In this document: positions 1 through 64,000 of the stretch, piece by piece
How positions within the stretch are numbered: position 1 is the stretch's first letter
How the letters are laid out: every line of letters starts with the position of its first letter
Assembly (NCBI RefSeq): GCF_044324785.1
Contig: NZ_CP172127.1
Length of the DNA stretch: 64,000 nt
From: Escherichia coli
GTDB lineage: Bacteria; Pseudomonadota; Gammaproteobacteria; Enterobacterales; Enterobacteriaceae
Reading direction: 5' to 3' (one strand)
Position numbers and translations under genes: made by a program
Notes under the pieces: model-generated
What the model saw: the letters and a program-made list of their open reading frames with translations, nothing else
Told to the model about the DNA's origin: nothing
Databases searched by the model: none

Positions 1-365
1 AGAAGCGTAGGGCGATAGGCAGTATTTTGAGAAAGCTGTGTGAGTGGAAAAGCGTACGGATTCTGGAAGCAGAGTGCTGCGCAGATCATATCCATATGCT
101 TGTGGAAATCCCACCCAAAATGAGCGTATCCGGCTTTATGGGATATCTGAAAGGGAAAAGCAGTCTGATGCTTTACGAGCAGTTTGGGGATTTGAAATTC
201 AAATACAGAAACAGGGAGTTCTGGTGCCGAGGGTACTATGTCGATACGGTGGGTAAGAACACGGCGAAGATACAGGACTACATAAAGCACCAGCTTGAAG
301 AGGATAAAATGGGGGAGCAGTTATCGATTCCATATCCGGGCAGCCCGTTTACGGGCCGTAAGTAA
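1..365 (+). CDS. tnpA: IS200 transposase TnpA (Y1/HUH family), 3' part; N-terminus lies outside the window
   Basis: ORF 27..365 is open to the window edge. Translation closely matches IS200 TnpA as I recall it, with an HUH motif (HIHMLVEIPP) and the tyrosine region (RGYYVDTVG). Confidence 0.85.
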   Translation, partial: KRRAIGSILRKLCEWKSVRILEAECCADHIHMLVEIPPKMSVSGFMGYLKGKSSLMLYEQFGDLKFKYRNREFWCRGYYVDTVGKNTAKIQDYIKHQLEEDKMGEQLSIPYPGSPFTGRK

Positions 366-441
366 CGAAGTTGAATGCAAATGTCAGATCGTATGCGCCT
401 GTTAGGGCGCGGCTGGTAACAGAGCCTTACAGGCGCATTTG
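1..441 (+). mobile_element. IS200 copy, right-hand portion; left end outside window, right boundary approximate
   Basis: Contains the tnpA 3' part and a subterminal inverted repeat around 388..434 (gcgcctgttagggc ... gccttacaggcgc). The exact end was not determined. Confidence 0.55.
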
Positions 442-465
442 AAAAACCTCCGGCTATGCCGGAGG
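442..465. terminator. Stem-loop at the IS200/ybiC junction; probable ybiC terminator
   Basis: Hairpin cctccggctatgccggagg; a TTTTT run follows it on the minus strand, about 10 bp after the ybiC stop. Confidence 0.45.
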
Positions 466-473
466 ATATTTAT

Positions 474-1694
<1,221 letters not shown>

Positions 1695-1699
1695 GAAAA

Positions 1700-2662
<963 letters not shown>

Positions 2663-2689
2663 TTACGACTCCTTACCTGACTCACATCA

Positions 2690-4840
2690 TTAACGCCGCC
2701 GACGGCGTGGGGATTTCGTTTTTTCTTTCTTTTTAACTATACCTTCAGGGACTTCCGGTTGCTCTATCGGAAATACCGGTAATGCATCCAGTAGCCGCTT
2801 GCCATAATTTTTGGTCAGCAAGCGTTTGTCGTAAATCACCACTTCGCCCCAGCAACCGTGGCTTCGAATCAGTCGCCCAACCTGCTGAATCAGGTTAAAC
2901 GAGGCGCTCGGCAGGCTTTGCACCTCAAACGGATAGCGGTTGAGGCTTTTCAGCCATTCTCCTTCGGTGATCACCACCGGGCTGTCGATGGGCGGAAAAG
3001 CGATTTTGTGGATATGCACCTGGCTGAGCAGATCGCCTTTCAAATCAAGCCCTTCGGCAAATGACTGCAAGCCCACCAGCACGCTACGCTCACCGTTGGC
3101 AACGCGTTTGCGGTGCAGTTCAACTAAACGGTAACGCGGCTGATCGCCCTGCACCAGCAACATCAGGCGTAAATCCGTCACATAGTCGAGAAACCGCTGC
3201 ATCGCCCGTCCGCTGGCAAACAGTACCAACATACCGAGATGTTTTTTGCTCTCCACCTGTTTACGGAAAAAGGCCGCCATTTCGGCAATGTGCTGCTCTT
3301 CGTTGTCGATGGAAGGCTCAACGCGCATCCGGGGAATAACAATTTTGCCCTGTTCGCAGTGGTTAAAGGGCGAATCCAGCGCCACAAAGCGGTCGCCCGC
3401 TTTCTCTTTCAGCCCGCTCATCTCCTGCAAACGCGAAAAACTGTTCAGCGAACGCAAGGTTGCGGAAGTGACAATAATGTGCGGAATACTGCGCCACAGC
3501 AGCCTTTCCAGCTGATCGCTGACACGAATACCCACGCAGTGAAACCAGAGATGCAGCTGCCCTTCGCGCTCTTCCCGCGTCGCCCATTTGGTCACCGGCG
3601 CACCGGAAGATTGCGCCAGAGACGCCAGCCGCCAGAGTTTGCTTTGCGCCTCGAACATCCCCAGCGCGCGGTTCATCTGCAAAATCAACCGATGCAGACG
3701 TACAATGTCATGGCTGCCGGTTTTCTCACTTAAATCGTTAAGAAATAACTCCGCCAGACCACGCAGCATCTCGGTGAGTTTTGCCAGCCGTTGGCAGATC
3801 TCCAGCACTTCATCAGGCAGTTCGCCCATCGCAAAACGGTGCTCTGCCTCCTGCCCGGCAGGCATGTAGAGGTTGAGAATGTTGTTTAACGAGGCGATAA
3901 GCTCATACAACTCTTCACAATGGGCATTCAAACGCTCGGGGATCGCCAGCGGAGGGATGGTCTTCGGGCGAAACTGCTCCATACAGGTAGCGACCAGTTT
4001 CGTGAACAAGTCCAGCTGTAGCCGATACCAGGGCGCGGTGATTTCGGCGCTCATCTCCAGCGCATCCCGTGCCACATCCGGCAGGTGATGACCTTCGTCC
4101 AGCACCAGCAGTAAATTTTTCGGGTCAGGCAATACGGCTTCGCTTTCCATCGCCGCCATCACCAGCGCATGGTTTGCCACTACAACTTCCGCTTCCTGAA
4201 TTTCCCGACGAGCGACAAAAAACGGGCATTCGCGATAGTAATAACAGTTGCGGTTGAGGCAGCTGGCTTTGTCGGTACTCAACCGACGCCAGAGATCATC
4301 ATCAATGGCGATATCCGTATGATCGCGCAGACCATCCCATTTATAAGTGTCGAGATCGCCCTTCAACTTTGCACAACGCTTTTGCTCTTCCTGATTGTTC
4401 GGCGTCAGCTCGTCGTCAAGAAACGCCAGCAGATCCTGTTGCGTGGGTTCAGTACTGGCAAGCGCTGTCAGATTACGCGGGCAAACGTAGCGCCCACGCC
4501 CAAAAGCGGCAGTGAATTTAAGATCGGGAATGATCTTTTTCAGCAATGGTAAATCTTTGCTGTAGATCTGATCCTGCAACGCCACGTTGGCGGTACTCAC
4601 CACCAACGTTTTTTGCTCTTCGCGGGCAATGGCGATGCCGGGAATCAAATAGGAGAGCGTTTTCCCAACGCCGGTGGGTGCTTCAATCGCCAGATGCCGC
4701 CCTTCTTCTCCGGCCAGCGTTTTGGCGACGTCCGCAATCATCTGCCGCTGCGGCGCACGGGGAATAAAGTCGGGGATCTGTTCCTGAAGCGCCTTATACC
4801 AGGCGGCAATTTGCGCTTTAAGCGCGGCGGTTAATGCCAT
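2690..4840 (-). CDS. dinG: ATP-dependent DNA helicase DinG
   Basis: 716-aa ORF with helicase motifs (GVGKT Walker A, DEGH box) and cysteine-containing region; a LexA box lies upstream. Confidence 0.95.
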   Translation of the reverse strand: MALTAALKAQIAAWYKALQEQIPDFIPRAPQRQMIADVAKTLAGEEGRHLAIEAPTGVGKTLSYLIPGIAIAREEQKTLVVSTANVALQDQIYSKDLPLLKKIIPDLKFTAAFGRGRYVCPRNLTALASTEPTQQDLLAFLDDELTPNNQEEQKRCAKLKGDLDTYKWDGLRDHTDIAIDDDLWRRLSTDKASCLNRNCYYYRECPFFVARREIQEAEVVVANHALVMAAMESEAVLPDPKNLLLVLDEGHHLPDVARDALEMSAEITAPWYRLQLDLFTKLVATCMEQFRPKTIPPLAIPERLNAHCEELYELIASLNNILNLYMPAGQEAEHRFAMGELPDEVLEICQRLAKLTEMLRGLAELFLNDLSEKTGSHDIVRLHRLILQMNRALGMFEAQSKLWRLASLAQSSGAPVTKWATREEREGQLHLWFHCVGIRVSDQLERLLWRSIPHIIVTSATLRSLNSFSRLQEMSGLKEKAGDRFVALDSPFNHCEQGKIVIPRMRVEPSIDNEEQHIAEMAAFFRKQVESKKHLGMLVLFASGRAMQRFLDYVTDLRLMLLVQGDQPRYRLVELHRKRVANGERSVLVGLQSFAEGLDLKGDLLSQVHIHKIAFPPIDSPVVITEGEWLKSLNRYPFEVQSLPSASFNLIQQVGRLIRSHGCWGEVVIYDKRLLTKNYGKRLLDALPVFPIEQPEVPEGIVKKKEKTKSPRRRRR

Positions 4841-4854
4841 GAGAAAACCTGAAA

Positions 4855-4874
4855 TACTGTATAAACAGCCAATA
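4855..4874 (-). promoter_or_regulatory. dinG SOS (LexA) box, non-canonical
   Basis: Minus strand reads tattggctgtttatacagta, which is the dinG LexA operator as I recall it, 15 bp upstream of the dinG ATG. Confidence 0.7.
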
Positions 4875-5010
4875 TTGTGGCATTTTTCGGTTTTCAGGGG
4901 TAATGGTTTTTCTGTTTCTGGAAAGCGGCTCGCAATAACGTTTTCTGGAAGTGAGATTTTCCCGCAGCAGAAGAAACATCATTGCGTAGTAAAAGACAAT
5001 GCACGCAGGC

Positions 5011-5292
5011 TTATTGCGCTGGTGGCCATTGCAGGGCGGTATGCAAAACACGCAGTACCGAGAGCGTATCGCCCTCCACTTGGTAGATCAGCACATAATG
5101 CGGTCTGACAACGGCTTCATGAGTGCCAGCGACTCGTCCGGCCCGATACATCTGCGGGCGTTCACAAACCTGTTCCGCAATGGCTTCAAATTGATTATCA
5201 AGGGCAATTGCCGCTTGCGGATTATCTTTACTGATGTATACCATGATTTGCTCCCTGTCAGACAGGGACATTGGCTTCCATTCCAGACGCAT
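5011..5292 (-). CDS. ParE/RelE-family type II toxin (ParE2-like)
   Basis: 93-aa ORF with ParE-like features (C-terminal ...LIYQVEGDTLSVLRVLHTA). Its ATG overlaps the upstream gene's stop as TAATG. Confidence 0.75.
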   Translation of the reverse strand: MRLEWKPMSLSDREQIMVYISKDNPQAAIALDNQFEAIAEQVCERPQMYRAGRVAGTHEAVVRPHYVLIYQVEGDTLSVLRVLHTALQWPPAQ

Positions 5293-5732
5293 TAATCCCC
5301 CTTCAACAAGGCTTTTTTACGGGCAGCAAATAGACTTTTGGCCTCTTCATGAGAGAGCGCTGGGCGTGGATCGTCAATGGCGGCCTGCACCTGCTCTCGA
5401 AACCAGGCATCATACGCGGCAGCTTCATGAGCTCGTTTTAATGCCTCTGCCCTGTCAGGTCGGGTCGTTTTCTTCTGACCATCCGGGTCGTAATTAGAGG
5501 CGTCGACTTCAAACCGGGCAATACCAACATCTTTCAGGTAGTTGACAACCGTTTCCAGCCGTTTGAACAGGCGGATTTGCCGACTGCGTTGTGCTGCAAG
5601 AGGCCGTTCAGTGTGGCCGTATTTCACGGTCAACGACCAGCCTCCCTGGGTGCCAATAACGTGTGCTGCATCCACTACGCCAGACTCAACCAGTTTATGT
5701 AAGGTTGAGTGATCGATCGTTTCTGGTGCCAT
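5292..5732 (-). CDS. Putative antitoxin: roughly 100-aa N-terminal domain of unknown function fused to a PaaA2/ParD-like C-terminal tail
   Basis: 146-aa ORF translationally coupled to the toxin. The C-terminal AYDAWFREQVQAAIDDPRPALSHEEAKSLFAARKK resembles the PaaA2-type ParE-neutralising motif as I remember it; I do not recognise the N-terminal domain. Confidence 0.55.
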   Translation of the reverse strand: MAPETIDHSTLHKLVESGVVDAAHVIGTQGGWSLTVKYGHTERPLAAQRSRQIRLFKRLETVVNYLKDVGIARFEVDASNYDPDGQKKTTRPDRAEALKRAHEAAAYDAWFREQVQAAIDDPRPALSHEEAKSLFAARKKALLKGD

Positions 5733-5760
5733 AATGCGCTAACCTCTTTGTATACAGCAT

Positions 5761-5824
5761 GCAATTTATAATTAAAGATAGCGCAATTAATAATTAAAGA
5801 TAGCGCAATTAATAATAAATTGCA
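5761..5824 (-). promoter_or_regulatory. Putative promoter/operator of the toxin-antitoxin operon: tandem 22-bp direct repeats carrying four AATTGC half-sites
   Basis: aattaaagatagcgcaattaat occurs twice in tandem, with a flanking GCAATT-N7-AATTGC palindrome, 30 to 90 bp upstream of the antitoxin start. Confidence 0.45.
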
Positions 5825-5909
5825 TTTTTTGATCGTAAATTGTCCAGGGTGAAATTGCGGTAGAAAGAGACTTGTTGCGAAGATGCCGGGCATCGCCCGG
5901 CATAAAAAG

Positions 5910-7271
5910 TTACTGCGCAGCGGCAGGTTTACGCGGACGGCGGCGACGTTGTTGTTCGCCTGCCGGTTTGGCATCGCCGAGACGACGAGACGGTTTTTCT
6001 GCAGGTTTTGCGCTTGCAGATTTTGCACCACCTTCAGCGCGGCGTGGTTGCTGTTGACCGCGACCACCGCCTTGTCCACGACCGCCGCCACGTTGCTGGC
6101 GACCATTCTGGATCGGTTCGGCTTTGATTGACGGGTCCGGCTCATAGCCCGGAATCGCAATGCGCGGGATCTCTTTTTTCAGCAGTTTTTCGATATCACG
6201 CAGCAGTTTGTGTTCATCCACACACACCAGCGATAACGCTTCACCGGTGGCTGCGGCACGACCGGTACGCCCGATACGGTGGACATAATCTTCCGGTACG
6301 TTTGGCAGTTCATAGTTGACCACGTGCGGCAGCTCTTCAATATCCAGGCCGCGCGCAGCGATGTCAGTTGCCACCAGTACACGAATATCGCCCGATTTAA
6401 AATCGGCCAGCGCACGGGTACGCGCACCTTGCGATTTATTACCGTGGATCGCCGCACTGCGGATGCCATCTTTATTGAGCTGTTCAGCCAGATGGTTAGC
6501 GCCATGTTTGGTACGGGTAAACACCAGCACCTGCTGCCAGTTCCCTTTCCCAATCATGTGCGACAGCAATTCGCGTTTGCGTTTCTTATCAACAAAGTGA
6601 ACATGCTGGGTCACCTGATCAGACGCGGTATTGCGGCGTGCCACTTCGATTTCCAGCGGGTTGTGCAGCAGTTTTTCCGCCAGGTTTTTAATATCGTCAG
6701 AGAAAGTGGCGGAGAACAACAGGTTCTGGCGCTTCGCTGGCAGCTTAGTCAACACACGACGGATATCGTGGATAAAGCCCATATCGAGCATGCGGTCAGC
6801 TTCATCGAGGACGAGAATTTCAACCTGATCCAGCTTCACTGCATTCTGATGTTCCAGGTCCAGCAAACGTCCCGGCGTTGCCACCAGCACATCAACGCCA
6901 CCGCGCAGCTTCATCATCTGCGGGTTGATGCTGACGCCACCAAACACCACCAGCGAACGAATGTTCAGGTATTTGCTGTAATCACGGACGTTTTCGCCAA
7001 TCTGCGCCGCCAGTTCACGGGTCGGGGTAAGAATGAGCGCACGTACCGGACGACGCCCTTTGGCGTGCGGCTGGCGAGTGATCAGGTGTTGCAACAGCGG
7101 CAGCGTAAAGCCCGCTGTTTTGCCGGTACCGGTCTGGGCACTGGCCATCAGGTCGCGGCCCTCCAGCACCGCAGGGATCGCCTGCTGCTGAATAGGGGTG
7201 GGTTCACGGTAACCCTGCTCGGCAACGGCGCGCAGGATATCAGGGCTTAAACCCAAAGAATCGAAAGACAT
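5910..7271 (-). CDS. rhlE: ATP-dependent RNA helicase RhlE (DEAD-box)
   Basis: 453-aa ORF with DEAD-box motifs ([23 protein letters not shown]) and an Arg/Gly-rich C-terminal tail. Confidence 0.95.
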
Positions 7272-7464
7272 AACTACTCCGAACCGCCCCGACCGTTACC
7301 GGTGTAGTTTTCAGGGAGATACTGAAAAGGAAAATGACAAAAACCACAATGTCATGAGGGAGCGGAGTGTAGCAGTTTTTGTGACGCAGCGCATAAATTA
7401 TCCCTGTGACTGGCGTAGCTAAAATTCTTAGCCATACTGGACAACTCCCCTATGGAGTCATAAT

Positions 7465-7486
7465 CTTAATCAATCATTTGATTAAG
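7465..7486. promoter_or_regulatory. Palindrome in the rhlE-cecR divergent region; candidate CecR (TetR-family) operator
   Basis: cttaatcaa-tcat-ttgattaag, with perfect 9-bp arms, 17 bp upstream of the cecR start. Confidence 0.4.
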
Positions 7487-7502
7487 AATGGACTGTGTGA
7501 TG

Positions 7503-10890
<3,388 letters not shown>

Positions 10891-10898
<8 letters not shown>

Positions 10899-12024
10899 TC
10901 CGATCCTGTCCTGGCGTCGCGTGCGGGCACTGTGCGTCAAAGAGACGCGGCAGATCGTTCGCGATCCGAGTAGCTGGCTGATTGCGGTGGTGATCCCGCT
11001 GCTACTGCTGTTTATTTTTGGTTACGGCATTAACCTCGACTCCAGCAAGCTGCGGGTCGGGATTTTACTGGAACAGCGTAGCGAAGCGGCGCTGGATTTC
11101 ACCCACACCATGACCGGTTCGCCCTACATCGACGCCACCATCAGCGATAACCGTCAGGAATTGATCGCCAAAATGCAGGCAGGGAAAATTCGCGGTCTGG
11201 TGGTTATTCCCGTGGATTTCGCCGAACAGATGGAGCGCGCCAACGCCACCGCACCGATTCAGGTGATCACCGACGGCAGTGAGCCGAATACCGCTAACTT
11301 TGTGCAGGGGTATGTCGAAGGGATCTGGCAGATCTGGCAAATGCAGCGGGCGGAGGATAACGGGCAGACTTTTGAGCCGCTTATTGATGTACAAACCCGC
11401 TACTGGTTTAACCCGGCGGCAATAAGCCAGCACTTTATTATCCCCGGTGCGGTGACCATTATCATGACGGTCATCGGCGCGATCCTCACCTCGCTGGTGG
11501 TGGCGCGAGAATGGGAACGCGGCACCATGGAGGCTCTGCTCTCTACGGAGATTACCCGCACGGAACTGCTGCTGTGTAAGCTGATCCCTTATTACTTTCT
11601 CGGGATGCTGGCGATGTTGCTGTGTATGCTGGTGTCAGTGTTTATTCTCGGCGTACCGTATCGCGGTTCGCTGCTGATTCTGTTTTTTATCTCCAGCCTG
11701 TTTTTACTCAGTACCCTGGGGATGGGGCTGCTGATTTCCACGATAACCCGCAACCAGTTCAATGCCGCTCAGGTCGCTCTGAACGCGGCTTTTCTGCCGT
11801 CGATTATGCTTTCCGGCTTTATTTTTCAAATCGACAGTATGCCCGCGGTGATCCGCGCGGTGACGTACATTATTCCCGCTCGTTATTTCGTCAGCACCCT
11901 GCAAAGCCTGTTCCTCGCCGGGAATATTCCAGTGGTGCTGGTGGTAAACGTGCTGTTTTTGATCGCTTCGGCGGTGATGTTTATCGGCCTGACGTGGCTG
12001 AAAACCAAACGTCGGCTGGATTAG
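10891..12024 (+). CDS. ybhS: ABC-2 family permease YbhS
   Basis: ORF 10885..12024, polytopic membrane protein; synteny. Confidence 0.9.
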
Positions 12025-12034
12025 GGAGAAGAGC

Positions 12035-13141
12035 ATGTTTCATCGCTTATGGACGTTAATCCGCAAAGAGTTGCAGTCGCTGCTGCGCGAACCGCAAACC
12101 CGTGCGATTCTGATTTTACCCGTGCTGATTCAGGTGATCCTGTTCCCGTTCGCCGCCACGCTGGAAGTGACTAACGCCACCATCGCCATCTACGATGAAG
12201 ATAACGGCGAGCACTCGGTAGAACTTACTCAACGTTTTGCCCGCGCCAGCGCCTTTACCCATGTGCTGCTACTGAAAAGCCCGCAGGAGATCCGCCCGAC
12301 CATCGACACGCAAAAGGCGTTACTACTGGTACGTTTCCCGGCTGACTTCTCGCGCAAACTGGATACCTTCCAGACCGCGCCGTTGCAGTTGATCCTCGAC
12401 GGGCGTAACTCCAACAGTGCGCAAATTGCCGCTAACTACCTGCAACAGATCGTCAAAAATTATCAGCAGGAGCTGCTGGAAGGAAAACCGAAACCCAACA
12501 ACAGCGAGCTGGTAGTACGCAACTGGTATAACCCGAATCTCGACTACAAATGGTTTGTGGTGCCGTCGCTGATCGCCATGATCACCACTATCGGCGTAAT
12601 GATCGTCACTTCACTTTCTGTCGCCCGCGAACGTGAACAAGGTACGCTCGATCAGTTACTGGTCTCACCGCTCACTACCTGGCAGATCTTCATCGGCAAA
12701 GCCGTACCGGCATTAATTGTCGCCACCTTCCAGGCCACCATTGTGCTGGCGATTGGTATCTGGGCGTATCAAATCCCCTTCGCCGGATCGCTGGCGCTGT
12801 TCTACTTTACGATGGTGATTTACGGTTTATCGCTGGTGGGATTCGGTCTGTTGATTTCATCACTCTGCTCGACACAACAGCAGGCGTTTATCGGCGTGTT
12901 TGTTTTTATGATGCCCGCCATTCTCCTTTCCGGTTACGTTTCTCCGGTGGAAAACATGCCAGTATGGCTGCAAAACCTGACGTGGATTAACCCTATTCGC
13001 CACTTTACGGACATTACCAAGCAGATTTATTTGAAGGATGCGAGTCTGGATATTGTGTGGAATAGTTTGTGGCCGCTACTGGTGATAACGGCCACGACAG
13101 GGTCAGCGGCGTACGCGATGTTTAGACGTAAGGTGATGTAA
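12035..13141 (+). CDS. ybhR: ABC-2 family permease YbhR
   Basis: 368-aa membrane protein ORF; synteny. Confidence 0.9.
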
Positions 13142-13513
13142 CTTCTTATCTTTCGCCAGCAAAGACACTACCGCCGGGCCGGCAAGGATTGCCAGCCCTG
13201 CAATTGCCAGCAAAAAGTTGTTTTCCAGTACGCGGGACAACAGCCACAGCACAATCAGCGCTGCGCCAAAATACCAGGTCGTAGTCAGCTCTTCCAGCAC
13301 GTCTGCCACCTCACGCCAGCGTTGCTCGGGGTGGCGCTGAAACACCAGCATCATCACTACCGTGACACAATACAGTGCGCATAATCCCACGCCGACGTGA
13401 ACCAGAGTCTTACTCATCCAGCCCACCACCAGCAGCGCCACTACCAGTAAATGCAACATAATCTGCCAGCAACTTAGACCCGTTGCGACACGAACACGTT
13501 GTTGCCACTTCAT
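13103..13513 (-). CDS. ybhQ: Inner membrane protein YbhQ
   Basis: 136-aa hydrophobic ORF convergent with ybhR; synteny. Confidence 0.85.
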
Positions 13514-13645
13514 GGCTTCTCTCCTGAAGAATTTATCTCTACTTACTCAGAGTACCGAACTTTACGGAAAATTCCGTAAGACCGCACCTTTTTGTGACGC
13601 CGACTACACTATTTCAATGAGATAAGAGGCAAAGACAGGAAAATT

Positions 13646-14407
13646 ATGCCCGATCAAACACAACAATTTTCGTTCAAGGTGCTCACCATCAATATTCACA
13701 AAGGCTTTACCGCGTTTAACCGACGCTTCATTTTGCCGGAACTTCGCGACGCCGTGCGTACCGTCAGCGCCGATATTGTTTGCCTGCAGGAAGTGATGGG
13801 CGCGCACGAAGTTCATCCGCTGCATGTGGAAAACTGGCCCGATACTTCGCACTACGAGTTTCTCGCCGACACTATGTGGAGCGATTTTGCCTATGGTCGC
13901 AATGCCGTATACCCGGAAGGGCATCACGGTAACGCGGTTCTTTCACGTTATCCCATTGAACATTATGAGAATCGTGATGTTTCGGTCGATGGTGCGGAAA
14001 AGCGCGGCGTGCTCTACTGCCGCATTGTGCCGCCGATGACCGGGAAAGCGATTCATGTGATGTGTGTACATCTGGGCCTGCGTGAGGCGCACCGTCAGGC
14101 GCAGCTTGCGATGCTCGCCGAATGGGTGAATGAGCTGCCGGACGGCGAACCGGTATTGGTGGCGGGTGATTTCAACGACTGGCGGCAAAAAGCTAATCAT
14201 CCGTTAAAAGTGCAGGCCGGGCTGGATGAGATATTTACCCGCGCCCACGGACGCCCGGCGCGCACGTTTCCGGTGCAATTTCCTCTACTACGACTGGACA
14301 GGATCTACGTCAAAAATGCCAGCGCCAGCGCGCCAACCGCGTTGCCGCTGCGGACATGGCGACACCTTTCTGATCATGCCCCTTTAAGTGCGGAGATTCA
14401 TTTATGA
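13646..14407 (+). CDS. ybhP: Endonuclease/exonuclease/phosphatase-family protein YbhP
   Basis: 253-aa ORF; stop overlaps the clsB start (ATGA). Confidence 0.9.
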
Positions 14408-15645
14408 AATGTAGCTGGCGCGAAGGCAATAAGATCCAGTTGCTGGAAAACGGCGAGCAATATTATCCCGCGGTGTTTAAGGCGATTGGCGAGGCACAAG
14501 AACGCATCATTCTTGAAACGTTTATCTGGTTTGAGGATGACGTCGGCAAACAGCTGCATGCGGCGCTACTGGCAGCAGCGCAACGCGGGGTAAAAGCGGA
14601 AGTCTTGCTGGATGGCTACGGTTCGCCGGATCTCAGCGATGAGTTTGTCAATGAACTGACGGCAGCTGGCGTGGTGTTCCGCTACTACGATCCCCGCCCT
14701 CGCCTTTTTGGTATGCGCACCAATGTGTTTCGCCGGATGCATCGCAAAATTGTGGTGATCGACGCGCGTATTGCCTTTATTGGCGGGTTGAACTACTCCG
14801 CCGAGCATATGTCCAGCTACGGTCCGGAGGCTAAACAGGATTACGCGGTACGCCTCGAAGGGCCGATTGTCGAAGATATTCTCCAGTTTGAGCTGGAAAA
14901 CTTGCCAGGACAAAGCGCGGCACGACGCTGGTGGCGACGTCATCATAAAGCGGAAGAAAATCGCCAGCCGGGAGAAGCGCAGGTATTGCTGGTCTGGCGC
15001 GATAACGAAGAACATCGCGATGATATCGAACGCCACTATCTGAAAATGCTCACTCAGGCGCGGCGGGAAGTGATTATCGCCAACGCCTACTTCTTCCCCG
15101 GCTATCGATTTTTACACGCCTTGCGTAAAGCGGCACGGCGCGGGGTGCGGATCAAACTGATCATTCAGGGCGAACCGGATATGCCGATTGTCAGAGTCGG
15201 TGCACGCTTGCTGTATAACTATCTGGTTAAAGGCGGCGTTCAGGTGTTTGAGTACCGCCGCCGTCCGCTACATGGCAAAGTGGCATTGATGGACGATCAC
15301 TGGGCGACGGTAGGGTCCAGTAATCTCGATCCGCTCAGTTTGTCACTGAATCTCGAAGCAAATGTCATCATCCACGATCGTCATTTTAACCAGACGCTGC
15401 GTGATAATCTGAACGGCATTATCGCCGCAGACTGCCAGCAGGTGGATGAAACCATGCTGCCCAAACGCACCTGGTGGAATCTGACCAAAAGCGTGCTGGC
15501 GTTCCACTTTTTACGCCACTTCCCGGCGCTGGTCGGCTGGCTTCCGGCACACACACCACGTCTGGCGCAGGTTGACCCGCCCGCTCAGCCGACAATGGAA
15601 ACGCAGGATCGGGTAGAAACTGAAAACACGGGGGTAAAACCCTGA
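14404..15645 (+). CDS. clsB: Cardiolipin synthase B (phospholipase D family)
   Basis: 413-aa ORF with two HxK(x4)D motifs ([17 protein letters not shown]). Confidence 0.9.
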
Positions 15646-16601
15646 TGAGTAAATCACACCCGCGCTGGCGCTTAGCAAAGAAGATCCTCACCTGGCTGTT
15701 TTTTATCGCGGTGATTGTGTTGCTGGTGGTCTACGCCAAAAAGGTGGACTGGGAAGAGGTCTGGAAGGTCATCCGCGACTACAATCGCGTTGCGCTGCTT
15801 AGTGCGGTCGGGCTGGTGGTCGTCAGTTATCTGATTTACGGCTGCTATGACCTGCTCGCCCGCTTTTACTGCGGTCACAAACTGGCGAAGCGCCAGGTGA
15901 TGCTGGTGTCGTTTATCTGCTACGCCTTCAACCTGACGCTCAGTACCTGGGTCGGCGGCATTGGTATGCGCTATCGTTTGTACTCCCGGCTAGGGTTACC
16001 GGGCAGCACCATTACGCGGATTTTCTCGCTGAGTATTACCACCAACTGGCTGGGCTATATTTTACTGGCGGGGATTATCTTTACCGCGGGCGTGGTGGAG
16101 CTGCCGGATCACTGGTATGTCGATCAAACTACACTGCGTATTCTCGGCATTGGCTTATTGATGATTATCGCGGTTTATTTGTGGTTTTGCGCTTTCGCGA
16201 AGCACCGCCATATGACCATCAAAGGGCAAAAACTGGTGCTGCCTTCATGGAAATTTGCCCTCGCCCAGATGCTGATTTCCAGCGTTAACTGGATGGTAAT
16301 GGGAGCGATTATCTGGCTGTTACTCGGTCAAAGCGTAAACTATTTCTTTGTACTGGGTGTGTTGCTGGTTAGTAGCATTGCTGGCGTCATCGTGCATATT
16401 CCGGCGGGAATTGGTGTGCTGGAAGCGGTATTTATCGCGCTACTGGCTGGGGAGCATACCTCCAAAGGCACAATTATCGCCGCCCTGCTCGCTTACCGTG
16501 TGCTGTATTACTTTATCCCACTGCTGCTGGCGCTGATCTGTTACCTGCTACTGGAAAGTCAGGCGAAGAAGCTACGGGCGAAAAATGAAGCGGCGATGTG
16601 A
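15645..16601 (+). CDS. ybhN: Inner membrane protein YbhN (lysylphosphatidylglycerol synthase-like TM region)
   Basis: 318-aa polytopic ORF; start overlaps the clsB stop. Confidence 0.9.
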   Translation: MSKSHPRWRLAKKILTWLFFIAVIVLLVVYAKKVDWEEVWKVIRDYNRVALLSAVGLVVVSYLIYGCYDLLARFYCGHKLAKRQVMLVSFICYAFNLTLSTWVGGIGMRYRLYSRLGLPGSTITRIFSLSITTNWLGYILLAGIIFTAGVVELPDHWYVDQTTLRILGIGLLMIIAVYLWFCAFAKHRHMTIKGQKLVLPSWKFALAQMLISSVNWMVMGAIIWLLLGQSVNYFFVLGVLLVSSIAGVIVHIPAGIGVLEAVFIALLAGEHTSKGTIIAALLAYRVLYYFIPLLLALICYLLLESQAKKLRAKNEAAM

Positions 16602-16636
16602 AGTTTAGTTAAGTTCTTTAGTATGTGCATTTACGA

Positions 16637-17047
16637 CTAATGAAAAAAACGCGTATGCCTTTGCCAGACAAGCGTTATCGCTATTGCTGCAAGAATCCCA
16701 AAGAAGCCGATAAAATAGTAATAGAGTGTTAATGCACCTGTAACAGCGCAACGAACCGGACTCCACAATTCTTCGCTATGGCATTTTCCTGCCAGTTCAA
16801 GGAGCTTATTTCGTCCATGCGAGATAATGCCTGACCATAAAACAATCATTAAGCAACTTATTACCCAAATGGGCCGTTCACTCATTAATGCGGCATTCAC
16901 GATGATCACCAGGGCCAACCCTGTCAACGTCATCATAATGATAAAACGGTGAGAACCAGGATCAACATTAAATAATAAACCGGCCAGCATACTGATTAAA
17001 AACATCGCGCCCGCAGTGCTGAACACAAGGATAATGGCAGATACAGG
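16637..17047 (-). pseudogene. ybhM: ybhM C-terminal fragment (BAX inhibitor-1 family), separated from its 5' half by an IS insertion
   Basis: ORF 16637..17086 encodes the C-terminal portion of a BI-1-like membrane protein; its first ~11 codons read out of the IS end. Confidence 0.7.
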
Positions 17048-17089
17048 AAGTGACTGCTCCCCGTCCTGTCGGGCGAGGCTTCCCACTTC

Positions 17090-18259
17090 TTAAGCCGCAA
17101 CCGTCTGTGTGACGGATTTATGCTGGCCTCCATGGGCAGAAACGACGAGTCCCGCCGCTTGTAATTCCAGTATGCCCTTGCGTTTGATGTTGAGCGCCGC
17201 GTTGATATCGCGGTCATGTTCAACTCCACACTCTGGACACTGCCAGATGCGCTTACGTAATGGCATCTCCGACATTTTGTGACCGCAGCAGTGGCAGGTT
17301 TTCGAACTGGCGAACCATTGATCCAGTTTCACCAGATGCACACCTTTCTCTGCTGCTTTATATTCCAGTTTTGTGATGAATCCAGACCATCCAGCATCGC
17401 CTATCGCACGAGCCAGATGGTGATTTTTCATCATATTTGCCGTTTTCAATTTCTCGACAATTACCGCTTGGTTTTCGTCAACAATTGCGCGAGATAACTT
17501 GTGCTGGAAATCGGCACGGGCACTGGCTACCCGTTCGTGAACGGCTGCAAGTTGTATTCTGGCTTTGCGCCTGTTTGCGCTCCCTTTTTTCTTACGGGAC
17601 AGTGCTTTCTGCTTCCGGCGCAGGTTGCGACTTGCATTGATTAGGTGGCGGGGACTGGCAATTTTATTGCCGTCCGATTTGATGACAAAATGCGCCAGCC
17701 CCATATCCAGCCCTGTCACATTTGATATCAGTGCGGGCTTTGCCGGCGCTTCCATCCCGTCGTCACAGAGTAACGACGCGTAGTATTTCCCGGTTGCGCT
17801 GCGGCTCAACGTGATACTTTTCAGCATTCCCGTAATTTCACGATGTAAACGCGCTTCAATCGGCAAGATTTTCGGTATTTTTATCGCACCATCAAGGACT
17901 TTTATGCCAACACAATGATAGCTCGATTGTCTGCCGTGTTTACTTTTAAAGGTAGGTTTACCTGCTTTCAGTTTCGGATTGAAAAAGTTAGAAAAAGCCA
18001 CGTCGAGGTTAATTACCGCCTGCTGCAACGCAATAGAATCATATTCTTTAAGCCATCCATACCGGCGGGATTTCTTCGCCACTGCAAGCAGTGGTTTGAG
18101 GTCTTTACGCGGGTTTAAATTTACGCGGTGCCGCTGGTAAGAATGTTTCTTGATATGCAGAGCTTTGTTGTACGCAAAACGCACTGCACCGAACTGGGCG
18201 TTGATAAATTCAGCCTGTTCTGGTGTCGGGTAGATGCGTACTTTTGTTGCTCTTAACAT
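17090..18259 (-). CDS. tnpB: TnpB (IS605 OrfB family; RuvC-like RNA-guided endonuclease)
   Basis: 389-aa ORF with RuvC-I (GLDMGL), RuvC-II (VIVEKL), a CxxC...CxxC zinc finger (CHCCGH ... CPECG) and RuvC-III (HDRDINAALNI). Confidence 0.9.
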   Translation of the reverse strand: MLRATKVRIYPTPEQAEFINAQFGAVRFAYNKALHIKKHSYQRHRVNLNPRKDLKPLLAVAKKSRRYGWLKEYDSIALQQAVINLDVAFSNFFNPKLKAGKPTFKSKHGRQSSYHCVGIKVLDGAIKIPKILPIEARLHREITGMLKSITLSRSATGKYYASLLCDDGMEAPAKPALISNVTGLDMGLAHFVIKSDGNKIASPRHLINASRNLRRKQKALSRKKKGSANRRKARIQLAAVHERVASARADFQHKLSRAIVDENQAVIVEKLKTANMMKNHHLARAIGDAGWSGFITKLEYKAAEKGVHLVKLDQWFASSKTCHCCGHKMSEMPLRKRIWQCPECGVEHDRDINAALNIKRKGILELQAAGLVVSAHGGQHKSVTQTVAA

Positions 18260-18315
18260 AATCAGCGCTCATTGATATAATGCTTTTATTTTAACACTTT
18301 AGGTGAATATATCAA

Positions 18316-18741
18316 TTGAGTAATCATGATGATTTACTGGCGGGATTTCTCCGCAAACGACACAGTGTCAGTAAGCTGGTTGTGCACCTTATTTTTACGA
18401 CAAAGTATCGACGCAAACTATTCGACAGTCAGATGATCGCTCAGTTGCGTGAGGCTTTTGGCTCCGCTGCGGCAAAGCTTGAATGCGAAATTATTGAGAT
18501 GGACGGGGAGCCAGACCATGTACACCTGCTGGTGGCCTACCCGCCAAAACTGGCGGTCAGTGTGATGGTCAATAATTTAAAATCGGTATCATCACGTTTG
18601 CTACGCCAGCAGAACGCGCATTTACGTATGCAGAGTAAAACGGGGCTTTTGTGGTCGAGATCGTACTTTGTCTGTAGCACCGGAGGGGCAACGATTGAAA
18701 CGCTCAGAGCCTACGTTCAGAGTCAGTCAACACCTGATTGA
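18316..18741 (+). CDS. tnpA: IS200/IS605-family Y1 transposase TnpA
   Basis: 141-aa ORF with an HUH motif (HVHLLV) and a catalytic-Tyr region (SRSYFVCSTGG); divergent from tnpB. Confidence 0.9.
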   Translation: MSNHDDLLAGFLRKRHSVSKLVVHLIFTTKYRRKLFDSQMIAQLREAFGSAAAKLECEIIEMDGEPDHVHLLVAYPPKLAVSVMVNNLKSVSSRLLRQQNAHLRMQSKTGLLWSRSYFVCSTGGATIETLRAYVQSQSTPD

Positions 18742-18813
18742 TCTTTAAAGCCCTGCGGGCTTTTCGCCTTATATCCCCGCCCGCATTGGGCGAGGGTTTA
18801 CGGCGTTTTTCGC

Positions 18814-19113
18814 TAAACTTGCAACGACAATCGCCACCAAAGAGAGTAAAAACAGATATATTACGCCTGCGATGGCGGCATTTATCTTGTTGATATCCTT
18901 ACTTAAGCCATACATACAAAGTAATAATAACCCTATGGCGACATACATTGGTGGTGAATCATATTTGGTTGCCGTAATTTCGAGATACTTAGCTCCCCAG
19001 GCCAGTCCTGCGGTTGCCACCAAACCTAAAGCGGTAATGAGCCATATACCGTTTAATATCCTGGCCTCGTGCTGAAAATCTAATTTATTGCTGTTTTGCG
19101 AGTATGATTCCAT
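18814..19113 (-). pseudogene. ybhM: ybhM N-terminal fragment (BAX inhibitor-1 family), truncated by the IS insertion
   Basis: ORF 18769..19140; BI-1-like N-terminus from MESYSQNSNK to ...VVASL, then 14 IS-derived codons and a stop. Confidence 0.7.
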
Positions 19114-19274
19114 TCTTTTAGTTGTCCTTAGAAAAAACATTAATATTTACCATCAATAAATTTAAAGCCACGCATACAAAATACTTTTTTATTTATGGAT
19201 ACGGAAAACGCTTCCGCTCGCTCATAAGGCATATTTTATACCTGGTACTTGTTAAGTGTCGTTTTTTCGTAAGA

Positions 19275-19300
19275 AAAAATCCCGACACATGGCCGGGATA
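19275..19300 (-). terminator. Rho-independent terminator downstream of ybhL
   Basis: Minus strand reads atcccggccatgtgtcgggatttttt. Confidence 0.5.
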
Positions 19301-19318
19301 TTGATGGTGAAAAAAGAA

Positions 19319-20023
19319 TTAACGGCGGTTGCCGAAGATCCGCAGCAACATCAGGAACAGGTTGATGAAGTCCAGATACAAGGTTAACGCGCCAAGAATG
19401 GAATATTTGCGCAGGTTCGACGTGTCGCGGGTATCAATCTGCTCACCCATATTTTTCAGTTTCTGCGTGTCATACGCCGTCAATCCGACAAAGACAATCA
19501 CGCCGATGTAGGTGACTGCCCACATCAATGCTTCGCTTTTCAGCCAGAAGTTGACCAACGATGCCAGCACAATGCCGATTAACGCCATAAACAGCATATT
19601 GCCAAAGCCGCTTAGATCGCGCTTCGTGGTGTAACCGTACAGGCTCATTGCGCCAAACATCCCGGCAGTAACGACGAAAGTACTGGCGATAGAAGCAGCG
19701 GTATAGACAATGAAAATACTGGAAAGCGTAAGACCCGTCAGCGCCGAATAAAGCATAAAGAGCATCGTCGTCACACCTGCGCTCAGCTTTTGAATCATCG
19801 CTGATAACACAATAACCAATGCTAATTGCGCGATGATCAGACCGATTAAAAAGACACGGTTAGTGAACAACAGCTCCATCACGGCCGCGGAATTAGCCGC
19901 ATACCAGGCAACAAATGCGGTCAGCAACAAGCCAACGGTCATCCAGCCATAGACTTGCGCCATATAAGTTTGCAAGCCAGCCCGGGGTTGTACAATTGAA
20001 TCAGAACGTGGGAATCTGTCCAT
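19319..20023 (-). CDS. ybhL: BAX inhibitor-1 family inner membrane protein YbhL
   Basis: ORF 19319..20104; start trimmed to MDRFPRSD (about 234 aa). Confidence 0.85.
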   Translation of the reverse strand: MDRFPRSDSIVQPRAGLQTYMAQVYGWMTVGLLLTAFVAWYAANSAAVMELLFTNRVFLIGLIIAQLALVIVLSAMIQKLSAGVTTMLFMLYSALTGLTLSSIFIVYTAASIASTFVVTAGMFGAMSLYGYTTKRDLSGFGNMLFMALIGIVLASLVNFWLKSEALMWAVTYIGVIVFVGLTAYDTQKLKNMGEQIDTRDTSNLRKYSILGALTLYLDFINLFLMLLRIFGNRR

Positions 20024-20119
20024 GATGATCTCCTGAAGATATAAGGAATATCTTAAGGATACTGCAAAATGATGAGGCTGTGCATCGACGCAGCGTAAAC
20101 GCATGTACTGAGCGGTGAA

Positions 20120-20150
20120 ATTGCCGGACGCAGCGGTGCCTTATCCGGCT
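20120..20150. repeat. REP-like palindromic unit
   Basis: gccggacgcagcggtgccttatccggc resembles the E. coli REP consensus; lies between ybhL and moaE. Confidence 0.4.
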
Positions 20151-20159
20151 AACAAAAAA

Positions 20160-20612
20160 CTACCAGCGTTTTGCCGCCTGCTGATCGCTCTCCCGAGCTT
20201 CAACCCAGCGGTCGCCTTCCGGCGTGGCTTCACGCTTCCAGAACGGTGCGCGGGTTTTGAGATAATCCATAATAAACTGCCCGGCTTCAAACGCACTGCT
20301 GCGATGCGCACTGGTGACACCGACAAAAACGATTTCATCTCCCGGCCATAATTCCCCGATGCGGTGAATCACCGTGACGCGCCCCAGCGGCCAGCGGTTA
20401 CGCGCTTCATCGACAATTTCTGCCAGTGCTTTTTCAGTCATCCCCGGATAGTGTTCGAGGGTTAATGCTTTGACGCTGTCGCCAAGGTTATGGTTGCGCA
20501 CCTTACCGGTAAAGGTGACTACCGCACCGTCTTCATCACGCTCCGCCAGCCACGGATACTCTTCTCCTACGCTGAATGGCTGCGGGCCGACAACAATTTT
20601 GGTTTCTGCCAT
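20160..20612 (-). CDS. moaE: Molybdopterin synthase catalytic subunit MoaE
   Basis: 150-aa ORF, last gene of moaABCDE. Confidence 0.95.
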   Translation of the reverse strand: MAETKIVVGPQPFSVGEEYPWLAERDEDGAVVTFTGKVRNHNLGDSVKALTLEHYPGMTEKALAEIVDEARNRWPLGRVTVIHRIGELWPGDEIVFVGVTSAHRSSAFEAGQFIMDYLKTRAPFWKREATPEGDRWVEARESDQQAAKRW

Positions 20613-20613
20613 C

Positions 20614-20859
20614 TTAACCTCCGGTTACCGGCGGGAAGAAAGCCACTTCGTCGCCGTCAGTCAGCGGATGGTCAAAACTCACCAGCGTCTGGTTGACGGC
20701 AGCCAGCAATTTGCCATCTTCCAGCGCCAGCGCCCAGCGATCGCTCTGCGCAGCCAGATGTTGGCGTAACGCTTCAACGGTTGGGAAATCCGCAGCCACT
20801 TCGGTTGCATCTGTTCCCACCAACTCGCGCACCTGGGCGAAAAAAAGAACTTTAATCAT
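20614..20859 (-). CDS. moaD: Molybdopterin synthase sulfur-carrier subunit MoaD
   Basis: ORF 20614..20922 trimmed to MIKVLFFAQ... (81 aa) ending in the conserved GG. Confidence 0.9.
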
Positions 20860-21337
20860 CCGCTTCCACCTTAAAGTCACCCGACTTGCCGCCGCTCTTT
20901 GCCAGCAAACGTACCGGACCAATCACCATATCTTTTTGCACCGCTTTGCACATGTCATAAATGGTCAGCGCCGCCACGGAGGCCGCGGTTAATGCTTCCA
21001 TTTCGACACCGGTTTTCCCGGTCAGGCGGCATAAGGTTTCTATACGTACCCGATTGTGCTCCGGCTCGGCCTGTAAATTGACTTCAACTTTGCTGAGCAT
21101 CAGCGGGTGACAGAGCGGGATCAGATCCCAGGTGCGTTTTGCCGCCTGAATACCGGCAATACGCGCAGTGGCAAATACGTCGCCTTTGTGGTGGCGACCA
21201 TCAATAATCATCGCCAGCGTCTCGCTGCGCATGGTGACAAAGGCTTCGGCGCGCGCTTCACGCACGGTTTCCGCTTTGGCGGAGACATCCACCATGTGCG
21301 CTTCGCCAGCGGCGTTGATATGGGTCAGTTGCGACAT
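20852..21337 (-). CDS. moaC: Cyclic pyranopterin monophosphate synthase MoaC
   Basis: 161-aa ORF; synteny. Confidence 0.95.
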
Positions 21338-21339
21338 AC

Positions 21340-21852
21340 TTATTTCTTCAAATGTGGATGGAAATTACACGGACGCGTACGGGCATCCAGCTGCGGCGCG
21401 ATGATATTTTCCCATGCGGTACGGCACGCTTTGGTCGAACCCGGCATGGCGAAAATCAGCGTTTTGTTAGCGACGCCCGCTACCGCACGAGATTGCAACG
21501 TGGAAGTGCCAATCTCTTCAAACGACAACATACGGAACACTTCACCAAAACCTTCAACTTCACGGTCGAACAACGGCAGCAATGCTTCGGGAGCCTGATC
21601 ACCTTCCGTCAGGCCAGTCCCCCCCGTAATCAACACCACTTGTACATCGTCGCTGGCGATCCACGCAGATACCTGAGCGCGAATAGCGTAGCGGTTTTCT
21701 TTCACAATGGCTTTATCGACAACGTGATGGCCCGCTTCTTGCGCCGAATCGCGCAGATAGTGACCGGAGGTATCGTCTTCTTCACCGCGACGATTAGAAA
21801 CCGTAAGAATAGCAATACGGGTCGGGATAAATTCAGTGCTTACCTGACTCAT
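21340..21852 (-). CDS. moaB: Molybdenum cofactor biosynthesis protein MoaB
   Basis: 170-aa ORF; synteny. Confidence 0.95.
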
Positions 21853-21873
21853 CTGATCTCTCCTTTTGACGTT

Positions 21874-22863
21874 TTAGCCGCCAATGTACGATAAGTTTTG
21901 CGTAATACCGGTGTTGTTTTGATGCAGGAAATGGGTCTGTTTCTTCTCCCGCAGCGCCGCTGAAATACGCGCTTCCAGCGCCTGTTGCTGGGTATCGTCT
22001 TCCAGCAGATCGCGCAGGTTAACGCCGCCTTCACCAAACAGGCAGAGATGGAGTTTACCAGTGGAGGAAACGCGCAGGCGGTTGCAAGTGGCGCAGAAGT
22101 CTTTTTCATACGGCATGATAAGGCCAATCTCTCCGGCGTAATCCGGATGACAAAAGACTTGCGCGGGACCGTCGCTGCGTTGACGTAATTGGTGGATCCA
22201 GCCGCGACGCAGTAGCTCGTCACGCAGAACCTGACCAGAGATGTGATGCTTACGGAAGAGCTCGCTGCCCTCGCCCGTTTCCATCAATTCGATGAAACGC
22301 AGCTGGATAGGGCGATGCTGGATCCAGTTCAGAAAGGTGTCGAGCTGATGATGATTAACATCACGCATCAGCACGGTATTGACTTTGACCTTCTCAAAAC
22401 CGGCCTCAAATGCAGCATCGATCCCTGCCATGACCTGGTTGAATTTATCCTGCCCGGTAATGGCATGAAACTGGCGAGCGTCAAGGCTATCAACGCTGAC
22501 GTTGATGCCAGTAAGTCCCGCATCGCGCCAGTTCGCCACATCGCGTTCCAGACGGTAACCATTGGTGGTGACCGCAATCTGGCGGATAGCGTCGTTTTCC
22601 CGCACAGCGACGATGATATCGGTAAAGTCGCGGCGTAAAGACGGCTCACCGCCTGTCAGGCGCACTTTTTCGGTGCCCAGACTGGCAAAGGCGCGCGTAA
22701 CCCGGCGAATTTCATCGACGGTAAGAAAGCCTTTATTGGTGACGCCGCTCGGTTTGTAGCCATCCGGCAGGCAGTAGGTGCAACGAAAGTTACACACATC
22801 AGTAATCGACAGGCGCAAGTAGTAAAACTTACGCGCAAATGCATCAGTCAGTTGTGAAGCCAT
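21874..22863 (-). CDS. moaA: GTP 3',8-cyclase MoaA (radical SAM)
   Basis: ORF 21874..22944 trimmed to MASQLTDAF... (329 aa); CxxxCxxC motif (CNFRCTYC). Confidence 0.95.
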
Positions 22864-22865
22864 GT

Positions 22866-23000
22866 ACACCTTTCCAGATACGGGAGGCGAAGTCATTTCT
22901 TCCTTCGCCCTGGTGGCAATCTTTACGAGCATTGTCACGGCCAAAGCACCGTATCAGTTGACCCAGGTGCAGAGGCTAGAGTGTTTAGTGGTTAAGCCGA
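22866..23000 (-). ncRNA. Moco (molybdenum cofactor) riboswitch candidate in the moaA 5' leader
   Basis: Position immediately upstream of moaA; leader contains GCCUCCC and GGAAAGG elements next to the start codon. The fold was not checked. Confidence 0.45.
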
Positions 23001-23199
23001 TACTAGCGTGTAAATGAGATTTTTACCATCCACACTTTCGCTATGTAATCATGTATATAGCGTCATGATCGTGCTATTTCGCTACAGAATAAGGGAAAAT
23101 GGCGGTTTTACTTTGATATACATCATCAGGAAGGCATAGCGTACATCGTCCTTTAGAGGTAGAAGAAAATAGTTTGTATCCTCAATATTGGCAGGTTAA

Positions 23200-24168
<969 letters not shown>

Positions 24169-24205
24169 CACGAAGCCGGAAGAATATTCCGGCTTCGTCA
24201 TCTTG

Positions 24206-26227
24206 TCACGACGCGGCAATAAACAACTCACGCAGCTGATGCAACTGGTCACGAATTTGCGCCGCTTCTTCGAACTCCAGATTTTGCGCGTGTTGCATCA
24301 TCAGCCCTTCCAGTTCATGGATTTTCTGCTGCAACGCTTTCGGCGACATATCCATCGGCACATTATCCGGCTCAACAATCGGTCGCGCTTTTCCTCTGCC
24401 CTTCGCTTTGGTTTTGGCAATGTTCTGCCCCAGCGCCAGGATATCGACCACTTTCTTGTTCAAGCCCTGCGGCGTAATACCGTGTTCCTCGTTGTACTTC
24501 TGCTGTTTCTCGCGGCGACGTTCGGTTTCGCCAATCGCTTTCGCCATTGACGGGGTGATCTTATCGCCGTAGAGAATCGCTTTACCGTTAACGTTACGCG
24601 CCGCACGACCAATAGTCTGGATCAACGAACGTTCAGAACGCAGGAAGCCTTCTTTGTCGGCGTCGAGGATCGCCACCAGCGAAACCTCCGGCATATCCAG
24701 ACCTTCGCGCAGTAAGTTGATCCCCACCAGCACGTCGAACTCGCCCAGACGCAAGTCGCGGATAATCTCCATACGTTCGACGGTGTCGATATCTGAGTGA
24801 AGATAACGCACGCGCTCGCCGTGTTCTTCGAGATATTCCGTGAGATCTTCCGCCATTCGCTTGGTCAGTGTGGTGACCAGCACGCGTTCGTTAATTGCCG
24901 CTCGCTGACGAATCTCCGATAGAAGATCATCGACCTGTGTCGCCACTGGCCGCACTTCGATAATCGGATCAAGCAATCCGGTTGGACGCACCACCTGATC
25001 CACCACATCGCCGCCGGATTTTTCCAGCTCGTAATTACCCGGCGTCGCCGAAACATAGATGGTTTGCGGCGCTAATGCTTCGAACTCTTCAAATTTCAGC
25101 GGACGGTTATCCAGCGCTGATGGCAGGCGGAAGCCATACTCCACCAGCGTCTCTTTACGCGCCCGGTCACCGCGATACATGCCGCCAATTTGCGGAATGG
25201 TAACGTGAGATTCATCGACCACCAGCAGCCCATCGGCAGGCAGGTAATCAAACAGCGTCGGCGGTGGCTCACCCGGTCCACGACCGGAGAGGAAGCGCGA
25301 GTAGTTCTCAATCCCGGAACAGTAGCCCAGCTCGTTCATCATCTCCAGATCAAACTGGGTACGCTGGGTCAGCCGCTGCTCTTCAAGCAACTTGTTGTTC
25401 TCCAACAGCACTTTGCGTCTGGCGGCCAGTTCTTCTTTGATCTCTTCCATCGCCTGTACGATGCGCTCGCGCGGCGTGACGTAGTGCGTTTTCGGGTAGA
25501 TGGTAAAACGTGGAATAGTGGAAACAATCTGCCCGGTGAGCGGGTCAAATAACGACAATCGTTCCACTTCCTCGTCAAACAGCTCCACGCGAAGTGCAAT
25601 GTCATCCGATTCTGCCGGGAAGATATCAATCACCTCACCACGAACGCGGAAAGTACCACGCTGGAATGCCTGATCATTACGAGCGTATTGCAGCTCCGCC
25701 AGTCGGCGCAGGATCGCGCGCTGATCGATAATCATGCCGACCGTGAGATGGAGCATCATCTTGAGATATAAATCAGGATCGCCCAGACCATAAATCGCGG
25801 AAACAGACGCCACCACAACCACATCACGCCGCTCCAGCATCGCTTTGGTAGCGGACAAACGCATCTGCTCAATATGTTCGTTTACCGAGGCATCTTTCTC
25901 AATGAAGGTGTCGGAACTCGGTACATAGGCTTCCGGCTGATAGTAGTCGTAGTAGGAGACGAAATACTCCACCGCGTTTTCCGGGAAGAACTCTTTCATT
26001 TCGCCATACAGCTGGGCCGCCAGCGTTTTGTTGGGCGCAAGTACCATGGTAGGGCGCTGAAGGTCAGCAATGACATTGGCAATGGTGAAGGTTTTCCCGG
26101 AGCCAGTCACGCCAAGTAACGTCTGGTGCGCCAGGCCATCTTCCAGCCCCTCTTCGAGACGTCGAATCGCCTCTGGCTGATCGCCAGAAGGTTTAAAAGC
26201 GGAATTCAGTTTGAACGGTTTACTCAT
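24206..26227 (-). CDS. uvrB: Excinuclease ABC subunit B
   Basis: 673-aa ORF with Walker A (GVTGSGKT) and a DESH box. Confidence 0.95.
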
Positions 26228-26292
26228 GAGTCGCTACCTGAAGGAGTTGGGCGGGCAGGTATGTAATTTTACTCGTCGTACTTAATTATGCC

Positions 26293-26310
26293 AACAAATT
26301 ATACTGGATA
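26293..26310 (-). promoter_or_regulatory. uvrB SOS (LexA) box
   Basis: Minus strand reads aactgtttttttatccagtataat, a CTGT-N8-CAGT box, about 70 bp upstream of uvrB. Confidence 0.7.
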
Positions 26311-26742
26311 AAAAAACAGTTCCTCACCATAATATTTCTGTTACAGCGTAAACTCCGCTGTCAATCATGAGCAAAATTTACTCTGTGGCGAGATAAAACT
26401 CCGGCCTTACCGGGTTATCCCCAAAGCAACGGCTTTTTTAACATTTGTCAAGATGAGTGATGACAGTTTTATGGCAAGAGATGCCTCTTCAGTGACTGCC
26501 ATTGCAATTATCTAACCAGTTAAAAAATAAAAGATATTTCTTTAAGCCGTCTTTAACGCCAATTCGCGTGCAAGCCGCGTATTCTCTCGCTTGCCTCGTG
26601 TTTTCTAACTCTAATACACATGGTTATCCACAGGAATAGTGGATAACTGTCTGCAGCCCCTATCCCCCGCCGCCTGGGCAATTCCCACATTCATCGCATG
26701 ATGCGGAAGTAAAATTTTTTTCGTGATTATTTTAGAATTTAA

Positions 26743-26794
26743 TTGGTTAAATTGCAGTCAACCGAAGACGCGATCTCGCTCGCAATTTAACCAA
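26743..26794. repeat. Perfect 13-bp inverted repeat (ttggttaaattgc / gcaatttaaccaa) with a 26-nt spacer, downstream of bioD
   Basis: Read directly from the sequence; function unknown. Confidence 0.5.
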
Positions 26795-26805
26795 ATACAG
26801 GATGG

Positions 26806-27489
26806 CTACAGCAAGGCAAGGTTTATGTACTTTCCGGTTGCCGCATTTTCTGGATTTTCTGCAAGCCAGGGGATCTCTCCCAGCAGCGGCGCGGGAATCA
26901 TGCGGGTGAGCGTGGCCATATATTCAGCGTGACGTTTTCCAGGAGGCGTGACATCATTCGCCACCCAACCTGCCAGAGTCAGTCCGGCGTGTTGTATTGC
27001 CTGTGCCGTCAACATCGCGTGATTAATGCAGCCGAGTTTCACGCCAACTACCAGTATCACCGGCAGTTGTTCCTGTGTTACCCAATCCGCAAAAGTGAAA
27101 GTGTCAGAAAGCGGCGTAAACCAGCCGCCAGCACCTTCCACTAACACCCAGTCAGCCTGTTGTTCAAGCGCGCGTAATCCGGCGCTCATTACCAATGATT
27201 CTATCGGCCTGCCCTCTTGTGCGCTGATGATGTGCGGCGAAGTGGGTTCTGCGAAGGTGTAAGGATTTACCGTTGCGTAATCCAGCTGCAGGCTACTGTT
27301 GCGCTGTAACGCCAGCGCGTCACTATTACGTAAGCCTTTCGGGGTCTTTTCGCTGCCAGAGGCGACCGGTTTATAACCTGCCGTCCGATAACCTGCTACC
27401 TTCGCGGCTTGTAAAAGTGCACAACTGGCGACAGTTTTCCCCACTTCGGTATCTGTTCCGGTGACAAAATAACGTTTACTCACGAGCAA
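26806..27489 (-). CDS. bioD: Dethiobiotin synthetase BioD
   Basis: 227-aa ORF with P-loop GTDTEVGKT; the true start may be 2 codons inside. Confidence 0.9.
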
Positions 27490-28231
27490 TTACTCCCAAA
27501 AAAAGATGATACGTCAGAGGATATCGCCCCTGTTGTTGCGGCCAAGCCAGTTGTAATCGCTGCAACTGCGAACGCGTTAATATTCGCGGGTCGCGCCCTT
27601 CATGAAGATGCGTGGCACCGATGCCTTTCAGCGAACGCATGGCACTGAGCGCATCAGCAAACCACAGCGTGATGGGCTGAATATGATGTTGATAATCCAC
27701 GCCGTTCAGCGACTGTTCGATTTCATCTGGCGGTAAAAAGCGATTAGCATGCGGGCGCTCGTCCACCGCCTGCCACGCCTGATGTAATTCAGGGAGCGAT
27801 CCCTGCACCAGCGTGGTAAACGCGACCACGCCTCCGGGGCGCACCACCCGATACAGCTCGCGAAGTGCCGTGGATAAATTACCGCACCACTGTACCGCGA
27901 GATTGCTCCATGCAAGATCGAAGGTTGCAGTCGCTAACGGCAGGGATTCGATATCTCCCGCCAGATAATGGTCTGCGGCATCCTTCTGGCGAGCCTGAAC
28001 AAGCATTGGCGGCGAGAGATCTAACGCCGTCACCTGCGCGTGACGTTCCCGCCAATGGCGGCTCATCCAGCCAGGTCCACAACCCGCGTCCAGTACGTGG
28101 GTGTATTTACGCTGTGGGAGCATTGCCAGTAAGACGTCAGCACTCTGGCGCTGTAACTCTGCGTGTTGCTCATAGTGCGCGGCTGCCCGACCAAATGCCG
28201 CTGCAATGGCTTGTTTATTAACCGTTGCCAT
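27476..28231 (-). CDS. bioC: Malonyl-ACP O-methyltransferase BioC
   Basis: ORF 27476..28270 trimmed to MATVNKQAI... (about 251 aa); SAM-methyltransferase motif LDAGCGPG. Confidence 0.9.
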
Positions 28232-29372
28232 GCAGCACCTCCAGCAGACGGTCGATATCCTGCATTTCATGCGCGGCGGTTAGTGTCAAGCGCAGTCGCG
28301 CAGTACCAGCGGGTACGGTTGGCGGGCGAATCGCCGTGACCCAGCAGCCTTGCTGGCGCAGTTTTTCTGCCAGTTGTAACGCACGGCTGTTATCACCGAC
28401 GATCAATGGCTGGATGGCGCTGCATGAATCAGCCAGCGTAAACGGCAAATCCTGTACTCCGGCACGAAAACGCGCAATGAGTGACACCAGTTTTTCGCGC
28501 CGTGCATCACCCTCATCACAGCGAATGACCGCCAGCGACGCACGTAATGCCTGCGCCTGAGCGGGCGGCATACTGGTGCTGTAGATAAGATGGCGGGCGA
28601 ATTGCAGCAGATAATCCGCCACCGTACTGGAGCAAAGCACCGCTGCCCCGCTGACGCCAAATCCTTTGCCAAAAGTCACCACCAGCAATTCTGGTTTTAC
28701 CTTTTGCAGCCAGCAGCTGCCACGCCCCTGCTCCCCGATAACGCCCGTGCCGTGGGCATCATCAACCATCAACCAGCCATTGTGCTGTTGCGTTACCTGC
28801 TGGATTTCCGCCAGTGGCGCACTATCGCCGTCCATGCTGAACACGCCTTCTGTCACCACCAGTTGCTGCCCCGGACAGGGGGAAGCAAGCAGTCGCGCCA
28901 GATGAGCGACATCGTTATGGGTAAAACGTCGAAGCTGCGACGGGCTTAAACTGGCAGCCTCCAGCAATGAGGCATGGCTAAGCCGGTCGGCAACAATACG
29001 GTCCTCTTTCGCCATCATCGCGGCAATGACTGCCTGATTAGCGGCAAAACCAGAGATAAACAGCAGTGCCCGCGAATAGCCCAGCCACTCGGCCAGTTCT
29101 TCTTCCAGCGCCTGATGTGCCACGCTATAACCGCTGACGTGACCGGAACCGCCGCTACCGACGCCAAATTGCTCCGCTCCCTGCTTCCATGCACGAATGA
29201 TGTCCGGATGATGGCTTAAGCCGAGGTAATCATTGCTGGAAAAGTTCAGATACTGGCGATCATCCGCCACCAGCCAGCGTCCGGCCCCTTGCGCCACTGG
29301 ATAACGGCGACGCAGGGCATCGGCAGCACGCCGCGCATCGAGCGCCGCGTTGATTTTCTCCTGCCAGCTCAT
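28218..29372 (-). CDS. bioF: 8-amino-7-oxononanoate synthase BioF
   Basis: 384-aa PLP-enzyme ORF; synteny. Confidence 0.95.
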
Positions 29373-30409
29373 AGTGCTGCCGCGTTGTAATATTCGTCAG
29401 TGTCCGGGGTCATCAGTGCCTGCTCCAGACGCTGCTGTTGTTCGTTATCCCCTGCCAGCACGGCAGTTTGCTGCGGATTTAGCCCCAGTTTGCGGAACAG
29501 TTGCAGGTCTTTATCTTCTTCCGGATTCGGCGTGGTTAGCAGTTTGCAACCGTAGAAAATTGAGTTAGCCCCGGCCATAAAGCACATCGCCTGAGTCTGT
29601 TCATTCATCTGCTCGCGTCCGGCAGAAAGGCGCACGTATGAGGTCGGCATCATGATCCGCGCTACGGCAATGGTGCGAATAAAATCAAAGGCATCGACAT
29701 CATCGTTATCCGCCAGTGGAGTGCCTTTCACCTTCACCAGCATGTTGATTGGCACGCTTTCCGGCGGCGTCGGCAGGTTTGCCAGTTGCAGTAATAATCC
29801 GGCGCGATCTTTCACCGTTTCGCCTAAGCCCACAATGCCACCTGAGCAGACTTTGATCCCGGCATCGCGCACTTTTTCCAGCGTATCAAGGCGTTCCTGA
29901 TAAGTGCGTGTGGTGATGATATTGCCGTAAAACTCCGGCGAGGTGTCGAGGTTGTGGTTGTAGTAATCCAGCCCGGCGTTCGCAAGGCGCTGCGCCTGAG
30001 ATTCACTCAACGTACCCAGCGTCATACACGCCTCCAGCCCCATCGCTTTTACTCCCTGCACCATTTGTTCCAGGTAGGGCATATCGCGTTCGTGGGGATT
30101 CTTCCACGCCGCGCCCATACAGAAACGTGTTGATCCCGCCGCTTTCGCTTTGCGCGCCGACTCCAGCACCTGTTCAACTTCCATCAGCCGCTCGGCTTCC
30201 AGCCCGGTTTTATAGCGCGAGCTTTGCGGGCAATATTTGCAATCTTCCGGACAAGCTCCGGTTTTAATCGACAGCAAAGTGCTGACCTGCACCTGACGTG
30301 GATCGAAATGCTGACGATGCACCTGCTGCGCTTCAAACAGCAGATCCAGCAACGGTTTTTCAAATAATTCTGTGACTTGCGACAATGTCCAGCGTGGGCG
30401 GTGAGCCAT
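29369..30409 (-). CDS. bioB: Biotin synthase BioB (radical SAM)
   Basis: 346-aa ORF with CPEDCKYC motif. Confidence 0.95.
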
Positions 30410-30451
30410 GGGGCTTCTCCAAAACGTGTTTTTTGTTGTTAATTCGGTGTA

Positions 30452-30490
30452 GACTCGTAAACCTAAATCTTTTCAATTTGGTTTACAAGT
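30452..30490. promoter_or_regulatory. bio operator (BirA binding site) in the bioB-bioA divergent promoter
   Basis: Near-palindrome gtaaacctaaatcttttcaatttggtttac. Confidence 0.7.
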
Positions 30491-30495
30491 CGATT

Positions 30496-31785
30496 ATGAC
30501 AACGGACGATCTTGCCTTTGACCAACGCCATATCTGGCACCCATACACATCCATGACCTCCCCGCTACCGGTTTATCCGGTGGCGAGCGCCGAAGGTTGC
30601 GAGCTAATTTTGTCTGACGGCAGACGCCTGGTTGACGGTATGTCGTCCTGGTGGGCGGCGATCCACGGTTACAATCACCCGCAGCTTAATGCGGCGATGA
30701 AGTCGCAAATTGATGCCATGTCGCATGTGATGTTTGGCGGTATCACCCATGCGCCAGCCATTGAGCTGTGCCGCAAACTGGTGGCAATGACGCCGCAACC
30801 GCTGGAATGCGTTTTTCTCGCGGACTCCGGTTCCGTAGCGGTGGAAGTGGCGATGAAAATGGCGTTGCAGTACTGGCAAGCCAAAGGCGAAGCGCGCCAG
30901 CGTTTTCTGACCTTCCGCAATGGTTATCATGGCGATACCTTTGGCGCGATGTCGGTGTGCGATCCGGATAACTCAATGCACAGTCTGTGGAAAGGCTATC
31001 TGCCAGAAAACTTGTTTGCTCCCGCCCCGCAAAGCCGCATGGATGGTGAATGGGATGAGCGCGATATGGTGGGCTTTGCCCGCCTGATGGCGGCGCATCG
31101 TCATGAAATCGCGGCGGTGATCATTGAACCGATTGTCCAGGGCGCAGGCGGGATGCGCATCTACCATCCGGAATGGTTAAAACGAATCCGCAAAATGTGC
31201 GATCGCGAAGGTATCTTGCTGATTGCCGACGAGATCGCCACTGGATTTGGTCGTACCGGCAAACTGTTTGCCTGTGAACATGCAGATATCGCGCCGGACA
31301 TTTTGTGCCTCGGTAAAGCCTTAACCGGCGGTACAATGACCCTTTCCGCCACACTCACCACGCGCGAGGTTGCGGAAACCATCAGCAACGGCGAAGCCGG
31401 TTGCTTTATGCATGGGCCAACTTTTATGGGCAATCCGCTGGCCTGCGCGGCAGCAAACGCCAGCCTGGCGATTCTCGAATCTGGCGACTGGCAGCATCAG
31501 GTGGCGGCTATTGAAGTACAACTGCGCGAGCAACTTGCCCCCGCCTGTGACGCCAAAATGGTTGCCGATGTGCGCGTACTGGGGGCAATCGGCGTGGTCG
31601 AAACCACTCGTCCGGTGAATATGGCAGCGCTGCAAAAATTCTTTGTCGAACAAGGTGTCTGGATCCGGCCTTTTGGCAAACTGATTTACCTGATGCCGCC
31701 CTATATTATTCTCCCGCAACAGTTGCAGCGTCTGACCGCAGCGGTTAATCGTGCGGTGCAGGATGAAACATTTTTTTGCCAATAA
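30496..31785 (+). CDS. bioA: Adenosylmethionine-8-amino-7-oxononanoate aminotransferase BioA
   Basis: ORF 30385..31785 trimmed to MTTDDLAFD... (429 aa). Confidence 0.95.
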
Positions 31786-31843
31786 CGGGAAGTCAGCGTG
31801 AGGGTTTCTGGCTACACTTTCTGCAAACTAGAAAGGAGGGTTC

Positions 31844-32320
31844 ATGAAACTCATCAGTAATGATCTGCGCGATGGCGATAAGTTGCCGCATCGTCATGTC
31901 TTTAACGGCATGGGTTACGATGGCGATAATATTTCACCGCATCTGGCGTGGGATGATGTTCCTGCGGGAACGAAAAGTTTTGTCGTCACCTGCTACGACC
32001 CGGATGCGCCAACCGGCTCCGGCTGGTGGCACTGGGTCGTTGTTAACTTACCCGCTGATACCCGCGTATTACCGCAAGGGTTTGGCTCTGGTCTGGTAGC
32101 AATGCCAGACGGCGTTTTGCAGACGCGTACCGACTTTGGTAAAGCCGGATACGGTGGCGCAGCGCCGCCGAAAGGCGAAACCCATCGCTACATTTTTACC
32201 GTTCACGCGCTGGATGTAGAACGTATTGATGTCGATGAAGGTGCCAGCGGCGCGATGGTCGGGTTTAACGTCCATTTCCACTCTCTGGCAAGCGCCTCGA
32301 TTACTGCGATGTTTAGTTAA
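31844..32320 (+). CDS. ybhB: YbhB, PEBP/RKIP-family protein
   Basis: 158-aa ORF; synteny. Confidence 0.9.
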   Translation: MKLISNDLRDGDKLPHRHVFNGMGYDGDNISPHLAWDDVPAGTKSFVVTCYDPDAPTGSGWWHWVVVNLPADTRVLPQGFGSGLVAMPDGVLQTRTDFGKAGYGGAAPPKGETHRYIFTVHALDVERIDVDEGASGAMVGFNVHFHSLASASITAMFS

Positions 32321-32326
32321 TCACTC

Positions 32327-32352
32327 TGCCAGATGGCGCTATGCCATCTGGT
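32327..32352 (+). terminator. Hairpin after ybhB
   Basis: gccagatggcgctatgccatctggt immediately after the ybhB stop. Confidence 0.4.
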
Positions 32353-32471
32353 ATCACTTAAAGGTATTAAAAACAACTTTTTGTCTTTTTACCTTCCCGT
32401 TTCGCTCAAGTTAGTATAAAAAAGCAGGCTTCAACGGATTCATTTTTCTATTTCATAGCCCGGAGCAACCT

Positions 32472-33755
32472 GTGAACACATTTTCAGTTTCCCGTCTGGC
32501 GCTGGCATTGGCTTTTGGCGTGACGCTGACCGCCTGTAGCTCAACACCGCCCGATCAACGTCCTTCTGATCAAACCGCGCCTGGTACCTCTTCTCGCCCG
32601 ATTCTGTCGGCAAAAGAAGCGCAGAATTTCGATGCTCAACACTATTTTGCATCCCTGACACCAGGTGCGGCAGCGTGGAATCCTTCCCCGATTACCCTGC
32701 CTGCACAACCTGACTTTGTTGTCGGCCCGGCGGGTACTCAAGGTGTAACGCATACCACGATTCAGGCGGCGGTAGATGCGGCAATTATCAAGCGTACCAA
32801 CAAGCGCCAGTATATTGCCGTGATGCCTGGTGAGTATCAGGGAACGGTATATGTCCCTGCCGCTCCGGGTGGAATTACTCTGTACGGTACAGGTGAAAAA
32901 CCGATTGATGTGAAGATTGGGCTTTCCCTTGATGGGGGCATGAGCCCTGCCGACTGGCGTCATGACGTCAACCCGCGCGGCAAATATATGCCAGGTAAAC
33001 CAGCGTGGTATATGTACGATAGCTGCCAGAGCAAACGCAGCGACAGTATCGGTGTTCTCTGCTCTGCGGTCTTCTGGTCACAAAACAATGGCCTGCAACT
33101 GCAAAACCTGACCATCGAAAACACGCTGGGCGATAGCGTAGATGCGGGTAACCATCCGGCGGTGGCACTGCGTACTGATGGTGACCAGGTACAGATTAAC
33201 AACGTTAACATTCTCGGTCGTCAGAATACCTTCTTTGTCACCAACAGTGGTGTGCAAAACCGTCTGGAAACCAACCGTCAGCCGCGTACTCTGGTGACCA
33301 ACAGTTACATTGAAGGGGATGTGGATATCGTTTCTGGTCGCGGCGCAGTGGTGTTCGATAATACCGAATTCCGCGTGGTGAACTCACGTACTCAGCAAGA
33401 AGCGTATGTGTTTGCACCGGCAACACTGTCTAACATCTATTACGGTTTCCTCGCCGTAAACAGCCGTTTCAATGCTTCCGGTGATAGCGTGGCGCAACTG
33501 GGCCGCTCGCTGGATGTTGATGCTAATACCAACGGTCAGGTGGTGATCCGTGATAGCGCCATCAACGAAGGTTTTAATACGGCTAAACCGTGGGCCGATG
33601 CGGTGATTTCCAATCGTCCGTTTGCGGGTAATACTGGCAACGTTGATGATAACGACGAAGTACAGCGTAATCTGAATGACACTAACTACAACCGCATGTG
33701 GGAATACAATAACCGCGGCGTGGGTAGCAAAGTGGTTGCAGAGGCGAAGAAGTAA
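32472..33755 (+). CDS. ybhC: YbhC, pectinesterase-like outer-membrane lipoprotein
   Basis: 427-aa ORF with a lipoprotein signal (LTACSS) and pectin-lyase-fold-like repeats. Confidence 0.9.
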   Translation: MNTFSVSRLALALAFGVTLTACSSTPPDQRPSDQTAPGTSSRPILSAKEAQNFDAQHYFASLTPGAAAWNPSPITLPAQPDFVVGPAGTQGVTHTTIQAAVDAAIIKRTNKRQYIAVMPGEYQGTVYVPAAPGGITLYGTGEKPIDVKIGLSLDGGMSPADWRHDVNPRGKYMPGKPAWYMYDSCQSKRSDSIGVLCSAVFWSQNNGLQLQNLTIENTLGDSVDAGNHPAVALRTDGDQVQINNVNILGRQNTFFVTNSGVQNRLETNRQPRTLVTNSYIEGDVDIVSGRGAVVFDNTEFRVVNSRTQQEAYVFAPATLSNIYYGFLAVNSRFNASGDSVAQLGRSLDVDANTNGQVVIRDSAINEGFNTAKPWADAVISNRPFAGNTGNVDDNDEVQRNLNDTNYNRMWEYNNRGVGSKVVAEAKK

Positions 33756-33824
33756 AAAAGAAAACCCGATAGTCTGAACCATCGGGTTAATGAAACAGGG
33801 CGCTATATTTCATAGCGCCTTTTT

Positions 33825-36086
33825 TTACATCTGACGGTTTTTATTGAAGTTAATCAAACTACCCGCCTTGATAATCTCGCGTTCTTCAGCAGTCAGACTT
33901 TCCATATAGAGCGTAATCTCTGTTACCGGCGCATCTTCATGGATCACATAACCTTTAAACGTCGTACCCGGATTATCCAGCGCCGCTTTAATGCCAGGGA
34001 TGTAAATGTAATCCCCCACTTCAAACGCTGGTGCTTCCGCCATTTGCAGCGGTAACATCCCCCAGTTGATGACGTTAGAACGGTAGCGTTTAGTCGCGTA
34101 TTCCTCGGCAATATTCGCCAGACCGCCAATCACACGCTGGCAGCTCGCCGCCTGCTCACGCGCAGAACCATCGCCTGGTTTCACCGCATAGACCATGCTG
34201 CCAATTTCAGTTTGCAGCGGATCAATATGCTCCTGACCAGCAATCTGCTTAATGCGCGCAAACACCTCTGTCAGCTCACTGACATTCCCCGCCAGACGCT
34301 GATTTTCCAGCTCAGCAGTCGCTTTACTTCTGCCAACATAACCTGGATCGCGGCGTGACAGGGTAAACTCCGCCAGACCAATCGGATTTGAACGATAAGA
34401 AGATGTTTCACCGGAAGGAATCAGTTCGTCGGTGGTGGTCACTTCGTCGAGGATCTTCGAGCACACTTTGAGGACGATATTGTCAGTCAGCGCACCCAAT
34501 TCCGGCCAGTCTTTAATGTTCGGTCCGTAAATCAGCGGTTGCTGGGTCGCCCCTTTCACAAAGCCCTGATAAACACGGTTTTTATACGGCGTTACATCGA
34601 AGGCGTACTCCGGCACGTTGTCCCAGCAATCCAGCTCGCTGGCAGAGGTTAAATAGCCACCGTTTGCCGCAGTCGCAGCGATGGAACGAGCGTCCATCAA
34701 CGCCACTGCTGACATCTGCCCATTGGCTGGCTTAGAGCCTTCGCGGTTCGGGAAGTTACGCGTGGTGTGGCGAATACTCAAACCGTTGTTGATTGGCGTA
34801 TCGCCCGCGCCGAAGCATGGGCCGCAGAACGCGGTTCTGATGATTGCGCCTGCGCCAATCAAATCTGCTACCACGCCTTTTTTGGCTAAATCCATAAACA
34901 CCGGCTGTGATGACGGGTAAACCGCCAGCGAGAAGGTGTCATTGCCACAGGATTGACCGCGCAGTGCATTCGCCGCCGCGATGACGTTTTCGTAGTTACC
35001 GCCAGAACAGCCCGCGATAATCCCCTGCTGCACTTTCAGGCGACCATTTTCCACTTTATCCAGCAGCGAGAGTTTGGCTTTACCGTGCGCCACGCGTTCG
35101 GACTCAATTTCAATCTCACGCAGAATGTCGGTCAGGTTCTGGTTCAGCGTGTCGATTTCATACACGTTGCTCGGGTGGAACGGCAGCGCAATCATTGGTT
35201 TGATGGCGCTTAAATCAACGCTGATGCAGCCATCGTAGTACGCCATCGGTTGAGGGTTAAGCTGGCAGTAATCCTGGCCGCGACCGTGCAGCGCCAGCCA
35301 GTTATGGACTTCTTCATCGGTTTGCCAGATAGAACTTAAACAGGTCGTTTCAGTGGTCATAACGTCAACGCTGTTACGGAAATCGGTAGAGAGCGCAGCA
35401 ACACCGGGACCTACGAATTCCATCACTTTGTTTTTGACGTAGCCGTTTTTGAACACGGCACCGATGATAGCCAGCGCCACATCCTGTGGCCCCACATACG
35501 GCGCAGGTTTTCCGGTCAGATGCACCGCAACAACTCCCGGATAGTCGATATCCCAGGTGTCATTAAGCAGCTGTTTTACCAACTCACCGCCACCCTCACC
35601 GACTGCCATTGTCCCTAATGCACCGTAACGGGTGTGGCTGTCTGACCCGAGGATCATTTTGCCCCCGCCTGCCATCATCTCACGCATATATTGATGGATG
35701 ACCGCAATATGCGGAGGCACAAAAATACCGCCATAACGCTGAGCTGCCGATAAACCAAAAACATGGTCATCACCGTTAATGGTGCCGCCGACGGCGCAGA
35801 GTGAGTTATGGCAGTTGGTCAGCACATACGGCAGCGGGAAACGTTCCATACCGGACGCTTTAGCGGTCTGTACAATACCAACAAAGGTAATATCGTGAGA
35901 GGCTAATGAATCAAACTTAATTTTAAGTTTATCCATATTTCCGGACGTATTATGAGAAGAGAGAATAGACCAGGCAATAGTGCCTTTTTTTGCTTCTTCT
36001 TTTTTAATTTCGCCGGTGAAATGTTCTTCGGCAATTATTTCGTTATTACTGGCGAGAAACACGCCTTTTTCAGATAACTTGATCAT
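33825..36086 (-). CDS. ybhJ: YbhJ, aconitase-family protein
   Basis: ORF 33825..36110; start trimmed to MIKLSEKG (about 753 aa). Confidence 0.88.
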
Positions 36087-36139
36087 CAAATGCTCCAGAT
36101 ATCTGCGCACCGTGAAGTGCGCAGAAAGATAATAAATGG

Positions 36140-36273
36140 ATATACTCTAAATAATTCGAGTTGCAGGAAGGCGACAAGCGAGTGAATCCCCAGGAGCTTA
36201 CATAAGTAAGTGACTGGGGTGAGCGAACGCAGACGCAGCACATGCAACTTGAAGTATGACGAGTATATTTACA
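36140..36273. repeat. ERIC (IRU) element
   Basis: Contains gtgaatccccaggagcttacat and aagtaagtgactggggtgagcg, which match the two standard ERIC primer sequences as I recall them, within an imperfect ~130-bp palindrome. Confidence 0.75.
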
Positions 36274-37702
36274 GCATGTTCCAGCCGATCAGCATATTCC
36301 ACCACCACACTCCGAGGGTGATATGCACCAGGAAGGTTAATATCGTCAGTACCGCACCGACCAACCACCAGGATTTAATATCGTTGTAACCCACGCCAAA
36401 GATGACCGGACCTGCCGCGCCGCCATAGTGAGTAACCATGCCGCCATAGGAGTTGGAGAACAACAGTGCCAGCGCGGTTAACATTAACGGTGCGCCGGAG
36501 ACGTTCGCCAGCATGGCAAATACCGGTAACATGGCAACGATATAGGCACTACCGGAAGCGAAGAAATAACGCACGATAATGCTGAGGAAAATAATAACGA
36601 AGAAAGCAACGTTACCGTGACCATCAAATGCCAGGTTATTTTTAAAGACTTCAGCTAACCATTCGAAGAATTTCACTTTCGATAATAAGGAGCTTAAGCC
36701 GATAATACCGCCGTACCAGATTAAGGTATTCCAGCCGCCTTTATTTTTAACCACGTCTTCCCAGGTAACGATACCCAGCAGCAGCATAGTCGCCATAACA
36801 ACGATTGCCACGGTGGATTCATCAACCCCCAGTGACTTACTGAAAATCCAGCCCAGTAGCGCCAGCACAAAGACACCGAGCAGCATTTTTTCGCGGATTT
36901 TCATCGGTCCCAGTTCGGCAAGGCCCGCTTTGGCGATGGTTTTGTTATCCACCTTCTTAATTTCTGGCGGATACATGGTGTAAATCACCAGCGGGGTGAC
37001 CAGCAGCATAATGATACCCGGCAATCCAGCGGCCAGCGCCCATCCACCCCAGCTAATTTGCAGGTGCAGAATGTCGTTGATCATTTTCAGCGCCAGAATG
37101 TTCCCCGCCATTGCGGTAAAGAACATATAGCTGGTGGTTTTGGTGACCATGTAAATGGACATCATCAGGTAATGTCCGACACGACGCGGACTTTTTTCCG
37201 GTTCGGACCCCAAAGCCACCGCCACACTGTTGATGATCGGTAACACAATGCCGCCCGCACGCGCGGTGTTAGACGGTGTTGCCGGAGCCAGTACCAGATC
37301 GAGGAATACCGTAACGTAACCCAGACCCAGCGTGGTGTTACCGATTTTACCAATCAGCAGATAGGCTATACGTTTGCCTAAGCCGGTGGTCACAAATGCG
37401 GCGCTTAAGGTGAACGCCGAGAACACCAGCCAGGTGGTACCTGAAGAGTAACCGCTTAATACGGCGGTGGTCTTAAACGCACCGTCGGATAAGTTACCGA
37501 CCACCACCATTGAGGCAGCAACGGCAATTAACAGTACGACAGGTTCCGGGAAAGGCTTGATAACCAGCCCCACAATGGCCGCCAGGTAAATACCAAAAAG
37601 CACCCACGCCAGTTCGCTTAATCCTGCCGGAGCTGGCATAAAGCCAATAATACATGGGATCGCTAATATCAGAATTAGCTTCCATAACGATTTTTTATTC
37701 AT
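36269..37702 (-). CDS. ybhI: YbhI, DASS-family anion transporter
   Basis: 477-aa polytopic ORF; synteny. Confidence 0.9.
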   Translation of the reverse strand: MNKKSLWKLILILAIPCIIGFMPAPAGLSELAWVLFGIYLAAIVGLVIKPFPEPVVLLIAVAASMVVVGNLSDGAFKTTAVLSGYSSGTTWLVFSAFTLSAAFVTTGLGKRIAYLLIGKIGNTTLGLGYVTVFLDLVLAPATPSNTARAGGIVLPIINSVAVALGSEPEKSPRRVGHYLMMSIYMVTKTTSYMFFTAMAGNILALKMINDILHLQISWGGWALAAGLPGIIMLLVTPLVIYTMYPPEIKKVDNKTIAKAGLAELGPMKIREKMLLGVFVLALLGWIFSKSLGVDESTVAIVVMATMLLLGIVTWEDVVKNKGGWNTLIWYGGIIGLSSLLSKVKFFEWLAEVFKNNLAFDGHGNVAFFVIIFLSIIVRYFFASGSAYIVAMLPVFAMLANVSGAPLMLTALALLFSNSYGGMVTHYGGAAGPVIFGVGYNDIKSWWLVGAVLTILTFLVHITLGVWWWNMLIGWNML

Positions 37703-37777
37703 TTAAAATCCTGTTCTTTCTGTATGACTCATACAGAAGTCCTTTATTGATTGTCCTTATCCTGACAACGAATTTTT

Positions 37778-38830
37778 TCAGGGAAGAAAAACTTCACCGG
37801 AAAATATTTTTCTGGTTGTCCGAATAACAGATGCGCGTAACGTCGTGGCATCCTGACCTTCATTACTTAAATGAACGTCGAGCGCACCACTGGGGTGTTC
37901 AATATTGATATTGCCGTATCCTACAGAAGGGACGATTTGTCGGGTGACGGTGCCTTCCAATGCACAACTACTGGAAATGGCAATAGCTCCGGTTATCGCC
38001 AGAGCGCGATGGCAAGAATGCGGCATAAAATAACGCACATTAATTGCTCCGCCTTTCTGCGCTGGAGAAATAAGCACAGGTTTAGGGATAACCATATTAC
38101 TGACATCGCCTAAGCCCATTGCTTTACCCGCTTGTAGACGGATAGATTCAATGCGGGCTAATAATGCTTTGTCAGCATCCAGCTCCGTCGGTAATTCATA
38201 GCCTGTTTTTCCCAGATATTCAGCAGGAATAATAACAACTGGCATCGCCATATCGATACAGGTCACCGGGACATCGTCAAAATAATCAATCTGATTATCA
38301 GTCGGGAAGACTTTTCCGGTTTTGGTTCCGGCGGCATTCAGGAAAGTGAGCGCAACCGGTGCGGCAGTACCCGGTACGCCGTCAATTCTGGCGCTACCCT
38401 CGTACTCGACAACACCATTTGGCGTTTGCACATCAGCTTCGATGAACGTACCCGTATTGACGTTGCGGATACGTACGCGGGTAACTGGCGAAGTCGCTGC
38501 AATCAAACCATTTTCAATGGCGAATGCCCCAACGCCAGACAGCATATTGCCGCAGTTAGGCGTGGTATCGACACGTTGCTCATGGACGATAACTTGAGCA
38601 AACAGATAATCGACATCTGCACGCGGATCGCTGGAGCGGCTAATAATGGCGACTTTACTGGTCAGCGGATTACCGCCGCCAATACCGTCAATTTCCAGAT
38701 CGTTACCGGAACCCATAATTGCCATCAATATTTTATCGCGCTGCGTTTGATCTTCGGGTAAATGTTCCGCTAACAAGAACGCGCCCCTCGAGGTTCCACC
38801 TCGCATCATCACGCAGGGTATTTTTTTCAT
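37778..38830 (-). CDS. ybhH: YbhH, PrpF-family isomerase
   Basis: 350-aa ORF; synteny. Confidence 0.9.
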   Translation of the reverse strand: MKKIPCVMMRGGTSRGAFLLAEHLPEDQTQRDKILMAIMGSGNDLEIDGIGGGNPLTSKVAIISRSSDPRADVDYLFAQVIVHEQRVDTTPNCGNMLSGVGAFAIENGLIAATSPVTRVRIRNVNTGTFIEADVQTPNGVVEYEGSARIDGVPGTAAPVALTFLNAAGTKTGKVFPTDNQIDYFDDVPVTCIDMAMPVVIIPAEYLGKTGYELPTELDADKALLARIESIRLQAGKAMGLGDVSNMVIPKPVLISPAQKGGAINVRYFMPHSCHRALAITGAIAISSSCALEGTVTRQIVPSVGYGNINIEHPSGALDVHLSNEGQDATTLRASVIRTTRKIFSGEVFLP

Positions 38831-38914
38831 AATAATGCCCTCAATTTAAAAACATAACTTATTGCGATATGGTTACATTAAGGGCAAAGCATCTCTAATG
38901 ACTTTAGCTCAACG

Positions 38915-38937
38915 ATTAATAACATTTTTTCATTAAT
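38915..38937. promoter_or_regulatory. ATTAAT-N11-ATTAAT dyad (LysR-type T-N11-A motif) in the ybhH-ybhD divergent region
   Basis: attaataacattttttcattaat, about 75 bp upstream of ybhD. Confidence 0.35.
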
Positions 38938-39013
38938 TTAAGTTGGCTAAATGCAGTTAAAATTTTTAACGGCCAGCCACCCAAAATCGAGGCTTCCATT
39001 TTCCGGAGTAATA

Positions 39014-39967
39014 ATGAAGCATGAATTATCAAGTATGAAGGCATTTGTCATACTGGCAGAGTCCAGTTCATTTAACAATGCCGCTAAATTACTCAATATT
39101 ACGCAACCTGCATTAACGCGAAGAATAAAAAAGATGGAGGAAGATTTACATATCCAACTATTTGAGCGTACAACTCGCAAGGTTACGTTAACAAAAGCAG
39201 GAAAAAGGTTGCTCCCGGAGGCGCGGGAATTAATAAAAAAATTCGATGAAACACTTTTTAATATTCGTGATATGAATGCTTATCATCGTGGTATGGTGAC
39301 GTTAGCGTGTATTCCGACCGCGGTATTTTATTTTTTACCATTGGCAATCGGTAAATTTAATGAGCTGTATCCCAATATTAAAGTGCGGATTCTGGAACAA
39401 GGCACGAATAATTGCATGGAATCGGTGCTGTGTAACGAATCAGACTTTGGCATAAACATGAACAACGTCACAAATTCATCCATTGATTTTACCCCACTGG
39501 TCAACGAGCCGTTCGTGCTGGCCTGTCGGCGTGACCATCCATTGGCCAAAAAGCAGCTTGTAGAATGGCAGGAGTTAGTGGGTTACAAAATGATTGGCGT
39601 ACGCTCCTCCAGCGGCAACCGACTGTTGATAGAACAACAGCTAGCCGACAAGCCCTGGAAGCTGGACTGGTTTTACGAAGTGCGTCATCTTTCGACGTCA
39701 TTAGGACTGGTGGAGGCGGGACTGGGGATTTCGGCGCTTCCTGGTCTGGCAATGCCCCATGCACCCTATTCTTCGATTATTGGTATCCCGCTGGTGGAAC
39801 CGGTTATACGTCGGACATTGGGGATTATTCGCCGCAAAGATGCCGTGCTTTCTCCGGCAGCTGAACGCTTTTTTGCCTTGCTGATTAATTTGTGGACTGA
39901 CGATAAAGACAATTTGTGGACCAATATCGTCGAACGCCAGAGACATGCGTTACAGGAGATAGGTTAA
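39014..39967 (+). CDS. ybhD: LysR-family transcriptional regulator YbhD
   Basis: ORF 38951..39967 trimmed to MKHELSSMKAF (about 317 aa); N-terminal helix-turn-helix. Confidence 0.85.
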   Translation: MKHELSSMKAFVILAESSSFNNAAKLLNITQPALTRRIKKMEEDLHIQLFERTTRKVTLTKAGKRLLPEARELIKKFDETLFNIRDMNAYHRGMVTLACIPTAVFYFLPLAIGKFNELYPNIKVRILEQGTNNCMESVLCNESDFGINMNNVTNSSIDFTPLVNEPFVLACRRDHPLAKKQLVEWQELVGYKMIGVRSSSGNRLLIEQQLADKPWKLDWFYEVRHLSTSLGLVEAGLGISALPGLAMPHAPYSSIIGIPLVEPVIRRTLGIIRRKDAVLSPAAERFFALLINLWTDDKDNLWTNIVERQRHALQEIG

Positions 39968-40007
39968 TACACCGGCGCAGGAGAGACTGCGCCGGGTAAA
40001 TCAGCGG

Positions 40008-41039
<1,032 letters not shown>

Positions 41040-41157
41040 CTAAAATTAGTCGCTTTTGGCGGTGAATGCTGAATTAAAACGCAGAATTTTGTCCGATAGT
41101 GGTATCGGTGTACCATTCGCGCAGACGAAAATTCTTAACCTTAATCTGGAATACGCC

Positions 41158-41976
41158 ATGACCACACGCGTGATTGCTCTCGACTTAGACGGCACCTTAT
41201 TGACCCCGAAAAAGACCTTGCTTCCATCATCGATAGAAGCCCTGGCCCGCGCTCGCGAAGCAGGCTATCAATTAATCATCGTCACAGGTCGCCATCACGT
41301 CGCTATTCATCCTTTTTATCAGGCGCTGGCGCTGGATACACCTGCTATTTGCTGTAATGGCACCTATTTGTATGATTATCATGCAAAAACCGTGCTGGAA
41401 GCGGACCCAATGCCCGTTAATAAAGCCCTGCAACTCATTGAGATGCTGAATGAACACCACATTCACGGTCTGATGTATGTCGATGATGCAATGGTCTATG
41501 AGCACCCGACCGGGCATGTCATTCGCACGTCTAACTGGGCGCAAACCCTGCCGCCGGAACAGCGTCCGACTTTCACACAAGTCGCTTCTCTGGCTGAAAC
41601 GGCGCAACAAGTTAACGCCGTATGGAAGTTCGCCCTGACGCACGATGACCTGCCGCAATTGCAGCATTTTGGTAAGCATGTCGAACATGAACTGGGACTG
41701 GAGTGTGAATGGTCCTGGCACGATCAGGTTGATATTGCACGCGGCGGCAACAGCAAAGGTAAACGTTTGACGAAATGGGTTGAGGCGCAAGGCTGGTCGA
41801 TGGAAAACGTCGTGGCGTTCGGCGATAACTTTAATGATATCAGTATGCTGGAAGCCGCTGGTACAGGCGTGGCGATGGGCAACGCCGATGACGCAGTAAA
41901 AGCGCGCGCCAACATTGTGATTGGTGATAACACCACCGACAGCATTGCCCGGTTCATTTATAGCCACCTGATTTAA
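41158..41976 (+). CDS. ybhA: Pyridoxal phosphate phosphatase YbhA (HAD superfamily, Cof-type)
   Basis: ORF 41056..41976 trimmed to MTTRVIALDLDGTLL (272 aa); HAD motif I DLDGT. Confidence 0.85.
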   Translation: MTTRVIALDLDGTLLTPKKTLLPSSIEALARAREAGYQLIIVTGRHHVAIHPFYQALALDTPAICCNGTYLYDYHAKTVLEADPMPVNKALQLIEMLNEHHIHGLMYVDDAMVYEHPTGHVIRTSNWAQTLPPEQRPTFTQVASLAETAQQVNAVWKFALTHDDLPQLQHFGKHVEHELGLECEWSWHDQVDIARGGNSKGKRLTKWVEAQGWSMENVVAFGDNFNDISMLEAAGTGVAMGNADDAVKARANIVIGDNTTDSIARFIYSHLI

Positions 41977-43035
41977 TCAGGCGGTTATCGACACACTTTT
42001 AATTTGCGCATACAGCCACAGGCCAGGTTTGATCGCCAGTTCATCCCTGGCCCACGGGCTGATACGCGCCCACAGCGTTTTACCGCCGACTTCCAACTCC
42101 ACTTCCACCTGGCCGTTGTCGTCATAACTATTAACAACTTTTGCCCGCAATACGTTACGAATGCTGGTTTGCTGCGGCGGTTGTAAAACCAGCGAGACAT
42201 CGGAAGCCTGAATGCGGATACGTAGCGCAGCTTGCAGCGGTTCGTCCAGCTTATTGACCCACAAATGCTGATCGCCCAGCGCCAGCGCAGTCATCGCGTA
42301 ATGCGGATGATGCTCAAGTACCGTCACTTTCAGAATGCTACTTTGTTGCTCTTTCGGCAGCCACGGATTCATCACGCTACTGCCCCAGACTTCTTCCAGC
42401 GCGCCAAAGGCTTTCACCTGACCGTTTTCCAGTACCATCACTCTGTCTGCCAGATGGAGGATCTCATCCAGCGAATGGCTGACATACAACATCGGAATGT
42501 TGATTTCCCGTGTCAGCCGTTGCAGATAAGGCAACAGTTCGCGTTTACGCGGAATATCCAGTGACGCCAGCGGTTCATCCAGCAACAGCAATTCCGGTGC
42601 TGTCAGCAAAGCCCGACCAATCGCCACGCGCTGTTTTTCGCCTCCGGAAAGACTGCCCGGTAAACGCTCAAGCAACGGTTCAATGCCTAAAAGCGTCACC
42701 AGCTTATCGAACTGATCGACCATGCTTTTCGCCATGCCGTAGCGCAAATTGCCACGCACTTTATAATGCGGAAACAGCCGCGCATCCTGAAACACATAGC
42801 CTACGCGACGCTTTTCCGGCGTCAGGCAGATACCTTTATCGGCGTCATTTAGTACCCGACCATTGAGGACAATCCGCCCCTTTTGCGGACGTGTCAGCCC
42901 ACTGATGGCGTTAATCAGCGAGGTTTTTCCGGCACCAGAGACACCAAAAATAGCGGTGATGCCATTGGCGGGCAGCGTTTCATTAATAGTCAGGCAATGG
43001 TTGCCCAACGTCTGGGAAAAATTCAGTTCCAGCAT
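41977..43035 (-). CDS. modC: Molybdate ABC transporter ATP-binding protein ModC
   Basis: 352-aa ORF with Walker A (GVSGAGKT) and LSGGEKQR signature. Confidence 0.95.
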
Positions 43036-43037
43036 GA

Positions 43038-43727
43038 TTAGCGCCCCGCCCGTTCACGGCTGATTCTGGCCAGCCATTCTGAAATCAACAGGGAGATCAT
43101 CGCCAGCGCAATAGAAATAATACACAGTCTCGCCGCGCCACTTTCCCCGCCGGGAGTCTGGATCAGGGTATACATGGCAGAAGGAATGGTTCGCGTTTCA
43201 CCAGGAATGTTAGAAACAAAGGTTATGGTTGCACCAAACTCACCGAGCGAACGTGCGAATGCCAGTACCGTACCAACAATAATTCCCGGTAAGGTCAGCG
43301 GTAACGTGATAGTAAAGAAAACGCGCCAGCGCCCCGCCCCCAGTGTTCTTGCGGCCTGCTCCAGTTTGATATCAACCCCTTCCAGCGCCAGACGAATCGC
43401 CCGCACCATCAGCGGAAAAGACATGACAGCGGCAGCGAGAACCGCACCGCGCCAGCTAAACGCGAAAGAAAGACCAAACCAGTCATACAGACGTTCACCG
43501 ATAAATCCGCGCCGTCCCATCGAAACTAATAATAAGTAACCGACGACCACGGGCGGTAACACCAGCGGTAGATGCAGTACGCTATCGAGCAGAGCTTTGC
43601 CCGGAAACGTGCAACGTACCAGTAACCAGGCAAAAAAGATCCCAAACGGCAGGCTAAACAGCACAGCCAGGGAAGAAACTTTCAGGCTTAATAAAACTGC
43701 CTGCCATTCTGGATCGGTCAGTATCAT
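43038..43727 (-). CDS. modB: Molybdate ABC transporter permease ModB
   Basis: 229-aa membrane ORF; synteny. Confidence 0.95.
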
Positions 43728-44500
43728 TACTTGGTTGTAAATCCGTAACGTTTAAAGATTTCCGCAGCCTGCGGCCCTTTCAAATAATCATAAAATGCTT
43801 TCACTGTCGCATTGTTATGCCCTTCCACAACAGCAACCGGGTATTCCACTTTTTTATGCGAATCTTCCGGGAAGGTGGCGACCACTTTTACCCCTTTGCT
43901 GGCAACTGCGTCAGAACCGTAAACTATGCCCAGCGGCGCTTCATTGCGTTCGACCAACGCCAGCGCGCCACGAACATCTTCCGCCGGAGCCAGTTTCGGG
44001 GAGAGCGTATCCCATGCGCCCAGTTTTTGCAGTGCTTCTTTCGCATAAATGCCAGCAGGGACATGTTCCGGATCACCAACCGCGAGGCGACCGCCATTCA
44101 GCAGCGAAGTCCAGTTGGTTTTGCTGTCGATGGTGAAATCTTTCTGCTCGCTGGCTTTCGGTGCTACAACGACCAGGCTATTGCCGAGCAGTGTCTGGCG
44201 CGAAGCCGTATCGATCGCTTTTTTATCAACCGCATAATCCATCCATTTCTGATCGGCAGAAATAAACAGATCCGCAGGCGCACCCGCTTCAATCTGACGG
44301 GCCAAAGTAGATGACGAAGCGAAAGAAGAAACCACATCCACGCCTTTCTCTTTTTTATACTGCGTAGCAATGTCCTGCATTGCGTTAGTCAGTGATGCGG
44401 CGGCGAACACCGTGATTTTCCCTTCATCTGCCAGTGCATTGCCAGCAACAGCGAAAGTGAGTGCCGCCCCGGTAAACAAGTTCAACCATTTACGAGCCAT
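43727..44500 (-). CDS. modA: Molybdate-binding periplasmic protein ModA
   Basis: 257-aa ORF with signal peptide; synteny. Confidence 0.95.
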   Translation of the reverse strand: MARKWLNLFTGAALTFAVAGNALADEGKITVFAAASLTNAMQDIATQYKKEKGVDVVSSFASSSTLARQIEAGAPADLFISADQKWMDYAVDKKAIDTASRQTLLGNSLVVVAPKASEQKDFTIDSKTNWTSLLNGGRLAVGDPEHVPAGIYAKEALQKLGAWDTLSPKLAPAEDVRGALALVERNEAPLGIVYGSDAVASKGVKVVATFPEDSHKKVEYPVAVVEGHNNATVKAFYDYLKGPQAAEIFKRYGFTTK

Positions 44501-44519
44501 TGGTAACCCCTTAATCTAA

Positions 44520-44543
44520 CGTTATGTAGGCGTCAATATAACG
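44520..44543 (-). promoter_or_regulatory. ModE operator at the modA promoter
   Basis: Minus strand reads cgttatattgacgcctacataacg, an inverted repeat (CGTTATAT ... ACATAACG), 20 bp upstream of modA. Confidence 0.6.
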
Positions 44544-44625
44544 GCAAGTTCGGAATTTTCCCAGCAGTTATTGCTAACCTTTGTGAGGTAGATAAGAAAA
44601 AATATCGGCAGGAAAAGCAGGAAGT

Positions 44626-44656
44626 TGAGAAAAAGAAAATGCCCGACTAAGCGGGC
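44626..44656 (-). terminator. Rho-independent terminator after acrZ
   Basis: Minus strand hairpin gcccgcttagtcgggc followed by attttcttttt. Confidence 0.45.
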
Positions 44657-44666
44657 ATTCAGGGAA

Positions 44667-44834
<168 letters not shown>

Positions 44835-44944
44835 TCATGAGACTATTCTAACCGCTAAGCACAGAAAAGCACTCCCCTTTTGTGCGGTCAGCTTTGCGTG
44901 GCGTTCGTTTTCCGTCACAATAAGACTTTTGCCAGGATATTGTT

Positions 44945-45733
44945 ATGCAGGCCGAAATCCTTCTCACCCTTAAGCTCCAACAAAAATTATTCGCCGACCC
45001 GCGCCGCATTTCGCTACTAAAACACATTGCGCTTTCCGGTTCCATTAGCCAGGGAGCGAAAGATGCCGGTATCAGCTATAAAAGCGCCTGGGATGCCATT
45101 AACGAAATGAATCAGTTAAGTGAGCATATTCTGGTCGAGCGCGCAACAGGCGGTAAAGGTGGCGGCGGCGCAGTACTGACCCGCTATGGTCAGCGACTGA
45201 TTCAGCTCTATGACTTACTGGCGCAAATCCAGCAAAAAGCCTTTGATGTGTTAAGTGACGATGACGCCCTGCCGCTGAACAGCCTGCTGGCCGCGATCTC
45301 ACGTTTTTCACTGCAAACCAGCGCCCGTAACCAATGGTTTGGCACCATCACCGCCCGCGATCATGATGACGTTCAACAGCATGTTGATGTCTTACTGGCT
45401 GACGGAAAAACACGCCTGAAAGTCGCAATTACCGCACAAAGCGGCGCGCGTCTGGGGCTGGATGAAGGCAAAGAAGTGTTGATATTGCTAAAAGCGCCGT
45501 GGGTAGGCATTACTCAGGACGAAGCTGTCGCACAAAACGCCGACAACCAATTACCGGGTATTATTAGTCATATTGAGCGCGGCGCAGAGCAGTGCGAAGT
45601 ATTAATGGCGCTACCCGACGGGCAAACACTGTGCGCCACAGTGCCGGTAAATGAAGCGACTTCTCTTCAGCAAGGACAGAATGTCACGGCCTACTTTAAT
45701 GCCGACAGCGTGATTATCGCCACGCTGTGCTAA
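44945..45733 (+). CDS. modE: Molybdate-responsive transcriptional regulator ModE
   Basis: 262-aa ORF; synteny. Confidence 0.95.
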   Translation: MQAEILLTLKLQQKLFADPRRISLLKHIALSGSISQGAKDAGISYKSAWDAINEMNQLSEHILVERATGGKGGGGAVLTRYGQRLIQLYDLLAQIQQKAFDVLSDDDALPLNSLLAAISRFSLQTSARNQWFGTITARDHDDVQQHVDVLLADGKTRLKVAITAQSGARLGLDEGKEVLILLKAPWVGITQDEAVAQNADNQLPGIISHIERGAEQCEVLMALPDGQTLCATVPVNEATSLQQGQNVTAYFNADSVIIATLC

Positions 45734-45800
45734 GCGTGTTGACAATTTGTTATGAAACACGTATCCCTGTCAGTAATCGCTGCACAAAATGGGATATAAA

Positions 45801-47273
45801 ATGTCATCGTTGCAAATTTTGCAAGGCACGTTTCGTCTTGGCGACACAAAAACGCTGCAATTGCCTCAGCTAACGTTAAACGCGGGTGATAGTTGGGCGT
45901 TTGTCGGTTCGAATGGAAGCGGGAAATCGGCCCTGGCCCGCGCGCTGGCGGGGGAACTTCCGCTTTTGAAAGGTGAACGGCAAAGCCAGTTTTCCCACAT
46001 CACTCGTCTCTCCTTCGAGCAATTGCAAAAGCTCGTCAGCGACGAATGGCAGCGGAATAACACCGATATGCTCGGCCCTGGCGAAGATGACACCGGACGC
46101 ACTACGGCTGAGATCATTCAGGATGAAGTAAAGGATGCACCGCGTTGCATGCAACTGGCGCAGCAGTTCGGTATTACCGCCCTCCTCGACCGACGCTTTA
46201 AATACCTTTCCACTGGCGAGACGCGAAAAACCCTGCTGTGTCAGGCGCTGATGTCGGAGCCTGACTTGTTGATTCTTGATGAGCCGTTCGATGGCCTGGA
46301 TGTTGCCTCACGTCAGCAGCTGGCTGAGCGACTCGCCTCGTTACATCTGTCCGGTATTACTCTGGTACTGGTGCTCAATCGCTTCGATGAGATCCCGGAA
46401 TTTGTCCAGTTTGCTGGCGTGCTGGCGGATTGCACGTTAGCGGAAACTGGCGCTAAAGAGGAACTGCTCCAACAAGCACTCGTCGCTCAACTGGCGCATA
46501 GTGAACAGCTTGAAGGTGTGCAACTGCCGGAGCCGGATGAACCTTCAGCACGTCACGCCTTACCCGCCAACGAACCGCGCATTGTGCTGAACAATGGCGT
46601 GGTTTCTTATAACGATCGCCCCATTCTTAATAACCTTAGCTGGCAGGTGAATCCAGGTGAACACTGGCAAATTGTCGGGCCAAATGGCGCGGGAAAATCG
46701 ACGTTATTAAGCCTGATTACTGGCGATCATCCGCAAGGTTACAGCAACGATTTGACGCTTTTCGGACGACGTCGTGGCAGCGGCGAAACCATCTGGGATA
46801 TCAAAAAGCATATCGGTTACGTCAGCAGTAGTTTGCATCTGGAATACCGGGTCAGTACTACTGTGCGTAATGTGATTCTTTCTGGCTATTTTGATTCGAT
46901 TGGCATTTATCAGGCCGTTTCGGATCGCCAGCAAAAACTGGTGCAGCAGTGGCTGGATATTCTCGGCATTGATAAACGCACGGCTGACGCTCCTTTCCAT
47001 AGTCTTTCCTGGGGACAGCAGCGTCTGGCGCTGATCGTCCGCGCACTGGTGAAACATCCGACGTTGCTTATTCTCGATGAACCACTACAGGGGCTTGATC
47101 CGCTCAATCGCCAGCTTATCCGCCGTTTTGCTGATGTGCTGATTAGCGAAGGTGAAACGCAATTGTTGTTTGTTTCGCACCACGCTGAAGATGCGCCTGC
47201 CTGTATTACCCATCGTCTTGAGTTCGTGCCGGACGGTGACTTTTATCGCTATGCGCTGACAAAAATAAACTGA
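45801..47273 (+). CDS. modF: ModF, ABC-type ATPase (two ABC domains)
   Basis: ORF 45789..47273 trimmed to MSSLQILQ (490 aa); Walker A motifs GSNGSGKS and GPNGAGKS. Confidence 0.9.
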   Translation: MSSLQILQGTFRLGDTKTLQLPQLTLNAGDSWAFVGSNGSGKSALARALAGELPLLKGERQSQFSHITRLSFEQLQKLVSDEWQRNNTDMLGPGEDDTGRTTAEIIQDEVKDAPRCMQLAQQFGITALLDRRFKYLSTGETRKTLLCQALMSEPDLLILDEPFDGLDVASRQQLAERLASLHLSGITLVLVLNRFDEIPEFVQFAGVLADCTLAETGAKEELLQQALVAQLAHSEQLEGVQLPEPDEPSARHALPANEPRIVLNNGVVSYNDRPILNNLSWQVNPGEHWQIVGPNGAGKSTLLSLITGDHPQGYSNDLTLFGRRRGSGETIWDIKKHIGYVSSSLHLEYRVSTTVRNVILSGYFDSIGIYQAVSDRQQKLVQQWLDILGIDKRTADAPFHSLSWGQQRLALIVRALVKHPTLLILDEPLQGLDPLNRQLIRRFADVLISEGETQLLFVSHHAEDAPACITHRLEFVPDGDFYRYALTKIN

Positions 47274-47440
47274 GTCGGTAATGCTGACTGTACCGGAGGC
47301 GGCCTAAGCGCCCTCTCCGGCCTACAGTTCGACGCATCCAGGCATGAAACCGCGTCTTTTTTTCAGATAAAAAGCGCAATCATTCATAAACCTGCTGTTT
47401 TATAATCACTTAATCGCACATAAAAAAAGGCTAAACTCTT

Positions 47441-47456
47441 GTGTAAACGATTCCAC
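47441..47456. promoter_or_regulatory. gal external operator OE (GalR/GalS site)
   Basis: gtgtaaacgattccac, upstream of the galP1/P2 -10 region (tatgctatggtt). Confidence 0.7.
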
Positions 47457-47534
47457 TAATTTATTCCATGTCACACTTTTCGCATCTTTGTTATGCTATG
47501 GTTATTTCATACCATAAGCCTAATGGAGCGAATT

Positions 47535-48551
47535 ATGAGAGTTCTGGTTACCGGTGGTAGCGGTTACATTGGAAGTCATACCTGTGTGCAATTACTGCAA
47601 AACGGTCATGATGTCATCATTCTTGATAACCTCTGTAACAGTAAGCGCAGCGTACTGCCTGTTATCGAGCGTTTAGGCGGCAAACATCCAACGTTTGTTG
47701 AAGGCGATATCCGTAACGAAGCGTTGATGACCGAGATCCTGCACGATCACGCTATCGATACCGTGATCCACTTCGCCGGGCTGAAAGCCGTTGGCGAATC
47801 GGTACAAAAACCGCTGGAATATTACGACAACAATGTCAACGGCACCCTGCGCCTGATTAGCGCCATGCGCGCCGCGAACGTCAAAAACTTTATTTTTAGC
47901 TCCTCCGCCACCGTCTATGGCGATCAGCCCAAAATTCCATACGTTGAAAGCTTCCCGACCGGCACACCGCAAAGCCCTTACGGCAAAAGCAAGCTAATGG
48001 TGGAACAGATCCTCACCGATCTGCAAAAAGCCCAGCCGGACTGGAGCATTGCCCTGCTGCGCTACTTCAACCCGGTTGGCGCGCATCCGTCGGGCGATAT
48101 GGGCGAAGATCCGCAAGGCATTCCGAATAACCTGATGCCATACATCGCCCAGGTTGCTGTAGGCCGTCGCGACTCGCTGGCGATTTTTGGTAACGATTAT
48201 CCGACCGAAGACGGTACTGGCGTGCGCGATTACATCCACGTAATGGATCTGGCGGACGGTCACGTCGTGGCGATGGAAAAACTGGCGAACAAGCCAGGCG
48301 TACACATCTACAACCTCGGCGCTGGTGTGGGCAGCAGCGTGCTGGATGTGGTTAATGCCTTCAGCAAAGCCTGCGGCAAACCGGTTAACTATCATTTTGC
48401 ACCGCGTCGCGAGGGCGACCTTCCGGCCTACTGGGCGGACGCCAGCAAAGCCGACCGTGAACTGAACTGGCGCGTAACGCGCACACTCGATGAAATGGCG
48501 CAGGACACCTGGCACTGGCAGTCACGCCATCCACAGGGATATCCCGATTAA
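47535..48551 (+). CDS. galE: UDP-glucose 4-epimerase
   Basis: ORF 47493..48551 trimmed to MRVLVTGGSGYIG (338 aa). Confidence 0.97.
   Translation: MRVLVTGGSGYIGSHTCVQLLQNGHDVIILDNLCNSKRSVLPVIERLGGKHPTFVEGDIRNEALMTEILHDHAIDTVIHFAGLKAVGESVQKPLEYYDNNVNGTLRLISAMRAANVKNFIFSSSATVYGDQPKIPYVESFPTGTPQSPYGKSKLMVEQILTDLQKAQPDWSIALLRYFNPVGAHPSGDMGEDPQGIPNNLMPYIAQVAVGRRDSLAIFGNDYPTEDGTGVRDYIHVMDLADGHVVAMEKLANKPGVHIYNLGAGVGSSVLDVVNAFSKACGKPVNYHFAPRREGDLPAYWADASKADRELNWRVTRTLDEMAQDTWHWQSRHPQGYPD
47554..47569. promoter_or_regulatory. gal internal operator OI, within galE
   Basis: gtggtagcggttacat, 19 bp into the galE coding sequence. Confidence 0.65.
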
Positions 48552-48560
48552 GGAACGACC

Positions 48561-49607
48561 ATGACGCAATTTAATCCCGTTGATCATCCACATCGCCGCT
48601 ATAACCCGCTCACCGGGCAATGGATTCTGGTTTCACCGCACCGCGCTAAGCGCCCCTGGCAGGGGGCGCAGGAAACGCCAGCCAAACAGGTGTTACCTGC
48701 GCACGATCCAGATTGCTTCCTCTGCGCAGGTAATGTGCGGGTGACAGGCGATAAAAACCCCGATTACACCGGGACTTACGTTTTCACTAATGACTTTGCG
48801 GCCTTGATGTCTGACACGCCAGATGCGCCAGAAAGCAAAGATCCGCTGATGCGTTGCCAGAGCGCGCGCGGTACCAGCCGGGTGATCTGCTTTTCACCGG
48901 ATCACAGTAAAACGTTGCCAGAACTGAGCGTTGCGGCATTGACGGAAATCGTCAAAACCTGGCAGGAGCAAACCGCAGAACTGGGGAAAACATACCCATG
49001 GGTGCAGGTCTTTGAAAACAAAGGTGCGGCGATGGGCTGCTCTAACCCGCATCCGCACGGACAGATTTGGGCAAATAGCTTCCTGCCTAACGAAGCTGAG
49101 CGCGAAGACCGCCTGCAAAAAGAATATTTTGCCGAACAGAAATCACCAATGCTGGTGGATTATGTTCAGCGCGAGCTGGCAGACGGTAGCCGTACCGTTG
49201 TCGAAACCGAACACTGGTTAGCCGTCGTGCCTTACTGGGCTGCCTGGCCGTTCGAAACGCTACTGCTGCCCAAAGCCCACGTTTTGCGGATCACCGATTT
49301 GACCGACGCCCAGCGCAGCGATTTGGCGCTGGCGTTGAAAAAGCTGACCAGTCGTTATGACAACCTCTTCCAGTGCTCCTTCCCCTACTCTATGGGCTGG
49401 CACGGCGCGCCATTTAATGGCGAAGAGAATCAACACTGGCAGCTGCACGCGCACTTTTATCCGCCTCTGTTGCGCTCCGCCACCGTACGTAAATTTATGG
49501 TTGGTTATGAAATGCTGGCAGAGACCCAGCGAGACCTGACCGCAGAACAGGCAGCAGAGCGTTTGCGCGCAGTCAGCGATATCCATTTTCGCGAATCCGG
49601 AGTGTAA
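48561..49607 (+). CDS. galT: Galactose-1-phosphate uridylyltransferase
   Basis: 348-aa ORF; synteny. Confidence 0.97.
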
Positions 49608-49610
49608 GAA

Positions 49611-50759
49611 ATGAGTCTGAAAGAAAAAACACAATCTCTGTTTGCCAACGCATTTGGCTACCCTGCCACTCACACCATTCAGGCGCCTGGCCGCGTGAAT
49701 TTGATTGGTGAACACACCGACTACAATGACGGTTTCGTTCTGCCCTGCGCGATTGATTATCAAACCGTGATCAGTTGTGCGCCACGCGATGACCGTAAAG
49801 TTCGCGTAATGGCAGCCGATTATGAAAATCAGCTCGACGAGTTTTCCCTTGATGCGCCCATTGTCGCACATGAAAACTATCAATGGGCGAACTACGTTCG
49901 TGGCGTGGTGAAACATCTGCAACTGCGTAACAACAGCTTCGGCGGCGTGGACATGGTGATTAGCGGCAATGTGCCGCAGGGTGCCGGGTTAAGTTCTTCC
50001 GCCTCACTGGAAGTCGCGGTCGGAACCGTATTGCAGCAGCTTTATCATCTGCCGCTGGACGGCGCACAAATCGCGCTTAACGGCCAGGAAGCAGAAAACC
50101 AGTTTGTTGGCTGTAACTGCGGGATCATGGATCAGCTAATTTCCGCGCTCGGCAAGAAAGATCATGCCTTGCTGATTGACTGCCGCTCACTGGGTACCAA
50201 AGCAGTCTCCATGCCGAAAGGTGTGGCTGTCGTCATCATCAACAGTAACTTCAAACGTACCCTGGTTGGCAGCGAATACAACACCCGTCGTGAACAGTGC
50301 GAAACCGGTGCGCGTTTCTTCCAGCAGCCAGCCCTGCGCGATGTCACCATTGAAGAGTTCAACGCTGTTGCGCATGAACTGGACCCAATCGTGGCGAAAC
50401 GCGTGCGTCATATCCTGACTGAAAACGCCCGCACCGTTGAAGCTGCCAGCGCGCTGGAGCAAGGCGACCTGAAACGTATGGGCGAGTTGATGGCGGAGTC
50501 TCATGCCTCTATGCGCGATGATTTCGAAATCACCGTGCCGCAAATTGACACTCTGGTAGAAATCGTCAAAGCTGTGATTGGCGACAAAGGTGGCGTACGC
50601 ATGACCGGCGGCGGATTTGGCGGCTGTATCGTCGCGCTGATCCCGGAAGAGCTGGTGCCTGCCGTACAGCAAGCTGTCGCTGAACAATATGAAGCAAAAA
50701 CAGGTATTAAAGAGACTTTTTACGTTTGTAAACCATCACAAGGAGCAGGACAGTGCTGA
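49611..50759 (+). CDS. galK: Galactokinase
   Basis: 382-aa GHMP-kinase ORF. Confidence 0.97.
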
Positions 50760-51793
50760 ACGAAACTCCCGCACTGGCACCCGATGGTCAGCCGTACCGA
50801 CTGTTAACTTTGCGTAACAACGCAGGGATGGTAGTCACGCTGATGGACTGGGGTGCGACTTTACTTTCAGCCCGTATTCCGCTTTCCGATGGCAGCGTCC
50901 GCGAGGCGCTGCTCGGCTGTGCCAGCCCGGAATGCTATCAGGATCAGGCCGCGTTTCTGGGGGCCTCTATTGGTCGTTATGCCAACCGTATCGCCAATAG
51001 CCGTTATACCTTTGACGCTGAAACCGTGACGCTTTCGCCAAGTCAGGGCGTTAACCAGCTGCACGGCGGCCCGGAAGGGTTCGACAAACGTCGCTGGCAG
51101 ATTGTGAACCAGAACGATCGTCAGGTACTGTTTGCCCTGAGTTCAGATGATGGCGATCAGGGCTTCCCGGGTAATCTCGGTGCGACGGTGCAATATCGTC
51201 TGACCGACGATAACCGTATCTCCATTACTTATCGCGCCACAGTTGATAAACCTTGCCCGGTGAATATGACTAATCACGTCTATTTCAATCTTGACGGCGA
51301 GCAGTCTGACGTGCGCAATCACAAGTTGCAGATTCTGGCGGACGAATATCTGCCGGTTGATGAAGGCGGCATTCCGCACGACGGCCTAAAATCTGTCGCC
51401 GGAACGTCTTTTGATTTCCGCAGCGCCAAAATCATCGCCAGTGAGTTTCTTGCCGACGACGATCAGCGCAAAGTGAAAGGTTACGATCACGCGTTCTTGT
51501 TACAGGCCAAAGGCGATGGCAAGAAAGTGGCGGCGCATGTCTGGTCAGCAGATGAAAAATTGCAGCTGAAGGTCTACACCACCGCTCCGGCTCTGCAATT
51601 CTACTCCGGCAACTACCTCGGCGGCACACCGTCGCGGGGAACCGAACCTTACGCCGACTGGCAAGGGCTAGCTCTGGAAAGCGAGTTTCTGCCGGACAGC
51701 CCGAACCACCCTGAATGGCCGCAACCGGACTGCTTCCTGCGTCCTGGCGAAGAGTATTCCAGCCTGACGGAATATCAGTTTATTGCTGAGTAA
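50753..51793 (+). CDS. galM: Galactose mutarotase (aldose 1-epimerase)
   Basis: 346-aa ORF overlapping the galK stop. Confidence 0.95.
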
Positions 51794-51797
51794 TGTT

Positions 51798-51819
51798 AAG
51801 CCCTCGTCATGAGGGCTTT
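51798..51819 (+). terminator. Hairpin after galM
   Basis: aagccctcgtcatgagggcttt; the following U-run is weak. Confidence 0.35.
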
Positions 51820-51944
51820 ATCCTCATATTGTTCAAATCACCAGCAAACACCGACATATTTGCAACTCAATATTCACAACAACCTTACACTGCGACACTA
51901 TTTTCGCTATGGTTATGCGTAAGCATTGCTGTTGCTTCGTCACG

Positions 51945-51970
51945 GCAATATAATGAGAATTATTATCATT
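51945..51970. promoter_or_regulatory. Fur-box-like sequence in the gpmA promoter
   Basis: gcaatataatgagaattattatcatt, an AT-rich hexamer array of GATAAT type. Confidence 0.45.
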
Positions 51971-51995
51971 AAAAGATGATTTGAGGAGTAAGTAT

Positions 51996-52748
51996 ATGGC
52001 TGTAACTAAGCTGGTTCTGGTTCGTCATGGCGAAAGTCAGTGGAACAAAGAAAACCGTTTCACCGGTTGGTACGACGTGGATCTGTCTGAGAAAGGCGTA
52101 AGCGAAGCAAAAGCAGCAGGTAAGCTGCTGAAAGAGGAAGGTTACAGCTTTGACTTTGCTTACACCTCTGTGCTGAAACGCGCTATTCATACCCTGTGGA
52201 ATGTGCTGGACGAACTGGATCAGGCATGGCTGCCCGTTGAGAAATCCTGGAAACTGAACGAACGTCACTACGGTGCGTTGCAGGGTCTGAACAAAGCGGA
52301 AACTGCTGAAAAGTATGGCGACGAGCAGGTGAAACAGTGGCGTCGTGGTTTTGCAGTGACTCCGCCGGAACTGACTAAAGATGATGAGCGTTATCCGGGT
52401 CACGATCCGCGTTACGCGAAACTGAGCGAGAAAGAACTGCCGCTGACGGAAAGCCTGGCGCTGACCATTGACCGCGTGATCCCTTACTGGAATGAAACCA
52501 TTCTGCCGCGTATGAAGAGCGGTGAGCGCGTAATCATCGCCGCACACGGTAACTCGTTACGTGCGCTGGTGAAATATCTCGATAACATGAGCGAAGAAGA
52601 GATTCTTGAGCTGAATATCCCGACTGGTGTGCCACTGGTGTATGAGTTCGACGAGAATTTCAAACCGTTGAAACGCTATTATCTGGGTAATGCTGACGAG
52701 ATCGCGGCGAAAGCAGCGGCCGTTGCGAACCAGGGTAAAGCGAAGTAA
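51996..52748 (+). CDS. gpmA: 2,3-bisphosphoglycerate-dependent phosphoglycerate mutase
   Basis: ORF 51981..52748 trimmed to [17 protein letters not shown] (250 aa). Confidence 0.95.
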
Positions 52749-52770
52749 ACGTCATTCGCTTAAAAATGAG

Positions 52771-52802
52771 AAAGCCGACTGCAAGTGAGTCGGCTTTTTT
52801 GT
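52771..52802 (+). terminator. Rho-independent terminator of gpmA
   Basis: aaagccgactgcaagtgagtcggctttttt. Confidence 0.6.
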
Positions 52803-52829
52803 TTGTCGTTGCTAACAATGGAGCACATT

Positions 52830-52870
52830 GCCTGATGCGACGCTGCGCGTCTTATCAGGGCTGCAAACGT
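52830..52870. repeat. REP element
   Basis: gcctgatgcgacgctgcgcgtcttatcaggg between the convergent gpmA and aroG. Confidence 0.5.
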
Positions 52871-52895
52871 ACAGTCATGGCGATTCGACTATAAA

Positions 52896-53948
52896 TTACC
52901 CGCGACGCGCTTTTACTGCATTCGCCAGTTGACGTAACAGAGCATCGGTATCATCCCAGCCAATGCAGGCATCGGTGATGCTCTTGCCATAGGCCAGCGG
53001 TTCCCCACTCTCGAGGCTCTGATTGCCTTCCACCAGATGGCTTTCCACCATCACGCCAATAATGGCCTTTTCGCCACCGGCAATCTGCTGGCAAACGTCA
53101 GTACAAACATCCATCTGCTTTTTGAATTGTTTGGACGAATTAGCATGGCTGAAATCGATCATCACCTGTGCTGGCAGGCCTGCTTTGTTCAGCCCTTCTT
53201 TCACTTCAGCAACGTGCTTCGCGCTGTAGTTAGGCTCTTTACCGCCGCGCAGAATGATATGGCAATCGCCGTTACCGCTGGTATTCACAATCGCCGAATG
53301 CCCCCATTTCGTTACGGACAGGAAGCAGTGCGGCGCACCGGCGGCATTAATGGCATCGATAGCCACTTTAATCGTACCATCAGTGCCATTTTTGAAGCCT
53401 ACCGGGCAAGAAAGCCCTGATGCCAGTTCGCGGTGCACCTGCGATTCCGTAGTACGTGCGCCAATTGCGCCCCAGCTCATCAGGTCAGCGAGATATTGTG
53501 GGGTGATCATATCCAGGAATTCACCCGCCGCTGGCAGACCGCTGTCGTTAATATCGAGCAGCAATTTGCGGGCAATACGCAGACCGTCGTTGATCTGGAA
53601 GCTGTTATCCATATGCGGATCGTTAATCAGCCCTTTCCAGCCCACCGTAGTACGCGGCTTTTCAAAATAGACGCGCATCACGATTTCCAGCTCATCTTGC
53701 AGCTCTTCACGCAGCGTCAGCAAGCGAGCGGCATACTCTTTAGCCGCGACAGGATCATGAATTGAGCACGGACCAATCACCACCAACAGGCGATCATCAT
53801 TACCTTTCAGGATTTTATGGATCGCTTTTCGGGCATGGGCGACCGTATTCGCGGCATTTTCAGTAGCGGGGAATTTTTCCAGCAATGCGACAGGAGGAAG
53901 TAACTCTTTGATTTCTTTGATGCGTAAATCGTCGTTCTGATAATTCAT
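52896..53948 (-). CDS. aroG: Phe-sensitive DAHP synthase
   Basis: 350-aa ORF; synteny. Confidence 0.95.
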   Translation of the reverse strand: MNYQNDDLRIKEIKELLPPVALLEKFPATENAANTVAHARKAIHKILKGNDDRLLVVIGPCSIHDPVAAKEYAARLLTLREELQDELEIVMRVYFEKPRTTVGWKGLINDPHMDNSFQINDGLRIARKLLLDINDSGLPAAGEFLDMITPQYLADLMSWGAIGARTTESQVHRELASGLSCPVGFKNGTDGTIKVAIDAINAAGAPHCFLSVTKWGHSAIVNTSGNGDCHIILRGGKEPNYSAKHVAEVKEGLNKAGLPAQVMIDFSHANSSKQFKKQMDVCTDVCQQIAGGEKAIIGVMVESHLVEGNQSLESGEPLAYGKSITDACIGWDDTDALLRQLANAVKARRG

Positions 53949-54018
53949 GTCTGTTCCAGTGTTGCCATACTTATCTTAGTGAATGCAATACTTCCAATCT
54001 ATATCTTCCGTCAGAATG

Positions 54019-54036
54019 TGTAAACGGGGTTTTACA
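54019..54036. promoter_or_regulatory. TyrR box at the aroG promoter
   Basis: tgtaaacggggttttaca (TGTAAA-N6-TTTACA). Confidence 0.6.
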
Positions 54037-54263
54037 CTATGAACGGATTAATCCTGGAATTAGCAAGAAAAACGCCAGATTGTCGCGAAAAACGAGATCT
54101 CTCCTACAATTTCTAACTGTAACTCCTTTGTTTGTTAATTATTTCAAGATTCTCTGCTGGGTATCTTTGCCTGGCTGAAATCTTAAACCATTGCCTTATA
54201 TTCACCTGCAAATGCACTGTTGGAAGAGGTTATCCGACATAACGACCATAACAGGAGCATCCT

Positions 54264-54644
54264 ATGAAAATGACAAAACTGGCCACACTATTTTTGACTG
54301 CCACTCTAAGCCTTGCCAGCGGTGCCGCACTGGCTGCCGATAGCGGAGCGCAAAGCAATAACGGCCAGGCAAACGCCGCAGCTGATGCGGGCCAGGTAGC
54401 CCCTGATGCCCGTGAAAATGTCGCGCCAAATAACGTCGACAATAACGGGGTAAATACCGGTTCTGGCGGCACAATGCTGCATCCGGATGGTTCTTCAATG
54501 AACAATGACGGCATGACCAAAGATGAAGAGCACAAGAACACCATGTGCAAAGATGGTCGCTGCCCGGATATCAATAAAAAAGTCCAAACCGGTGATGGCA
54601 TCAACAATGATGTCGATACCAAAACCGACGGTACCACGCAGTAA
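54264..54644 (+). CDS. ybgS: YbgS, secreted Gly/Asn/Asp-rich protein
   Basis: 126-aa ORF with signal peptide; synteny. Confidence 0.85.
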
Positions 54645-54757
54645 CCCTGCGAAATAGCCAATAATGGGAGAGCGGAGTCTCTCCCTTTTAATTTTTCCCT
54701 TCTAAAAGCAGTATGATGTCATAAAGTTAAGTGAGAATAATTAAGGGATGACTCGTC

Positions 54758-55693
54758 ATGGCGCACTCACACACTTCCTCACACCTGCCAGAAGATAATA
54801 ATGCTCGTCGCTTGTTGTATGCTTTCGGCGTGACTGCCGGGTTTATGCTCGTAGAAGTCATTGGTGGTTTTCTTTCCGGTTCTCTGGCATTGCTGGCCGA
54901 TGCGGGTCATATGTTGACCGATACTGCCGCCCTGCTTTTCGCCCTACTCGCCGTGCAATTTTCACGTCGACCTCCCACCATTCGCCACACTTTCGGTTGG
55001 CTAAGATTGACCACGCTCGCAGCATTTGTGAATGCTATCGCCCTGGTGGTGATTACCATTTTGATTGTCTGGGAGGCGATAGAACGCTTCCGCACACCGC
55101 GTCCGGTCGAGGGCGGCATGATGATGGCAATTGCCGTGGCTGGGCTGTTGGCAAATATACTTTCTTTCTGGTTACTTCATCACGGCAGCGAAGAGAAAAA
55201 CCTCAACGTGCGAGCAGCGGCACTGCATGTGCTCGGGGACCTGCTGGGTTCGGTTGGGGCTATTATTGCCGCGTTGATTATTATCTGGACCGGCTGGACA
55301 CCTGCTGACCCCATTCTCTCAATACTGGTGTCGCTTCTGGTTCTGCGTAGCGCGTGGCGACTGTTGAAAGATAGCGTGAATGAATTACTTGAAGGTGCAC
55401 CGGTATCGCTGGATATCGCCGAACTGAAGCGTCGTATGTGCCGGGAAATCCCGGAAGTCCGCAATGTGCACCATGTACATGTATGGATGGTAGGCGAGAA
55501 GCCGGTGATGACGCTGCATGTGCAGGTGATCCCGCCACACGATCACGATGCCTTGTTAGATCAGATCCAACACTACCTGATGGATCACTATCAGATTGAG
55601 CACGCCACTATTCAGATGGAATATCAACCTTGTCATGGGCCAGACTGCCACCTGAATGAAGGGGTGTCTGGCCATTCACATCATCACCATTAA
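54758..55693 (+). CDS. zitB: Zinc efflux transporter ZitB (cation diffusion facilitator)
   Basis: 311-aa ORF with His-rich N- and C-termini. Confidence 0.93.
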
Positions 55694-56409
55694 TGGGACA
55701 GCGCGCGTGAACCTCTTTCGCGTGCGCTGTTGATCCACATCCGGCTGCCGTTGAGGGCAATAAAGGTCAGGATGATGTACTCCAGAGACATGGCGTAAAC
55801 GCCCTGAAGTGCAAAAATAACGACGCTAATCACGTTAATAATCACCCACAACAGCCAGTTTTCCACATACTTACGCGTCATCAGAATCATTGCCACGATA
55901 GATAACACCATCATACAGGAATCCCAGAACGGGAAAGCGTCCGGTTGCAGTTCAGGCATCGCAACCTGTAATCCTAATGCTTGCATGATCATGACTGCCA
56001 CGCGGGTCAAAAATGCAAACACCGGATTGATAAATACCGTCATCAGACCAATCGAAACAACGCAAACCGCTAACCAGCTTAGCGCCTTCGGCAATGGCAA
56101 CCAGCGAATTTTCAACTCCGCCTCGTTCTGACTGGTTTGTCGCGACCACGCATACCAGCCGTAAATATTCGCGGCAAAGAAAAACACTTGTAAGAGCAGG
56201 CTGGCATACAGCTGAATCTGAAAGAAAATAATGCCAAACAAGGTGACGTTGATCAGGCCAAAGAAGTAGTTGCTGATCTTCTCCAGACTGGCAAGGCCAA
56301 TACACAGCAACCCGGCGATCGTGCCTACCGCTTCGATCCATGAGAGATCATAACCGCCTGCTCCTATTGGTATATGTACCAGGATATTCTGCACACTAAA
56401 AAAATCCAT
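55690..56409 (-). CDS. pnuC: Nicotinamide riboside transporter PnuC
   Basis: 239-aa membrane ORF downstream of nadA. Confidence 0.93.
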
Positions 56410-56446
56410 CTTTCCCCCAAAGCGTAACGTTACGCCTTATTATTCG

Positions 56447-57490
56447 TTATCCACGTAGTGTAGCCGCAAAATACAGCATACGATTGAGCGGCACTAGCGC
56501 CCTCTCTCGCAGCCTTTCATCAACATGAACCTCGTGATTGCTTCCTTCCTGTTCTAATGCCTCTGCGATGGCCTGAAGGCCATTCATGGCCATCCACGGA
56601 CAATGCGCGCAGCTGCGGCAGGTTGCACCCTCACCTGCGGTTGGTGCTTCCAGTAACTCTTTATCTGGCACCGCCTGCTGCATTTTGTAGAAAATACCCC
56701 GATCGGTTGCCACAATAATCCTCTGATGTGGCAATGTTTTCGCAGCAGCGATCAGTTGACTGGTGGAACCGACCGCATCCGCCATATCGACAATAGCGTG
56801 TGGTGATTCTGGATGCACCAGTATGGCAGCATCCGGGTATTCTTCTTGCAAGCGGGTTAACGCCTGAGTCTTAAATTCATCATGCACAATGCAGGCACCC
56901 TGCCAGCATAAAATGTCTGCGCCCGTCTGTTTTTGCACGTAACGCCCCAGATGTTTGTCGGGTGCCCAGATGATTTTTTCACCCAAACTATCCAGATGAT
57001 CAATAAGTTCGACGGCAATGCTTGAAGTTACCACCCAATCTGCCCGCGCTTTTACCGCAGCAGAAGTGTTGGCGTAGACGACGACAGTATGATCGGGATG
57101 GGCATCGCAAAATACGTTAAATTCTTCAACAGGGCAGCCGAGATCCAGTGAACATTCAGCCTGAAGTGTCGGCATCAGAATTGTTTTTTCCGGACTGAGA
57201 ATTTTGGCGGTTTCTCCCATAAATCTCACCCCAGCGACTAACAACGTAGAAGCGGGATGCTTTGCACCGAAGCGCGCCATTTCCAGAGAATCAGAAATAC
57301 AGCCACCGGTTTCTTCTGCCAGTTGTTGAATTTCGGGATCGGTATAGTAGTGGGCAACCATCACCGCATTACGTTCTTTTAGCAGACGTTTTATCTTCTC
57401 GCGGTAATACGCTTTTTCATCAATGCTTAACGGCGTCGGCTTCGGGGGGAAAGGATAAATCGCCGTGTCTGGATCAAACATCACGCTCAT
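56447..57490 (-). CDS. nadA: Quinolinate synthase NadA
   Basis: 347-aa ORF; synteny. Confidence 0.95.
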
Positions 57491-57562
57491 CTTACCATCT
57501 CGTTTTACAGGCTTAACGTTAAAACCGACATGAGCGTAATATTCGCTGTTATCGGTGAAATT

Positions 57563-57580
57563 TGTTTTATATGCTAAACA
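57563..57580 (-). promoter_or_regulatory. NadR operator at the nadA promoter
   Basis: Minus strand reads tgtttagcatataaaaca (TGTTTA-N6-AAAACA), about 70 bp upstream of nadA. Confidence 0.55.
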
Positions 57581-57706
57581 AGATAGTCGAATGGTGGGGA
57601 AAAGTCACTCGAATTACGCCTAATTCCACCGACGTAGAGTTGCTTGCAAAGTAAGCTCTGAAGATGTCATCAGGTTACAAAGTGAAATTGAGGATGCCTG
57701 AATAGC

Positions 57707-57737
57707 CAAAAAGCGCCTTTAGGGCGCTTTTTTACAT
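57707..57737 (-). terminator. Second copy of the tRNA-operon terminator hairpin, part of a duplicated unit
   Basis: aaaaagcgcctttagggcgcttttttacat, identical to the copy at 57863..57892. Confidence 0.5.
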
Positions 57738-57862
57738 TGGTGGGTCGTGCAGGATGACTCGCTTCGCTCGCCCTTCGGGCCGTCGCCGCGAGCGGCTCCG
57801 TTGTTTCGCTGCGCTCAACTCAAACCTGCTGCAGGTTCGAATCTTTGAGTATCGCAGATAGC
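57738..57862 (-). repeat. Degenerate tRNA-Lys-derived unit: 17-nt copy of the tRNA-Lys 3' end, then diverged sequence
   Basis: tggtgggtcgtgcagga is identical to the 3' end of the adjacent tRNA-Lys genes; the rest is no longer tRNA-like but keeps a T-arm-like ctgcaggttcgaatc. Confidence 0.6.
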
Positions 57863-57893
57863 AAAAAAGCGCCTTTAGGGCGCTTTTTTACAT
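57863..57893 (-). terminator. Rho-independent terminator of the lysT tRNA operon
   Basis: Hairpin gcgcctttagggcgc flanked by A/T runs, immediately 3' of the last tRNA. Confidence 0.65.
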
Positions 57894-57969
57894 TGGTGGG
57901 TCGTGCAGGATTCGAACCTGCGACCAATTGATTAAAAGTCAACTGCTCTACCAACTGAGCTAACGACCC
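57894..57969 (-). tRNA. lysQ: tRNA-Lys (UUU)
   Basis: 76-nt reverse complement matches E. coli tRNA-Lys with anticodon loop cuUUUaa and CCA end. Symbol assigned by position in the cluster. Confidence 0.93.
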
Positions 57970-58002
57970 CTTGCGGGATTATGCTGCTTTAATCATTCAG
58001 GA

Positions 58003-58078
58003 TGGTGGGTCGTGCAGGATTCGAACCTGCGACCAATTGATTAAAAGTCAACTGCTCTACCAACTGAGCTAACGACCC
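58003..58078 (-). tRNA. lysZ: tRNA-Lys (UUU)
   Basis: Identical 76-nt tRNA-Lys sequence. Confidence 0.93.
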
Positions 58079-58126
58079 ATACGGGTGTTACCTGAAAGAT
58101 TTCTACTCGGAACCAATCTTTAAAAT

Positions 58127-58224
58127 TGGTGGGTCGTGCAGGATGACTCGCTTCGCTCGCCCTACGGGCCGTTGCTGACGCAACGTTATCCTTCACGCTT
58201 AACATCTGAGTTTGATGTTAAAAT
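58127..58224 (-). repeat. Spacer unit with a 17-nt tRNA-Lys 3'-end stub and a conserved hairpin
   Basis: tggtgggtcgtgcagga followed by tgactcgcttcgctcgccctacgggccgttgctgacgcaacg... Confidence 0.6.
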
Positions 58225-58300
58225 TGGTGGGTCGTGCAGGATTCGAACCTGCGACCAATTGATTAAAAGTCAACTGCTCTACCAACTGAGCTAACGACCC
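58225..58300 (-). tRNA. lysY: tRNA-Lys (UUU)
   Basis: Identical 76-nt tRNA-Lys sequence. Confidence 0.93.
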
Positions 58301-58303
58301 GAG

Positions 58304-58379
58304 TGGTGGGTGATGACGGGATCGAACCGCCGACCCCCTCCTTGTAAGGGAGGTGCTCTCCCAGCTGAGCTAATCACCC
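58304..58379 (-). tRNA. valZ: tRNA-Val (UAC)
   Basis: Reverse complement is gggtgattagctcagctgggagagcacctcccttacaaggagggggtcggcggttcgatcccgtcatcacccacca. Confidence 0.93.
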
Positions 58380-58430
58380 GATACTGCGCTGGATACTACA
58401 AACTACTTCCACCGAACCCACCGTAATTAG

Positions 58431-58506
58431 TGGTGGGTCGTGCAGGATTCGAACCTGCGACCAATTGATTAAAAGTCAACTGCTCTACCAACTGAGCTAA
58501 CGACCC
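58431..58506 (-). tRNA. lysW: tRNA-Lys (UUU)
   Basis: Identical 76-nt tRNA-Lys sequence. Confidence 0.93.
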
Positions 58507-58508
58507 GG

Positions 58509-58584
58509 TGGTGGGTGATGACGGGATCGAACCGCCGACCCCCTCCTTGTAAGGGAGGTGCTCTCCCAGCTGAGCTAATCACCC
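58509..58584 (-). tRNA. valT: tRNA-Val (UAC)
   Basis: Identical 76-nt tRNA-Val sequence. Confidence 0.93.
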
Positions 58585-58619
58585 GATACTACGCTGGATA
58601 CTACAACTAACTATGTTAG

Positions 58620-58719
58620 TGGTGGGTCGTGCAGGATGACTCGACTTCGTCTCGCCCTTCGGGCCGTTGCTGATGCAACGTTATCCTTCACGTTTTACTA
58701 CCGCTTCCACCTTAGCGAT
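58620..58719 (-). repeat. Spacer unit with a 17-nt tRNA-Lys 3'-end stub and a conserved hairpin
   Basis: tggtgggtcgtgcagga followed by tgactcgacttcgtctcgcccttcgggccgttgctgatgcaacg...; closely similar to the unit at 58127..58224. Confidence 0.6.
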
Positions 58720-58795
58720 TGGTGGGTCGTGCAGGATTCGAACCTGCGACCAATTGATTAAAAGTCAACTGCTCTACCAACTGAGCTAACGACCC
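58720..58795 (-). tRNA. lysT: tRNA-Lys (UUU)
   Basis: Identical 76-nt tRNA-Lys sequence; first gene of the operon. Confidence 0.93.
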
Positions 58796-58913
58796 ACTTT
58801 TTCGTTGCTTTCGGTTTGTTTGATATCCCGTGGCAACGGCGGCATATATTACTGATTTCAGACTTGAGCGCAACAAAAATTTCGATGTAGATCACTCAAC
58901 TGCTTATGATTCG

Positions 58914-58952
58914 CACGACACGACCAGAAATAATGCGACTTCTGGTCGTGTG
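58914..58952 (-). terminator. Hairpin downstream of cpoB
   Basis: cacgacacgaccagaaataatgcgacttctggtcgtgtg, about 10 bp past the cpoB stop. Confidence 0.45.
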
Positions 58953-58959
58953 TTATGCA

Positions 58960-59751
58960 TTACATCGCGTTCAGACGTTTTTGCGCCTGTTTAGCGCCAT
59001 CAGTACCAGGATATTTACTGATAACCTGCTGGTATACGGCTTTCGCTTTTGCGGTGTCACCTTTGTCCTGCATGATGACGCCGACTTTAAACATCGCATC
59101 TGCAGCCTTTGGTGACTTCGGATAGTTTTTCACTACCGAAGCAAAATAGTACGCCGCATCATCTTTTTTACCCTTGTTGTAGTTTAACTGACCCAGCCAA
59201 TAATTGGCGTTTGGCAGGTAAGTTGAATCAGGGTAATTTTTGATGAAATTCTGAAATGCCACCATTGCGTCATCCTGGCGGGATTTATCCTGCACCAGCG
59301 CAATAGCTGCATTGTAATCCGTGTTTGCATCACCGCTTTTCACCGGCGCGCCAGCATTCGCAGTACCAGCATCAGCTGTCGGCGTCGTTGATGCCGCCGC
59401 ACCGCTTTGATCACCGCTGGTTGATTGCGCCGCTGCACCACCGCTGCTGAGGCTGTCGATCTGCAACAGGATCTGCTTTTGCCGCTCCACGACCTGATTC
59501 AGTTGATACTGATTTTCCTGAATCTGACCGCGCAGGGAATCAATATCGGATTGATTATCAGAGAGTTGTTGCTGGAGTTGGGTTAAAAGCTGGCTGTGAG
59601 CATTTGAAATACGCTCAAGTTGAGTGACGCGGTCTTCGACCGAGCCTGAGCCGACACTACTGATTGGTGCCTGAGCAAAAGCGGCCCAGGGGGCCGCTAT
59701 ACCAACCAGTAACGACAGACTCAATAGTTGATGTCTGAAGTTACTGCTCAT
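58960..59751 (-). CDS. cpoB: Cell division coordinator CpoB (YbgF), TPR-repeat periplasmic protein
   Basis: 263-aa ORF with signal peptide, coiled coil and TPR repeats, downstream of pal. Confidence 0.93.
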   Translation of the reverse strand: MSSNFRHQLLSLSLLVGIAAPWAAFAQAPISSVGSGSVEDRVTQLERISNAHSQLLTQLQQQLSDNQSDIDSLRGQIQENQYQLNQVVERQKQILLQIDSLSSGGAAAQSTSGDQSGAAASTTPTADAGTANAGAPVKSGDANTDYNAAIALVQDKSRQDDAMVAFQNFIKNYPDSTYLPNANYWLGQLNYNKGKKDDAAYYFASVVKNYPKSPKAADAMFKVGVIMQDKGDTAKAKAVYQQVISKYPGTDGAKQAQKRLNAM

Positions 59752-59760
59752 GCAATTCTC

Positions 59761-60306
<546 letters not shown>

Positions 60307-60316
60307 TTAATTATTA

Positions 60317-61609
60317 TCACAGATACGGCGACCAGGCAGGGAATTTGACCTGTCCATCAGTTGCCGGAAGACGCGCTTTGAAACGCCCATCTGTAGAAAC
60401 CAAATTCAGCACGGATCCCATCCCCTGAGAAGAGCTGTAGATTACCATAGTGCCGTTAGGTGCCAGACTTGGCGTTTCATCCAGGAACGTGGACGACAGA
60501 ACTTGTACGCCTCCCGTTGCCAGATCTTGTTTGGCAATGTGCTGCTGCCCACCATTGGAGCTGACCATTACCATAAATTTACCGTCGCTGCTGACATCCG
60601 CATCCTGGTTCTGCGAACCTTCCCAGGTAATACGTTGTGGCGCACCGCCGTTGATATTCACTTTATAAACCTGTGGACGACCGGCCTGGTCAGAAGTAAA
60701 TGCCAGGTTCTGGCTGTCCGGGAACCAGGTCGGTTCGGTATTGTTACTGCGACCATCCGTCACCTGGCGGATCTGACCAGAAGCCAAATCCATTACGTAC
60801 AGGTTCAGACTACCGGTTTTCGACAAGGCGAATGCCAGTTTGCTGCCGTCTGGCGAGAATGCAGGTGCACCGTTGTGACGCGGGAATGAAGCCACCTGAC
60901 GTACAGCGCCATTTGCCAGCGTTTGGATGACCAGCGCGGAACGACCGCTTTCGAAGGTCACATAAGCCAGTTTAGAACCGTCTGGTGACCACGCCGGAGA
61001 CATCAGCGGCTGCGGTGAACGGTGAACGACAAACTGGTTGTAACCGTCATAGTCAGATACGCGCAGTTCATACGGGAACTGACCGCCGTTGGTCTGAACA
61101 ACGTAGGCAATACGGGTACGGAACGCACCTTTAATGCCGGTCAGTTTTTCAAACACTTCATCACTGGCGGTATGACCAGCATAACGCAGCCACTGCTTGT
61201 TCACTTTGTACGAGTTCTGAGCAAGTACAGTACCCGGTGCGCCGCCAGTGTCAACAAGTTGATAAGCAACATTGTAAGAACCATCCGGATTCGGAGTGAC
61301 CTGACCGACAACTACAGCGTCAATACCCAGCGCAGACCATGCAGCTGGTTGTACTTCCTGCGCACTACCCGGCTGCTGTGGCAGACGAGCGCGATCTAAC
61401 GGATTAAATTTACCGCTGTTACGCAAGTCAGCAGCAACGATACCGCCAATATCTTCAGGTGCCGCACCAGGACCCGCCCACTGGAAAGGAACAACGCCAA
61501 TAGGACGACCGGAATCTACACCGCTGTCGATCACAATGCGGACTTCAGCATGCAGAACTGATGCCCACAGTATGAGAAAACCAAATGCTACTCGTAATGC
61601 CTGCTTCAT
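60317..61609 (-). CDS. tolB: Tol-Pal system periplasmic protein TolB
   Basis: ORF 60317..61612 (430 or 431 aa) with signal peptide and beta-propeller. Confidence 0.95.
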
Positions 61610-61741
61610 CATATCTCCCTTATCTGGACCGATGGCCCACGATAATTTAGCAGAATGTTAACAAACTAAAATACACAAAACTACCAGAACCCCGTGGCAA
61701 CCGGAGCCTGATGTTGACCGTCGGAACAGTCAGCATCGCGA

Positions 61742-63007
61742 TTACGGTTTGAAGTCCAATGGCGCGTTTTTGAACACTTCATATACTGCCTGGCTTGGTG
61801 GTTTCGGGATCTTCGCAAGTTTAGCTGCTGCCAACGCAGCCTGACAAAGTGCGGGATCGCCACCTTCAGGTTTGATATCCAGTAACATACCATCGGGTGC
61901 CAGTTTTATGCGCAGCGTACAGGTTTTGCCTGCATAGGACGATGCGTCATAGAACTTACTTTCGATAGCAGATTTAATCTGCCCGGCATAGTTATTGATA
62001 TCGGCCCCTGATGCGCCATTGTTTTTAGTATTACCACTCCCGGCTGGCGAAGCATTGTTCCCTTTCGCCCCTCCCCCCGTTTTCGGTGCATTCTTACCAG
62101 AGCTTAGCTCACCGAAAATATCATCTGCCTCTGCGGCCGCTTTTGCTGCAGCGGCTTTTTCAGCTGCTGCTTTTGCAGCTGCCGCTTTTTTGTCTGCGGC
62201 GGCTTTTTCTGCCGCTGCTTTCTTATCAGCTGCTGCCTTTTCAGCAGCCGCTTTTTCTGCTGCTTTTTTGTCGGCTGCAGCTTTCTCTGCTGCCGCTTTC
62301 TTATCAGCTGCAGCCTTTTCAGCAGCCGCTTTCTTCTCAGCTTCTGCCTTGGCTTTTTCAGCAGCTTCAGTTGCCGCTTTCTTTCTTGCTTCAGCTGCAG
62401 CTGCTTCTGCCGCTTCCGCTTTCTTCTTCAGTGCCGCCGCGGCTGCCTCGGCTTTTTTCTGCGCTTCGGCTGCGGCTTTGGCGGCTTCTGCTTCTGCTTT
62501 TTTCTTCGCGTCTGCAGCCGCTTTCTTCGCAGCTTCTTCCGCAGCTTTAGCATCCGCTTCGGCCTTCGCTTTAGCATCTGCCGCCGCTTTCGCTGCCGCC
62601 TCTTCCGCTTGCTTCTGCTTTAACTCGGCCTGTTTTGCGGCTTCTTCAGCCTGCTTTTTCTGCTCCTGAGCCGCTAACCGCTCTTTCTCAAGTTGCTTCA
62701 GGCGTTCCTGTTCAGCCGCTTGTTTCTCACGCAGTTCTTCAGCAGCCTGCTGTTCCTTCATCTTGCGCTGCTCATCAGAACGCTTCGCGCTTGATTCCTG
62801 GCTTTGCATGCGTTTGTACTGCTCAACTACCGCACCTGAATCAACCATGACAGCGTCGATGGACGAACCACCGCCGCCTCCGGCTGAAGCTTCTATATTC
62901 TCATCGAACGAACTCCAGATCAGCGCCGCAAATAAGATGACATGCAGCACTGCTGAAATAATTATCGCCCGCTTGAGCTTGTCGTTTTGTTCGGTTGCCT
63001 TTGACAC
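61742..63007 (-). CDS. tolA: Tol-Pal system protein TolA
   Basis: 421-aa ORF with N-terminal TM anchor, long Ala/Lys/Glu-rich helical domain II and C-terminal domain III. Confidence 0.95.
   Translation of the reverse strand: MSKATEQNDKLKRAIIISAVLHVILFAALIWSSFDENIEASAGGGGGSSIDAVMVDSGAVVEQYKRMQSQESSAKRSDEQRKMKEQQAAEELREKQAAEQERLKQLEKERLAAQEQKKQAEEAAKQAELKQKQAEEAAAKAAADAKAKAEADAKAAEEAAKKAAADAKKKAEAEAAKAAAEAQKKAEAAAAALKKKAEAAEAAAAEARKKAATEAAEKAKAEAEKKAAAEKAAADKKAAAEKAAADKKAAEKAAAEKAAADKKAAAEKAAADKKAAAAKAAAEKAAAAKAAAEADDIFGELSSGKNAPKTGGGAKGNNASPAGSGNTKNNGASGADINNYAGQIKSAIESKFYDASSYAGKTCTLRIKLAPDGMLLDIKPEGGDPALCQAALAAAKLAKIPKPPSQAVYEVFKNAPLDFKP
62100..62700. repeat. Degenerate tandem coding repeats in tolA domain II
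   Basis: Repeated gcagc/ctgc-rich units encoding the KAAAEKAAADKKAAAE periodicity; they generate long spurious plus-strand ORFs. Confidence 0.7.
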
Positions 63008-63071
63008 TCTCGGTTTCCAAAAACTGTTCGCCTGTTACCCGCTCTCTTTCAAGCAAGGGAAACGCAGATGT

Positions 63072-63500
63072 TTAGATAGGCTGCGTCATTAAACCAACCG
63101 ATTTCACACCCGCACTATGTAACAAGTTCAGTGCTTTAATTATTTCATCGTAAGGCACATCTTTTGCGCCACCGATCAGAAAGACCGTTTTCGGGTTGGC
63201 CTTGAAACGGCTGGACACTTCCGCCACCACCTGCTCTGGTGGTAAACGCTCCAGGCGATCTTTCTCAACCACCACGGTGTACTGACCAATACCAGACACT
63301 TCAACAATCACTGGCGGATTATCGTTACTGCTCACCGCCTGTGATTCAGTAGCGTCTGGCAGATCGACCTCCACGCTCTGGGTGATGATGGGCGCTGTCG
63401 CCATAAAGATCAGCAACAGCACCAGCAGTACGTCCAGCAACGGTACAATGTTGATTTCGGACTTGAGATCGCGACGACCCCGTCCACGCGCTCTGGCCAT
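63072..63500 (-). CDS. tolR: Tol-Pal system protein TolR
   Basis: 142-aa ORF; synteny. Confidence 0.95.
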   Translation of the reverse strand: MARARGRGRRDLKSEINIVPLLDVLLVLLLIFMATAPIITQSVEVDLPDATESQAVSSNDNPPVIVEVSGIGQYTVVVEKDRLERLPPEQVVAEVSSRFKANPKTVFLIGGAKDVPYDEIIKALNLLHSAGVKSVGLMTQPI

Positions 63501-63503
63501 GGC

Positions 63504-64000
<497 letters not shown>

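Follow-up and report, generated by a model that had tools for sequence, protein, structure and literature searches.

Structural work on IS608 showed that its transposase, TnpA, binds subterminal hairpins on the top strand. The closest described relatives of the element analyzed here are the IS200 copies of Salmonella and E. coli (the IS200 group of ISfinder). They are about 0.7 kb long and carry a single gene, which codes for a 152-amino acid Y1 HUH transposase. A hairpin is located at about nucleotides 12-34 of their left end. They have a 5′UTR/art200 region (RF01405) but no terminal inverted repeats, and they generate no target duplication. The element at the left edge of the window, as we call the whole 64,000-nucleotide stretch of E. 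coli DNA that was analyzed (assembly GCF_044324785.1, contig NZ_CP172127.1), shares all of these properties, and nothing of substance sets it apart; its length is 711 bp, versus 707 bp for IS200 in PMC4513863. A TnpA with 97% identity is labeled "IS200C family transposase" in RefSeq. The copy next to ybiC is an ordinary representative of an already known kind of element and had been annotated before. Very likely, the first 474 nucleotides of the window make up the right-hand two thirds of a single IS200 copy, intact and potentially functional, that was inherited and is a clade marker. The features of this region are as follows.

1..474, + strand: IS200, element nucleotides 238-711, the 3′ 474 bp of 711 bp (identity to strain N3, comparison of 23 copies, empty site)
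3..365, + strand: tnpA codons 33-152 and stop codon, Y1 HUH transposase (translation, PF01797, NF033573, PDB relatives)
87..95, + strand: HUH motif His61-Ile62-His63 (cat atc cat), aligned with DHIH of Sulfolobus 2EC2 and DHVH of ISEc46 TnpA
279..281, + strand: codon of catalytic Tyr125 (KIQDYIKHQ), aligned with the Y of "IKKYIEEQ" in 2EC2 and of "LRAYVQSQ" in ISEc46 TnpA
393..438, + strand: inner stem-loop ATGCGCCTGTTAGG / CCTTACAGGCGCAT (inverted repeat I2, 14 nt, 93% complementary)
447..465, + strand: subterminal hairpin CCTCCGGC-TAT-GCCGGAGG, presumed TnpA binding site (fold, terminator rule, conservation in copies)
466..474, + strand: right-end tip ATATTTATT; cleavage/junction follows TTATT (last sequence shared by all copies; filled versus empty site)
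474..1559, - strand: ybiC/hcxB, 361 amino acids (open reading frame; hcxB annotation in N3; empty-site alignment)

The plus-strand frame 3..365 is open at the left edge of the window and runs free of stops for 120 residues before its stop codon. The fragment matched the Pfam family PF01797 (Y1_Tnp) with E = 6.9e-27, and the match covers positions 27-121 of the 121 in the profile. The full 711-bp element was read at L001 5764..6474 and in the assemblies L031 and L032, and the complete 152-amino acid TnpA that it encodes matched PF01797 with E = 7.9e-37 and NCBIfam NF033573 with 144 bits (cutoff 55). Solved Y1 transposases related to it are 2EC2 (E = 2.4e-23), 2A6M of IS608 (3e-19), and 2XM3 of ISDra2 (5e-16). 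Residues H61, H63, and Y125 align with these IS200/IS605 structures, and from its correspondence to Y127 of IS608 we take Tyr125 to be the nucleophile. A previous examination of the window that used only its letters (the sequence-only reading) had recognized the 3′ part of a tnpA with HUH and Tyr motifs, which is correct, but it called this part a half, and codons 33-152 amount to about 79% of the gene. When positions 1..480 were compared by megablast to 5,426 complete E. coli genomes, a 100% match was found in strain N3 (NZ_CP031609.1), where the matching site is annotated as an IS200/IS605-family tnpA adjoining hcxB, i.e., ybiC.

The right boundary was determined by comparison with 23 IS200 copies at other loci. 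They share sequence through ...GGATATTTATT (...TTTATT) and diverge beyond it. The right end had thus been recognized properly in the sequence-only reading, although the element runs to 474 and not to the 470 given there. Its last base, 474, at the same time serves as third base of the TAA stop codon of ybiC, and the YbiC protein is therefore unchanged. The site is free of the IS in K-12, 22AH104, EC19, and L033, the last of which has a YbiC protein identical to that of the window. Comparison of the region downstream of ybiC in these four showed neither the IS nor the hairpin at 447..465; instead, after the ybiJ terminator hairpin (GCCCGTCCG..CGGACGGGC), these sites continue with T7 or T8 and AGCTGG, in which the final TTA before GCTGG is complementary to the stop codon of ybiC. 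The empty site of L033 reads GGACGGGC-T7-AGCTGG, and the filled site reads GGACGGGC-T6-[IS: GTGCAC...GGATATTTATT]-T-AGCTGG. The insertion is clean, without target-site duplication, and lies in the T-run of the ybiJ terminator. Since TT precedes the left tip and TT also ends the element, the boundaries are uncertain by at most 2 nt, a shift that leaves the base count unchanged. The element is integrated in the T-run after the ybiJ terminator hairpin, and its left end adjoins the remaining T6; to judge from its family, single-strand "peel and paste" integration would have brought it there. When the GTDB species-representative genomes were scanned for the exact IS200/ybiC junction, none was found to have it.

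The right end of the IS replaces the sequence directly downstream of ybiC/hcxB. A small open reading frame, ybiE (L001 5638..5697), lies downstream of hcxB on the same strand, and 711 bp with two terminator-like hairpins now stand between them. Read-through from hcxB into ybiE would be cut, because a terminator-like hairpin is present at each end of the intervening IS. The spacer between ybiJ and ybiE occurs as two alleles. The K-12 type (L003 and L005, about 365..455) is about 89 bp longer than that of L004 and L001, and the extra DNA, missing in the window lineage and in 22AH104, includes a palindromic REP-like unit (GCCTGATGCGACGCT...).

The same T-run is occupied in another strain. In strain 98210, another IS200 variant (L006 829..1539) is inserted in the T-run of the ybiJ terminator at an identical position, and the site reads T7, the IS, and one T, versus the T8 of K-12-type empty sites. 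This copy differs from that of the window at 27 of 711 nucleotides and at 4 of 152 TnpA residues (IS200C-type). Since a distinct variant is inserted in the same T-run, the insertion in 98210 was an independent hit. The genome of 98210 gave 35 matches to an 80-nt query for the junction, in which the ybiC locus is also included. Placement of this kind recurred: in 23 of 23 E. coli copies examined, the left tip lies directly 3′ of a host hairpin and a T-rich run ending in TT. As a background, hairpins accompany 21 of the 224 runs of five or more T in the window and 6.7% of random positions.

The left-end hairpin was also found in the species-representative genomes, in at least 120 DNA stretches that include Yersinia pestis (IS1541), Vibrio, Brenneria, Edwardsiella, and several MAGs. 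Among the matches listed, 133 non-redundant left flanks were compared, taken from L002, L006-L016, L039-L048, and L050-L169 (the flank of the window lineage is L001 5736..5763). Their positions -6 to -1 read T-T-T-N-T-T, with T at 98% at -5, 99% at -2, and 91% at -1. A hairpin closed by a G-C pair was present in 109 of these 133 flanks and ended 6-9 nt from the insertion point in 92 of the 109. For the IS200 group as sampled here (IS200 of E. coli, IS1541 of Y. pestis, and relatives in Vibrio, Brenneria, and several MAGs), the left tip almost always comes immediately 3′ of a terminator-like host hairpin and a T-rich run. The right end of the element itself, a hairpin followed by ATATTTATT, has the same form as the flanks found 5′ of the left tips.

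Two further arrangements were observed. Y. pestis NCTC5923 has head-to-tail tandems of IS1541 with a spacing of 710 bp (L115 2660/3370; L117 12604/13314), and at about 347..370 of L114 one IS1541 copy ends with its right-end hairpin and ATATTTATT and the left end of the next begins directly behind. Downstream of a gene of the Ni_hydr_CYTB family (PF01292), IS200 is found as T8, IS, and ATTGCG in L007 and as T7, IS, and TATTGCG in L011; this different split of the T residues could result either from slippage in the T-run or from separate insertions one base apart.

These data raise the possibility, which we put forward tentatively, that members of the IS200 group recognize a composite single-strand target that mimics their own right end, namely a terminator-like hairpin with TTNTT 6-9 nt later, and not a bare target of 4-5 nt of the kind used by IS608. 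Such a target would explain the site in the ybiJ T-run, the independent hit of a second variant at that site, and the IS1541 tandems. The alternative is that targeting is not directed by structure, and that a plain preference for TTNTT together with selection for harmless sites produces the same distribution. A statistical statement on the insertion preference of IS200 is found in bioRxiv 10.1101/2025.07.22.666184, and the IS1541 located between pheL and pheA in Yersinia (PMC3082878) is an incidental example that fits the pattern. Beyond this statistic and this example, no explicit description of IS200 insertion behind terminators was found in the literature, and the older literature may hold one. 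The placement behind terminator hairpins bears on target choice in a branch of the IS200/IS605 family that is less active and less well understood than the others.

The insertion next to ybiC is shared by at least eight assemblies that belong to two sub-lineages, with no differences within the IS. In the wider assembly collection, the YbiC variant of the window occurs in nine distinct contexts, eight of which carry the IS. Among the complete genomes, the IS200/ybiC junction is found in N3 and 98210 only. Among complete RefSeq genomes, this very insertion is confined to N3, whose identity to the window is 100% in 1..2600 and 99.57% in 1..4935; the 21 mismatches fall in 2601..4935. Beyond dinG (window 4936 onward, compared with L001 10936 onward), the window lineage has a ParE/PaaA2 toxin-antitoxin pair, and the N3-type carriers of the same insertion have espX2/SopA-like genes. 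The segment 4700..9700 of the window shows at most 96.9% identity to any complete RefSeq E. coli genome. A search with the DinG protein of the window yielded common loci only, all free of the IS.

It is conceivable, if rather unlikely, that the IS200 copy reached some of its carriers not by descent alone but also by homologous recombination of a few kilobases covering ybiJ-ybiC-ybiB. The drop from complete identity with N3 in the first 2,600 positions to 99.57% over 1..4935, the different gene content after dinG, and the absence of any difference in the IS across both backgrounds speak for such an exchange, but vertical descent with local gain and loss beyond dinG fits these data equally well.

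A second element of the same family is present in the window, inside ybhM, about 17 kb away. Its features are as follows.

17050..18812, no strand assigned: ISEc46, IS605 group, 1763 bp, in ybhM (K-12 alignment, RefSeq name, Pfam/NCBIfam)
17090..18259, - strand: ISEc46 tnpB, 389 amino acids (Pfam/NCBIfam)
18316..18741, + strand: ISEc46 tnpA, 141 amino acids (Pfam/NCBIfam)

Identical copies of the element at 17050..18812 are named ISEc46 in RefSeq. The alignment with K-12 breaks at 17049/18813 and shows a 1,763-bp insertion with no base lost or duplicated, which splits ybhM into the open reading frames 16637..17086 and 18769..19140. The chimeric YbhM′ fusion protein produced by this insertion (ybhM::ISEc46) was found in 62 blocks of the assembly collection. 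One assembly retrieved through it, L027 (GCA_014185105.1), is 99.99% identical to window 8769..29113. The ybhM::ISEc46 junction occurs in no complete RefSeq E. coli genome. The two elements resemble each other in the transposase family (PF01797 and NF033573 in both cases) and in their precise insertion without duplication. They differ in that ISEc46 is 1763 bp long and has a divergent tnpB, coding for an RNA-guided nuclease, and that it sits inside a gene, whereas the IS200 copy sits behind a terminator. The TnpA proteins share 34% amino acid identity (E = 2e-21). The two copies, taken to be distinct and unrelated in the sequence-only reading, are indeed distinct, but their transposases are homologous. 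The IS200 insertion is independent of the ISEc46 insertion in ybhM.

The co-occurrence of both elements had also been read as the sign of a strain with an active complement of the family, a view that the data did not support and that we consider improbable. In its favor, the genes of both elements are intact, strain 98210 acquired a second, independent IS200 at the same site, and the IS200 variant of the window has identical copies in another strain, where it multiplied: it differs by 0-1 nt from seven copies at different loci of GCA_011751345.1, which indicates that the variant recently multiplied there. This variant is very probably competent. Nonetheless, each of the two insertions is common to many assemblies and is therefore inherited, and N3 shares the IS200 insertion, yet its chromosome has IS200 at one place only. 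Of the 5,426 complete E. coli genomes, 2,487 (46%) contain IS200, with a median of 2 places among carriers and a maximum of 35, and 621 (11%) contain ISEc46, with a median of 1 place among carriers. At these frequencies, the presence of both in one genome is unremarkable. Both insertions are inherited clade markers, and the IS200 insertion marks an E. coli clade; it is a useful marker of this lineage and is otherwise mainly of value for annotation.

The left 237 bp of the element lie outside the window, and its completeness was judged on assemblies that match the window without a difference over 5.5 kb. L031 (GCA_042853285.1) and L032, both found through the YbiC variant of the window, have no mismatches to window 1..5559 and reach 3,527 bp further to the left, where they contain the whole 711-bp IS with an intact 152-amino acid tnpA. 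The complete element is also present in six further assemblies, with no IS differences among all of them. The 711-bp element, which lies between the terminator of ybiJ and the stop codon of ybiC, holds one 459-bp open reading frame and no tnpB. Its left end is a full-length match to Rfam RF01405 (STnc490/art200; L001 5774..5897) with 146 bits (gathering score 56), a region that corresponds to the IS200 5′UTR and antisense RNA (PMC4513863, PMC5435999), and contains the inverted repeat I1 (L001 5832..5900). In this it agrees with the structured left end of the IS200 group, which comprises a terminator hairpin, a stem that sequesters the SD, and the antisense art200. The Rfam hits to Ysr202 (31.5 bits versus a gathering score of 315) and anti-hemB (E = 0.095) were dismissed as merely terminator-like hairpins. 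The promoter scan of the IS region found no promoter-like site, consistent with the weak, undefined tnpA promoter that has been published. That the copy is a relic, with a tnpA truncated or fused to host sequence to the left of the window edge, is very improbable: the sole point in its favor is that the window begins within tnpA, and the leftward extension in assemblies identical to the window revealed neither truncation nor fusion but a complete element, whose reading frame and left end are intact. The copy is thus not a relic.

The element tips, GTGCAC... and ...TTTATT, are not terminal inverted repeats; each end has a subterminal hairpin, AACCCCCAGC-TAG-GCTGGGGGTT on the left and CCTCCGGC-TAT-GCCGGAGG on the right. 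In the right-end hairpin, the stem 447..454/458..465 encloses the loop TAT, A5 precedes it at 442..446, and the IS tip lies 9 nt away. Its predicted folding energy is -15.9 kcal/mol on the plus strand and -15.5 kcal/mol on the minus strand (z = -4.1 and -4.4), and 0 of 200 shuffled sequences were as stable. Folding of 366..474 as DNA (z = -5.0) also gave the inner stem-loop at 393..438. The left-end hairpin, CCCCCAGC-TAG-GCTGGGGG, is shaped like the right-end one. Both have 8 bp in the stem and 3 nt in the loop and follow an A-run; they are distinguished by two compensatory changes of base pairs, one from C-G to T-A and one from A-T to G-C.

The right-end hairpin meets a simple rule for intrinsic terminators on both strands, with the tails ATATTTATTT (+) and TTTTTC (-). 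Since it is rich in G+C, with A5 on one side and a T-rich tail on the other, tnpA transcription probably ends there as well, and with its position 8 nt past the stop codon the hairpin would probably be the first terminator met by ybiC transcripts. In the empty site, no T-run comes after the hairpin downstream of ybiC; its continuation on the ybiC strand is AAACAAG. The IS may therefore provide ybiC with a more canonical terminator. The sequence-only reading had placed the hairpin at the junction and suggested that it might end both ybiC transcription and read-out from the IS. The hairpin is real and its dual role is plausible, as far as the terminator rule can tell, but it lies wholly inside the IS. 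It was kept in all 23 copies examined elsewhere, at more than 20 unrelated loci, and is absent from the empty sites, which assigns it to the IS. That it is instead the native ybiC terminator of the host, with the IS ending before it, as its distance of 8 nt from the ybiC stop and the TTTTTC following on the ybiC strand could suggest, is next to impossible, because K-12, 22AH104, EC19, and L033 lack it and have the ybiJ hairpin directly after ybiC, and because an identical hairpin with the same 9-nt tail closes every IS200 copy at unrelated loci.

The organization of the IS200 ends agrees with that of IS608 from H. pylori and ISDra2 from D. radiodurans, which have a homologous TnpA and subterminal hairpins at both ends, the right-end hairpin being about 9-10 nt from the tip, and which insert 3′ of a short specific sequence that then adjoins the left end. 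By analogy with these two elements, TnpA would bind the hairpin at 447..465 on the top strand and cleave 9 nt downstream, and, to judge from the family, transposition would proceed through a single-strand circle ("peel and paste") in a strand-specific manner. Unlike IS608 and ISDra2, the IS200 of the window lacks tnpB and its left-end hairpin is just 12 nt from the tip. The flank adjoining the left end also differs: it is TTNTT after a host hairpin for IS200, in contrast to TTAC or TTGAT alone for IS608 and ISDra2.

Follow-up and report, generated by a model that had tools for sequence, protein, structure and literature searches.

The stable hairpin that lies between the transposase gene and hcxB (ybiC) at the start of the 64,000-nucleotide Escherichia coli stretch analyzed here (referred to as the window) is part of an IS200 insertion sequence and not of the host chromosome. 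We consider it very probable that it is the right-end (RE) hairpin of a 711-bp IS200 copy, recognized by the Y1 transposase TnpA, and that it probably serves as a bidirectional transcription terminator as well. As the RE hairpin has long been known as part of the element, this finding is already known, and the hairpin is an ordinary feature of IS200. The window is 100% identical to a locus of E. coli strain N3, here designated L001 (window position = L001 position − 2135), which contains the complete element. The features discussed below are as follows, in window coordinates.

1 to 365, plus strand: 3' part of IS200 tnpA (Y1/HUH transposase), cut by the window start, with the stop codon at 363 to 365; 100% identical to N3 L001.
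366 to 474, plus strand: IS200 noncoding right end (RE); conserved in nine E. coli copies and across genera, with flanks diverging beyond it.
392 to 436, plus strand: inner conserved imperfect palindrome, ATGCGCCTGT ... ACAGGCGCAT, which folds as a 10-bp closed structure.
442 to 446, plus strand: A-tract 5' of the hairpin foot, a candidate TnpA guide; GAA(A/G/T)AA is conserved on the 5' side of RE hairpins, and the guide position is assigned by analogy with IS608 (PMC3201880).
447 to 465, no strand: subterminal RE hairpin, CCTCCGGC-TAT-GCCGGAGG; identified by folding, terminator scan, and conservation, and absent from IS-free strains.
466 to 474, plus strand: RE tail ATATTTATT, positions +1 to +9 of which are conserved; TATT (471 to 474) is the candidate right cleavage site.
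474 to 476, minus strand: hcxB stop codon TAA, the third base of which (474) comes from the IS200 terminus; based on the open reading frame (474 to 1559) and on empty-site T counts.
474 to 1559, minus strand: hcxB (ybiC), hydroxycarboxylate dehydrogenase, 361 amino acids, intact; based on the open reading frame and annotation.

Read directly from the sequence, the region consists of AAAAA (442 to 446), CCTCCGGC (447 to 454), TAT (455 to 457), GCCGGAGG (458 to 465), and ATATTTATTT (466 to 475). The hairpin has a perfect 8-bp stem, in which seven of the eight pairs are G-C, and a 3-nucleotide (nt) loop; AAAAA on its 5' side and ATATTTATT on its 3' side give it the appearance of a terminator on both strands, the A-tract being a U-tract on a minus-strand transcript. 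A preliminary description of this DNA had placed a hairpin resembling a bidirectional terminator at positions 442 to 465, on the IS200/ybiC boundary. Such a hairpin does exist there, although the hairpin proper occupies only 447 to 465 and is preceded by the A-run; it is bordered by the 3' part of tnpA on the left and by hcxB on the right, and a consensus terminator scan flagged it on both strands, with the tails ATATTTATTT (plus) and TTTTTCAAAT (minus). It thus has the G+C-rich stem-loop followed by a U-tract that defines an intrinsic terminator, with the plus-strand tail ATATTTATTT being interrupted. Folded as RNA, it reaches −15.9 kcal/mol on the plus strand (z = −4.1) and −15.5 kcal/mol on the minus strand (z = −4.4), a stability matched by none of 200 shuffled sequences, and folded as DNA it reaches −10.0 kcal/mol (z = −5.1). 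Its sequence occurs once in the 64-kb window, for which 0.01 matches are expected by chance. The inner palindrome at 392 to 436 is larger than this hairpin, and the whole stretch from 366 to 480 folds with a z score of −5.9.

The ownership of the hairpin was decided by comparing IS200 copies with the regions downstream of hcxB in strains lacking the element. The preliminary description had left the matter between host and element, to be settled in favor of the host if the hairpin were present unchanged downstream of ybiC in strains without IS200, and had proposed this alignment; once carried out, it found the hairpin absent from IS-free strains and assigned it to IS200. When the segment at window positions 366 to 700 was searched against 5,426 complete E. 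coli genomes, 5,422 matched, and in 5,420 of these the homology begins only at approximately position 469, at the hcxB stop codon; the junction between the RE and hcxB is found in only 2 of the 5,426 genomes. The IS-free locus of K-12 DH1 reads ...GCCCGTCCGCCACTGGACGGGC-TTTTTTTT-AGCTGGC, and that of EcPF20, the closest IS-free relative of N3, is arranged in the same way but with seven T, so that the empty site can be written as GGACGGGC-T8-AGCTGG in K-12 and GGACGGGC-T7-AGCTGG in EcPF20. The IS200 hairpin, with its CCTCCGGC stem, is absent from both of these strains. What IS-free strains have instead is a hairpin of their own, GCCCGTCC..GGACGGGC, followed by 7 to 8 T that abut the hcxB stop codon; in N3, this host hairpin is on the other side of the insertion (L001 1871 to 1892).

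A reading in which the hairpin is a bidirectional host terminator between ybiC/hcxB and ybiJ, with IS200 ending to its left, would fit its location 8 nt from the hcxB stop codon and its terminator-like tails on both strands. However, a host ybiJ/hcxB terminator should be present at the uninserted locus, and the IS200 hairpin is not: the empty site in K-12 and EcPF20 holds GCCCGTCC..GGACGGGC and a T-run instead. Further, wherever IS200 has moved, be it to at least eight other loci or into other genera, the hairpin has moved with it. In all nine E. coli IS200 copies that we compared, located behind ybiJ (in two strains), a lom-like gene, rraB, ahpF, rpoS, rluA, sseA, and a DUF905 gene, the identical hairpin is followed by ATATTTATT, beyond which the flanks diverge, and the hairpin and ATATTTATT are also found in a 110-bp IS200 remnant without tnpA on plasmid p2461-1. 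The empty-site comparison thus rules out the host-terminator reading, to which we assign a negligible probability. Because the hairpin is absent behind hcxB in IS-free strains and is present in every IS200 copy examined elsewhere, it belongs to IS200.

An origin as a random palindrome, or as a host repeat of the REP type, with only accidental proximity to IS200, is equally implausible, to the point of being vanishingly so. Palindromes are abundant in E. coli intergenic regions, and a REP-like sequence is indeed present in the ybiJ-ybiE spacer of K-12, but neither the shuffling control (0 of 200) nor the chance expectation of 0.01 in the window is compatible with coincidence, and the distance of the hairpin from an IS200-group left-end hairpin is always 644 to 678 nt. 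A search of Rfam at an E value of ≤1 returned only three matches, on the basis of which a REP element, another host repeat, and a known RNA family were each rejected: STnc490 at the IS200 left end (146 bits); Ysr202 on the hairpin, partial and far below threshold; and anti-hemB on the host terminator, at chance level. The REP-like sequence of K-12 is palindromic, approximately 100 nt long, and missing in N3 (L002 1283 to 1375 versus L001 1760 to 1790).

The element to which the hairpin belongs is complete in N3, where a full-length tnpA of 152 amino acids is annotated. This is an intact Y1_Tnp gene (Pfam PF01797; E = 7.9e-37; 126.5 bits versus a cutoff of 23), and the copy spans L001 1899 to 2609, i.e., 711 bp. 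The preliminary description had asked where the right end of the element lies; we place it at window position 474, 9 nt after the stem and overlapping the hcxB stop codon by one base, with an uncertainty of 1 nt because target and terminus both end in T. Among 61 independent right flanks, nine positions 3' of the stem are conserved, with the consensus AT-N-TTTATT, whereas position +10 is T in only 39 (64%) and the composition is at background from +12. Three contigs (L012, L022, and L082) that represent a collapsed repeat stop exactly at ATATTTATT. At the other extremity, the left end always begins with GT, 12 nt before the left hairpin, in the set of 80 IS200-group loci described below. A terminus at +10, which would give a 712-bp element, was also considered, because T occupies that position in 9 of 10 E. 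coli copies. This alternative is less likely, since C, G, or A is found there in other species and since the T counts at two independent insertions fit 711 bp.

Those counts come from N3, in which T6, the element, and T1 correspond to T7 in the empty site of EcPF20, and from strain 98210, in which T7, the element, and T1 correspond to T8 in the empty site of K-12. At both sites they indicate that there is no target duplication, although homopolymer length is variable and the count may be off by 1 nt. The insertion separates the final two T of the host run, the bases that specify AA in the hcxB stop codon, TAA; this codon is kept intact because the terminal base of IS200 is a T. In E. coli SC418, the IS200 terminus between rraB and yjgM (L006 1022 to 1032) overlaps the TAA of the convergent yjgM by one base, as it does at hcxB.

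The same position in the ybiJ/hcxB T-run holds IS200 both in N3 (L001 1899 to 2609) and in 98210 (L004 401 to 1111), and the two copies represent different lineages, with 96.2% identity to each other. Their flanks are 97.4 to 97.8% identical, and other strains have, at other loci, copies that match that of N3 at 100% identity. Judging from these identities, the two insertions look like independent and recent events on the same T-run, which would make it a hot spot. Among the 5,426 genomes, only 2 have an IS at this site.

To place the hairpin within the family, we scanned one genome per species with the TnpA protein, which yielded 80 IS200-group loci from Enterobacterales, Vibrio, Desulfovibrio, Sutterella, and many Firmicutes. 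In approximately 69 of these, the equivalent place, 644 to 678 nt downstream of the left-end hairpin, is occupied by a hairpin with an 8-bp stem and a 3-nt loop. The inner palindrome at 392 to 436 is likewise kept in IS200 copies of Enterobacterales, Vibrio, Desulfovibrio, and Sutterella. For the analysis of covariation, 58 distinct RE sequences were aligned, and their hairpins were chosen to have no more than one stem mismatch, so that the 99.6% pairing of the stem is a product of the selection; the independent evidence for the stem is its fixed position, its rate of recovery, and the compensatory pattern. Four of the eight stem pairs vary on both sides, pair 3 occurring as U-A, A-U, C-G, and G-C and pair 6 as G-C, C-G, and A-U. 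Compensatory cells number 74, compared to 19 ± 3 in shuffled alignments, and the covariation score of 0.456 falls to 0.02 to 0.06 when partners are slid by 1 to 3 columns. G-U pairs occur in only two cells of the alignment, and there is no variation at stem positions C1, C2, C4, and G7 or at the T that opens the loop.

The same pattern is found at the other end of the element. Left-end (LE) hairpins read CCNCNNGN-TAG-NCNNGNGG and always have AAAA on their 5' side, in the same way that GAA(A/G/T)AA is conserved 5' of the RE hairpin. In the present element, the LE hairpin is CCCCCAGC-TAG-GCTGGGGG and the RE hairpin is CCTCCGGC-TAT-GCCGGAGG, and one consensus describes both ends across approximately 75 elements. 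This common pattern points to a single protein that reads both ends, and the invariant bases, the fixed 9-nt distance to the element end, and the avoidance of G-U pairs, none of which would be needed by a plain terminator, suggest that the hairpins are DNA sites read by a protein at both ends. In Enterobacter sp. Bisph1 (L017 1264 to 1300), an LE-like hairpin, CCTCCCCAGTCAGGCTGGGGG, followed by TTTT, lies directly after the IS200 right end and may be a tandem or decayed second copy.

The primary role of the hairpin, which the preliminary description had missed, is that of a family-wide subterminal hairpin of an IS200/IS605-type element. The element has the features by which the IS200 group is recognized, namely, a Y1 transposase, subterminal hairpins in place of terminal inverted repeats, the absence of a target duplication, an oriented insertion 3' of a short target, and a fixed RE spacing of 9 nt (61 flanks). 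By analogy with IS608, we infer that TnpA recognizes the RE hairpin and that cleavage is guided by base pairing. In the proposed mechanism, TnpA would move IS200 as single-stranded DNA, the top strand of which would fold into the RE hairpin; TnpA would bind this hairpin, and the A-tract 5' of the stem would pair with the terminal TATT, thereby directing the cut to window position 474, which is 9 nt past the 3' side of the stem. At the left end, the hairpin that shares this consensus and has AAAA on its 5' side would act beside the host T-N-T-T target. The target consensus is derived from 64 independent left flanks, in which T occupies positions −4 to −1 in 60, 45, 58, and 57 cases, respectively, and the consensus of the right terminus is T-(A/T)-T-T. 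The A-tract guides and the T-N-T-T target would explain why this copy landed in the T-run of the host terminator that is common to ybiJ and hcxB.

A more modest role can be envisaged, in which the hairpin works only at the RNA level, as the terminator of tnpA and as a shield against antisense transcription, and the palindrome at 392 to 436 is the site bound by the transposase. The terminator-like appearance of the hairpin on both strands, the proven terminator activity of its left-end counterpart, and the presence of a second conserved palindrome in the RE all accord with such a division of labor. Nevertheless, we regard it as unlikely, given that particular bases of the stem, together with the base that opens the loop, do not vary between Proteobacteria and Firmicutes and agree with those of the LE hairpin, that the 9-nt distance to the element end is fixed, that G-U pairs are nearly absent, and that the geometry fits the right end of IS608. 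We thus favor recognition of the RE hairpin by TnpA, with termination as a probable additional function.

The IS200 left-end hairpin has been demonstrated to be a bidirectional Rho-independent terminator that stops approximately 85% of incoming transcripts (PMC5435999, PMC4513863). The U-tracts of the RE hairpin, UUUUUCAAAU for a minus-strand transcript and AUAUUUAUU(U) for a plus-strand one, are better than those of the LE hairpin, and its sequence suggests that it is probably an intrinsic terminator in both directions. On the plus strand, it would end tnpA transcripts, although this termination may be weak because the tail AUAUUUAUU is an interrupted U-tract. On the minus strand, it would stop hcxB transcripts 8 nt past the stop codon, at the IS200 right end, and the element would thereby be shielded from antisense read-through.

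Since the copy landed inside the T-run behind hcxB, the hairpin is now located where the hcxB transcript should end. In IS-free strains, the sense strand of hcxB reads TAA-AAAAAA-hairpin-AAACAAGGG, i.e., a hairpin without a U-tract, and the consensus scan flagged this native hairpin as a terminator on the plus strand only. In N3, the sense strand reads TAA-ATAAATAT-CCUCCGGCAUAGCCGGAGG-UUUUUCAAAU, in which 8 nt separate the stop codon from a canonical terminator. The RE hairpin would therefore take the place of the native hairpin lacking a U-tract, which is now 711 bp further from hcxB, and ybiE, a small gene downstream of hcxB on the same strand, would be cut off from hcxB read-through by 711 bp and two strong hairpins. 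The earlier suggestion that the insertion has changed the termination of ybiC thus stands as a sequence-level prediction only, in the form of a canonical terminator gained. The terminator on the ybiJ side is probably unaffected, as its hairpin and six T are kept.

Two further observations concern RNA ends at the RE. The Rfam model Ysr202, a Yersinia small RNA, aligns to the minus strand of the hairpin with its 3' terminator part only (L001 2577 to 2641; window 442 to 506), which suggests that the Yersinia transcript ends at an IS1541 right end; we give this match little weight because its score of 31.5 bits is far below the gathering score of 315, and a literature search on Ysr202 found nothing relevant. 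The remnant on plasmid p2461-1 (L003 1500 to 1609; NZ_CP095535) starts at the position of the tnpA stop codon and abuts the stop codon of a convergent acyltransferase gene; a retained right end of this kind might act as a terminator. The query covering the RE and hcxB (window 366 to 700) also had 222 plasmid matches.

The preference for terminators extends beyond this locus. In 58 of the 64 independent left flanks, from E. coli to Firmicutes, the element is preceded by a G+C-rich hairpin and a T-run, which constitute an intrinsic terminator of the co-oriented upstream gene; the flanks comprised those of L001 and L004 to L011 and of 55 other loci (from L014 to L091), with that of N3 (L001 1871 to 1898) lying just outside the window. 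The target T-N-T-T agrees with the element terminus T-(A/T)-T-T and with the A-tracts 5' of both hairpins. A statistical association of terminators with IS200/IS605 elements has been described in a preprint, where it was read as a means of limiting transposase expression (10.1101/2025.07.22.666184). As a tentative and rather speculative extension, the IS200 group may be both terminator seeking, with AAAA guides that direct insertion after T-W-T-T at the ends of T-tracts, and terminator replacing, with two end hairpins that restore termination for the genes on either side. An A-tract guide that selects the ends of T-tracts would explain the association with terminators mechanistically. If this were true, an insertion would have almost no effect on fitness, even when it falls within a stop codon as at hcxB, and this could help explain the wide persistence of an element that rarely transposes. 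Neither the guide-based explanation nor the restoring role of the RE was found stated in the literature searched, and a search for IS1541 or IS200 together with terminator targeting gave no explicit statement; the idea may well have been published already.

For the locus itself, the analysis fixes the right boundary of this IS200 copy at window position 474, finds hcxB/ybiC intact despite an insertion inside its stop codon, and implies that the hairpin should not be labeled a host terminator in annotation. It further predicts a small regulatory change, in which hcxB gains a canonical terminator and is separated from the downstream ybiE. The details added beyond a correct annotation are few, namely, the stop-codon insertion and the likely exchange of the hcxB terminator. 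The siting of the IS200 group just after terminators is of moderate interest with respect to target choice and harmlessness, and it is not specific to the hairpin studied here.

The closest known systems are IS200 of Salmonella and E. coli (IS200C and relatives) and IS1541 of Yersinia, which, like the present copy, are IS200/IS605 members that carry tnpA only. The copy shares with them a Y1_Tnp transposase of 152 amino acids and the lack of both inverted terminal repeats and a target duplication, and its left-end hairpin, at approximately nt 13 to 31 and matching Rfam STnc490, is placed as in IS200. It measures 711 bp, compared to the 707 bp reported for Salmonella IS200 (PMC4513863). We found no difference of substance, and the copy is a regular member of this group. 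In the literature examined, the left-end hairpin is described as a terminator (PMC5435999, PMC4513863), and nothing specific is said on the right-end hairpin.

A mechanistic model is provided by IS608 (PMC3201880, PMC6006769). Its TnpA binds the top strand at subterminal hairpins, each of which has, 5' of its foot, a guide tetranucleotide that pairs with the cleavage site. Right-end cleavage takes place within the element, 10 nt 3' of the hairpin foot, and the left cleavage site is the flanking target. The present element resembles IS608 in having a hairpin near its end, a candidate guide position of 4 nt directly 5' of the hairpin foot, and a candidate cleavage site within the element (9 nt here versus approximately 10 nt). 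In both, the target tetranucleotide adjoins the left end and is similar to the right terminus. It differs in its perfect 8-bp stem with a 3-nt loop, whereas the IS608 stem is imperfect with an extrahelical T, in its left spacing of 12 nt rather than 19 nt, and in the absence of tnpB. Further, the candidate guide and cleavage sequences here are AAAA with T-W-T-T, whereas the target of IS608 is TTAC and its terminus is TCAA.

Within IS200 itself, the left-end hairpin (nt 12 to 34) and the RE hairpin have in common the consensus CCNCNNGN-TNN-NCNNGNGG and an A-tract on the 5' side, and both lie at an edge of the element, where they are placed to block incoming transcription; terminator activity of approximately 85% has been measured for the LE hairpin, whereas the RE hairpin is known from sequence. 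Finally, group IIC introns are mobile elements that also insert just after intrinsic terminator hairpins. As these introns move by means of a ribozyme with a reverse transcriptase and IS200 by means of an HUH transposase, the likeness between the two is a functional analogy only.

Follow-up and report, generated by a model that had tools for sequence, protein, structure and literature searches.

A ParE-like toxin paired with an antitoxin that carries a PaaA2 motif is known from the paaR2-paaA2-parE2 system of a cryptic prophage in E. coli O157:H7, in which the antitoxin gene comes first and the two genes overlap (PDB 5cw7, 3zbe; PMC8630535). Other toxin-antitoxin (TA) modules are physically tied to a LexA-controlled gene, among them dinB-yafN-yafO-yafP, tisB/istR and symER, and these have the SOS box in their own promoter or operon (PMC8265657). 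The gene dinG is the first of the LexA-regulated dinG-ybiB operon (PMC10123104, PMC3009722), and its promoter is an early SOS promoter that is fully derepressed by a low UV dose (PMC5999292). The region upstream of dinG differs between strains. K-12 has the order rhlE > < ybiA - dinG-ybiB, where ybiA encodes a NADAR glycohydrolase (PMC11125620) and is transcribed away from dinG, so that the question of read-through into dinG does not arise. In O157:H7 the slot is occupied by espX2, a 2-kb type III effector gene that is co-directional with dinG and separated from it by a 283-bp spacer, with no classical terminator before the dinG promoter.

The window, which is the whole 64,000-nucleotide stretch of E. 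coli DNA analysed here, carries a two-gene TA cassette in this slot. The parts of the locus are all of familiar kinds, namely a module of ParE/PaaA2 type, the SOS box of dinG and a terminator-less junction. Compared with paaR2-paaA2-parE2, the cassette sits in the chromosome between rhlE and dinG, outside a prophage, shows low sequence similarity to ParE2 and PaaA2, and has no recognizable separate PaaR2 regulator but an additional N-terminal domain of ∼100 aa in the antitoxin. It also differs from the SOS-linked TA modules, since the SOS box is located downstream of the module and controls the next gene. The espX2 allele is similar in that a foreign gene occupies the slot, in the same direction as dinG. 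We found no literature on the cassette or its position, and its RefSeq annotation is generic. The sequence, ORF calls and Pfam matches place rhlE, the antitoxin gene, the toxin gene and dinG on the minus strand (4/4), as the initial annotation had stated, and the positions it gave for the toxin stop, the SOS box and the 136-bp gap between them (4875-5010) agree exactly with the sequence (Table 1). The distance from the toxin stop to the dinG start is 170 bp, made up of a cassette-specific tail of 71 bp and a native part of 99 bp. A mechanically called ORF at 4818-5051 (77 aa), which crosses the hypervariable tail, was not counted as a gene.

Table 1. Features of the rhlE-dinG interval and its flanking genes (window coordinates).
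Feature	Position	Strand	Description
dinG	2690..4840	-	716 aa; ORF; Pfam Helicase_C_2, DEAD, DEAD_2; RefSeq annotation of homologous loci
Native dinG upstream region	4841..4939	-	shared with K-12 and O157:H7; almost invariant
Weak long-range pairing	4848..4898	-	CCUGAAA (4898-4892) with UUUCAGG (4854-4848), then UUUUCUCAUG
dinG LexA operator (SOS box)	4855..4874	-	TATTGGCTGTTTATACAGTA; sequence, compared with the published box
Putative dinG promoter	4856..4883	-	-35 ATGCCA (4883-4878), 16-nt spacer, -10 TACAGT (4861-4856)
C-rich, G-poor untranslated tract	4878..4955	-	78 nt (C 23, G 11); candidate Rho loading (rut) region
Stable imperfect stem-loop without U-run	4929..4989	-	outer stem 4986-4974 with 4943-4931; straddles the cassette/native junction
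Cassette-specific 3' tail after toxin stop	4940..5010	-	71 bp; hypervariable
Best (poor) terminator-like candidate after toxin	about 4996..5032	-	tail CUUUUACU / UCUUUUAC; -12.1 kcal/mol; d = -21
ParE-family toxin	5011..5292	-	93 aa; stop TAA 5013-5011
Antitoxin	5292..5732	-	146 aa; ORF
22-bp tandem repeat, unit TTATTAATTGCGCTATCTTTAA	5761..5816	-	2.5 copies just downstream of the cassette -10; presumed operator
Promoter-like site of the cassette	5812..5839	-	TTTACG-16-TATTAT; 9/12 matches
rhlE 3' hairpin	5883..5903	-	AUGCCGGGC-GAU-GCCCGGCAU; tail CUUCG, without U-run; cassette junction at 5881/5882
rhlE	5910..7271	-	ORF; Pfam; RefSeq annotation of homologous loci

The toxin matches the Pfam family ParE_toxin (PF05016) with 51.7 bits against a cutoff of 23, and the ParE2 chain 5cw7_B in the PDB with E = 2e-7. 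The C-terminus of the antitoxin (residues 104-130) matches PaaA2 (PF21217; 40.9 bits, cutoff 27) and the PaaA2 structure 3zbe (E = 2e-4). Both ORFs are intact, and the stop codon of the upstream antitoxin gene overlaps the toxin start (TAATG). Toxin family, PaaA2 motif, gene order and overlap would together place the pair among the type II modules of the ParE/PaaA2 family. The N-terminal ∼100 aa of the antitoxin (residues 1-100) are without a Pfam match; there is a weak likeness, under the cutoff, to NCBIfam NF041544, "ParC family partition-associated protein" (33 bits). This N-terminal domain may be a DNA-binding stand-in for the separate PaaR2 regulator. In the strain DETEC-S792, the RefSeq toxin is shortened to 77 aa although its 93-aa ORF is complete.

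Autorepression is the norm for promoters of type II TA modules. The promoter of the cassette carries repeats and inverted repeats, and its autorepression and strength presumably follow the behaviour of the family. The unit TTATTAATTGCGCTATCTTTAA is present in 2.5 copies in the window and in 1.5 copies in all 7 other alleles examined; the surplus copy may serve as a further operator and so change autoregulation. A search of the cassette for LexA-like boxes gave just matches with GC-rich spacers, and direct SOS control of the TA module was rejected. The toxin of the window has three substitutions, E18V, A42V and E47Q, that the 7 other alleles lack, while the antitoxin has the same protein sequence as in most of these. 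Across alleles the antitoxin protein is almost invariant despite 2-4% divergence of the DNA, which indicates purifying selection.

In K-12 W3110, ybiA occupies exactly the position of the TA module in the window. Homology to K-12 stops at 5882 next to rhlE and begins again at 4939 next to dinG, which delimits a cassette of 942 bp (4940-5881), and this cassette has evidently replaced the divergent ybiA between the same junctions. It was found in 324 of 5,426 complete E. coli genomes, once in each and always in the chromosome; the best DNA match to the whole cassette among these genomes is just about 96%. The position between rhlE and dinG was the same in all six E. coli genomes that were fetched, and the cassette is also present in E. 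whittamii with identical junctions. With espX2 of O157:H7 as a third allele, whose dinG-side junction lies within 4 bp of that of the cassette, the rhlE-dinG interval is a hot spot where three kinds of cargo (ybiA, TA cassette, espX2) are swapped next to a conserved dinG control region. A search with 80 bp of cassette tail and hairpin retrieved this locus only in E. coli (324 genomes, one place each) and gave no match in plasmids; being confined to one locus, the segment is neither a repeat element nor the end of a mobile element. Plasmid homologues of the cassette are ∼70% identical and match the coding part alone, and thus no donor context or donor terminator is recoverable from them. Related modules in Erwinia, Pantoea, Serratia, Photorhabdus and betaproteobacteria have unrelated neighbourhoods and do not lie beside dinG.

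Eight alleles of the cassette locus were compared, namely the window, six from E. coli and one from E. whittamii. Variation at the locus is highest in the 71-bp tail, with 22 variable sites and a nucleotide diversity of 0.137, and lowest in the 99 bp of native sequence, with a single variable site and a diversity of 0.0025 (22/71 versus 1/99, Fisher p = 8e-9). The latter value is far below the diversity of the dinG coding sequence (0.019). This contrast indicates that most of the tail is unconstrained and that the dinG control region is strongly constrained. The 99 bp, SOS box included, are 100% identical to K-12. This near-invariant segment, which the three alleles and E. whittamii have in common, includes 65 bp upstream of the SOS box.

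The SOS box TATTGGCTGTTTATACAGTA ends 14 bp upstream of the dinG ATG and agrees in every letter with the experimentally characterised asymmetric dinG box, which PMC8265657 quotes from Lewis & Mount 1992 and PMC3009722 also lists. In E. whittamii the box has one change (TAATGG). A further perfect CTGT-N9-CAG match, CTGTTTTTTTATCCAG, is found on the minus strand at 26304-26319 of the window and has the same sequence as the uvrB SOS box listed in PMC3009722. The putative dinG promoter has 8/12 consensus matches, under the threshold of the promoter scan, and is our own reading of the sequence; as placed here, it would be overlapped by the LexA operator. No sigma-70-like promoter was detected on either strand within 4875-5010.

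According to the initial annotation, no stable hairpin followed by a U-run lies between the toxin stop and the SOS box. Consensus scanning, folding and scoring of hairpins with U-tails (d-score) all failed to find a hairpin with a U-run in this 136-bp gap. The consensus scan of 4600-6100 returned 3 terminator-like sites against a chance expectation of 2.3; of these, just a 5-bp stem across the stop codon lies in the spacer (5019..5003; -4.9 kcal/mol, z = -0.06). The d-score, with a formula of the type of d'Aubenton Carafa et al. 1990, was computed after 34 gene ends of the window and served just as an internal, relative yardstick against the terminators of the same window. On this scale the obvious terminators, such as those after ybiC (+42) and ybiB (+22), range from +15 to +42, and the dinG-ybiB junction, which is known to lie within an operon, has -4. 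The best candidate after the toxin (5031-4997), at -21, is a branched, AU-rich hairpin that reaches into the last toxin codons. The U-rich tract expected directly 3' of an intrinsic terminator does not follow any stable stem of the spacer. An Rfam scan of 4500-6200 (E <= 10) gave chance-level matches alone, which speaks against a known RNA family in the spacer.

The missing terminator is real yet commonplace. No candidate with d > 0 follows 21 of the 34 gene ends, the espX2 allele reaches at best -10.6, and the related modules in other genera have no strong terminator behind them (best d = 4.5); ending without a terminator is thus a habit of the family and not peculiar to this locus. The hairpin after rhlE was also described correctly as lacking a U-run: it is real, at 5903..5883, with a folding energy of -16.9 kcal/mol (z = -4.7) and the tail CUUCG, and its d of +15.7 is due solely to the strong stem. 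K-12 rhlE has the same hairpin, likewise without a U-run, followed by two REP elements that are missing in the window.

The initial annotation was right about the U-run but overlooked a stem-loop at 4929-4989 that is stable (-21.8 kcal/mol, z = -3.6) and was matched in folding energy by 1 of 200 shuffles. This structure is followed by AGCCGCUUUCC and hence by no U-run, and compared with a compact, G+C-rich terminator stem it is long and imperfect, with a base rich in AU and GU pairs. It is kept in all eight alleles, at -16 to -31 kcal/mol, and the stem itself does not vary. A covariation test found no compensatory changes across the 8 alleles, a result that is uninformative either way. The 5' arm has fewer variable sites than the rest of the tail (1/13 versus 21/58), a marginal difference (p = 0.05).

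Next to the stem-loop, and partly within it, lies the C-rich tract (4955-4878), whose C/G ratio of 2.09 is at the 99th percentile of all 78-nt windows on the minus strand. Rho-dependent termination calls for an untranslated RNA stretch of ∼80 nt or more that is rich in C and poor in G, a permissive criterion, and the spacer offers 170 untranslated nucleotides. Judged by base composition alone, the tract would plausibly favour Rho-dependent 3'-end formation. It is native to the dinG upstream region in every allele and has therefore not evolved for such a role. Closer to dinG, a weak long-range pairing (CCUGAAA/UUUCAGG; -12.3 kcal/mol) is followed by UUUUCUC, and the equivalent site in the locus L003 has d = -12.5. 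The pairing could form solely in RNA begun upstream of the dinG promoter, that is, in read-through transcripts. Its UUUCAGG arm contains the dinG Shine-Dalgarno AGG, so that such transcripts might translate dinG poorly, although any role of the pairing is speculative.

Taken together, the sequence data suggest that the 170-bp interval between toxin and dinG is an evolutionary seam, an ordinary gene-replacement junction without a designed regulatory link. As the genes share a strand and no hairpin with a U-run separates them, transcription could continue from the cassette into dinG. We lean, with little more than even confidence, towards a small, leaky read-through of little physiological weight on top of the dinG promoter, which is itself under LexA control. 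A polymerase leaving the toxin gene would meet no intrinsic terminator; few polymerases would leave the cassette, however, since its promoter is presumably autorepressed, and we infer that most cassette transcripts would end before dinG or just inside it. The untranslated, C-rich and G-poor RNA would be a plausible substrate for Rho, and the stem-loop would then likely represent the 3' end to which the RNA is trimmed after Rho action. LexA on its operator might in addition be a roadblock to the sparse polymerases. LexA is reported to make RNA polymerase pause in vitro, and LacI roadblocks in vivo work best when promoter flux is low (PMC4132739), from which it follows that bound LexA could limit read-through. 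The suggestion in the initial annotation that LexA occupancy affects the 3' end of the module would, by this analogy, be more sensible when reversed. We take the early derepression of dinG to mean that LexA is a weak and leaky roadblock at this operator. The leak could also be larger than assumed here, if translation from the dinG start (4840) shields read-through RNA from Rho.

A stricter view, which we regard as possible but distinctly less probable than a small leak, is that the two units are completely insulated, with cassette transcripts ending efficiently in the spacer and dinG expressed from its own LexA-controlled promoter alone. Termination could then occur at the stem-loop acting as a non-canonical terminator, at the weak site 5032-4996 with its tail CUUUUACU, or through Rho. 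The hairpin present in all alleles, the composition of the 170-nt untranslated RNA and a dinG promoter and operator left untouched and 100% identical to K-12 are all in keeping with insulation, as is the literature on LexA roadblocks (PMC4132739). Rho terminators, however, are usually partial, and only about 160 nt separate the toxin stop from the dinG ribosome-binding site. At an intrinsic terminator, E. coli RNA polymerase ordinarily requires a U-tract, and the lack of one behind any stable stem also counts against insulation. The question would be moot if the cassette were transcriptionally silent or decaying in this strain, with nothing reading into dinG. The three toxin substitutions unique to the window among the 8 alleles, the duplicated putative operator repeat and the shortened toxin annotated by RefSeq in one strain would fit such decay, but both ORFs are intact with the usual TAATG overlap and the antitoxin is under purifying selection, and we consider it improbable.

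We give slightly less credence still to an evolved coupling, in which the cassette and dinG-ybiB form a conditional operon and loss of antitoxin leads to derepression and to LexA-independent DinG and YbiB, so that a ParE toxin that poisons gyrase would be tied to a helicase clearing replication-transcription conflicts. The arrangement is co-directional and terminator-less, as expected of an operon, its junctions are the same in E. coli and E. whittamii, and SOS-controlled TA modules are known, such as yafN/yafO in the dinB operon and tisAB (PMC8265657). Against it, the tail between the two units varies more than any other part of the locus (0.137), the cassette has no LexA-like box, and dinG retains its own promoter behind a 170-bp spacer. 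Neither conserved adjacency across taxa nor the absence of an internal promoter is found, given the unrelated neighbours of homologous modules elsewhere, the promoter of dinG and the other genes, divergent ybiA or espX2, that fill the slot in most E. coli. The arrangement is instead a by-product of the replacement of ybiA by a mobile cassette, and homologous modules not beside dinG are terminator-less as well. A more specific form, which we find the hardest to credit, would have the conserved stem-loop and LexA bound 55 bp downstream act as a conditional stop, such that LexA cleavage or derepression of the cassette allows read-through into dinG-ybiB as a built-in damage-control link; when the gyrase-targeting toxin is activated, the helicase that resolves replication-transcription conflicts would be boosted as well.

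In the accessible part of the Term-seq and nanopore supplementary data, no mention of rhlE, dinG or ybiA was found. If the small leak that we favour turned out to be substantial, the ∼6% of sequenced E. coli that carry this cassette would make DinG and YbiB partly free of control by LexA, the amount of dinG expression would vary with the state of the TA module, and a swap of cargo would have rewired the regulation of a neighbour. The main value of the locus lies in the documented hot spot with three alleles directly upstream of a strongly conserved SOS promoter. Among the cassette-bearing strains, dinG is marked as frameshifted by RefSeq in strain 222.

What the first reader, a model, noticed from the sequence alone, without database searches (positions are those of the whole stretch)
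5011..5732. ParE-type toxin with an N-terminally extended PaaA2-like partner sits where K-12 has ybiA
Between rhlE and dinG the sequence has no ybiA-like ORF (as I recall, K-12 has a 160-aa ybiA on the opposite strand). Instead there is a two-gene module on the minus strand. The downstream 93-aa gene is a ParE/RelE-family toxin, and its ATG overlaps the upstream stop (TAATG). The upstream 146-aa protein ends in a tail (AYDAWFREQVQAAIDDPRPALSHEEAKSLFAARKK) that resembles the PaaA2/ParD-type ParE-neutralising segment, but it carries about 100 extra N-terminal residues I cannot place in any family. Classical PaaA2 is about 63 aa and depends on a separate regulator, so this could be a fused regulator-antitoxin or a new partner domain for ParE. 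This is the strongest candidate for an undescribed system in the window.
Basis: partly seen in the sequence, partly recalled or inferred. Interest (0 to 1): 0.75.

Follow-up and report, generated by a model that had tools for sequence, protein, structure and literature searches.

The report
ParE toxin with ParC-PaaA2 fusion antitoxin
Between dinG and rhlE, where E. coli K-12 has ybiA, this genome carries an intact two-gene toxin-antitoxin module whose antitoxin joins a known ParE-neutralising tail to an uncharacterised plasmid "ParC-like" domain that probably binds a conserved palindrome in its own promoter; the module is widespread and already named in databases, but I found no experimental study of it.

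Summary
Window 5292-5732(-) encodes a 146-aa protein and 5011-5292(-) a 93-aa protein, overlapping by one base (TAATG), between dinG and rhlE. K-12 has ybiA there on the other strand.

The toxin is ParE-family; its closest solved relative is ParE2 of E. coli O157. Antitoxin residues ~94-146 match PaaA2 in Pfam and the PDB.

- The same gene pair occurs in at least 69 of 79 loci from Gamma- and Betaproteobacteria, on plasmids, and at this same slot in 324 of 5,426 complete E. coli genomes.
- A palindrome, GCAAT-N9-ATTGC, lies 39-56 nt upstream of the antitoxin start in 35 of 59 non-redundant loci, against about 0.5% expected. It overlaps the predicted -35 and spacer.
- A linked N-domain dimer model reaches pTM 0.79.

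Best reading: a canonical two-gene type II module with a fused regulator-antitoxin, the unsplit counterpart of the three-gene paaR2-paaA2-parE2 system. DNA binding and toxicity are inferred, not shown. I rate it a new variant of a known kind, of moderate interest.

The parts
5292..5732 (-). Antitoxin gene, 146 aa (two domains plus a linker).
   Evidence: ORF. 900 homologous clusters have the same length and the domain pair PF28031 + PF21217. RefSeq calls the E. coli orthologue 'antitoxin PaaA2 family protein'.
5487..5732 (-). N-terminal ParC-like domain (residues 1-82). Predicted alpha-beta3-alpha-beta fold; the candidate dimeric DNA-binding and regulator domain.
5454..5486 (-). Low-confidence, variable linker (residues 83-93).
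   Evidence: pLDDT is below 50 at residues 86-91. These are the least conserved columns in alignment A1.
5292..5453 (-). PaaA2-like ParE-neutralising tail (residues 94-146, two predicted helices), plus the stop codon.
   Evidence: Pfam PaaA2 PF21217, E 4.2e-10, residues 104-130. PDB PaaA2 chains 3zbe, 5cw7 and 5czf, E 2e-4. NCBIfam NF050103 scores 47.1 bits against a cut-off of 50. Helices at 94-120 and 128-144.
5011..5292 (-). ParE-family toxin gene, 93 aa. Its ATG overlaps the antitoxin stop codon.
   Evidence: Pfam ParE_toxin, E 1.5e-13. TIGR02385 scores 37.3 bits, above its cut-off of 27.9. The best solved relatives are ParE2 of O157 (5cw7_B, E 2e-7) and another ParE (5ceg_B); no RelE, HigB or YoeB chain appears among the hits.
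5805..5823 (.). Perfect palindrome GCAAT-N9-ATTGC, the candidate operator. It overlaps the predicted -35 and spacer.
   Evidence: It is the only perfect match in the 64-kb window. At least 9 of 10 arm positions match in 35 of 59 non-redundant homologous loci at a fixed distance from the ATG, against 0.35-0.6% in controls. Inverted repeats I1, I2 and I11.
5761..5804 (.). Two tandem copies of a 22-bp unit. Each carries an extra ATTGC half-site and a TATCTT -10-like hexamer, so half-sites sit at 22-bp phasing (5805, 5783, 5761).
   Evidence: the repeat finder families D1 and D2. The two E. coli carriers examined and E. whittamii have one copy fewer.
5797..5825 (-). Inferred sigma-70 promoter: -35 ATGCAA (5825-5820), 17-nt spacer, -10 TATCTT (5802-5797). 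In other genera the equivalent is TTGCAA-N16-TAGCAT or TACAAT.
   Evidence: Read from the aligned upstream regions. The consensus scan proposes an alternative on the same strand, TTTACG-16-TATTAT at 5839-5812. Neither has been tested.
5743..5747 (-). Shine-Dalgarno sequence AGAGG for the antitoxin.
   Evidence: Sequence. It is conserved as AGAGG or GAGG in homologous loci.
4940..5881 (.). The 942-bp segment that stands in place of the 706-bp K-12 segment carrying ybiA and a REP element.
   Evidence: Window 4841-4939 is 100% identical to K-12, and 5882-5907 matches the rhlE terminator hairpin. Nothing between them aligns. No transposase or integrase is present, and G+C content is unremarkable.

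Best explanation
This is an intact, self-contained two-gene type II toxin-antitoxin module of the ParE/PaaA2 lineage. The 93-aa ParE-family toxin is neutralised when the two C-terminal helices of the antitoxin (residues ~94-146, homologous to PaaA2) wrap around it, as in the solved PaaA2-ParE2 complex. In that three-gene O157 system (paaR2-paaA2-parE2), the antitoxin is a 63-aa peptide with no DNA-binding domain, and a separate repressor, PaaR2, controls the operon. Here the antitoxin carries its own folded N-terminal domain (residues 1-82) of the plasmid 'ParC-like' superfamily. I propose that this domain dimerises and binds the palindrome GCAAT-N9-ATTGC, which overlaps the -35 and spacer of the module's promoter. 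Additional phased half-sites lie downstream. Binding would give classical autorepression. The one-base stop/start overlap couples toxin translation to antitoxin translation.

What is shown and what is inferred:
- Shown here: gene structure, homologies, conservation of the pair, conservation and position of the palindrome, and occupancy of the slot across E. coli.
- Inferred by homology: the toxin is toxic (ParE2 associates with the nucleoid and induces the SOS response; its target is unproven), and the tail neutralises it.
- Inferred from comparative genomics and modelling: the N-domain dimerises and binds the operator.

On plasmids the module probably acts as an addiction or stability element. 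In this chromosome it sits in a hypervariable slot.
For: Toxin:
- Pfam ParE_toxin, E 1.5e-13.
- The nearest solved chains are ParE2 and other ParE proteins.

Antitoxin tail:
- Pfam PaaA2.
- It aligns to PaaA2 across YxxWxRxxV...DPRPAxxHxE.

Module integrity:
- A ParE gene lies directly downstream of the antitoxin in at least 69 of 79 loci from Enterobacterales, Pseudomonas and Betaproteobacteria.
- The pair travels together on Klebsiella, Yersinia, Salmonella and Rhizobium plasmids in unrelated contexts.
- No third co-oriented regulator gene is present.

Operator:
- GCAAT-N9-ATTGC matches at 9 or more of 10 arm positions in 35 of 59 non-redundant loci, 39-56 nt before the ATG. The rate is 0.35% in shuffles and 0.57% in other 130-nt windows of the same loci.
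- The surrounding sequence is not conserved.
- It is the only perfect site in the window.
- Stand-alone ParC-like genes on small plasmids, which have no PaaA2 tail and no toxin, also carry CCTGCAA-N11-TTGCAGG upstream. This ties the motif to the N-domain.

Dimer: the linked N-domain pair gives pTM 0.79 with 140 of 193 residues at pLDDT >= 90, against pTM 0.48 for the full-length monomer.

Literature: PaaA2 lacks a DNA-binding domain, and its authors ask whether an ancestral one decayed (PMC8630535).
Against: - There is no experimental evidence for toxicity, neutralisation or DNA binding in this family (one search found no papers).
- The only studied ParC (on plasmid NAH7) showed no effect on plasmid stability, transfer, or transcription of the five conjugation genes assayed (PMC12421886).
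- The left arm of the palindrome coincides with a -35-like TTGCAA, so part of its conservation may be promoter conservation.
- The loci share ancestry, so the counts are not independent events.
- 24 of 59 loci score 8 or less.
- The dimer model uses an artificial linker. The tool reports only pTM and pLDDT, with no interface metrics.
Confidence: 0.6

Rival explanations
1. This is the same toxin-antitoxin pair, but the ParC-like domain is not a DNA-binding regulator. It would be an oligomerisation scaffold, or a plasmid-maintenance or partition-related interaction domain (for example contacting ParA/ParB-type machinery or a host factor). The conserved palindrome would then be either plain promoter conservation or the site of some other protein.
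For: - The family takes its name from a partition-operon gene, parABRC.
- The fold resembles no known DNA-binding antitoxin domain.
- NAH7 ParC had no effect on the five transcripts assayed.
- The left arm of the palindrome doubles as a -35 element.
Against: - The symmetric right arm ATTGC lies in the promoter spacer, where promoter function does not require it. It is nevertheless conserved across Gamma-, Beta- and Alphaproteobacterial copies with otherwise unrelated flanks.
- The hosts are too diverse for a shared host factor.
- The only proteins common to all these loci are the toxin and the antitoxin.
- Tail-less, toxin-less ParC-like genes keep a palindrome with the same spacing.
- The chromosomal copies have no par genes nearby.
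Confidence: 0.22
2. The toxin is a RelE-type ribosome-dependent mRNA interferase rather than a ParE-type poison of gyrase or DNA metabolism.
For: - NCBIfam's best hit is the RelE/StbE subfamily TIGR02385, above its cut-off.
- RefSeq sometimes names the orthologue an 'mRNA interferase toxin'.
- ParE and RelE share a fold.
- The target of ParE2 itself is unproven.
Against: - Pfam's best match is ParE_toxin end to end (residues 3-86, E 1.5e-13); YafQ scores only E 0.16.
- All solved relatives at E < 0.01 are ParE proteins.
- The antitoxin tail is of the ParE-specific PaaA2 type.
Confidence: 0.1
3. The chromosomal copy is an inert remnant that is no longer expressed or toxic, left in a recombination hotspot. 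The 22-bp duplication in its promoter would be a sign of decay.
For: - The slot is highly variable.
- In one carrier the toxin is annotated shorter, at 78 aa.
- The window allele has a promoter-region duplication not seen in the three relatives examined.
Against: - Both ORFs are full length, with start codons, a ribosome-binding site and the coupling overlap intact.
- Residues invariant across the family are retained.
- 324 E. coli genomes keep the pair at 95-97.6% nucleotide identity.
- The Escherichia whittamii copy is 99% (antitoxin) and 94% (toxin) identical.
Confidence: 0.08

Closest known systems
paaR2-paaA2-parE2 of E. coli O157:H7 prophage CP-933P (PDB 3ZBE, 5CW7, 5CZE, 5CZF)
   Same: The toxin is the closest solved relative of this one. 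The antitoxin tail shares the PaaA2 motif and the predicted two-helix layout. In both, the antitoxin gene lies directly upstream of the toxin gene.
   Different: PaaA2 is about 63 aa, lacks any DNA-binding domain and depends on a separate HTH repressor, PaaR2, within a prophage immunity region. Here there are two genes only, the antitoxin is 146 aa with an added folded ParC-like domain, and there is no prophage context.
Classical ParD-ParE modules (RK2, Caulobacter, Vibrio cholerae ParDE2, Mesorhizobium ParDE3 5CEG)
   Same: The logic is the same: an antitoxin with an N-terminal dimeric operator-binding domain and a C-terminal ParE-wrapping tail, an autoregulated two-gene operon, and a role in plasmid stabilisation.
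   Different: ParD uses a ribbon-helix-helix domain. This N-domain is an alpha/beta fold with no RHH, HTH, AbrB or Phd similarity, and the tail is of the PaaA2 type rather than the ParD type.
ParC of IncP-9 plasmids (NAH7 parABRC) / NCBIfam NF041544 / Pfam PF28031 ParC-like
   Same: It is homologous to antitoxin residues 6-83. It is plasmid-associated and of similar size, about 80 residues.
   Different: Bona fide ParC is a stand-alone protein in partition operons, with no known function and no phenotype on deletion. The window protein scores far below the ParC cut-off (33 vs 95 bits) and is fused to an antitoxin tail.
ParC-like protein + M48/HtpX-like metalloprotease pairs on Xanthomonas plasmids (pXAC64, pXap41)
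   Same: The N-terminal domain is the same (hhalign 97.5%). It is followed by a different tail, and the downstream partner gene overlaps it by 4 bp.
   Different: The partner is a putative membrane metalloprotease, not ParE. The upstream palindrome differs (CAAAC-N6-GTTTG). These pairs are uncharacterised.

Membership tests
ParE toxin family (Pfam PF05016) | A full-length match to the ParE_toxin profile. | tested here: met
   Residues 3-86 match model positions 1-86 of 89, E 1.5e-13.
ParE toxin family (Pfam PF05016) | The nearest characterised or solved relatives are ParE proteins rather than RelE, HigB or YoeB. | tested here: met
   The only PDB hits at E < 0.01 are ParE2 (5cw7, 5czf) and ParE 5ceg.
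ParE toxin family (Pfam PF05016) | Toxicity through gyrase or DNA metabolism (SOS induction). | not testable with these tools
   This needs expression and gyrase assays. Even the target of ParE2 is unproven.
PaaA2 antitoxin / three-component paaR-paaA-parE system | A PaaA2 neutralising motif next to a ParE2-like toxin. | tested here: met
   PF21217, E 4.2e-10. PaaA2 chains in the PDB, E 2e-4. A ParE gene lies directly downstream.
PaaA2 antitoxin / three-component paaR-paaA-parE system | A short (~63 aa) antitoxin with no DNA-binding or other folded domain. | tested here: not met
   The protein is 146 aa with a confidently folded N-domain of about 80 residues.
PaaA2 antitoxin / three-component paaR-paaA-parE system | A separate PaaR-type HTH regulator gene in the operon. 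| tested here: not met
   The upstream neighbour is the end of rhlE, and no third ORF is present. The same two-gene unit occurs on plasmids.
ParC partition-associated protein (NCBIfam NF041544) | A score above the curated cut-off (95 bits). | tested here: not met
   33 bits, E 3.5e-8. A true ParC from pXap41 scores 99.7 bits.
ParC partition-associated protein (NCBIfam NF041544) | Encoded within a parA/parB partition operon. | tested here: not met
   No par genes are adjacent in the window, in the E. coli carriers or on the plasmids checked.
Pfam PF28031 ParC-like (superfamily level) | Detectable homology of residues 1-82 to the ParC-like domain. | tested here: met
   Precomputed PF28031 on nearly all of the 120 listed homologues (117 of 120), including the 99%-identical cluster. 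The name is seen. hhalign gives 94.5% against ParC. The local Pfam copy lacks this model.
Canonical autoregulated type II TA module | Two small co-oriented genes, antitoxin first, with overlapping stop and start codons, conserved as a unit. | tested here: met
   (at least 69 of 79 loci).
Canonical autoregulated type II TA module | A palindromic operator in the promoter, bound by the antitoxin's N-terminal domain. | tested here: inconclusive
   The palindrome is conserved and positioned over the promoter, and a dimer is predicted. Binding itself has not been tested.
Canonical autoregulated type II TA module | Toxin toxicity and rescue by the antitoxin. | not testable with these tools
   This requires expression experiments.

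The most novel reading that the evidence does not exclude
The ParC-like domain is a previously unrecognised class of dimeric, sequence-specific DNA-binding domain. It would be a new antitoxin operator-binding fold alongside RHH, HTH, AbrB and Phd/YefM, recognising TGCAA-N11-TTGCA. This module would then be the unsplit form of the PaaR2/PaaA2 arrangement, answering the published question of whether PaaA2 descended from an antitoxin that had its own DNA-binding domain. By extension it would give a first testable function, as a transcriptional regulator, to the orphan plasmid protein ParC and to the ParC-like/M48-protease pairs on Xanthomonas plasmids.
Probability: 0.45. Interest if true: 0.6.

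Novelty: new variant of a known kind. Interest (0 to 1): 0.45.

Why it matters
ParE/PaaA2 is a structurally well-studied toxin-antitoxin pair, and its regulation is considered atypical because the antitoxin has no DNA-binding domain. This finding shows a large, widely distributed sister group: 900 clusters at 90% identity, on plasmids and chromosomes of Alpha-, Beta- and Gammaproteobacteria, and in 6% of complete E. coli genomes. In this group the same neutralising tail is fused to a folded domain, and a matching conserved palindrome sits in the promoter. If binding is confirmed, three things follow:
- It adds a new DNA-binding fold to the antitoxin repertoire.
- It bears on the evolutionary question raised in PMC8630535.
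- It suggests what the function-less plasmid protein ParC does.

The E. coli dinG-rhlE slot also gives a natural set of strains for comparison: intact ybiA, a ybiA remnant, the TA module, a prophage or an effector gene.

Tried and rejected
- **Defence and phage libraries.** PADLOC gave no hit. PHROGs gave only families of unknown function. There is no evidence for a defence-system or phage origin.
- **Neighbourhoods of tail-less ParC-like proteins** (P0153, P0133, P0256). The contexts were heterogeneous (DUF7673, a weak VbhA hit, HTH proteins) with no consistent partner, so I dropped them as evidence.
- **Covariation between operator variant and N-domain residues**. Loci with GCACTTT...AAAxTGC have T48/G50 instead of Q48/S50. 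That is only three closely related loci, too few to count.
- **Signs of recent transfer.** G+C content is unremarkable and no mobility genes are present. The junctions give no target duplication that I could see.
- **Literature.** Searches for PaaA2-like fusions, for the Pfam accessions, and for TA modules at rhlE/dinG found nothing relevant. Searches on ParC found only 'function unknown'.
- **Extended -10 element.** I considered whether the palindrome's right arm is just an extended -10 (TGn). The spacing does not fit.

Full report
**1. The observation**

The ORF list and the sequence show two minus-strand ORFs. One, at 5292..5732, encodes 146 aa; the other, at 5011..5292, encodes 93 aa. They share one base (GAT TAATG CGT). 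An AGAGG ribosome-binding site precedes the first ATG. dinG (2690..4840) and rhlE (5910..7271) flank the pair on the same strand.

K-12 carries ybiA (N-glycosidase YbiA) on the opposite strand between these two genes. Relative to K-12, window 4841-4939 is identical, and 5882-5907 matches the rhlE terminator hairpin. The 942 bp between them (4940-5881) replace 706 bp of K-12 that hold ybiA and a REP element.

**2. The two proteins**

*Toxin.* The 93-aa protein matches Pfam ParE_toxin end to end (E 1.5e-13). It also matches TIGR02385 above that model's cut-off. Its only solved relatives at E < 0.01 are ParE2 of E. coli O157 (5cw7, 5czf; E 2e-7) and another ParE (5ceg).

*Antitoxin tail.* Residues 104-130 of the 146-aa protein match Pfam PaaA2 (E 4e-10). 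Residues 83-139 align to the PaaA2 chains 3zbe and 5czf, sharing Y-x-x-W-x-R-x-x-V...DPRPA-x-x-H-x-E.

*Antitoxin N-terminus.* Residues 6-83 give a sub-threshold hit to NCBIfam NF041544, 'ParC family partition-associated protein' (33 bits against a cut-off of 95, E 3.5e-8).
- The homology is real at superfamily level. hhalign of the family alignment against a bona fide ParC (99.7 bits to NF041544) gives 94.5% probability.
- Nearly all of the 120 listed homologues (117 of 120) carry the precomputed Pfam pair PF21217 + PF28031. PF28031 is named 'ParC-like'. The local Pfam copy used by profile_search does not hold this model, which is why one search missed it.

*Structure model.* AlphaFold2 on a 25-sequence alignment gives three parts:
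- a folded alpha-beta-beta-beta-alpha-beta domain at residues 8-77 (pLDDT 81-87);
- a disordered linker (pLDDT < 50 at residues 86-91);
- two helices at 94-120 and 128-144 (pLDDT 61-76), the layout expected for a PaaA2-type tail that folds on its toxin.

**3. Is the N-domain a known fold or function?**

The only ParC I could find studied is that of the IncP-9 plasmid NAH7 (parABRC). The paper states that its function is unknown. Deleting it did not affect plasmid stability, and expressing it did not affect transfer or the five conjugation transcripts assayed (PMC12421886).

**4. Distribution**

- *E. coli.* The module occupies the same dinG-rhlE slot in 324 of 5,426 complete genomes, always chromosomal, at 95-97.6% nucleotide identity. 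RefSeq names the pair 'antitoxin PaaA2 family protein' or 'hypothetical protein', plus 'RelE/ParE family toxin'.
- *Other occupants of the slot.* ybiA is present in 3,432 genomes. The slot can also hold a ybiA remnant (strain 536), a prophage end (SF-088) or espX2 (21B8). It is a hotspot with many alleles, not a simple two-state alternation.
- *The window genome.* Its dinG is 98.4-99.1% identical to E. coli. The closest copy of the antitoxin is in Escherichia whittamii: 99% for the antitoxin and 94% for the toxin.
- *Beyond Escherichia.* The 146-aa architecture forms 900 clusters at 90% identity.
- *Species representatives.* A scan of species-representative genomes returned 79 loci from Enterobacterales, Pseudomonas and many Betaproteobacteria. 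A ParE-like ORF lies directly downstream in at least 69 of them; several of the rest are cut by contig ends.
- *Plasmids.* The pair also sits, as a unit and in unrelated surroundings, on plasmids of Klebsiella (IncR), Yersinia, Salmonella and Rhizobium.

*The ParC-like domain on its own is modular.* It is found on 379 plasmids in at least three forms:
- stand-alone 89-91-aa proteins on small E. coli and Aeromonas plasmids;
- fused to a basic tail and followed, with a 4-bp overlap, by an M48/HtpX-like metalloprotease on Xanthomonas plasmids;
- bona fide ParC.

**5. A conserved operator-like palindrome**

The window has a perfect GCAAT-N9-ATTGC at 5805-5823, the only perfect copy in 64 kb. It is followed by two further ATTGC half-sites at 22-bp phasing inside a 22-bp tandem repeat.

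I aligned the 130 nt upstream of the antitoxin start in all loci. The palindrome is kept while the flanks are not.
- 35 of 59 non-redundant loci match at least 9 of 10 arm positions, at a nearly fixed distance of 39-56 nt from the ATG.
- The same score occurs in 0.35% of shuffled sequences and in 0.57% of 1,559 other 130-nt windows from the same loci.
- The left arm coincides with a -35-like TTGCAA. The right arm lies at the 3' end of a 16-17-nt spacer, just before a -10-like TAGCAT, TACAAT or TATCTT. A bound dimer would therefore occlude RNA polymerase.
- The stand-alone ParC-like genes, which have no tail and no toxin, also have CCTGCAA-N11-TTGCAGG upstream, with the same spacing between the GCAA and TTGC cores. 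This links the motif to the N-domain rather than to the tail or the toxin.
- A divergent Burkholderiales subgroup has a variant palindrome together with substitutions in the conserved basic loop A-A-Q-R-S-R-Q-x-R. This is suggestive, but it rests on three related loci.

Caveats: the loci share ancestry, part of the motif doubles as a promoter element, and 24 of 59 loci score 8 or less. Some of those have visibly rearranged upstream regions.

**6. Dimerisation**

I modelled two N-domains (residues 1-84) joined by a 25-residue Gly/Ser linker, using a 44-sequence alignment. The model gives pTM 0.79, with 140 of 193 residues at pLDDT >= 90. The full-length monomer gave pTM 0.48. A pTM that high is not expected if the relative placement of the two domains were uncertain, so a symmetric dimer matching a two-fold-symmetric site is plausible. 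The linker is artificial, and no PAE or interface score was available.

**7. Mechanism proposed**

This is a canonical two-gene type II module.
- ParE-family toxin. By homology to ParE2, it would be a nucleoid-associated, SOS-inducing poison whose exact target is still unproven.
- Antitoxin tail. It neutralises the toxin as PaaA2 does.
- Antitoxin ParC-like N-domain. It dimerises on the promoter palindrome and autorepresses the operon.
- Toxin translation is coupled to antitoxin translation through the TAATG overlap.

Toxicity, neutralisation and DNA binding are all inferences.

**8. Comparison with what is known**

The closest system is paaR2-paaA2-parE2. It shares the toxin lineage and the neutralising motif. 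It fails two defining features of that family: a short antitoxin with no DNA-binding domain, and a separate PaaR regulator gene.

It works like ParD-ParE but uses neither the RHH domain nor the ParD tail. It is related to ParC but is not a ParC: its score is far below the cut-off, and it has no par operon.

Jurenas et al. [quoted passage not shown] This family is a concrete candidate for the undecayed form, or alternatively for a domain gain.

**9. Verdict**

It is not 'undescribed' in databases: RefSeq names it and Pfam has both domains. I found no experimental or literature description. It is a new variant of a known kind and of moderate interest. What would make it matter is an uncharacterised fold, ParC-like, acting as an operator-binding domain.

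Noticed in passing
window 5761-5804 (compare L001:4893-5048, L002:4893-5048, L012): The window allele carries a tandem duplication of a 22-bp unit (GCAATTWATAATTAAAGATAGC on the + strand) in the module's promoter region. This adds one ATTGC half-site and one -10-like TATCTT. The two E. coli carriers examined and the Escherichia whittamii copy have a single unit. The effect on expression or repression is unknown.
   Followed up: partly
dinG-rhlE slot: window 4940-5881; L003, L091, L092, L093: The slot is a multi-allelic hotspot in E. coli. Intact ybiA is present in 3,432 of 5,426 complete genomes and the TA module in 324. The rest include a truncated ybiA (NADAR) remnant (strain 536), a prophage end with a recombinase (SF-088) and the type III effector gene espX2 (21B8).
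   Followed up: partly
L009:1805-2856 (pXAC64) and L011:3989-5094 (pXap41): On Xanthomonas plasmids a 149-154-aa protein with the same ParC-like N-domain and a basic tail overlaps, by 4 bp, the start of an M48/HtpX-like metalloprotease of about 200 aa with predicted hydrophobic segments. A different palindrome (CAAAC-N6-GTTTG) lies upstream. This may be another two-gene module built on the same domain.
   Followed up: partly
L008:2998-3267 (E. coli 5.5-kb ColRNAI plasmid) and L010:409-684 (Aeromonas 6.2-kb plasmid): Stand-alone 89-91-aa ParC-like proteins sit on very small mobilisable plasmids. Their upstream regions are nearly identical between the two genera and contain CCTGCAA-N11-TTGCAGG.
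   Followed up: partly
protein P0130 (171 aa): In one metagenomic representative the ParC-like domain runs directly into the C-terminal half of a ParE toxin (…ILALLHGSQQWPKN). This is probably a deletion or frameshift fusing the antitoxin and toxin genes.
   Followed up: no
L095:3001-3844: A tail-less 116-aa ParC-like gene is the second of four genes with overlapping stops and starts: a 142-aa unknown, the ParC-like gene, a 57-aa protein with a weak VbhA hit, and a DUF7673 protein. This is an operon of unknown function on a short metagenomic contig.
   Followed up: partly
window 4852-4871: The dinG promoter region next to the module is 100% identical to K-12. It contains the sequence ATACTGTATAAACAGCCAAT, which from memory corresponds to the non-canonical LexA (SOS) box of dinG. 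The TA module's 3' end therefore lies about 140 bp from an SOS-regulated promoter that fires in the opposite direction.
   Followed up: no
window 5883-5903: A perfect 9-bp hairpin (ATGCCGGGC-GAT-GCCCGGCAT) lies immediately after the rhlE stop codon and is shared with K-12. It is probably the rhlE terminator, and it marks the right-hand boundary of the variable segment.
   Followed up: partly

Follow-up and report, generated by a model that had tools for sequence, protein, structure and literature searches.

A conserved 19-bp palindrome with phased half-sites as the putative operator of an Escherichia coli ParE-class toxin-antitoxin module

The DNA upstream of a two-gene toxin-antitoxin operon in Escherichia coli carries a 19-bp palindrome that is conserved upstream of homologous modules in several bacterial classes and on plasmids. 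We consider it probable that positions 5733-5882 of the window (the whole 64,000-nucleotide stretch of DNA analyzed here) constitute a promoter-operator. An antitoxin dimer, probably via its ParC-like domain, would repress the operon from the palindrome, half-sites in phase with it would add binding units, and the conspicuous 22-bp tandem repeat would be a product of slippage. The first-pass annotation had proposed an iterated autoregulatory operator. The autoregulatory part of this proposal is well supported by the palindrome, which overlaps promoter-like hexamers and is conserved across species, while the tandem repeat itself turned out not to be conserved. Sequence comparison thus suggests that the palindrome and one phased half-site, rather than the tandem repeat, make up the conserved core of the operator.

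The operon lies in a small chromosomal island with the following features.

5733-5882: region with the predicted promoter and operator, upstream of the two-gene type II toxin-antitoxin operon.
5292-5732, minus strand: antitoxin gene, 146 aa, with the ParC-like domain at approximately residues 1-88 and a PaaA2/RelB-type neutralizing segment at residues 102-131.
5011-5292, minus strand: ParE/RelE-family toxin gene, 93 aa, matching TIGR02385 above cutoff and PF05016 (ParE_toxin).
5743-5748, minus strand: Shine-Dalgarno-like AAGAGG, 10 nt ahead of the ATG at 5732 (sequence reading).
4940-5882: toxin-antitoxin island of ~940 bp, with edges taken from K-12 alignments.
5883-5903: GC-rich hairpin ATGCCGGGC-N3-GCCCGGCAT, an inverted repeat directly past the rhlE stop.
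2690-4840, minus strand: dinG, an island neighbor.
5910-7271, minus strand: rhlE, an island neighbor.

Between dinG and rhlE, where E. coli K-12 has ybiA and a REP element, the window has the island instead. Its right edge is the hairpin at 5883-5903, where sequence shared with K-12 resumes; this hairpin is probably the rhlE terminator. The module is present at the same site in 324 of 5426 complete E. coli genomes (~6%), and in RefSeq the first gene of the island is labeled either "hypothetical protein" or "antitoxin PaaA2 family protein". The antitoxin and toxin genes share base 5292, the antitoxin stop overlapping the toxin start, and the toxin scores 37.3 bits against TIGR02385 (cutoff 27.9). 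Gene layout and toxin family are those of a type II module of the ParE class. A predicted neutralizing segment, as expected for this class, is found at antitoxin residues 104-130, which match Pfam PaaA2 (PF21217) with an E-value of 4.2e-10; the match to the NCBIfam RelB antitoxin model NF050103 reaches 47.1 bits, just below the cutoff of 50. The open reading frames of the island and the annotation of related loci revealed no third gene, and PADLOC gave no defense-system match for either protein.

The antitoxin protein of the window is identical to the common E. coli version. At the DNA level, the upstream region (window 5560-5960) shares variants (tcaccctgga..., atcaaaaaat) with E. whittamii (L004), and the island is at most ~95-97% identical to any complete E. 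coli genome. Together these observations indicate that the window may come from a divergent Escherichia lineage or a recombinant. In another carrier, E. coli DETEC-S792 (L001, 2671-2904), the toxin gene is annotated as 234 nt long, compared with 282 nt here, and stands apart from the antitoxin gene; some carriers may have a decayed toxin.

The upstream region contains a tandem array, a palindrome, and several copies of the palindrome half-site.

5761-5816: tandem array (TRF: period 22 bp, 2.5 copies, 97% matches, score 105).
5805-5823: palindrome GCAATTAATAATAAATTGC, 19 bp, of the pattern GCAATT-N7-AATTGC; core of the putative operator.
5783-5788: half-site reading AATTGC in gene orientation, on the promoter-distal side at 22 bp from the palindrome's right half, inside the duplicated unit.
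5761-5766: half-site at +44 bp relative to the palindrome's right half; the counterpart of the +22 half-site in relatives, pushed outward by the duplication.
5853-5858: upstream half-site (gene orientation: GCAATT), shared with relatives in E. coli and E. whittamii.
5838-5843: degenerate upstream half-site, AATTGT (ACAATT in gene orientation), an exact GCAATT in E. coli relatives.

The 22-bp unit aattaaagatagcgcaattaat runs from 5770 to 5791, and an exact second copy with zero mismatches follows at 5792-5813, which bears out the earlier description of two head-to-tail units. A repeat search also finds three in-register copies of GCAATT(T/A)ATAAT(T/A)AA, in 22-bp steps, at 5761, 5783, and 5805. 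The palindrome that had been described as flanking the repeats is indeed there, but it overlaps the end of the second unit. The count of four half-sites within 5761-5824 was likewise correct, with one more exact and one degenerate copy just outside; their distance from the antitoxin start, given as 30-90 bp, measures 29-92 bp. Taken together, all half-sites fall 29-126 bp upstream of the antitoxin ATG (5732, minus strand). Exact GCAATT/AATTGC hexamers occur five times within 98 bp (at 5761, 5783, 5805, 5818, and 5853) compared with ~0.09 expected per 98 bp from the 61 found on both strands of the whole window, although the five are not independent since two of them are copies made by the duplication. 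The full GCAATT-N7-AATTGC pattern occurs once in the window, at 5805-5823, as expected of a local autoregulatory site.

To follow these elements in relatives, the DNA upstream of each relative's antitoxin gene was compared at ~80 homologous loci. The set comprised 78 loci from a collection of species-representative genomes, each with a gene for a relative of the 146-aa protein, plus loci from E. coli, plasmids, and metagenomes. Between genera the flanking DNA is otherwise not alignable, yet a 19-bp palindrome with the core GCAA-N11-TTGC recurs 48-80 bp before the start codon. It is present in enterobacterial genera (Escherichia, Erwinia, Pantoea, Serratia, Photorhabdus, and Xenorhabdus), in two subgroups of Pseudomonas, in several Betaproteobacteria, and in one Rhizobiales genome, as well as on a Rhizobium plasmid (L092) and a Klebsiella plasmid (L084). 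At least 9 of the 12 positions of GCAATT-N7-AATTGC are matched in 55 of 63 upstream regions vs 81 of 1419 control windows (5.7%; random 150-nt stretches from the same loci), raw counts that overstate the number of independent observations because many loci belong to closely related Pseudomonas genomes. We therefore also used a non-redundant set of 37 loci with flank identity below 75%. In this set, A7 and T11 of the palindrome, positions that played no part in selecting the sites, are each conserved in 36 of 37 loci. The near-invariance of this symmetric center suggests that the true half-site is ~9 nt long, GCAAT(T/C)(T/A)A(T/C), within a family consensus GCAAT(T/C)(T/A)A(T/C)-W-(R)T(W)(R)ATTGC. 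Such symmetry fits the signature of a site that would be read by a symmetric dimer. The site is thus kept with the module across hosts, as an autoregulatory operator would be.

The palindrome is absent in distant members of the family, namely those in Xanthomonas (33% identity), Fluviibacter, Herbaspirillum, and one Rhizobium plasmid; their upstream regions have other inverted repeats or none that is recognizable. Comparison of half-site variants with residues of the N-terminal domain gave no clear covariation, both being highly conserved and confounded by phylogeny.

Other elements accompany the palindrome in subsets of loci. Nine loci of different classes (L005, L006, L008, L011, L019, L028, L047, L077, and L083) share the motif GTTA(T/C)G(G/T)T, often within GGGCGTTATGTT, at ~40-55 nt upstream of the palindrome and ~99-174 nt before the antitoxin start. 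The motif has only nine matches in the 383-kb background and none in the window, and in Aeromonas it is part of a terminator-like hairpin. Clade-specific second dyads are found 20-45 nt downstream of the palindrome, TCCGC-N3-GCGGA in Betaproteobacteria (L011, L015, and L016) and CCACTGTTCAACAATGG in Pseudomonas.

The spacing of the half-sites is also conserved. Enterobacterales relatives have an (A)nTTGC half-site at a distance of exactly 22 bp past the palindrome's right half, across 16-nt spacers that have diverged. Among the 37 non-redundant loci, TTGC occurs at offset +22 in seven and at every other offset from 6 to 59 in zero to two. The carriers include Escherichia, Erwinia, Pantoea (L006), the Klebsiella plasmid (L084), Serratia, Photorhabdus, and Xenorhabdus. 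In addition, a Curvibacter locus has a variant half-site repeated at 22-bp spacing, Ewingella has two complete palindromes 23 bp apart, and E. coli relatives contain five exact copies of the extended half-site GCAATT(T/A)AT. The occurrence of the +22 half-site in several genera, together with the double palindrome of Ewingella, suggests that iterated sites are a trait of the family.

The second full 22-bp unit has a different history. The window has 2.5 copies of the unit vs 1.5 in its relatives, and comparison of the aligned sequences indicates that 1.5 units, i.e., the palindrome plus one phased half-site, is the ancestral Escherichia state. The extra 22-nt block of the window (gctatctttaattattaattgc in gene orientation) is missing from E. 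coli and from E. whittamii (L004); it is also missing from five loci that encode the identical protein. In the best-scoring 12 of the 324 module-carrying E. coli genomes, the match always spans 21 nt less than the window query; a genome with the extra unit would outscore them. JGI metagenome contigs likewise lacked the sequence of the duplication junction. (A short, AT-rich megablast query over the repeat returned nothing, probably owing to low-complexity masking, and longer queries were used instead.) Since the window has one unit more than any relative compared, the tandem repeat appears to be a recent, strain-specific duplication. Replication slippage between the pre-existing 1.5 copies would be the obvious route to an exact tandem 22-bp repeat. 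The duplication adds one half-site that is in helical phase, and it moves the predicted promoter 22 nt farther from the ribosome-binding site.

Two candidate promoters overlap this region.

5812-5839, minus strand: candidate sigma-70 promoter A, -35 TTTACG (5839-5834), 16-nt spacer, -10 TATTAT (5817-5812); from a consensus scan only.
5797-5825, minus strand: candidate promoter B, -35 ATGCAA (5825-5820), 17-nt spacer, -10 TATCTT (5802-5797); by analogy with relatives.

In model A, the predicted -10 falls within the center of the palindrome. This center fits TAnnnT in most relatives and is a perfect TATAAT in Erwinia and Pantoea. In model B, the predicted -35 is ATGCAA in the window vs TTGCAA in most relatives; TT precedes GCAA in 28-29 of the 37 non-redundant loci, giving TTGCAA, and in the same alignment TAnCAT follows 16 nt after TTGCAA, past the right half-site. 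Conservation in the flanks of the palindrome is asymmetric and promoter-like. The two models compete, and in both of them the palindrome overlaps the predicted core promoter, the dyad covering the -10 in model A and lying between the -35 and -10 in model B. This position over core promoter elements is the one expected of a repressor site.

What, then, would read the palindrome? The first-pass annotation had left the N-terminal domain of the antitoxin unassigned. However, precomputed annotation places the N-terminal ~88 residues in Pfam PF28031, "ParC-like", and residues 6-83 match the NCBIfam ParC model NF041544 below cutoff (E 3.5e-8; 33 bits, cutoff 95 bits). A search with the domain gave 412 clusters at 50% identity (E at most 0.001). 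Most members of the ParC-like family are ~145-160 aa long, a length that corresponds to fusion with an antitoxin tail; others have 80-120 aa. Built from an 89-sequence alignment, the AlphaFold2 model is confident (pLDDT 93, pTM 0.81); it begins with a strand and a helix, continues with three strands and a short one, and ends with a helix and a strand. Conservation is highest in the basic stretch A-A-Q-R-S-R-Q-x-R-L-F-K-(R/K) at residues 46-58, in which R54 is nearly invariant in the wider ParC-like family. No resemblance to a known DNA-binding fold was found for the predicted alpha/beta domain. A PDB sequence search with the domain profile gave no credible match, a Pfam-A search gave no match to the N-terminal domain, alone or across the 89 relatives, and PHROGs gave matches only to families of unknown function. 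A literature search on ParC-like antitoxins, PaaA2 fusions, the dinG-rhlE island, and ParC-like biochemistry found no paper on the family.

We infer from context that the N-terminal ParC-like domain is probably the palindrome binder. The module has two genes, and the PaaA2 segment is described in the literature (PMC8630535) as lacking a DNA-binding domain, which leaves the N-terminal domain as the candidate. Moreover, module and palindrome are found together in different classes and on plasmids, a pattern that speaks against a host factor.

A different arrangement is found on the Aeromonas plasmids L083, L096, L097, and L099, where a stand-alone ParC-like gene of 85-89 aa lies directly upstream of a toxin-antitoxin pair, a three-gene layout reminiscent of paaR2-paaA2-parE2. 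The pairs that follow are TraY/RHH-ParE, RelB-ParE, CopG-ParE, and CcdA-CcdB, each with its own, different palindrome. Whichever pair follows, the ParC-like gene keeps GCAA-N11-TTGC ~70 nt upstream of its own start. Since the motif is kept while the pairs vary, it appears to be tied to the ParC-like protein and not to PaaA2 or ParE, but the four upstream regions are mutually homologous and hence count as one independent case. The antitoxins of these pairs already have their own DNA-binding domain, and so the role of the ParC-like protein there could differ from toxin-antitoxin regulation. In two of these four plasmids (L096 and L099), the annotation places a gene for a replication initiator close downstream.

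ParC-like proteins have other neighbors elsewhere. On Xanthomonas citri plasmid pXAC64 (L082, 1805-2856), the gene for a 149-aa protein whose N-terminal domain is ParC-like overlaps a downstream gene for an M48-family metalloprotease; the two may constitute another kind of two-gene module that uses this N-terminal domain. Altogether, 191 Xanthomonas plasmid records match the domain. In Rms149 (L091, 48086-48706) and a Herbaspirillum plasmid (L094), ParC/ParC-like genes are positioned between a partition gene (parG or parB) and a replication initiator gene (repA or trfA). Around parC of Rms149, whose product is ~22% identical, nothing convincing was found in the way of a GCAAT palindrome.

A broader reading of these data is that PF28031 represents a new class of antitoxin DNA-binding/dimerization domain with an eL38-like alpha/beta fold that reads GCAATYWAY-W-RTWRATTGC, and that the stand-alone plasmid ParC-like proteins are autoregulated transcription factors and not partition components. 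We regard the case for and against this reading as evenly balanced. The fold, as modeled, may then be distinct from ribbon-helix-helix, helix-turn-helix, AbrB, and Phd.

On the basis of the arrangement of sites, the following mechanism can be proposed. An antitoxin dimer would bind the palindrome at 5805-5823 through its ParC-like domains and occlude the promoter. Half-sites 22 bp apart, i.e., ~two helical turns, would present themselves on the same face of the helix, so that further antitoxin dimers, or complexes bridged by the toxin, could bind alongside in a cooperative manner. In ParDE, RelBE, and Phd-Doc systems, repression responds to the toxin:antitoxin ratio. By analogy, the additional binding would either tighten repression or make it sensitive to this ratio, with the toxin acting as a co-repressor. 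The extra unit of the window would provide one more auxiliary site.

It is possible, though unlikely, that only the palindrome is an operator, the 22-bp units and outlying half-sites being unbound AT-rich sequence of the promoter or leader and the tandem repeat the result of neutral slippage. That the second full unit is confined to the window among the loci compared agrees with this possibility, as does the fact that the +22 and +44 sites are half-sites without a recognizable partner half; Pseudomonas and most betaproteobacterial relatives indeed have the palindrome alone. It does not, however, account for TTGC at +22 in seven non-redundant Enterobacterales loci despite diverged 16-nt spacers when other offsets give at most two, nor for the five exact extended half-sites in E. 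coli relatives and the tandem full palindromes of Ewingella. Less probable still is that the antitoxin does not bind the palindrome at all, and that the element is simply the promoter, with TTGCAA as its -35 followed by an AT-rich spacer, or else a host-factor site, with the ParC-like domain serving oligomerization or plasmid maintenance. TTGCAA and TAnnAT hexamers do coincide with or flank the palindrome, the domain has no known DNA-binding fold, and its namesake ParC is annotated only as "partition-associated" and found among par and rep genes. Yet the dyad symmetry reaches positions that have no role in a promoter (A7/T11 and the right-hand TTGC), the site stays with the module in hosts belonging to different classes as well as on plasmids, which speaks against a host factor, and the PaaA2 segment has no DNA-binding domain of its own.

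Two further explanations place the function of the repeats elsewhere, and we consider both very improbable. One is that they act in the RNA, forming a leader hairpin that steers translation or stability of the operon mRNA. The minus strand of 5733-5830 folds at -21.5 kcal/mol (z = -2.1 vs shuffles), which is weak for an AT-rich repeat, and both predicted promoters start transcription inside or downstream of the palindrome. Moreover, there was no Rfam match in 4800-6000 at E-values up to 1, and Pseudomonas has a conserved mismatch in the palindrome (position 5, GCAAAC vs GATTGC) with no compensatory changes. The other explanation, to which we assign the lowest probability, takes the direct repeats for replication iterons or for a partition site resembling a centromere. 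Plasmid iterons typically have a 22-bp period, and ParC-like genes often adjoin par and rep genes on plasmids. Against this, relatives have only 1.5 units, and what is conserved is a palindrome whose distance to the gene start is fixed; plasmid iterons are repeats beside a rep gene on the replicon that depends on them, an arrangement not seen here. We rejected this explanation since the dinG-rhlE locus is chromosomal and the island has no rep or par genes.

Self-repressing toxin-antitoxin operators are textbook knowledge and the repeat itself is ordinary. What stands out is a large, widespread antitoxin family in which a PaaA2-type tail and a domain with neither a solved structure nor a known function are paired with a sharply defined 19-bp palindrome. 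The palindrome provides a ready DNA target for testing the uncharacterized ParC-like domain. Loci with one or two extra phased half-sites form a natural allele series for learning how operator iteration tunes repression. In this context, the label "ParC" on plasmids may hide a regulator.

With respect to known systems, the namesake of the domain is IncP-6 ParC (Rms149 and pRA2), which shares with the antitoxin the weak NF041544 match and the motif R-x-F-(R/K)-x-(L/F) followed by a helix. ParC of Rms149 differs in that it has 128 aa and stands alone, its gene lying between parG and repA; it has neither a PaaA2 tail nor an adjacent toxin, and pairwise identity is ~22%. At 33 bits against a cutoff of 95, the domain is related to NF041544 but the antitoxin is not a member of that family, and in place of a parA-parB/parG-parC operon it has a chromosomal locus with no par genes. 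The papers found gave no description of the biochemical function of IncP-6 ParC.

The paaR2-paaA2-parE2 system of E. coli O157:H7 prophage CP-933P resembles the present module in its ParE-family toxin, PaaA2-type neutralizing segment, and multiple spaced sites. PaaA2 of E. coli O157 has no DNA-binding domain, and operator binding falls to another protein, the regulator PaaR2; the regulation involves several sites across the promoter, whole or half palindromes at equal spacing (PMC8630535). However, that system has three genes and a short PaaA2, whereas here there are two genes, no third gene for a PaaR2, and a PaaA2-like segment fused to an extra ~88-aa ParC-like domain, so that the module is not of the O157 type. 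The operators are also unrelated in sequence, GTTTAGTAA-type repeats there and GCAATT here. RK2 parDE, Vibrio cholerae parDE2, and RelB-RelE share with the module the bicistronic overlapping genes, a palindromic operator over the promoter (here a predicted one), and auxiliary repeats. Their antitoxins use a ribbon-helix-helix N-terminal domain for DNA binding, in contrast to the different, predicted alpha/beta fold without a solved relative found here. According to PMC10776004, and in part as general knowledge, the antitoxin of classical modules represses and the toxin modulates this repression, and the same would be expected for the module described here.

Follow-up and report, generated by a model that had tools for sequence, protein, structure and literature searches.

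The divergent genes rhlE and cecR of Escherichia coli are separated by a 228-bp spacer, and this spacer contains a perfect palindrome a short distance upstream of the cecR start codon. This raises the question of what such a sequence does there. It may be an operator bound by the regulator encoded next to it, a hairpin in the leader of the cecR messenger, a site for a nucleoid protein, or a symmetry that arose by chance and has no function. Coordinates below refer to the window, that is, the whole 64-kb stretch of DNA that was analysed.

The palindrome and its locus

The repeat occupies 7464-7487 and reads TCTTAATCAA-TCAT-TTGATTAAGA, with arms of 10 nt each (7464-7473 and 7478-7487) that are 100% complementary and enclose a 4-nt centre; the symmetry stops at 7463/7488, where A faces A. 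The first-pass annotation of this DNA had described it as cttaatcaa-tcat-ttgattaag at 7465-7486, and the letters are as it gave them, but the arms that it counted as 9 bp are really 10 bp. It had correctly placed the palindrome in the rhlE-cecR divergent region, rhlE lying at 5910-7271 (minus strand) and cecR at 7500-8174 (plus strand). The 17 bp that it allowed to the cecR start has to be shortened to 12-13 nt: the RefSeq-supported ATG at 7500 lies 12 nt past the 10-bp-arm repeat and 13 nt (7487-7499) past the 9-bp-arm version. Another ATG, at 7488, was weighed as a possible start of cecR and discarded, since other species do not conserve it and RefSeq begins the gene at 7500. The region is about 97% identical to K-12 MG1655, where the palindrome is the same base for base (NC_000913.3 830656-830679, by offset from the cecR start). 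One base is changed relative to K-12, at 7497, outside the palindrome.

The gene that begins just downstream, cecR (ybiH), encodes a TetR-family regulator with the domains PF00440 TetR_N (E 2e-14) and PF09209 CecR_C (E 4e-35), and its product matches CecR itself in the PDB (9i1x, E 3e-148). Among the solved structures there is no CecR-DNA complex, 9i1x and 1t33 containing protein only. Downstream of cecR, all on the plus strand, are ybhG (8174-9169), the second gene of the operon, for an HlyD-type membrane fusion protein; ybhF (9162-10898), for an ABC ATPase with two nucleotide-binding domains; and ybhS (10891-12024) and ybhR (12035-13141), each for an ABC-2 permease. On the other side rhlE encodes a DEAD-box RNA helicase. 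In a 99.3%-identical E. coli genome, the genes bear the same names in RefSeq, and the annotated cecR start corresponds to 7500. At the 3' end of cecR (8169-8174), the usual TAG stop is replaced by TAC (Tyr) and the next codon is TGA, which overlaps the ATG of ybhG; because of this, CecR has 224 aa here rather than 223.

The spacer is richer in A+T than the window (GC 0.44 versus 0.52), which slightly raises the odds that an A+T palindrome appears in it by chance. However, when the 228-bp spacer was shuffled 20,000 times with its dinucleotides preserved, only 37 shuffles contained a perfect repeat whose arms reached 10 bp or more with no more than 10 nt between them; for arms of 9 bp or more, the number was 132 of 20,000. 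The whole window contains 8 perfect repeats of the first kind against 0.5 expected; judged by reading their sequences, the remaining ones mostly resemble G+C-rich terminator hairpins. When TTAATCAANNNNTTGATTAA is sought in the 64-kb window with up to 3 mismatches allowed, the palindrome upstream of cecR is its sole match.

Some further symmetric elements of the window were observed. Between the minus-strand genes ybhI (36269-37702) and ybhH (37778-38830), which are 75 nt apart, lies a perfect A+T-rich palindrome with 10-bp arms, TTCTGTATGA-C-TCATACAGAA (37718-37738), possibly an intercistronic hairpin or a site for a protein. The hairpin AAAAAGCGCCTTTAGGGCGCTTTTT is found twice, at 57708-57732 and 57863-57889, 155 bp apart, adjoining seven tRNA genes (five Lys-UUU and two Val-UAC; 57894-58795, minus strand), and the stretch between the two copies resembles a degenerate tRNA-like remnant.

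Conservation of the box

A scan with one genome per species yielded 80 cecR loci, all from Enterobacteriaceae and with 73-100% protein identity; the counts given here cover the 79 that had enough upstream DNA. The box is present in 79/79 of these loci and starts 34-38 nt before the cecR ATG. Within its 20-bp core (7466-7485, TTAATCAA-TCAT-TTGATTAA in the window), 16 of the 20 positions are identical in all 79 loci and two more in 78; the only positions that vary are the central 7476 and 7477, single changes in the arms being seen in 2/79 loci. In a column profile of the 240 bp upstream of cecR, the box is 90-100% conserved and the flanking columns 30-60%, and no other element of the spacer is as conserved as the palindrome over the 79 species. 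Inside E. coli, 5408 of 5426 complete genomes match the 34-bp stretch 7459-7492 with an identity of 99% or more, and in the most divergent strain found, the 5 differences over 81 bp all lie outside the palindrome.

Judged by these position counts, the functional core is the conserved 20-bp segment 7466-7485 rather than the full arms. The outermost TC/GA pair, which makes the E. coli arms 10 bp long, is not conserved elsewhere, TC/TT being the commonest combination (25/79 loci), and in Salmonella and many Citrobacter the symmetry extends to 24 bp. As for the centre, 67/79 loci carry TCGA and thereby an unbroken perfect 20-bp palindrome, TTAATCAATCGATTGATTAA. A TCAT centre, as in the window, is found in six loci (five Escherichia and one further enterobacterium), and TCGT in four, all from Kluyvera. 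Read from this distribution, the ancestral box is an unbroken palindrome in which TTAATCAATC directly meets GATTGATTAA, and the asymmetric Escherichia centre is derived; the comparison indicates that TCAT alters the two innermost bases of one half-site only.

More distant CecR homologues were collected by an exhaustive profile search and their contigs inspected; each is represented by single contigs, so that these cases are anecdotal. A homologue with 59% identity has, at an unchanged offset, a perfect palindrome of 30 bp, TAAACTTAATCAATCGATTGATTAAGTTTA, and one with 49% identity has the box TTAATCATATGATTGATTAA. Homologues with 43% and 40% identity, both on G+C-rich contigs, have AAAATCAAACGATTGATCAA and TTAATCAATCGATTGACC, respectively. 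At 38% identity, 12-bp arms, TTACACAATCGT/ACGATTGTGTAA, flank a TTGACA hexamer. Related sequences, either the box or CAATCG/CGATTG half-sites, are thus kept in 5 of the 6 distant contexts, and the helix-turn-helix segment that contains the recognition helix, GQNIAAI.Y.F..K, is conserved in all the distant homologues examined. The four distant loci with enough downstream sequence all place the site upstream of cecR-ybhG-ybhF-like operons. In the spacer of the homologue with 46% identity, which has the same rhlE / cecR-ybhGF layout, a search for the box or its half-sites gave nothing convincing. On these contigs, the palindrome accompanies cecR homologues down to about 40% identity.

Two of these loci show further peculiarities. 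At the 38% locus (L092:1884-1931), TTACACAATCGT and ACGATTGTGTAA are 13 nt apart, a different spacing for what is seemingly the same half-site. At the 49% locus (L087/L088), the box and a divergent rhlE-like gene are kept; the cecR-ybhG-ybhF-like operon appears degraded there, the ybhGFSR genes after cecR being apparently degraded or replaced. At this place, one of its contigs shows nothing but short ORFs and a fragment of an ABC-2 permease, with a PhdYeFM-type antitoxin gene nearby.

Conservation excludes the chance reading. A functionless palindrome would be expected neither to stay nearly invariant at its core in 79 species while its flanks diverge, nor to be kept in distant homologues, and together with the scarcity of such repeats in the shuffled spacer, this leaves the chance reading a negligible likelihood.

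DNA site or RNA hairpin

Apart from the box, two short conserved blocks stand out upstream of cecR: TGGACA at 7438-7443 and CATAAT at 7459-7464, both on the plus strand. From the alignment, the conservation profile and the position counts, we take them as the -35-like and -10-like elements of a putative cecR promoter, the second abutting the left arm. They are separated by 15 bp; because of this spacing, it is from conservation that the assignment draws its support, and the same spacing is the reason why a strict sigma-70 scan of 7150-7650 called no promoter. An alternative register would use TAATCT (7461-7466), a weak -10 situated 17 bp from TGGACA. In either register, the -10 would abut or overlap the left arm, and transcription would be expected to start at about 7471-7473, inside the box. 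A start so placed would correspond to the classical arrangement for steric repression.

The position of this predicted start also bears on whether the palindrome acts as RNA, that is, as a hairpin in the 5' leader of cecR that would influence the stability of the mRNA or its translation, and not as an operator in the DNA. The segment 7460-7512 does fold into a 10-bp stem (MFE -12.9 kcal/mol, z = -3.2 relative to shuffles). However, any perfect palindrome folds in this manner, and the fold therefore brings no independent evidence. With a -10-like element against the left arm and a predicted start inside that arm, the full hairpin would probably not be transcribed at all. The arms being invariant, there is no compensatory change or covariation to support pairing, and the outer pair is mostly unpaired in other genera (TC/TT in 25/79 loci). 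Moreover, the TCGA centre of most species turns the element into a 20-bp palindrome with no loop, which suits a dimeric protein. The stem is A+U-rich with no U-run after it, a terminator search called none at this place, and an Rfam scan of the rhlE-cecR spacer (E<=1) returned no match; with no G+C-rich stem followed by a U-run, no Rfam match and no covariation, an intrinsic terminator or regulatory RNA hairpin was rejected. We consider a role as leader hairpin extremely unlikely.

If the palindrome is bound as DNA, a nucleoid protein such as IHF could be its ligand, either in the place of CecR or alongside it. Both strands match the core consensus of IHF, WATCAANNNNTTR, exactly, through AATCAATCATTTG (7468-7480, plus) and AATCAAATGATTG (7471-7483, minus), and the ancestral form with TCGA fits this consensus too. 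Yet the consensus is found at chance frequency: the window has 4 matches where 2.5 are expected, and at least 4 turn up in 24 of 100 shuffles. The double match over 7468-7483 is probably a by-product, since the TCAA-N4-TTGA symmetry of the box brings the motif on both strands. IHF binding would account neither for the 16 invariant arm positions nor for the co-occurrence of the box with cecR homologues in distant G+C-rich genomes, and it is CecR itself that SELEX and ChIP-exo place in the spacer. Given the chance frequency of the consensus, we set the IHF reading aside as very improbable.

CecR as the protein that probably binds the box

It is highly probable that the palindrome is the autoregulatory operator, or CecR box, of the TetR-family protein CecR for cecR-ybhGFSR; repression would proceed by blocking the promoter. 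A CecR homodimer, or possibly two, would bind the symmetric 20-bp core TTAATCAA-N4-TTGATTAA. Because this core follows directly on the putative -10 of cecR-ybhGFSR and includes the predicted start of transcription, bound CecR would be expected to block RNA polymerase and so to repress its own operon by a steric mechanism. A ligand in the C-terminal pocket of CecR is then expected to release the protein and to switch on the YbhG/YbhFSR efflux system.

The CecR operator at this locus is already known, its biology having been published in 2016. Yamanaka, Shimada, Yamamoto and Ishihama (2016, Microbiology 162:1253) are said to have footprinted a site containing the 'complete palindromic sequence AATTAGTT-AACTAATT', and the EMSA and reporter experiments that the first-pass annotation proposed had reportedly been described that same year. 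The published box, AATTAGTT-AACTAATT, is presumably this palindrome written as its complement: the base-by-base complement of TTAATCAA...TTGATTAA gives exactly this string. The literal AATTAGTT does not occur in the rhlE-cecR spacer, its sole copy in the window being at 1461-1468. Within the later literature covered, no text has cecR or ybiH together with the box strings, and the structural paper, the SELEX reviews, and the EcoCyc and TFTR surveys mention the site and do not give its sequence.

We rely on published reports for CecR binding in the spacer, the single target, operon repression, rhlE activation and ligand binding; the present analysis contributes the sequence, its non-random symmetry, its conservation, its fixed position by cecR and the identities of the genes. 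One source describes a CecR recognition sequence in the spacer between the divergent cecR-ybhGFSR and rhlE units, the former being under negative and the latter under positive CecR control (PMC12998191). Genomic SELEX makes CecR a single-target regulator (PMC5934670; PMC5210515). In vivo, the ChIP-exo data are in line with SELEX and show a palindromic A+T-rich motif, of which the inverted repeats are 'separated by 7 nt', a description that does not literally fit the 4-nt centre (PMC6237786). A cecR knockout raises the expression of a five-gene module, recovered with a precision and recall of 1, and CecR is therefore a repressor (PMC6892915). According to the structural paper on CecR, the protein binds antibiotics, and its ligands are given in the literature as chloramphenicol or cephalosporins.

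Several earlier proposals gain from these data. The palindrome had been said to have the size and symmetry of a TetR-family operator, and we find a 24-bp repeat with a 20-bp core next to a gene for a TetR_N and CecR_C protein. That it would be an autoregulatory site for cecR-ybhGFSR agrees with its near-invariance in 79 species, with the single CecR target reported from SELEX and with the reported repression of the operon. A documented operator elsewhere had been named as what would overturn the proposal, and the literature puts the CecR site in this very spacer. What is new here is limited to the comparative points, namely the ancestral perfect 20-bp form, the derived Escherichia centre and the persistence of the half-site in distant CecR-like regulators.

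On the rhlE side, our reading is that a -10-like GATAAT is conserved on the minus strand (7402 to 7397) and that a convincing -35 is lacking. This would put the centre of the box roughly 85 bp upstream of the predicted rhlE start. Promoter competition between the back-to-back promoters may be considered as an alternative to a direct activation of rhlE by CecR. We think it unlikely, though worth stating, that the Escherichia operator was deliberately weakened: if CecR contacts the central bases, the derived centre could retune the basal expression of YbhGFSR or the inducer threshold, or could shift the balance between the cecR and rhlE promoters. Were this the case, the shifted balance might explain the reported 'activation' of rhlE by promoter competition and not by direct contact.

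The leader of rhlE (7272-7402, minus strand) drew our attention in its own right. In 65/79 loci, the approximately 120 nt between GATAAT/GATATT and the ATG (7271) are very strongly conserved, beyond what one would expect of a spacer. Pairing is preserved there in two small hairpins, each of which shows a double change from A-U to G-C in one set of four Klebsiella/Raoultella loci; the leader has an MFE z-score of -2.06, and Rfam gave no match for it. It may be a structured 5' leader, and we know of no description of one for rhlE.

The site governs an ABC-type efflux system, YbhG/YbhFSR, with effects on chloramphenicol and cephalosporin sensitivity, and since the box controls this system, its position and sequence matter for the reading of resistance-related promoter mutations. 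Evolution under CCCP selected mutations in cecR and in the cecR-rhlE spacer (bioRxiv 10.1101/392977). The box is also among the most conserved non-coding elements of the locus, and provides a clear motif with which CecR regulons can be annotated elsewhere.

Comparison with known operators

The closest counterpart is the CecR (YbiH) site of K-12 in the rhlE/cecR spacer, with the same locus, the same genes and an identical palindrome; nothing of substance differs, the window strain being set apart by the one base at 7497 and the one-residue C-terminal extension of CecR.

The TetR/tetO system of Tn10 is the general model: a homodimer sits on a short palindromic operator that overlaps a promoter between divergent genes, controls efflux and is released by an inducer. 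The CecR box would likewise be a palindromic operator over the putative promoter of an efflux system, in a divergent spacer and with release by a ligand expected. In contrast, tetO has a 15-bp core and is present in two copies, whereas CecR has one box of 20 bp (24 bp in the window strain). TetR is transcribed divergently from tetA, while cecR is the first gene of the pump operon itself; and the gene divergent from cecR, rhlE, is unrelated to efflux and reportedly activated rather than repressed, unlike in the TetR/tetO arrangement.

AcrR and QacR bind inverted repeats of 24 bp and 28 bp, respectively, with two dimers on each. They share with CecR autoregulation by a TetR-family protein and a long A+T-rich inverted repeat, which covers the promoter or transcription start (putative in the case of CecR) of an operon for multidrug efflux; their sequences are unrelated to the CecR box. 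With its 20-24 bp, the latter is of a size that would fit either a single dimer or, as for QacR and AcrR, a pair.

Finally, among PDB entries other than CecR itself, RutR gives the best match to the N-terminal domain of CecR (E about 2e-6). The RutR box, TTGACCAnnTGGTCAA, and the CecR box are both symmetric and both contain TTGA/TCAA; however, the half-sites are oriented in opposite ways, TTGA being outside in the RutR box and inside in the CecR box, and the two systems differ in the length and sequence of the box and in the size of the regulon.

Follow-up and report, generated by a model that had tools for sequence, protein, structure and literature searches.

The window, a stretch of 64,000 nucleotides of Escherichia coli DNA, has in the neighbourhood studied here the gene order of the clsB-ybhN-ybhM-ybhL-moa region of the Escherichia genome. 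The ybhM gene is split into two fragments, and by comparison with annotated elements the 1763 bp between them are a complete copy of ISEc46, of the IS200/IS605 family (IS605-type); near-identical copies (99.2–99.7%) carry this name and family assignment in RefSeq. On the active strand of the element the order is LE, tnpA (in reverse), tnpB and RE. The two genes are divergent within the element, with tnpB on the minus and tnpA on the plus strand, and tnpB has the same orientation as ybhM. The features are collected in Table 1.

Table 1. Features at the ISEc46 insertion in ybhM. Positions in parentheses are counted back from −1 at 17050. The RNA features are predicted.
Feature	Coordinates	Strand	Basis or remark
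ybhM 3′ fragment	16637..17049	minus	alignment to intact ybhM of E. coli ET245
Predicted guide, 5′-TTCCTGTATCTGCCAT(TATC)-3′, in the ybhM 3′ fragment	17030..17049	minus	RE boundary; 16 nt are TTCCTGTATCTGCCAT, 20 nt with TATC
ISEc46	17050..18812	minus (active 'top' strand)	near-identical RefSeq-annotated copies; six insertion sites and the empty site
Omega RNA scaffold core, ~111 nt	17050..17160	minus	RNAalifold, pair counts, covariance model, ISDra2 layout
Stem 1	17160-17153 with 17147-17140 (−111..−104 with −98..−91)	minus	encloses the 5-nt loop GGACU
GGACU loop	17152-17148	minus	loop of stem 1; source of the pseudoknot 5′ strand
Stem 2	17136-17132 with 17086-17082 (−87..−83 with −37..−33)	minus	
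Stem 3a	17128-17122 with 17098-17093 (−79..−73 with −49..−44)	minus	
Stem 3b	17115-17111 with 17105-17101 (−66..−62 with −56..−52)	minus	
Stem 4 (the RE hairpin)	17078-17071 with 17066-17059 (−29..−22 with −17..−10)	minus	
Pseudoknot	GACU (−102..−99) with AGUC (−6..−3); 3′ strand 17055-17052	minus	
G→A change (sense strand; T on plus)	17064 (−15)	minus	C·A mismatch in stem 4 / RE hairpin
tnpB, predicted RNA-guided endonuclease, 389 aa	18259..17090	minus	NF040570 and ISDra2 TnpB match
tnpA promoter-like site, divergent	18253..18281	plus	consensus scan only
Sigma-70-like promoter for tnpB and omega RNA precursor (TTGATA-16-TAAAAT, upstream TG)	18288..18315	minus	consensus scan only
tnpA, Y1/HUH transposase, 141 aa, TTG start	18316..18741	plus	NCBIfam NF033573
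LE with subterminal imperfect hairpin (arms 18775-18782 / 18788-18795, loop 18783-18787)	18770..18812	minus	sequence, DNA fold, family conservation
TTAG (CTAA on plus), TnpA target motif and predicted TnpB TAM	18813..18816	minus	directly 5′ of LE
ybhM 5′ fragment	18813..19140	minus	alignment to intact ybhM of E. coli ET245

The ends of the element were mapped to the single base by comparison of the occupied site with the uninterrupted ybhM of E. coli ET245 and with ISEc46 at five further, independent sites, namely ybhL-moaE, yebE-ptrB, an IclR gene, oppD and an MFS/integrase locus. The flanks of the six sites are all different, and these sites and the empty site place the final base of ISEc46 at 17050 and the first base of the RE flank at 17049. 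The stop at 17050 is also backed by about 60 relatives; at all loci collected the sequence is kept through ...AGTCAC and is unrelated from the next base on. On the minus strand the element begins with CGAAAAACGCC (from 18812) and ends with ...GGGGAGCAGTCAC (to 17050), and the host context reads ...GCAAGTTTAG / ISEc46 / TTCCTGTATCTGCC... Alignment of the occupied with the empty site revealed no target duplication at the ybhM insertion. ISEc46 has no terminal inverted repeats and is inserted 3′ of a short conserved motif: TTAG was found 5′ of LE at all six independent sites and, in relatives belonging to other genera, at about 30 loci, and it belongs to the uninterrupted ybhM sequence. From these insertion sites, TTAG is the predicted TAM of TnpB. 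Of 5426 E. coli genomes, 605 carry ISEc46, at 651 places in total, and its many independent insertion sites characterize it as a mobile element; the insertion into ybhM was found in none of the 5426 complete E. coli genomes.

Subterminal hairpins were found at both ends. ccccgtcctgtcgggcgagg, located at 17059..17078, folds into a hairpin of 8 bp, its arms 17059-17066 and 17071-17078 enclosing a 4-nt loop (17067-17070), and the earlier note had indeed drawn attention to a stem-loop-capable sequence at the right end and to the recurrence of gggcgagg at the left end. The latter is also correct, as GGGCGAGG is repeated in LE at 18788..18795, where it pairs with CCCCGCCC at 18775..18782. The arms, which on the minus strand read CCTCGCCC / GGGCGGGG, are common to the LE and RE hairpins and contain a conserved T·G. 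The LE hairpin is conserved across the family, and its DNA fold has a free energy of −8.8 kcal/mol (z −2.5). For the RE hairpin, only the consensus form that is present in every other copy exceeds chance expectation as RNA (z = −3.5; 0 of 200 shuffles), whereas the hairpin of the window alone stays within it (z = −1.4; 19 of 200 shuffles fold equally well) because of the private G→A change at 17064. On the minus strand, 16 nt separate TTAG from the LE hairpin and 9 nt separate the RE hairpin from the end of the element, which resembles the corresponding spacings of 19 and 10 nt in IS608. The IS200/IS605 family acts on the lagging-strand template. The GC skew of the plus strand is negative in seven of the eight blocks of the window, and the minus strand is therefore G-rich and thus the lagging-strand template. 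The active strand of ISEc46 is this G-rich strand, as expected for the family.

TnpA matched the NF033573 equivalog (IS200 transposase) over the full profile with 141 bits at a cut-off of 55. It does not differ from the nine-copy consensus and, judged from these comparisons, is apparently intact. The description of ISEc46 TnpA as 'N-terminally truncated' (PMC9956272) was rejected, because the profile match is full length with the TTG start. Residues 4–380 of TnpB match ISDra2 TnpB (PDB 8exa, 8h1j) with E = 6e-75. Mutated catalytic residues had been named as an observation that would speak against an active system, and the alignment showed the opposite: RuvC D185, E269 and D351 align with D191, E278 and D361 of ISDra2. 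The cysteines of the CxxC...CxxC zinc ribbon (C322, C325, C341 and C344) are present as well, and triad and cysteines are invariant in a 16-protein family alignment. The stop codon of tnpB lies at 17092..17090 (minus), which corresponds to −43..−41 from the RE end. A terminator-like site at 17028..17005 (minus) was no better than chance expectation.

The earlier note had placed an omega RNA at the 3′ end of tnpB plus RE. For a comparative analysis of this region, E. coli chromosomal and plasmid copies and 80 loci, with one genome per species, were gathered. The TnpB proteins of the 80 loci have 62–99% amino acid identity and stem from Photorhabdus, Xenorhabdus, Serratia, Rahnella, Vibrio, Shewanella, Aliidiomarina and others, and the RNA alignment consisted of 68 distinct 140-nt 3′ ends. 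Unguided application of RNAalifold to this alignment yielded five helices (stems 1, 2, 3a, 3b and 4), with compensatory changes in 16 of 31 pairs, and mapping of the ISDra2 architecture (PMC10097598) onto the family yielded the same helices. In the structure including the pseudoknot, 97.7% of 2304 pair cells are standard pairs in the 68 sequences, while only 36–54% of the cells were paired in a control in which the partners were slid by 1–3 columns. Both-sided changes were found in 15 pairs of the mapped structure, and the covariation score was 0.281 compared with 0.118 ± 0.005 after shuffling, a value that none of 500 shuffles reached. Stem 3b, for example, occurs as CCGTC/GACGG, CTTGT/ACAAG, CTGGC/GCCAG, CGAGT/ACTCG and CTCGA/TCGAG, and stem 2 as CCCAT/GTGGG, CCAAT/GTTGG and CTTAT/ATAAG. 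An initial mapping of stem 1, which transferred ISDra2 −116..−111 with −91..−86 onto GGAA/UUUC of ISEc46, was dropped, as the covariation favours the hairpin that flanks the pseudoknot loop. Stems 1–3 lie within codons of the C-terminal tail of TnpB, and stem 2 joins coding and non-coding positions that are 50 nt apart. The bridging by stem 2 and the covariation of stems 1–3 show that neither protein coding nor binding of the hairpin by TnpA accounts for the pattern. The proposal of an omega RNA at this place is thus supported by a conserved, covarying, ISDra2-like predicted structure that stops at the transposon boundary. The location agrees with the 150–250 nt RNA that had been anticipated, its size does not, as the structured core comprises only about 111 nt.

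For the pseudoknot, GACU and AGUC are complementary in 96.6% of the cells of the 68 sequences. Within the family it has no double-sided changes, and seven of the 68 sequences have U·U at the second pair. One compensatory change was found in comparison with the ISDra2-like Deinococcus RNA, which has A:U where ISEc46 has C:G. The complementarity is conserved, and the pseudoknot itself is backed by homology rather than proven. The single-sequence minimum free energy of 17290..17030 was unremarkable (z = −0.92), and the pairings were partly different. This null result is uninformative; the omega RNA of ISDra2 also folds differently from its thermodynamic prediction (PMC10097598).

Covariance models had been suggested as a further check, and the outcome depended on the model. 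R1 was built from 61 relatives, with all near-identical ISEc46 copies left out. It matched 17189..17050 (minus) of the window with 147.5 bits (E = 3e-39) and the ISDra2-like Deinococcus locus with 35 bits (E = 8e-8). Each match is full length and stops precisely at the RE boundary, which in the window is 17050, the position that had been set independently from the insertion sites. No convincing second omega RNA copy was detected in the window by R1, the sole other match being at chance level (E = 9.5). The known Rfam families, in contrast, gave only chance-level matches in the window at the gathering threshold and at E ≤ 10 (e.g., HgcC and GNAS-AS1). Rfam also had no match to the ISDra2-like locus at E ≤ 10; its blank is therefore uninformative for omega RNA and was rejected as evidence against one. 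Rfam is without a model for the ISEc46/ISDra2-like RNA class, which R1 detects. The exact ISDra2 DNA was not found in the plasmid collection, only relatives of 80–82%, and a Deinococcus aquaticus element, with a TnpB 82% identical to that of ISDra2, served as proxy. Its numbering reproduces the cryo-EM nucleotides −116G, −106G, −105G, −103A, −102U, −85G, −84C, −81A, −80U, −36G, −35U, −32G and −31A, and it also agrees on −10U, which belongs to the stop codon, and on the tetraloop (−20..−17).

The guide had been expected in the minus-strand ybhM flank, below about 17048, and comparison of the insertion sites now lets this flank begin at 17049. Exact copies of the predicted guide in the window were confined to the RE flank, where the sequence is preceded by GTCAC of the RE end and not by TTAG; a match with three mismatches at 36513 is at chance level. 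Uninterrupted ybhM reads TTTAG/TTCCTGTAT..., i.e., TTAG directly abuts the guide sequence, and the predicted target of TnpB is TTAG + TTCCTGTATCTGCCATTATC. As read from the sequence, the empty or excised ybhM site is thus TAM plus target. The expectation that the guide fits uninterrupted ybhM was borne out exactly by E. coli GF60, the ybhM of which is 100% identical (64/64) to the 64-nt empty site rebuilt from the flanks of the window. The rebuilt site was found with at least one mismatch in about 2900 other genomes; guide position 10 is mismatched in many E. coli ybhM alleles, for example by A in place of C in ET245. At the occupied site GTCAC stands in place of TTAG, and we propose that this site is therefore immune.

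Altogether, the region is very probably the locus of the omega RNA, i.e., the right-end guide RNA, of the complete ISEc46 in ybhM. By analogy with ISDra2 and Geobacillus, transcription from the tnpB promoter would proceed through tnpB and RE into ybhM, and because ybhM and tnpB are co-oriented, read-through from ybhM may contribute. TnpB would bind the last ~111 nt (stems 1–4 and the pseudoknot) and retain the next ~16–20 nt of ybhM as guide. As read from the sequence, the guide sequence stands next to TTAG only in uninterrupted ybhM, that is, at the scarless donor joint left after excision by TnpA or in an empty allele. The published role of TnpB is mainly the re-cutting of the excision product, with restoration of the element from the sister chromosome (10.1101/2023.03.14.532601). 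Homing into other empty ybhM alleles would be a fair corollary of that work (Meers et al.). The literature searched held no expression, processing or cleavage data on ISEc46, and a search for published omega RNA data on ISEc46 or IS609 also found none.

Could this copy, in spite of a genuine omega RNA in the family, be a crippled relic that neither excises nor cuts, so that homing fails here? It differs from the nine-copy consensus at 7 of 1767 positions, and four changes are private among the nine copies compared: 17064, T270K, H335R and a silent C→T at 17360 in tnpB, which changes no residue. The change at 17064, found in none of the 508 E. coli places and in none of the 67 other aligned sequences, weakens the RE hairpin, which is both the TnpA binding site and stem 4. 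The RNA hairpin falls from −17.3 to −10.1 kcal/mol and the DNA hairpin from −8.4 to −4.7 kcal/mol, a loss of about 40% in stability, and the DNA fold of minimum free energy shifts its register. H335R lies in the zinc-ribbon loop, and T270K directly adjoins the catalytic E269 at a position with at least 90% conservation of T among the 16 aligned proteins. Nevertheless, we regard a relic as unlikely. Both open reading frames are full length, the number of consensus differences is similar to that of other copies, five G-C/G-U pairs of stem 4 are left, and the covariance model score is still very high. Moreover, ISDra2 TnpB, which is active, has H at the equivalent of residue 270, so this position varies across TnpBs. 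The same mismatch could instead block excision by TnpA and leave TnpB and the omega RNA working, which would turn the copy into a fixed chromosomal nuclease; we consider this a long shot. If it were true, the fixed copy would cut intact ybhM entering its own lineage by conjugation, transduction or recombination, and it would be an allele-exclusion or drive device rather than an insurance of the transposon.

Two further explanations would deprive the region of a guide RNA or of its cutting function. Conservation could result solely from coding of the TnpB C-terminus and from the single-stranded DNA hairpin and cleavage site of TnpA, as stem 4 and the last 4–5 nt double as TnpA recognition elements, the scaffold is largely coding, and the pseudoknot core is invariant instead of covarying. 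The absence of a functional RNA is nonetheless very improbable: 13 pairs with compensatory double changes are in stems 1, 2, 3a and 3b, outside of the TnpA hairpin, stem 2 spans coding and non-coding sequence 50 nt apart, the structure coincides with a solved omega RNA, and the structure-aware model detects it across phyla. In addition, the C-terminal tail that overlaps the RNA is disordered and dispensable in ISDra2 TnpB (PMC10097598). A nuclease-dead, TldR-like RNA-guided repressor has a precedent, in that domesticated TnpB relatives of such a kind are known (PMC10705468); here its probability is close to nil, given an intact RuvC triad and zinc finger, a full-length TnpB, and a gene that is part of a complete mobile element, equipped with TnpA and both ends and inserted at many independent sites. 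The preferred reading, a typical IS605-type TnpB-omega RNA module without any new mechanism, as TnpB biology predicts, is well supported.

TnpB-omega RNA systems are already well understood, and no concept is changed by this example. Its contribution is a model of the omega RNA, supported by comparative evidence, for an insertion sequence that occurs natively in E. coli and is widespread among Enterobacterales, with the scaffold 17160..17050, the predicted TAM TTAG and an explicit guide. A natural chromosomal site and a natural empty allele (GF60) make the role of TnpB in IS605-type retention and homing addressable in E. coli, and the covariance model detects an RNA class that Rfam currently lacks.

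The closest known system is ISDra2 of Deinococcus radiodurans (8exa, 8h1j; PMC10097598). Its TnpB is matched over the full length, with catalytic and zinc-finger residues in common, and both RNAs overlap the 3′ end of tnpB and RE and stop at the transposon boundary. The predicted ISEc46 RNA corresponds to the ISDra2 cryo-EM structure stem for stem, in the same order and spacing with offsets of 1–3 nt. Common to both are the stem 1 hairpin, the 5-nt loop of which would in ISEc46 be pseudoknotted with nucleotides −6..−3, a hairpin of stems 3a and 3b that is closed by stem 2, and, as stem 4, the RE hairpin of 8 bp, whose tetraloop lies near −20. The ISDra2-like RNA and ISEc46 further agree in the motifs GCYCAUGGAG and GAAGUGRGAA and in their flanking non-canonical pairs, a G·U that closes stem 2 and G·A next to stem 2 as well as next to the pseudoknot. 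The two systems differ in the TAM (TTAG in ISEc46, as derived from insertion sites, versus TTGAT), in the RE terminus (GTCAC versus GTTCAA), in the position of the tnpB stop codon (−43..−41, leaving 40 nt non-coding, versus −10) and in the segment after stem 1, which is a linker of 2–3 nt in ISEc46 and a 6-nt triple-helix strand in ISDra2. Furthermore, tnpA is divergent from tnpB in ISEc46, unlike in ISDra2.

For Geobacillus stearothermophilus it has been shown that the donor joint is cut again and that recombination restores the element (Meers et al., 10.1101/2023.03.14.532601). The logic predicted for ISEc46 is that of the ISGst TnpB/IscB systems of this species, with a TAM 5′ of LE that serves TnpA as well as TnpB, a guide from the RE flank, a donor joint that consists of TAM plus target, and an RE-end motif unlike the TAM, which makes the occupied site immune. 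Differences are the TAMs (TTTAT/TTCAT in ISGst), the sequences of proteins and RNAs, and the evidence for function, which is experimental there and comes from sequence for ISEc46. Rfam RF03065 and RF02998, named in Meers et al., are meant for RNAs at tnpB 3′ ends. Neither of them nor any other Rfam family matched the window or the ISDra2-like locus (E ≤ 10), and the two families cover other TnpB clades. IS605 and IS608 of Helicobacter pylori belong to the same family as ISEc46, and they likewise have subterminal imperfect hairpins and use the lagging-strand template. H. pylori IS608 TnpB was inactive in interference assays (10.1101/2023.03.14.532601). In H. pylori IS605, tnpA and tnpB are divergent, as in ISEc46, and IS605/IS608 insert 3′ of the 4-nt motif TTAC without duplication, the corresponding motif of ISEc46 being TTAG.

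In a different strain, E. coli AST215 (L001), ISEc46 lies in the 55-bp spacer between ybhL and moaE (equivalent to 20105..20159 of the window) in the same orientation as the window copy and next to a REP-like sequence. The spacer and the ybhM insertion point of the window are separated by about 1.3 kb, and the two copies are independent insertions into one small neighborhood. The chromosome flanking ISEc46 (19200..26000) and the whole window were also compared with 5424 complete E. coli genomes. The best identity of the flanking chromosome to any of them was 98.9%, which shows that the source lineage is absent from that collection.

The Y1 transposase of ISEc46 has been described as N-terminally truncated in a published survey (PMC9956272). 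This truncation is probably an artefact of start-codon calling because TnpA (18316..18741), when read from the TTG codon that RefSeq takes as its start, spans positions 3–125 of the 126-position IS200 profile.

The element ends were also visible in draft assemblies. Three short contigs (L052, L077, and L083) begin exactly with TTAG followed by LE, and two contigs (L015 and L083) end exactly with ...AGTCAC. These contigs are repeat-collapsed assemblies, and they are independent markers of the element ends and of the constant TTAG. Beyond RE, a terminator-like hairpin with a T-run is present within the ybhM fragment at 17005..17028 on the minus strand, 22–45 nt past the RE end, and this site could determine where the precursor of the omega RNA has its primary 3′ end, but the number of terminator-like sites in the region equaled the chance expectation. 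Other RNA features of the window, found with Rfam, are standard for E. coli.

Additional RNA features in the window
Feature	Position	Strand	Source
Moco riboswitch, upstream of moaA	22851..22995	-	Rfam
CpoB/ybgF thermometer	59722..59860	-	Rfam
tRNA cluster, seven genes, with RtT repeats	57738..58795	-	Rfam

Three loci on E. coli plasmids (L011, L012, and L013) carry tnpB-only relatives with nucleotide identities of 78–80%, which have both LE and RE without tnpA and are adjoined by ardA/antirestriction, psiA, and hicA genes. TnpB is intact in two of them and frameshifted in L013, and the proteins fall into the large clusters P0070 (566 members) and P0095 (357 members). The motif 5′ of LE is TCAG in all three loci versus TTAG in ISEc46, and the LE stretch directly 5′ of the hairpin shifts along with it (CCGAGAACC versus CCGTAAACC). 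It looks as if the target motif co-varies with the DNA guide of TnpA.

In marine relatives (L076, L080, L082–L084, L087, and L090–L092), several of which are among the tnpA-less elements described next, stem 4 is lengthened by an insertion of 14–18 nt that forms a hairpin by itself (GTGGCGC TTTA GCGC..). In several marine gammaproteobacterial relatives (L074, L080, L084, L086, L087, and L093), only about 100 nt separate LE from the downstream tnpB, and therefore, the organization is LE-tnpB-RE, that of tnpA-less, non-autonomous, IS1341-like elements.
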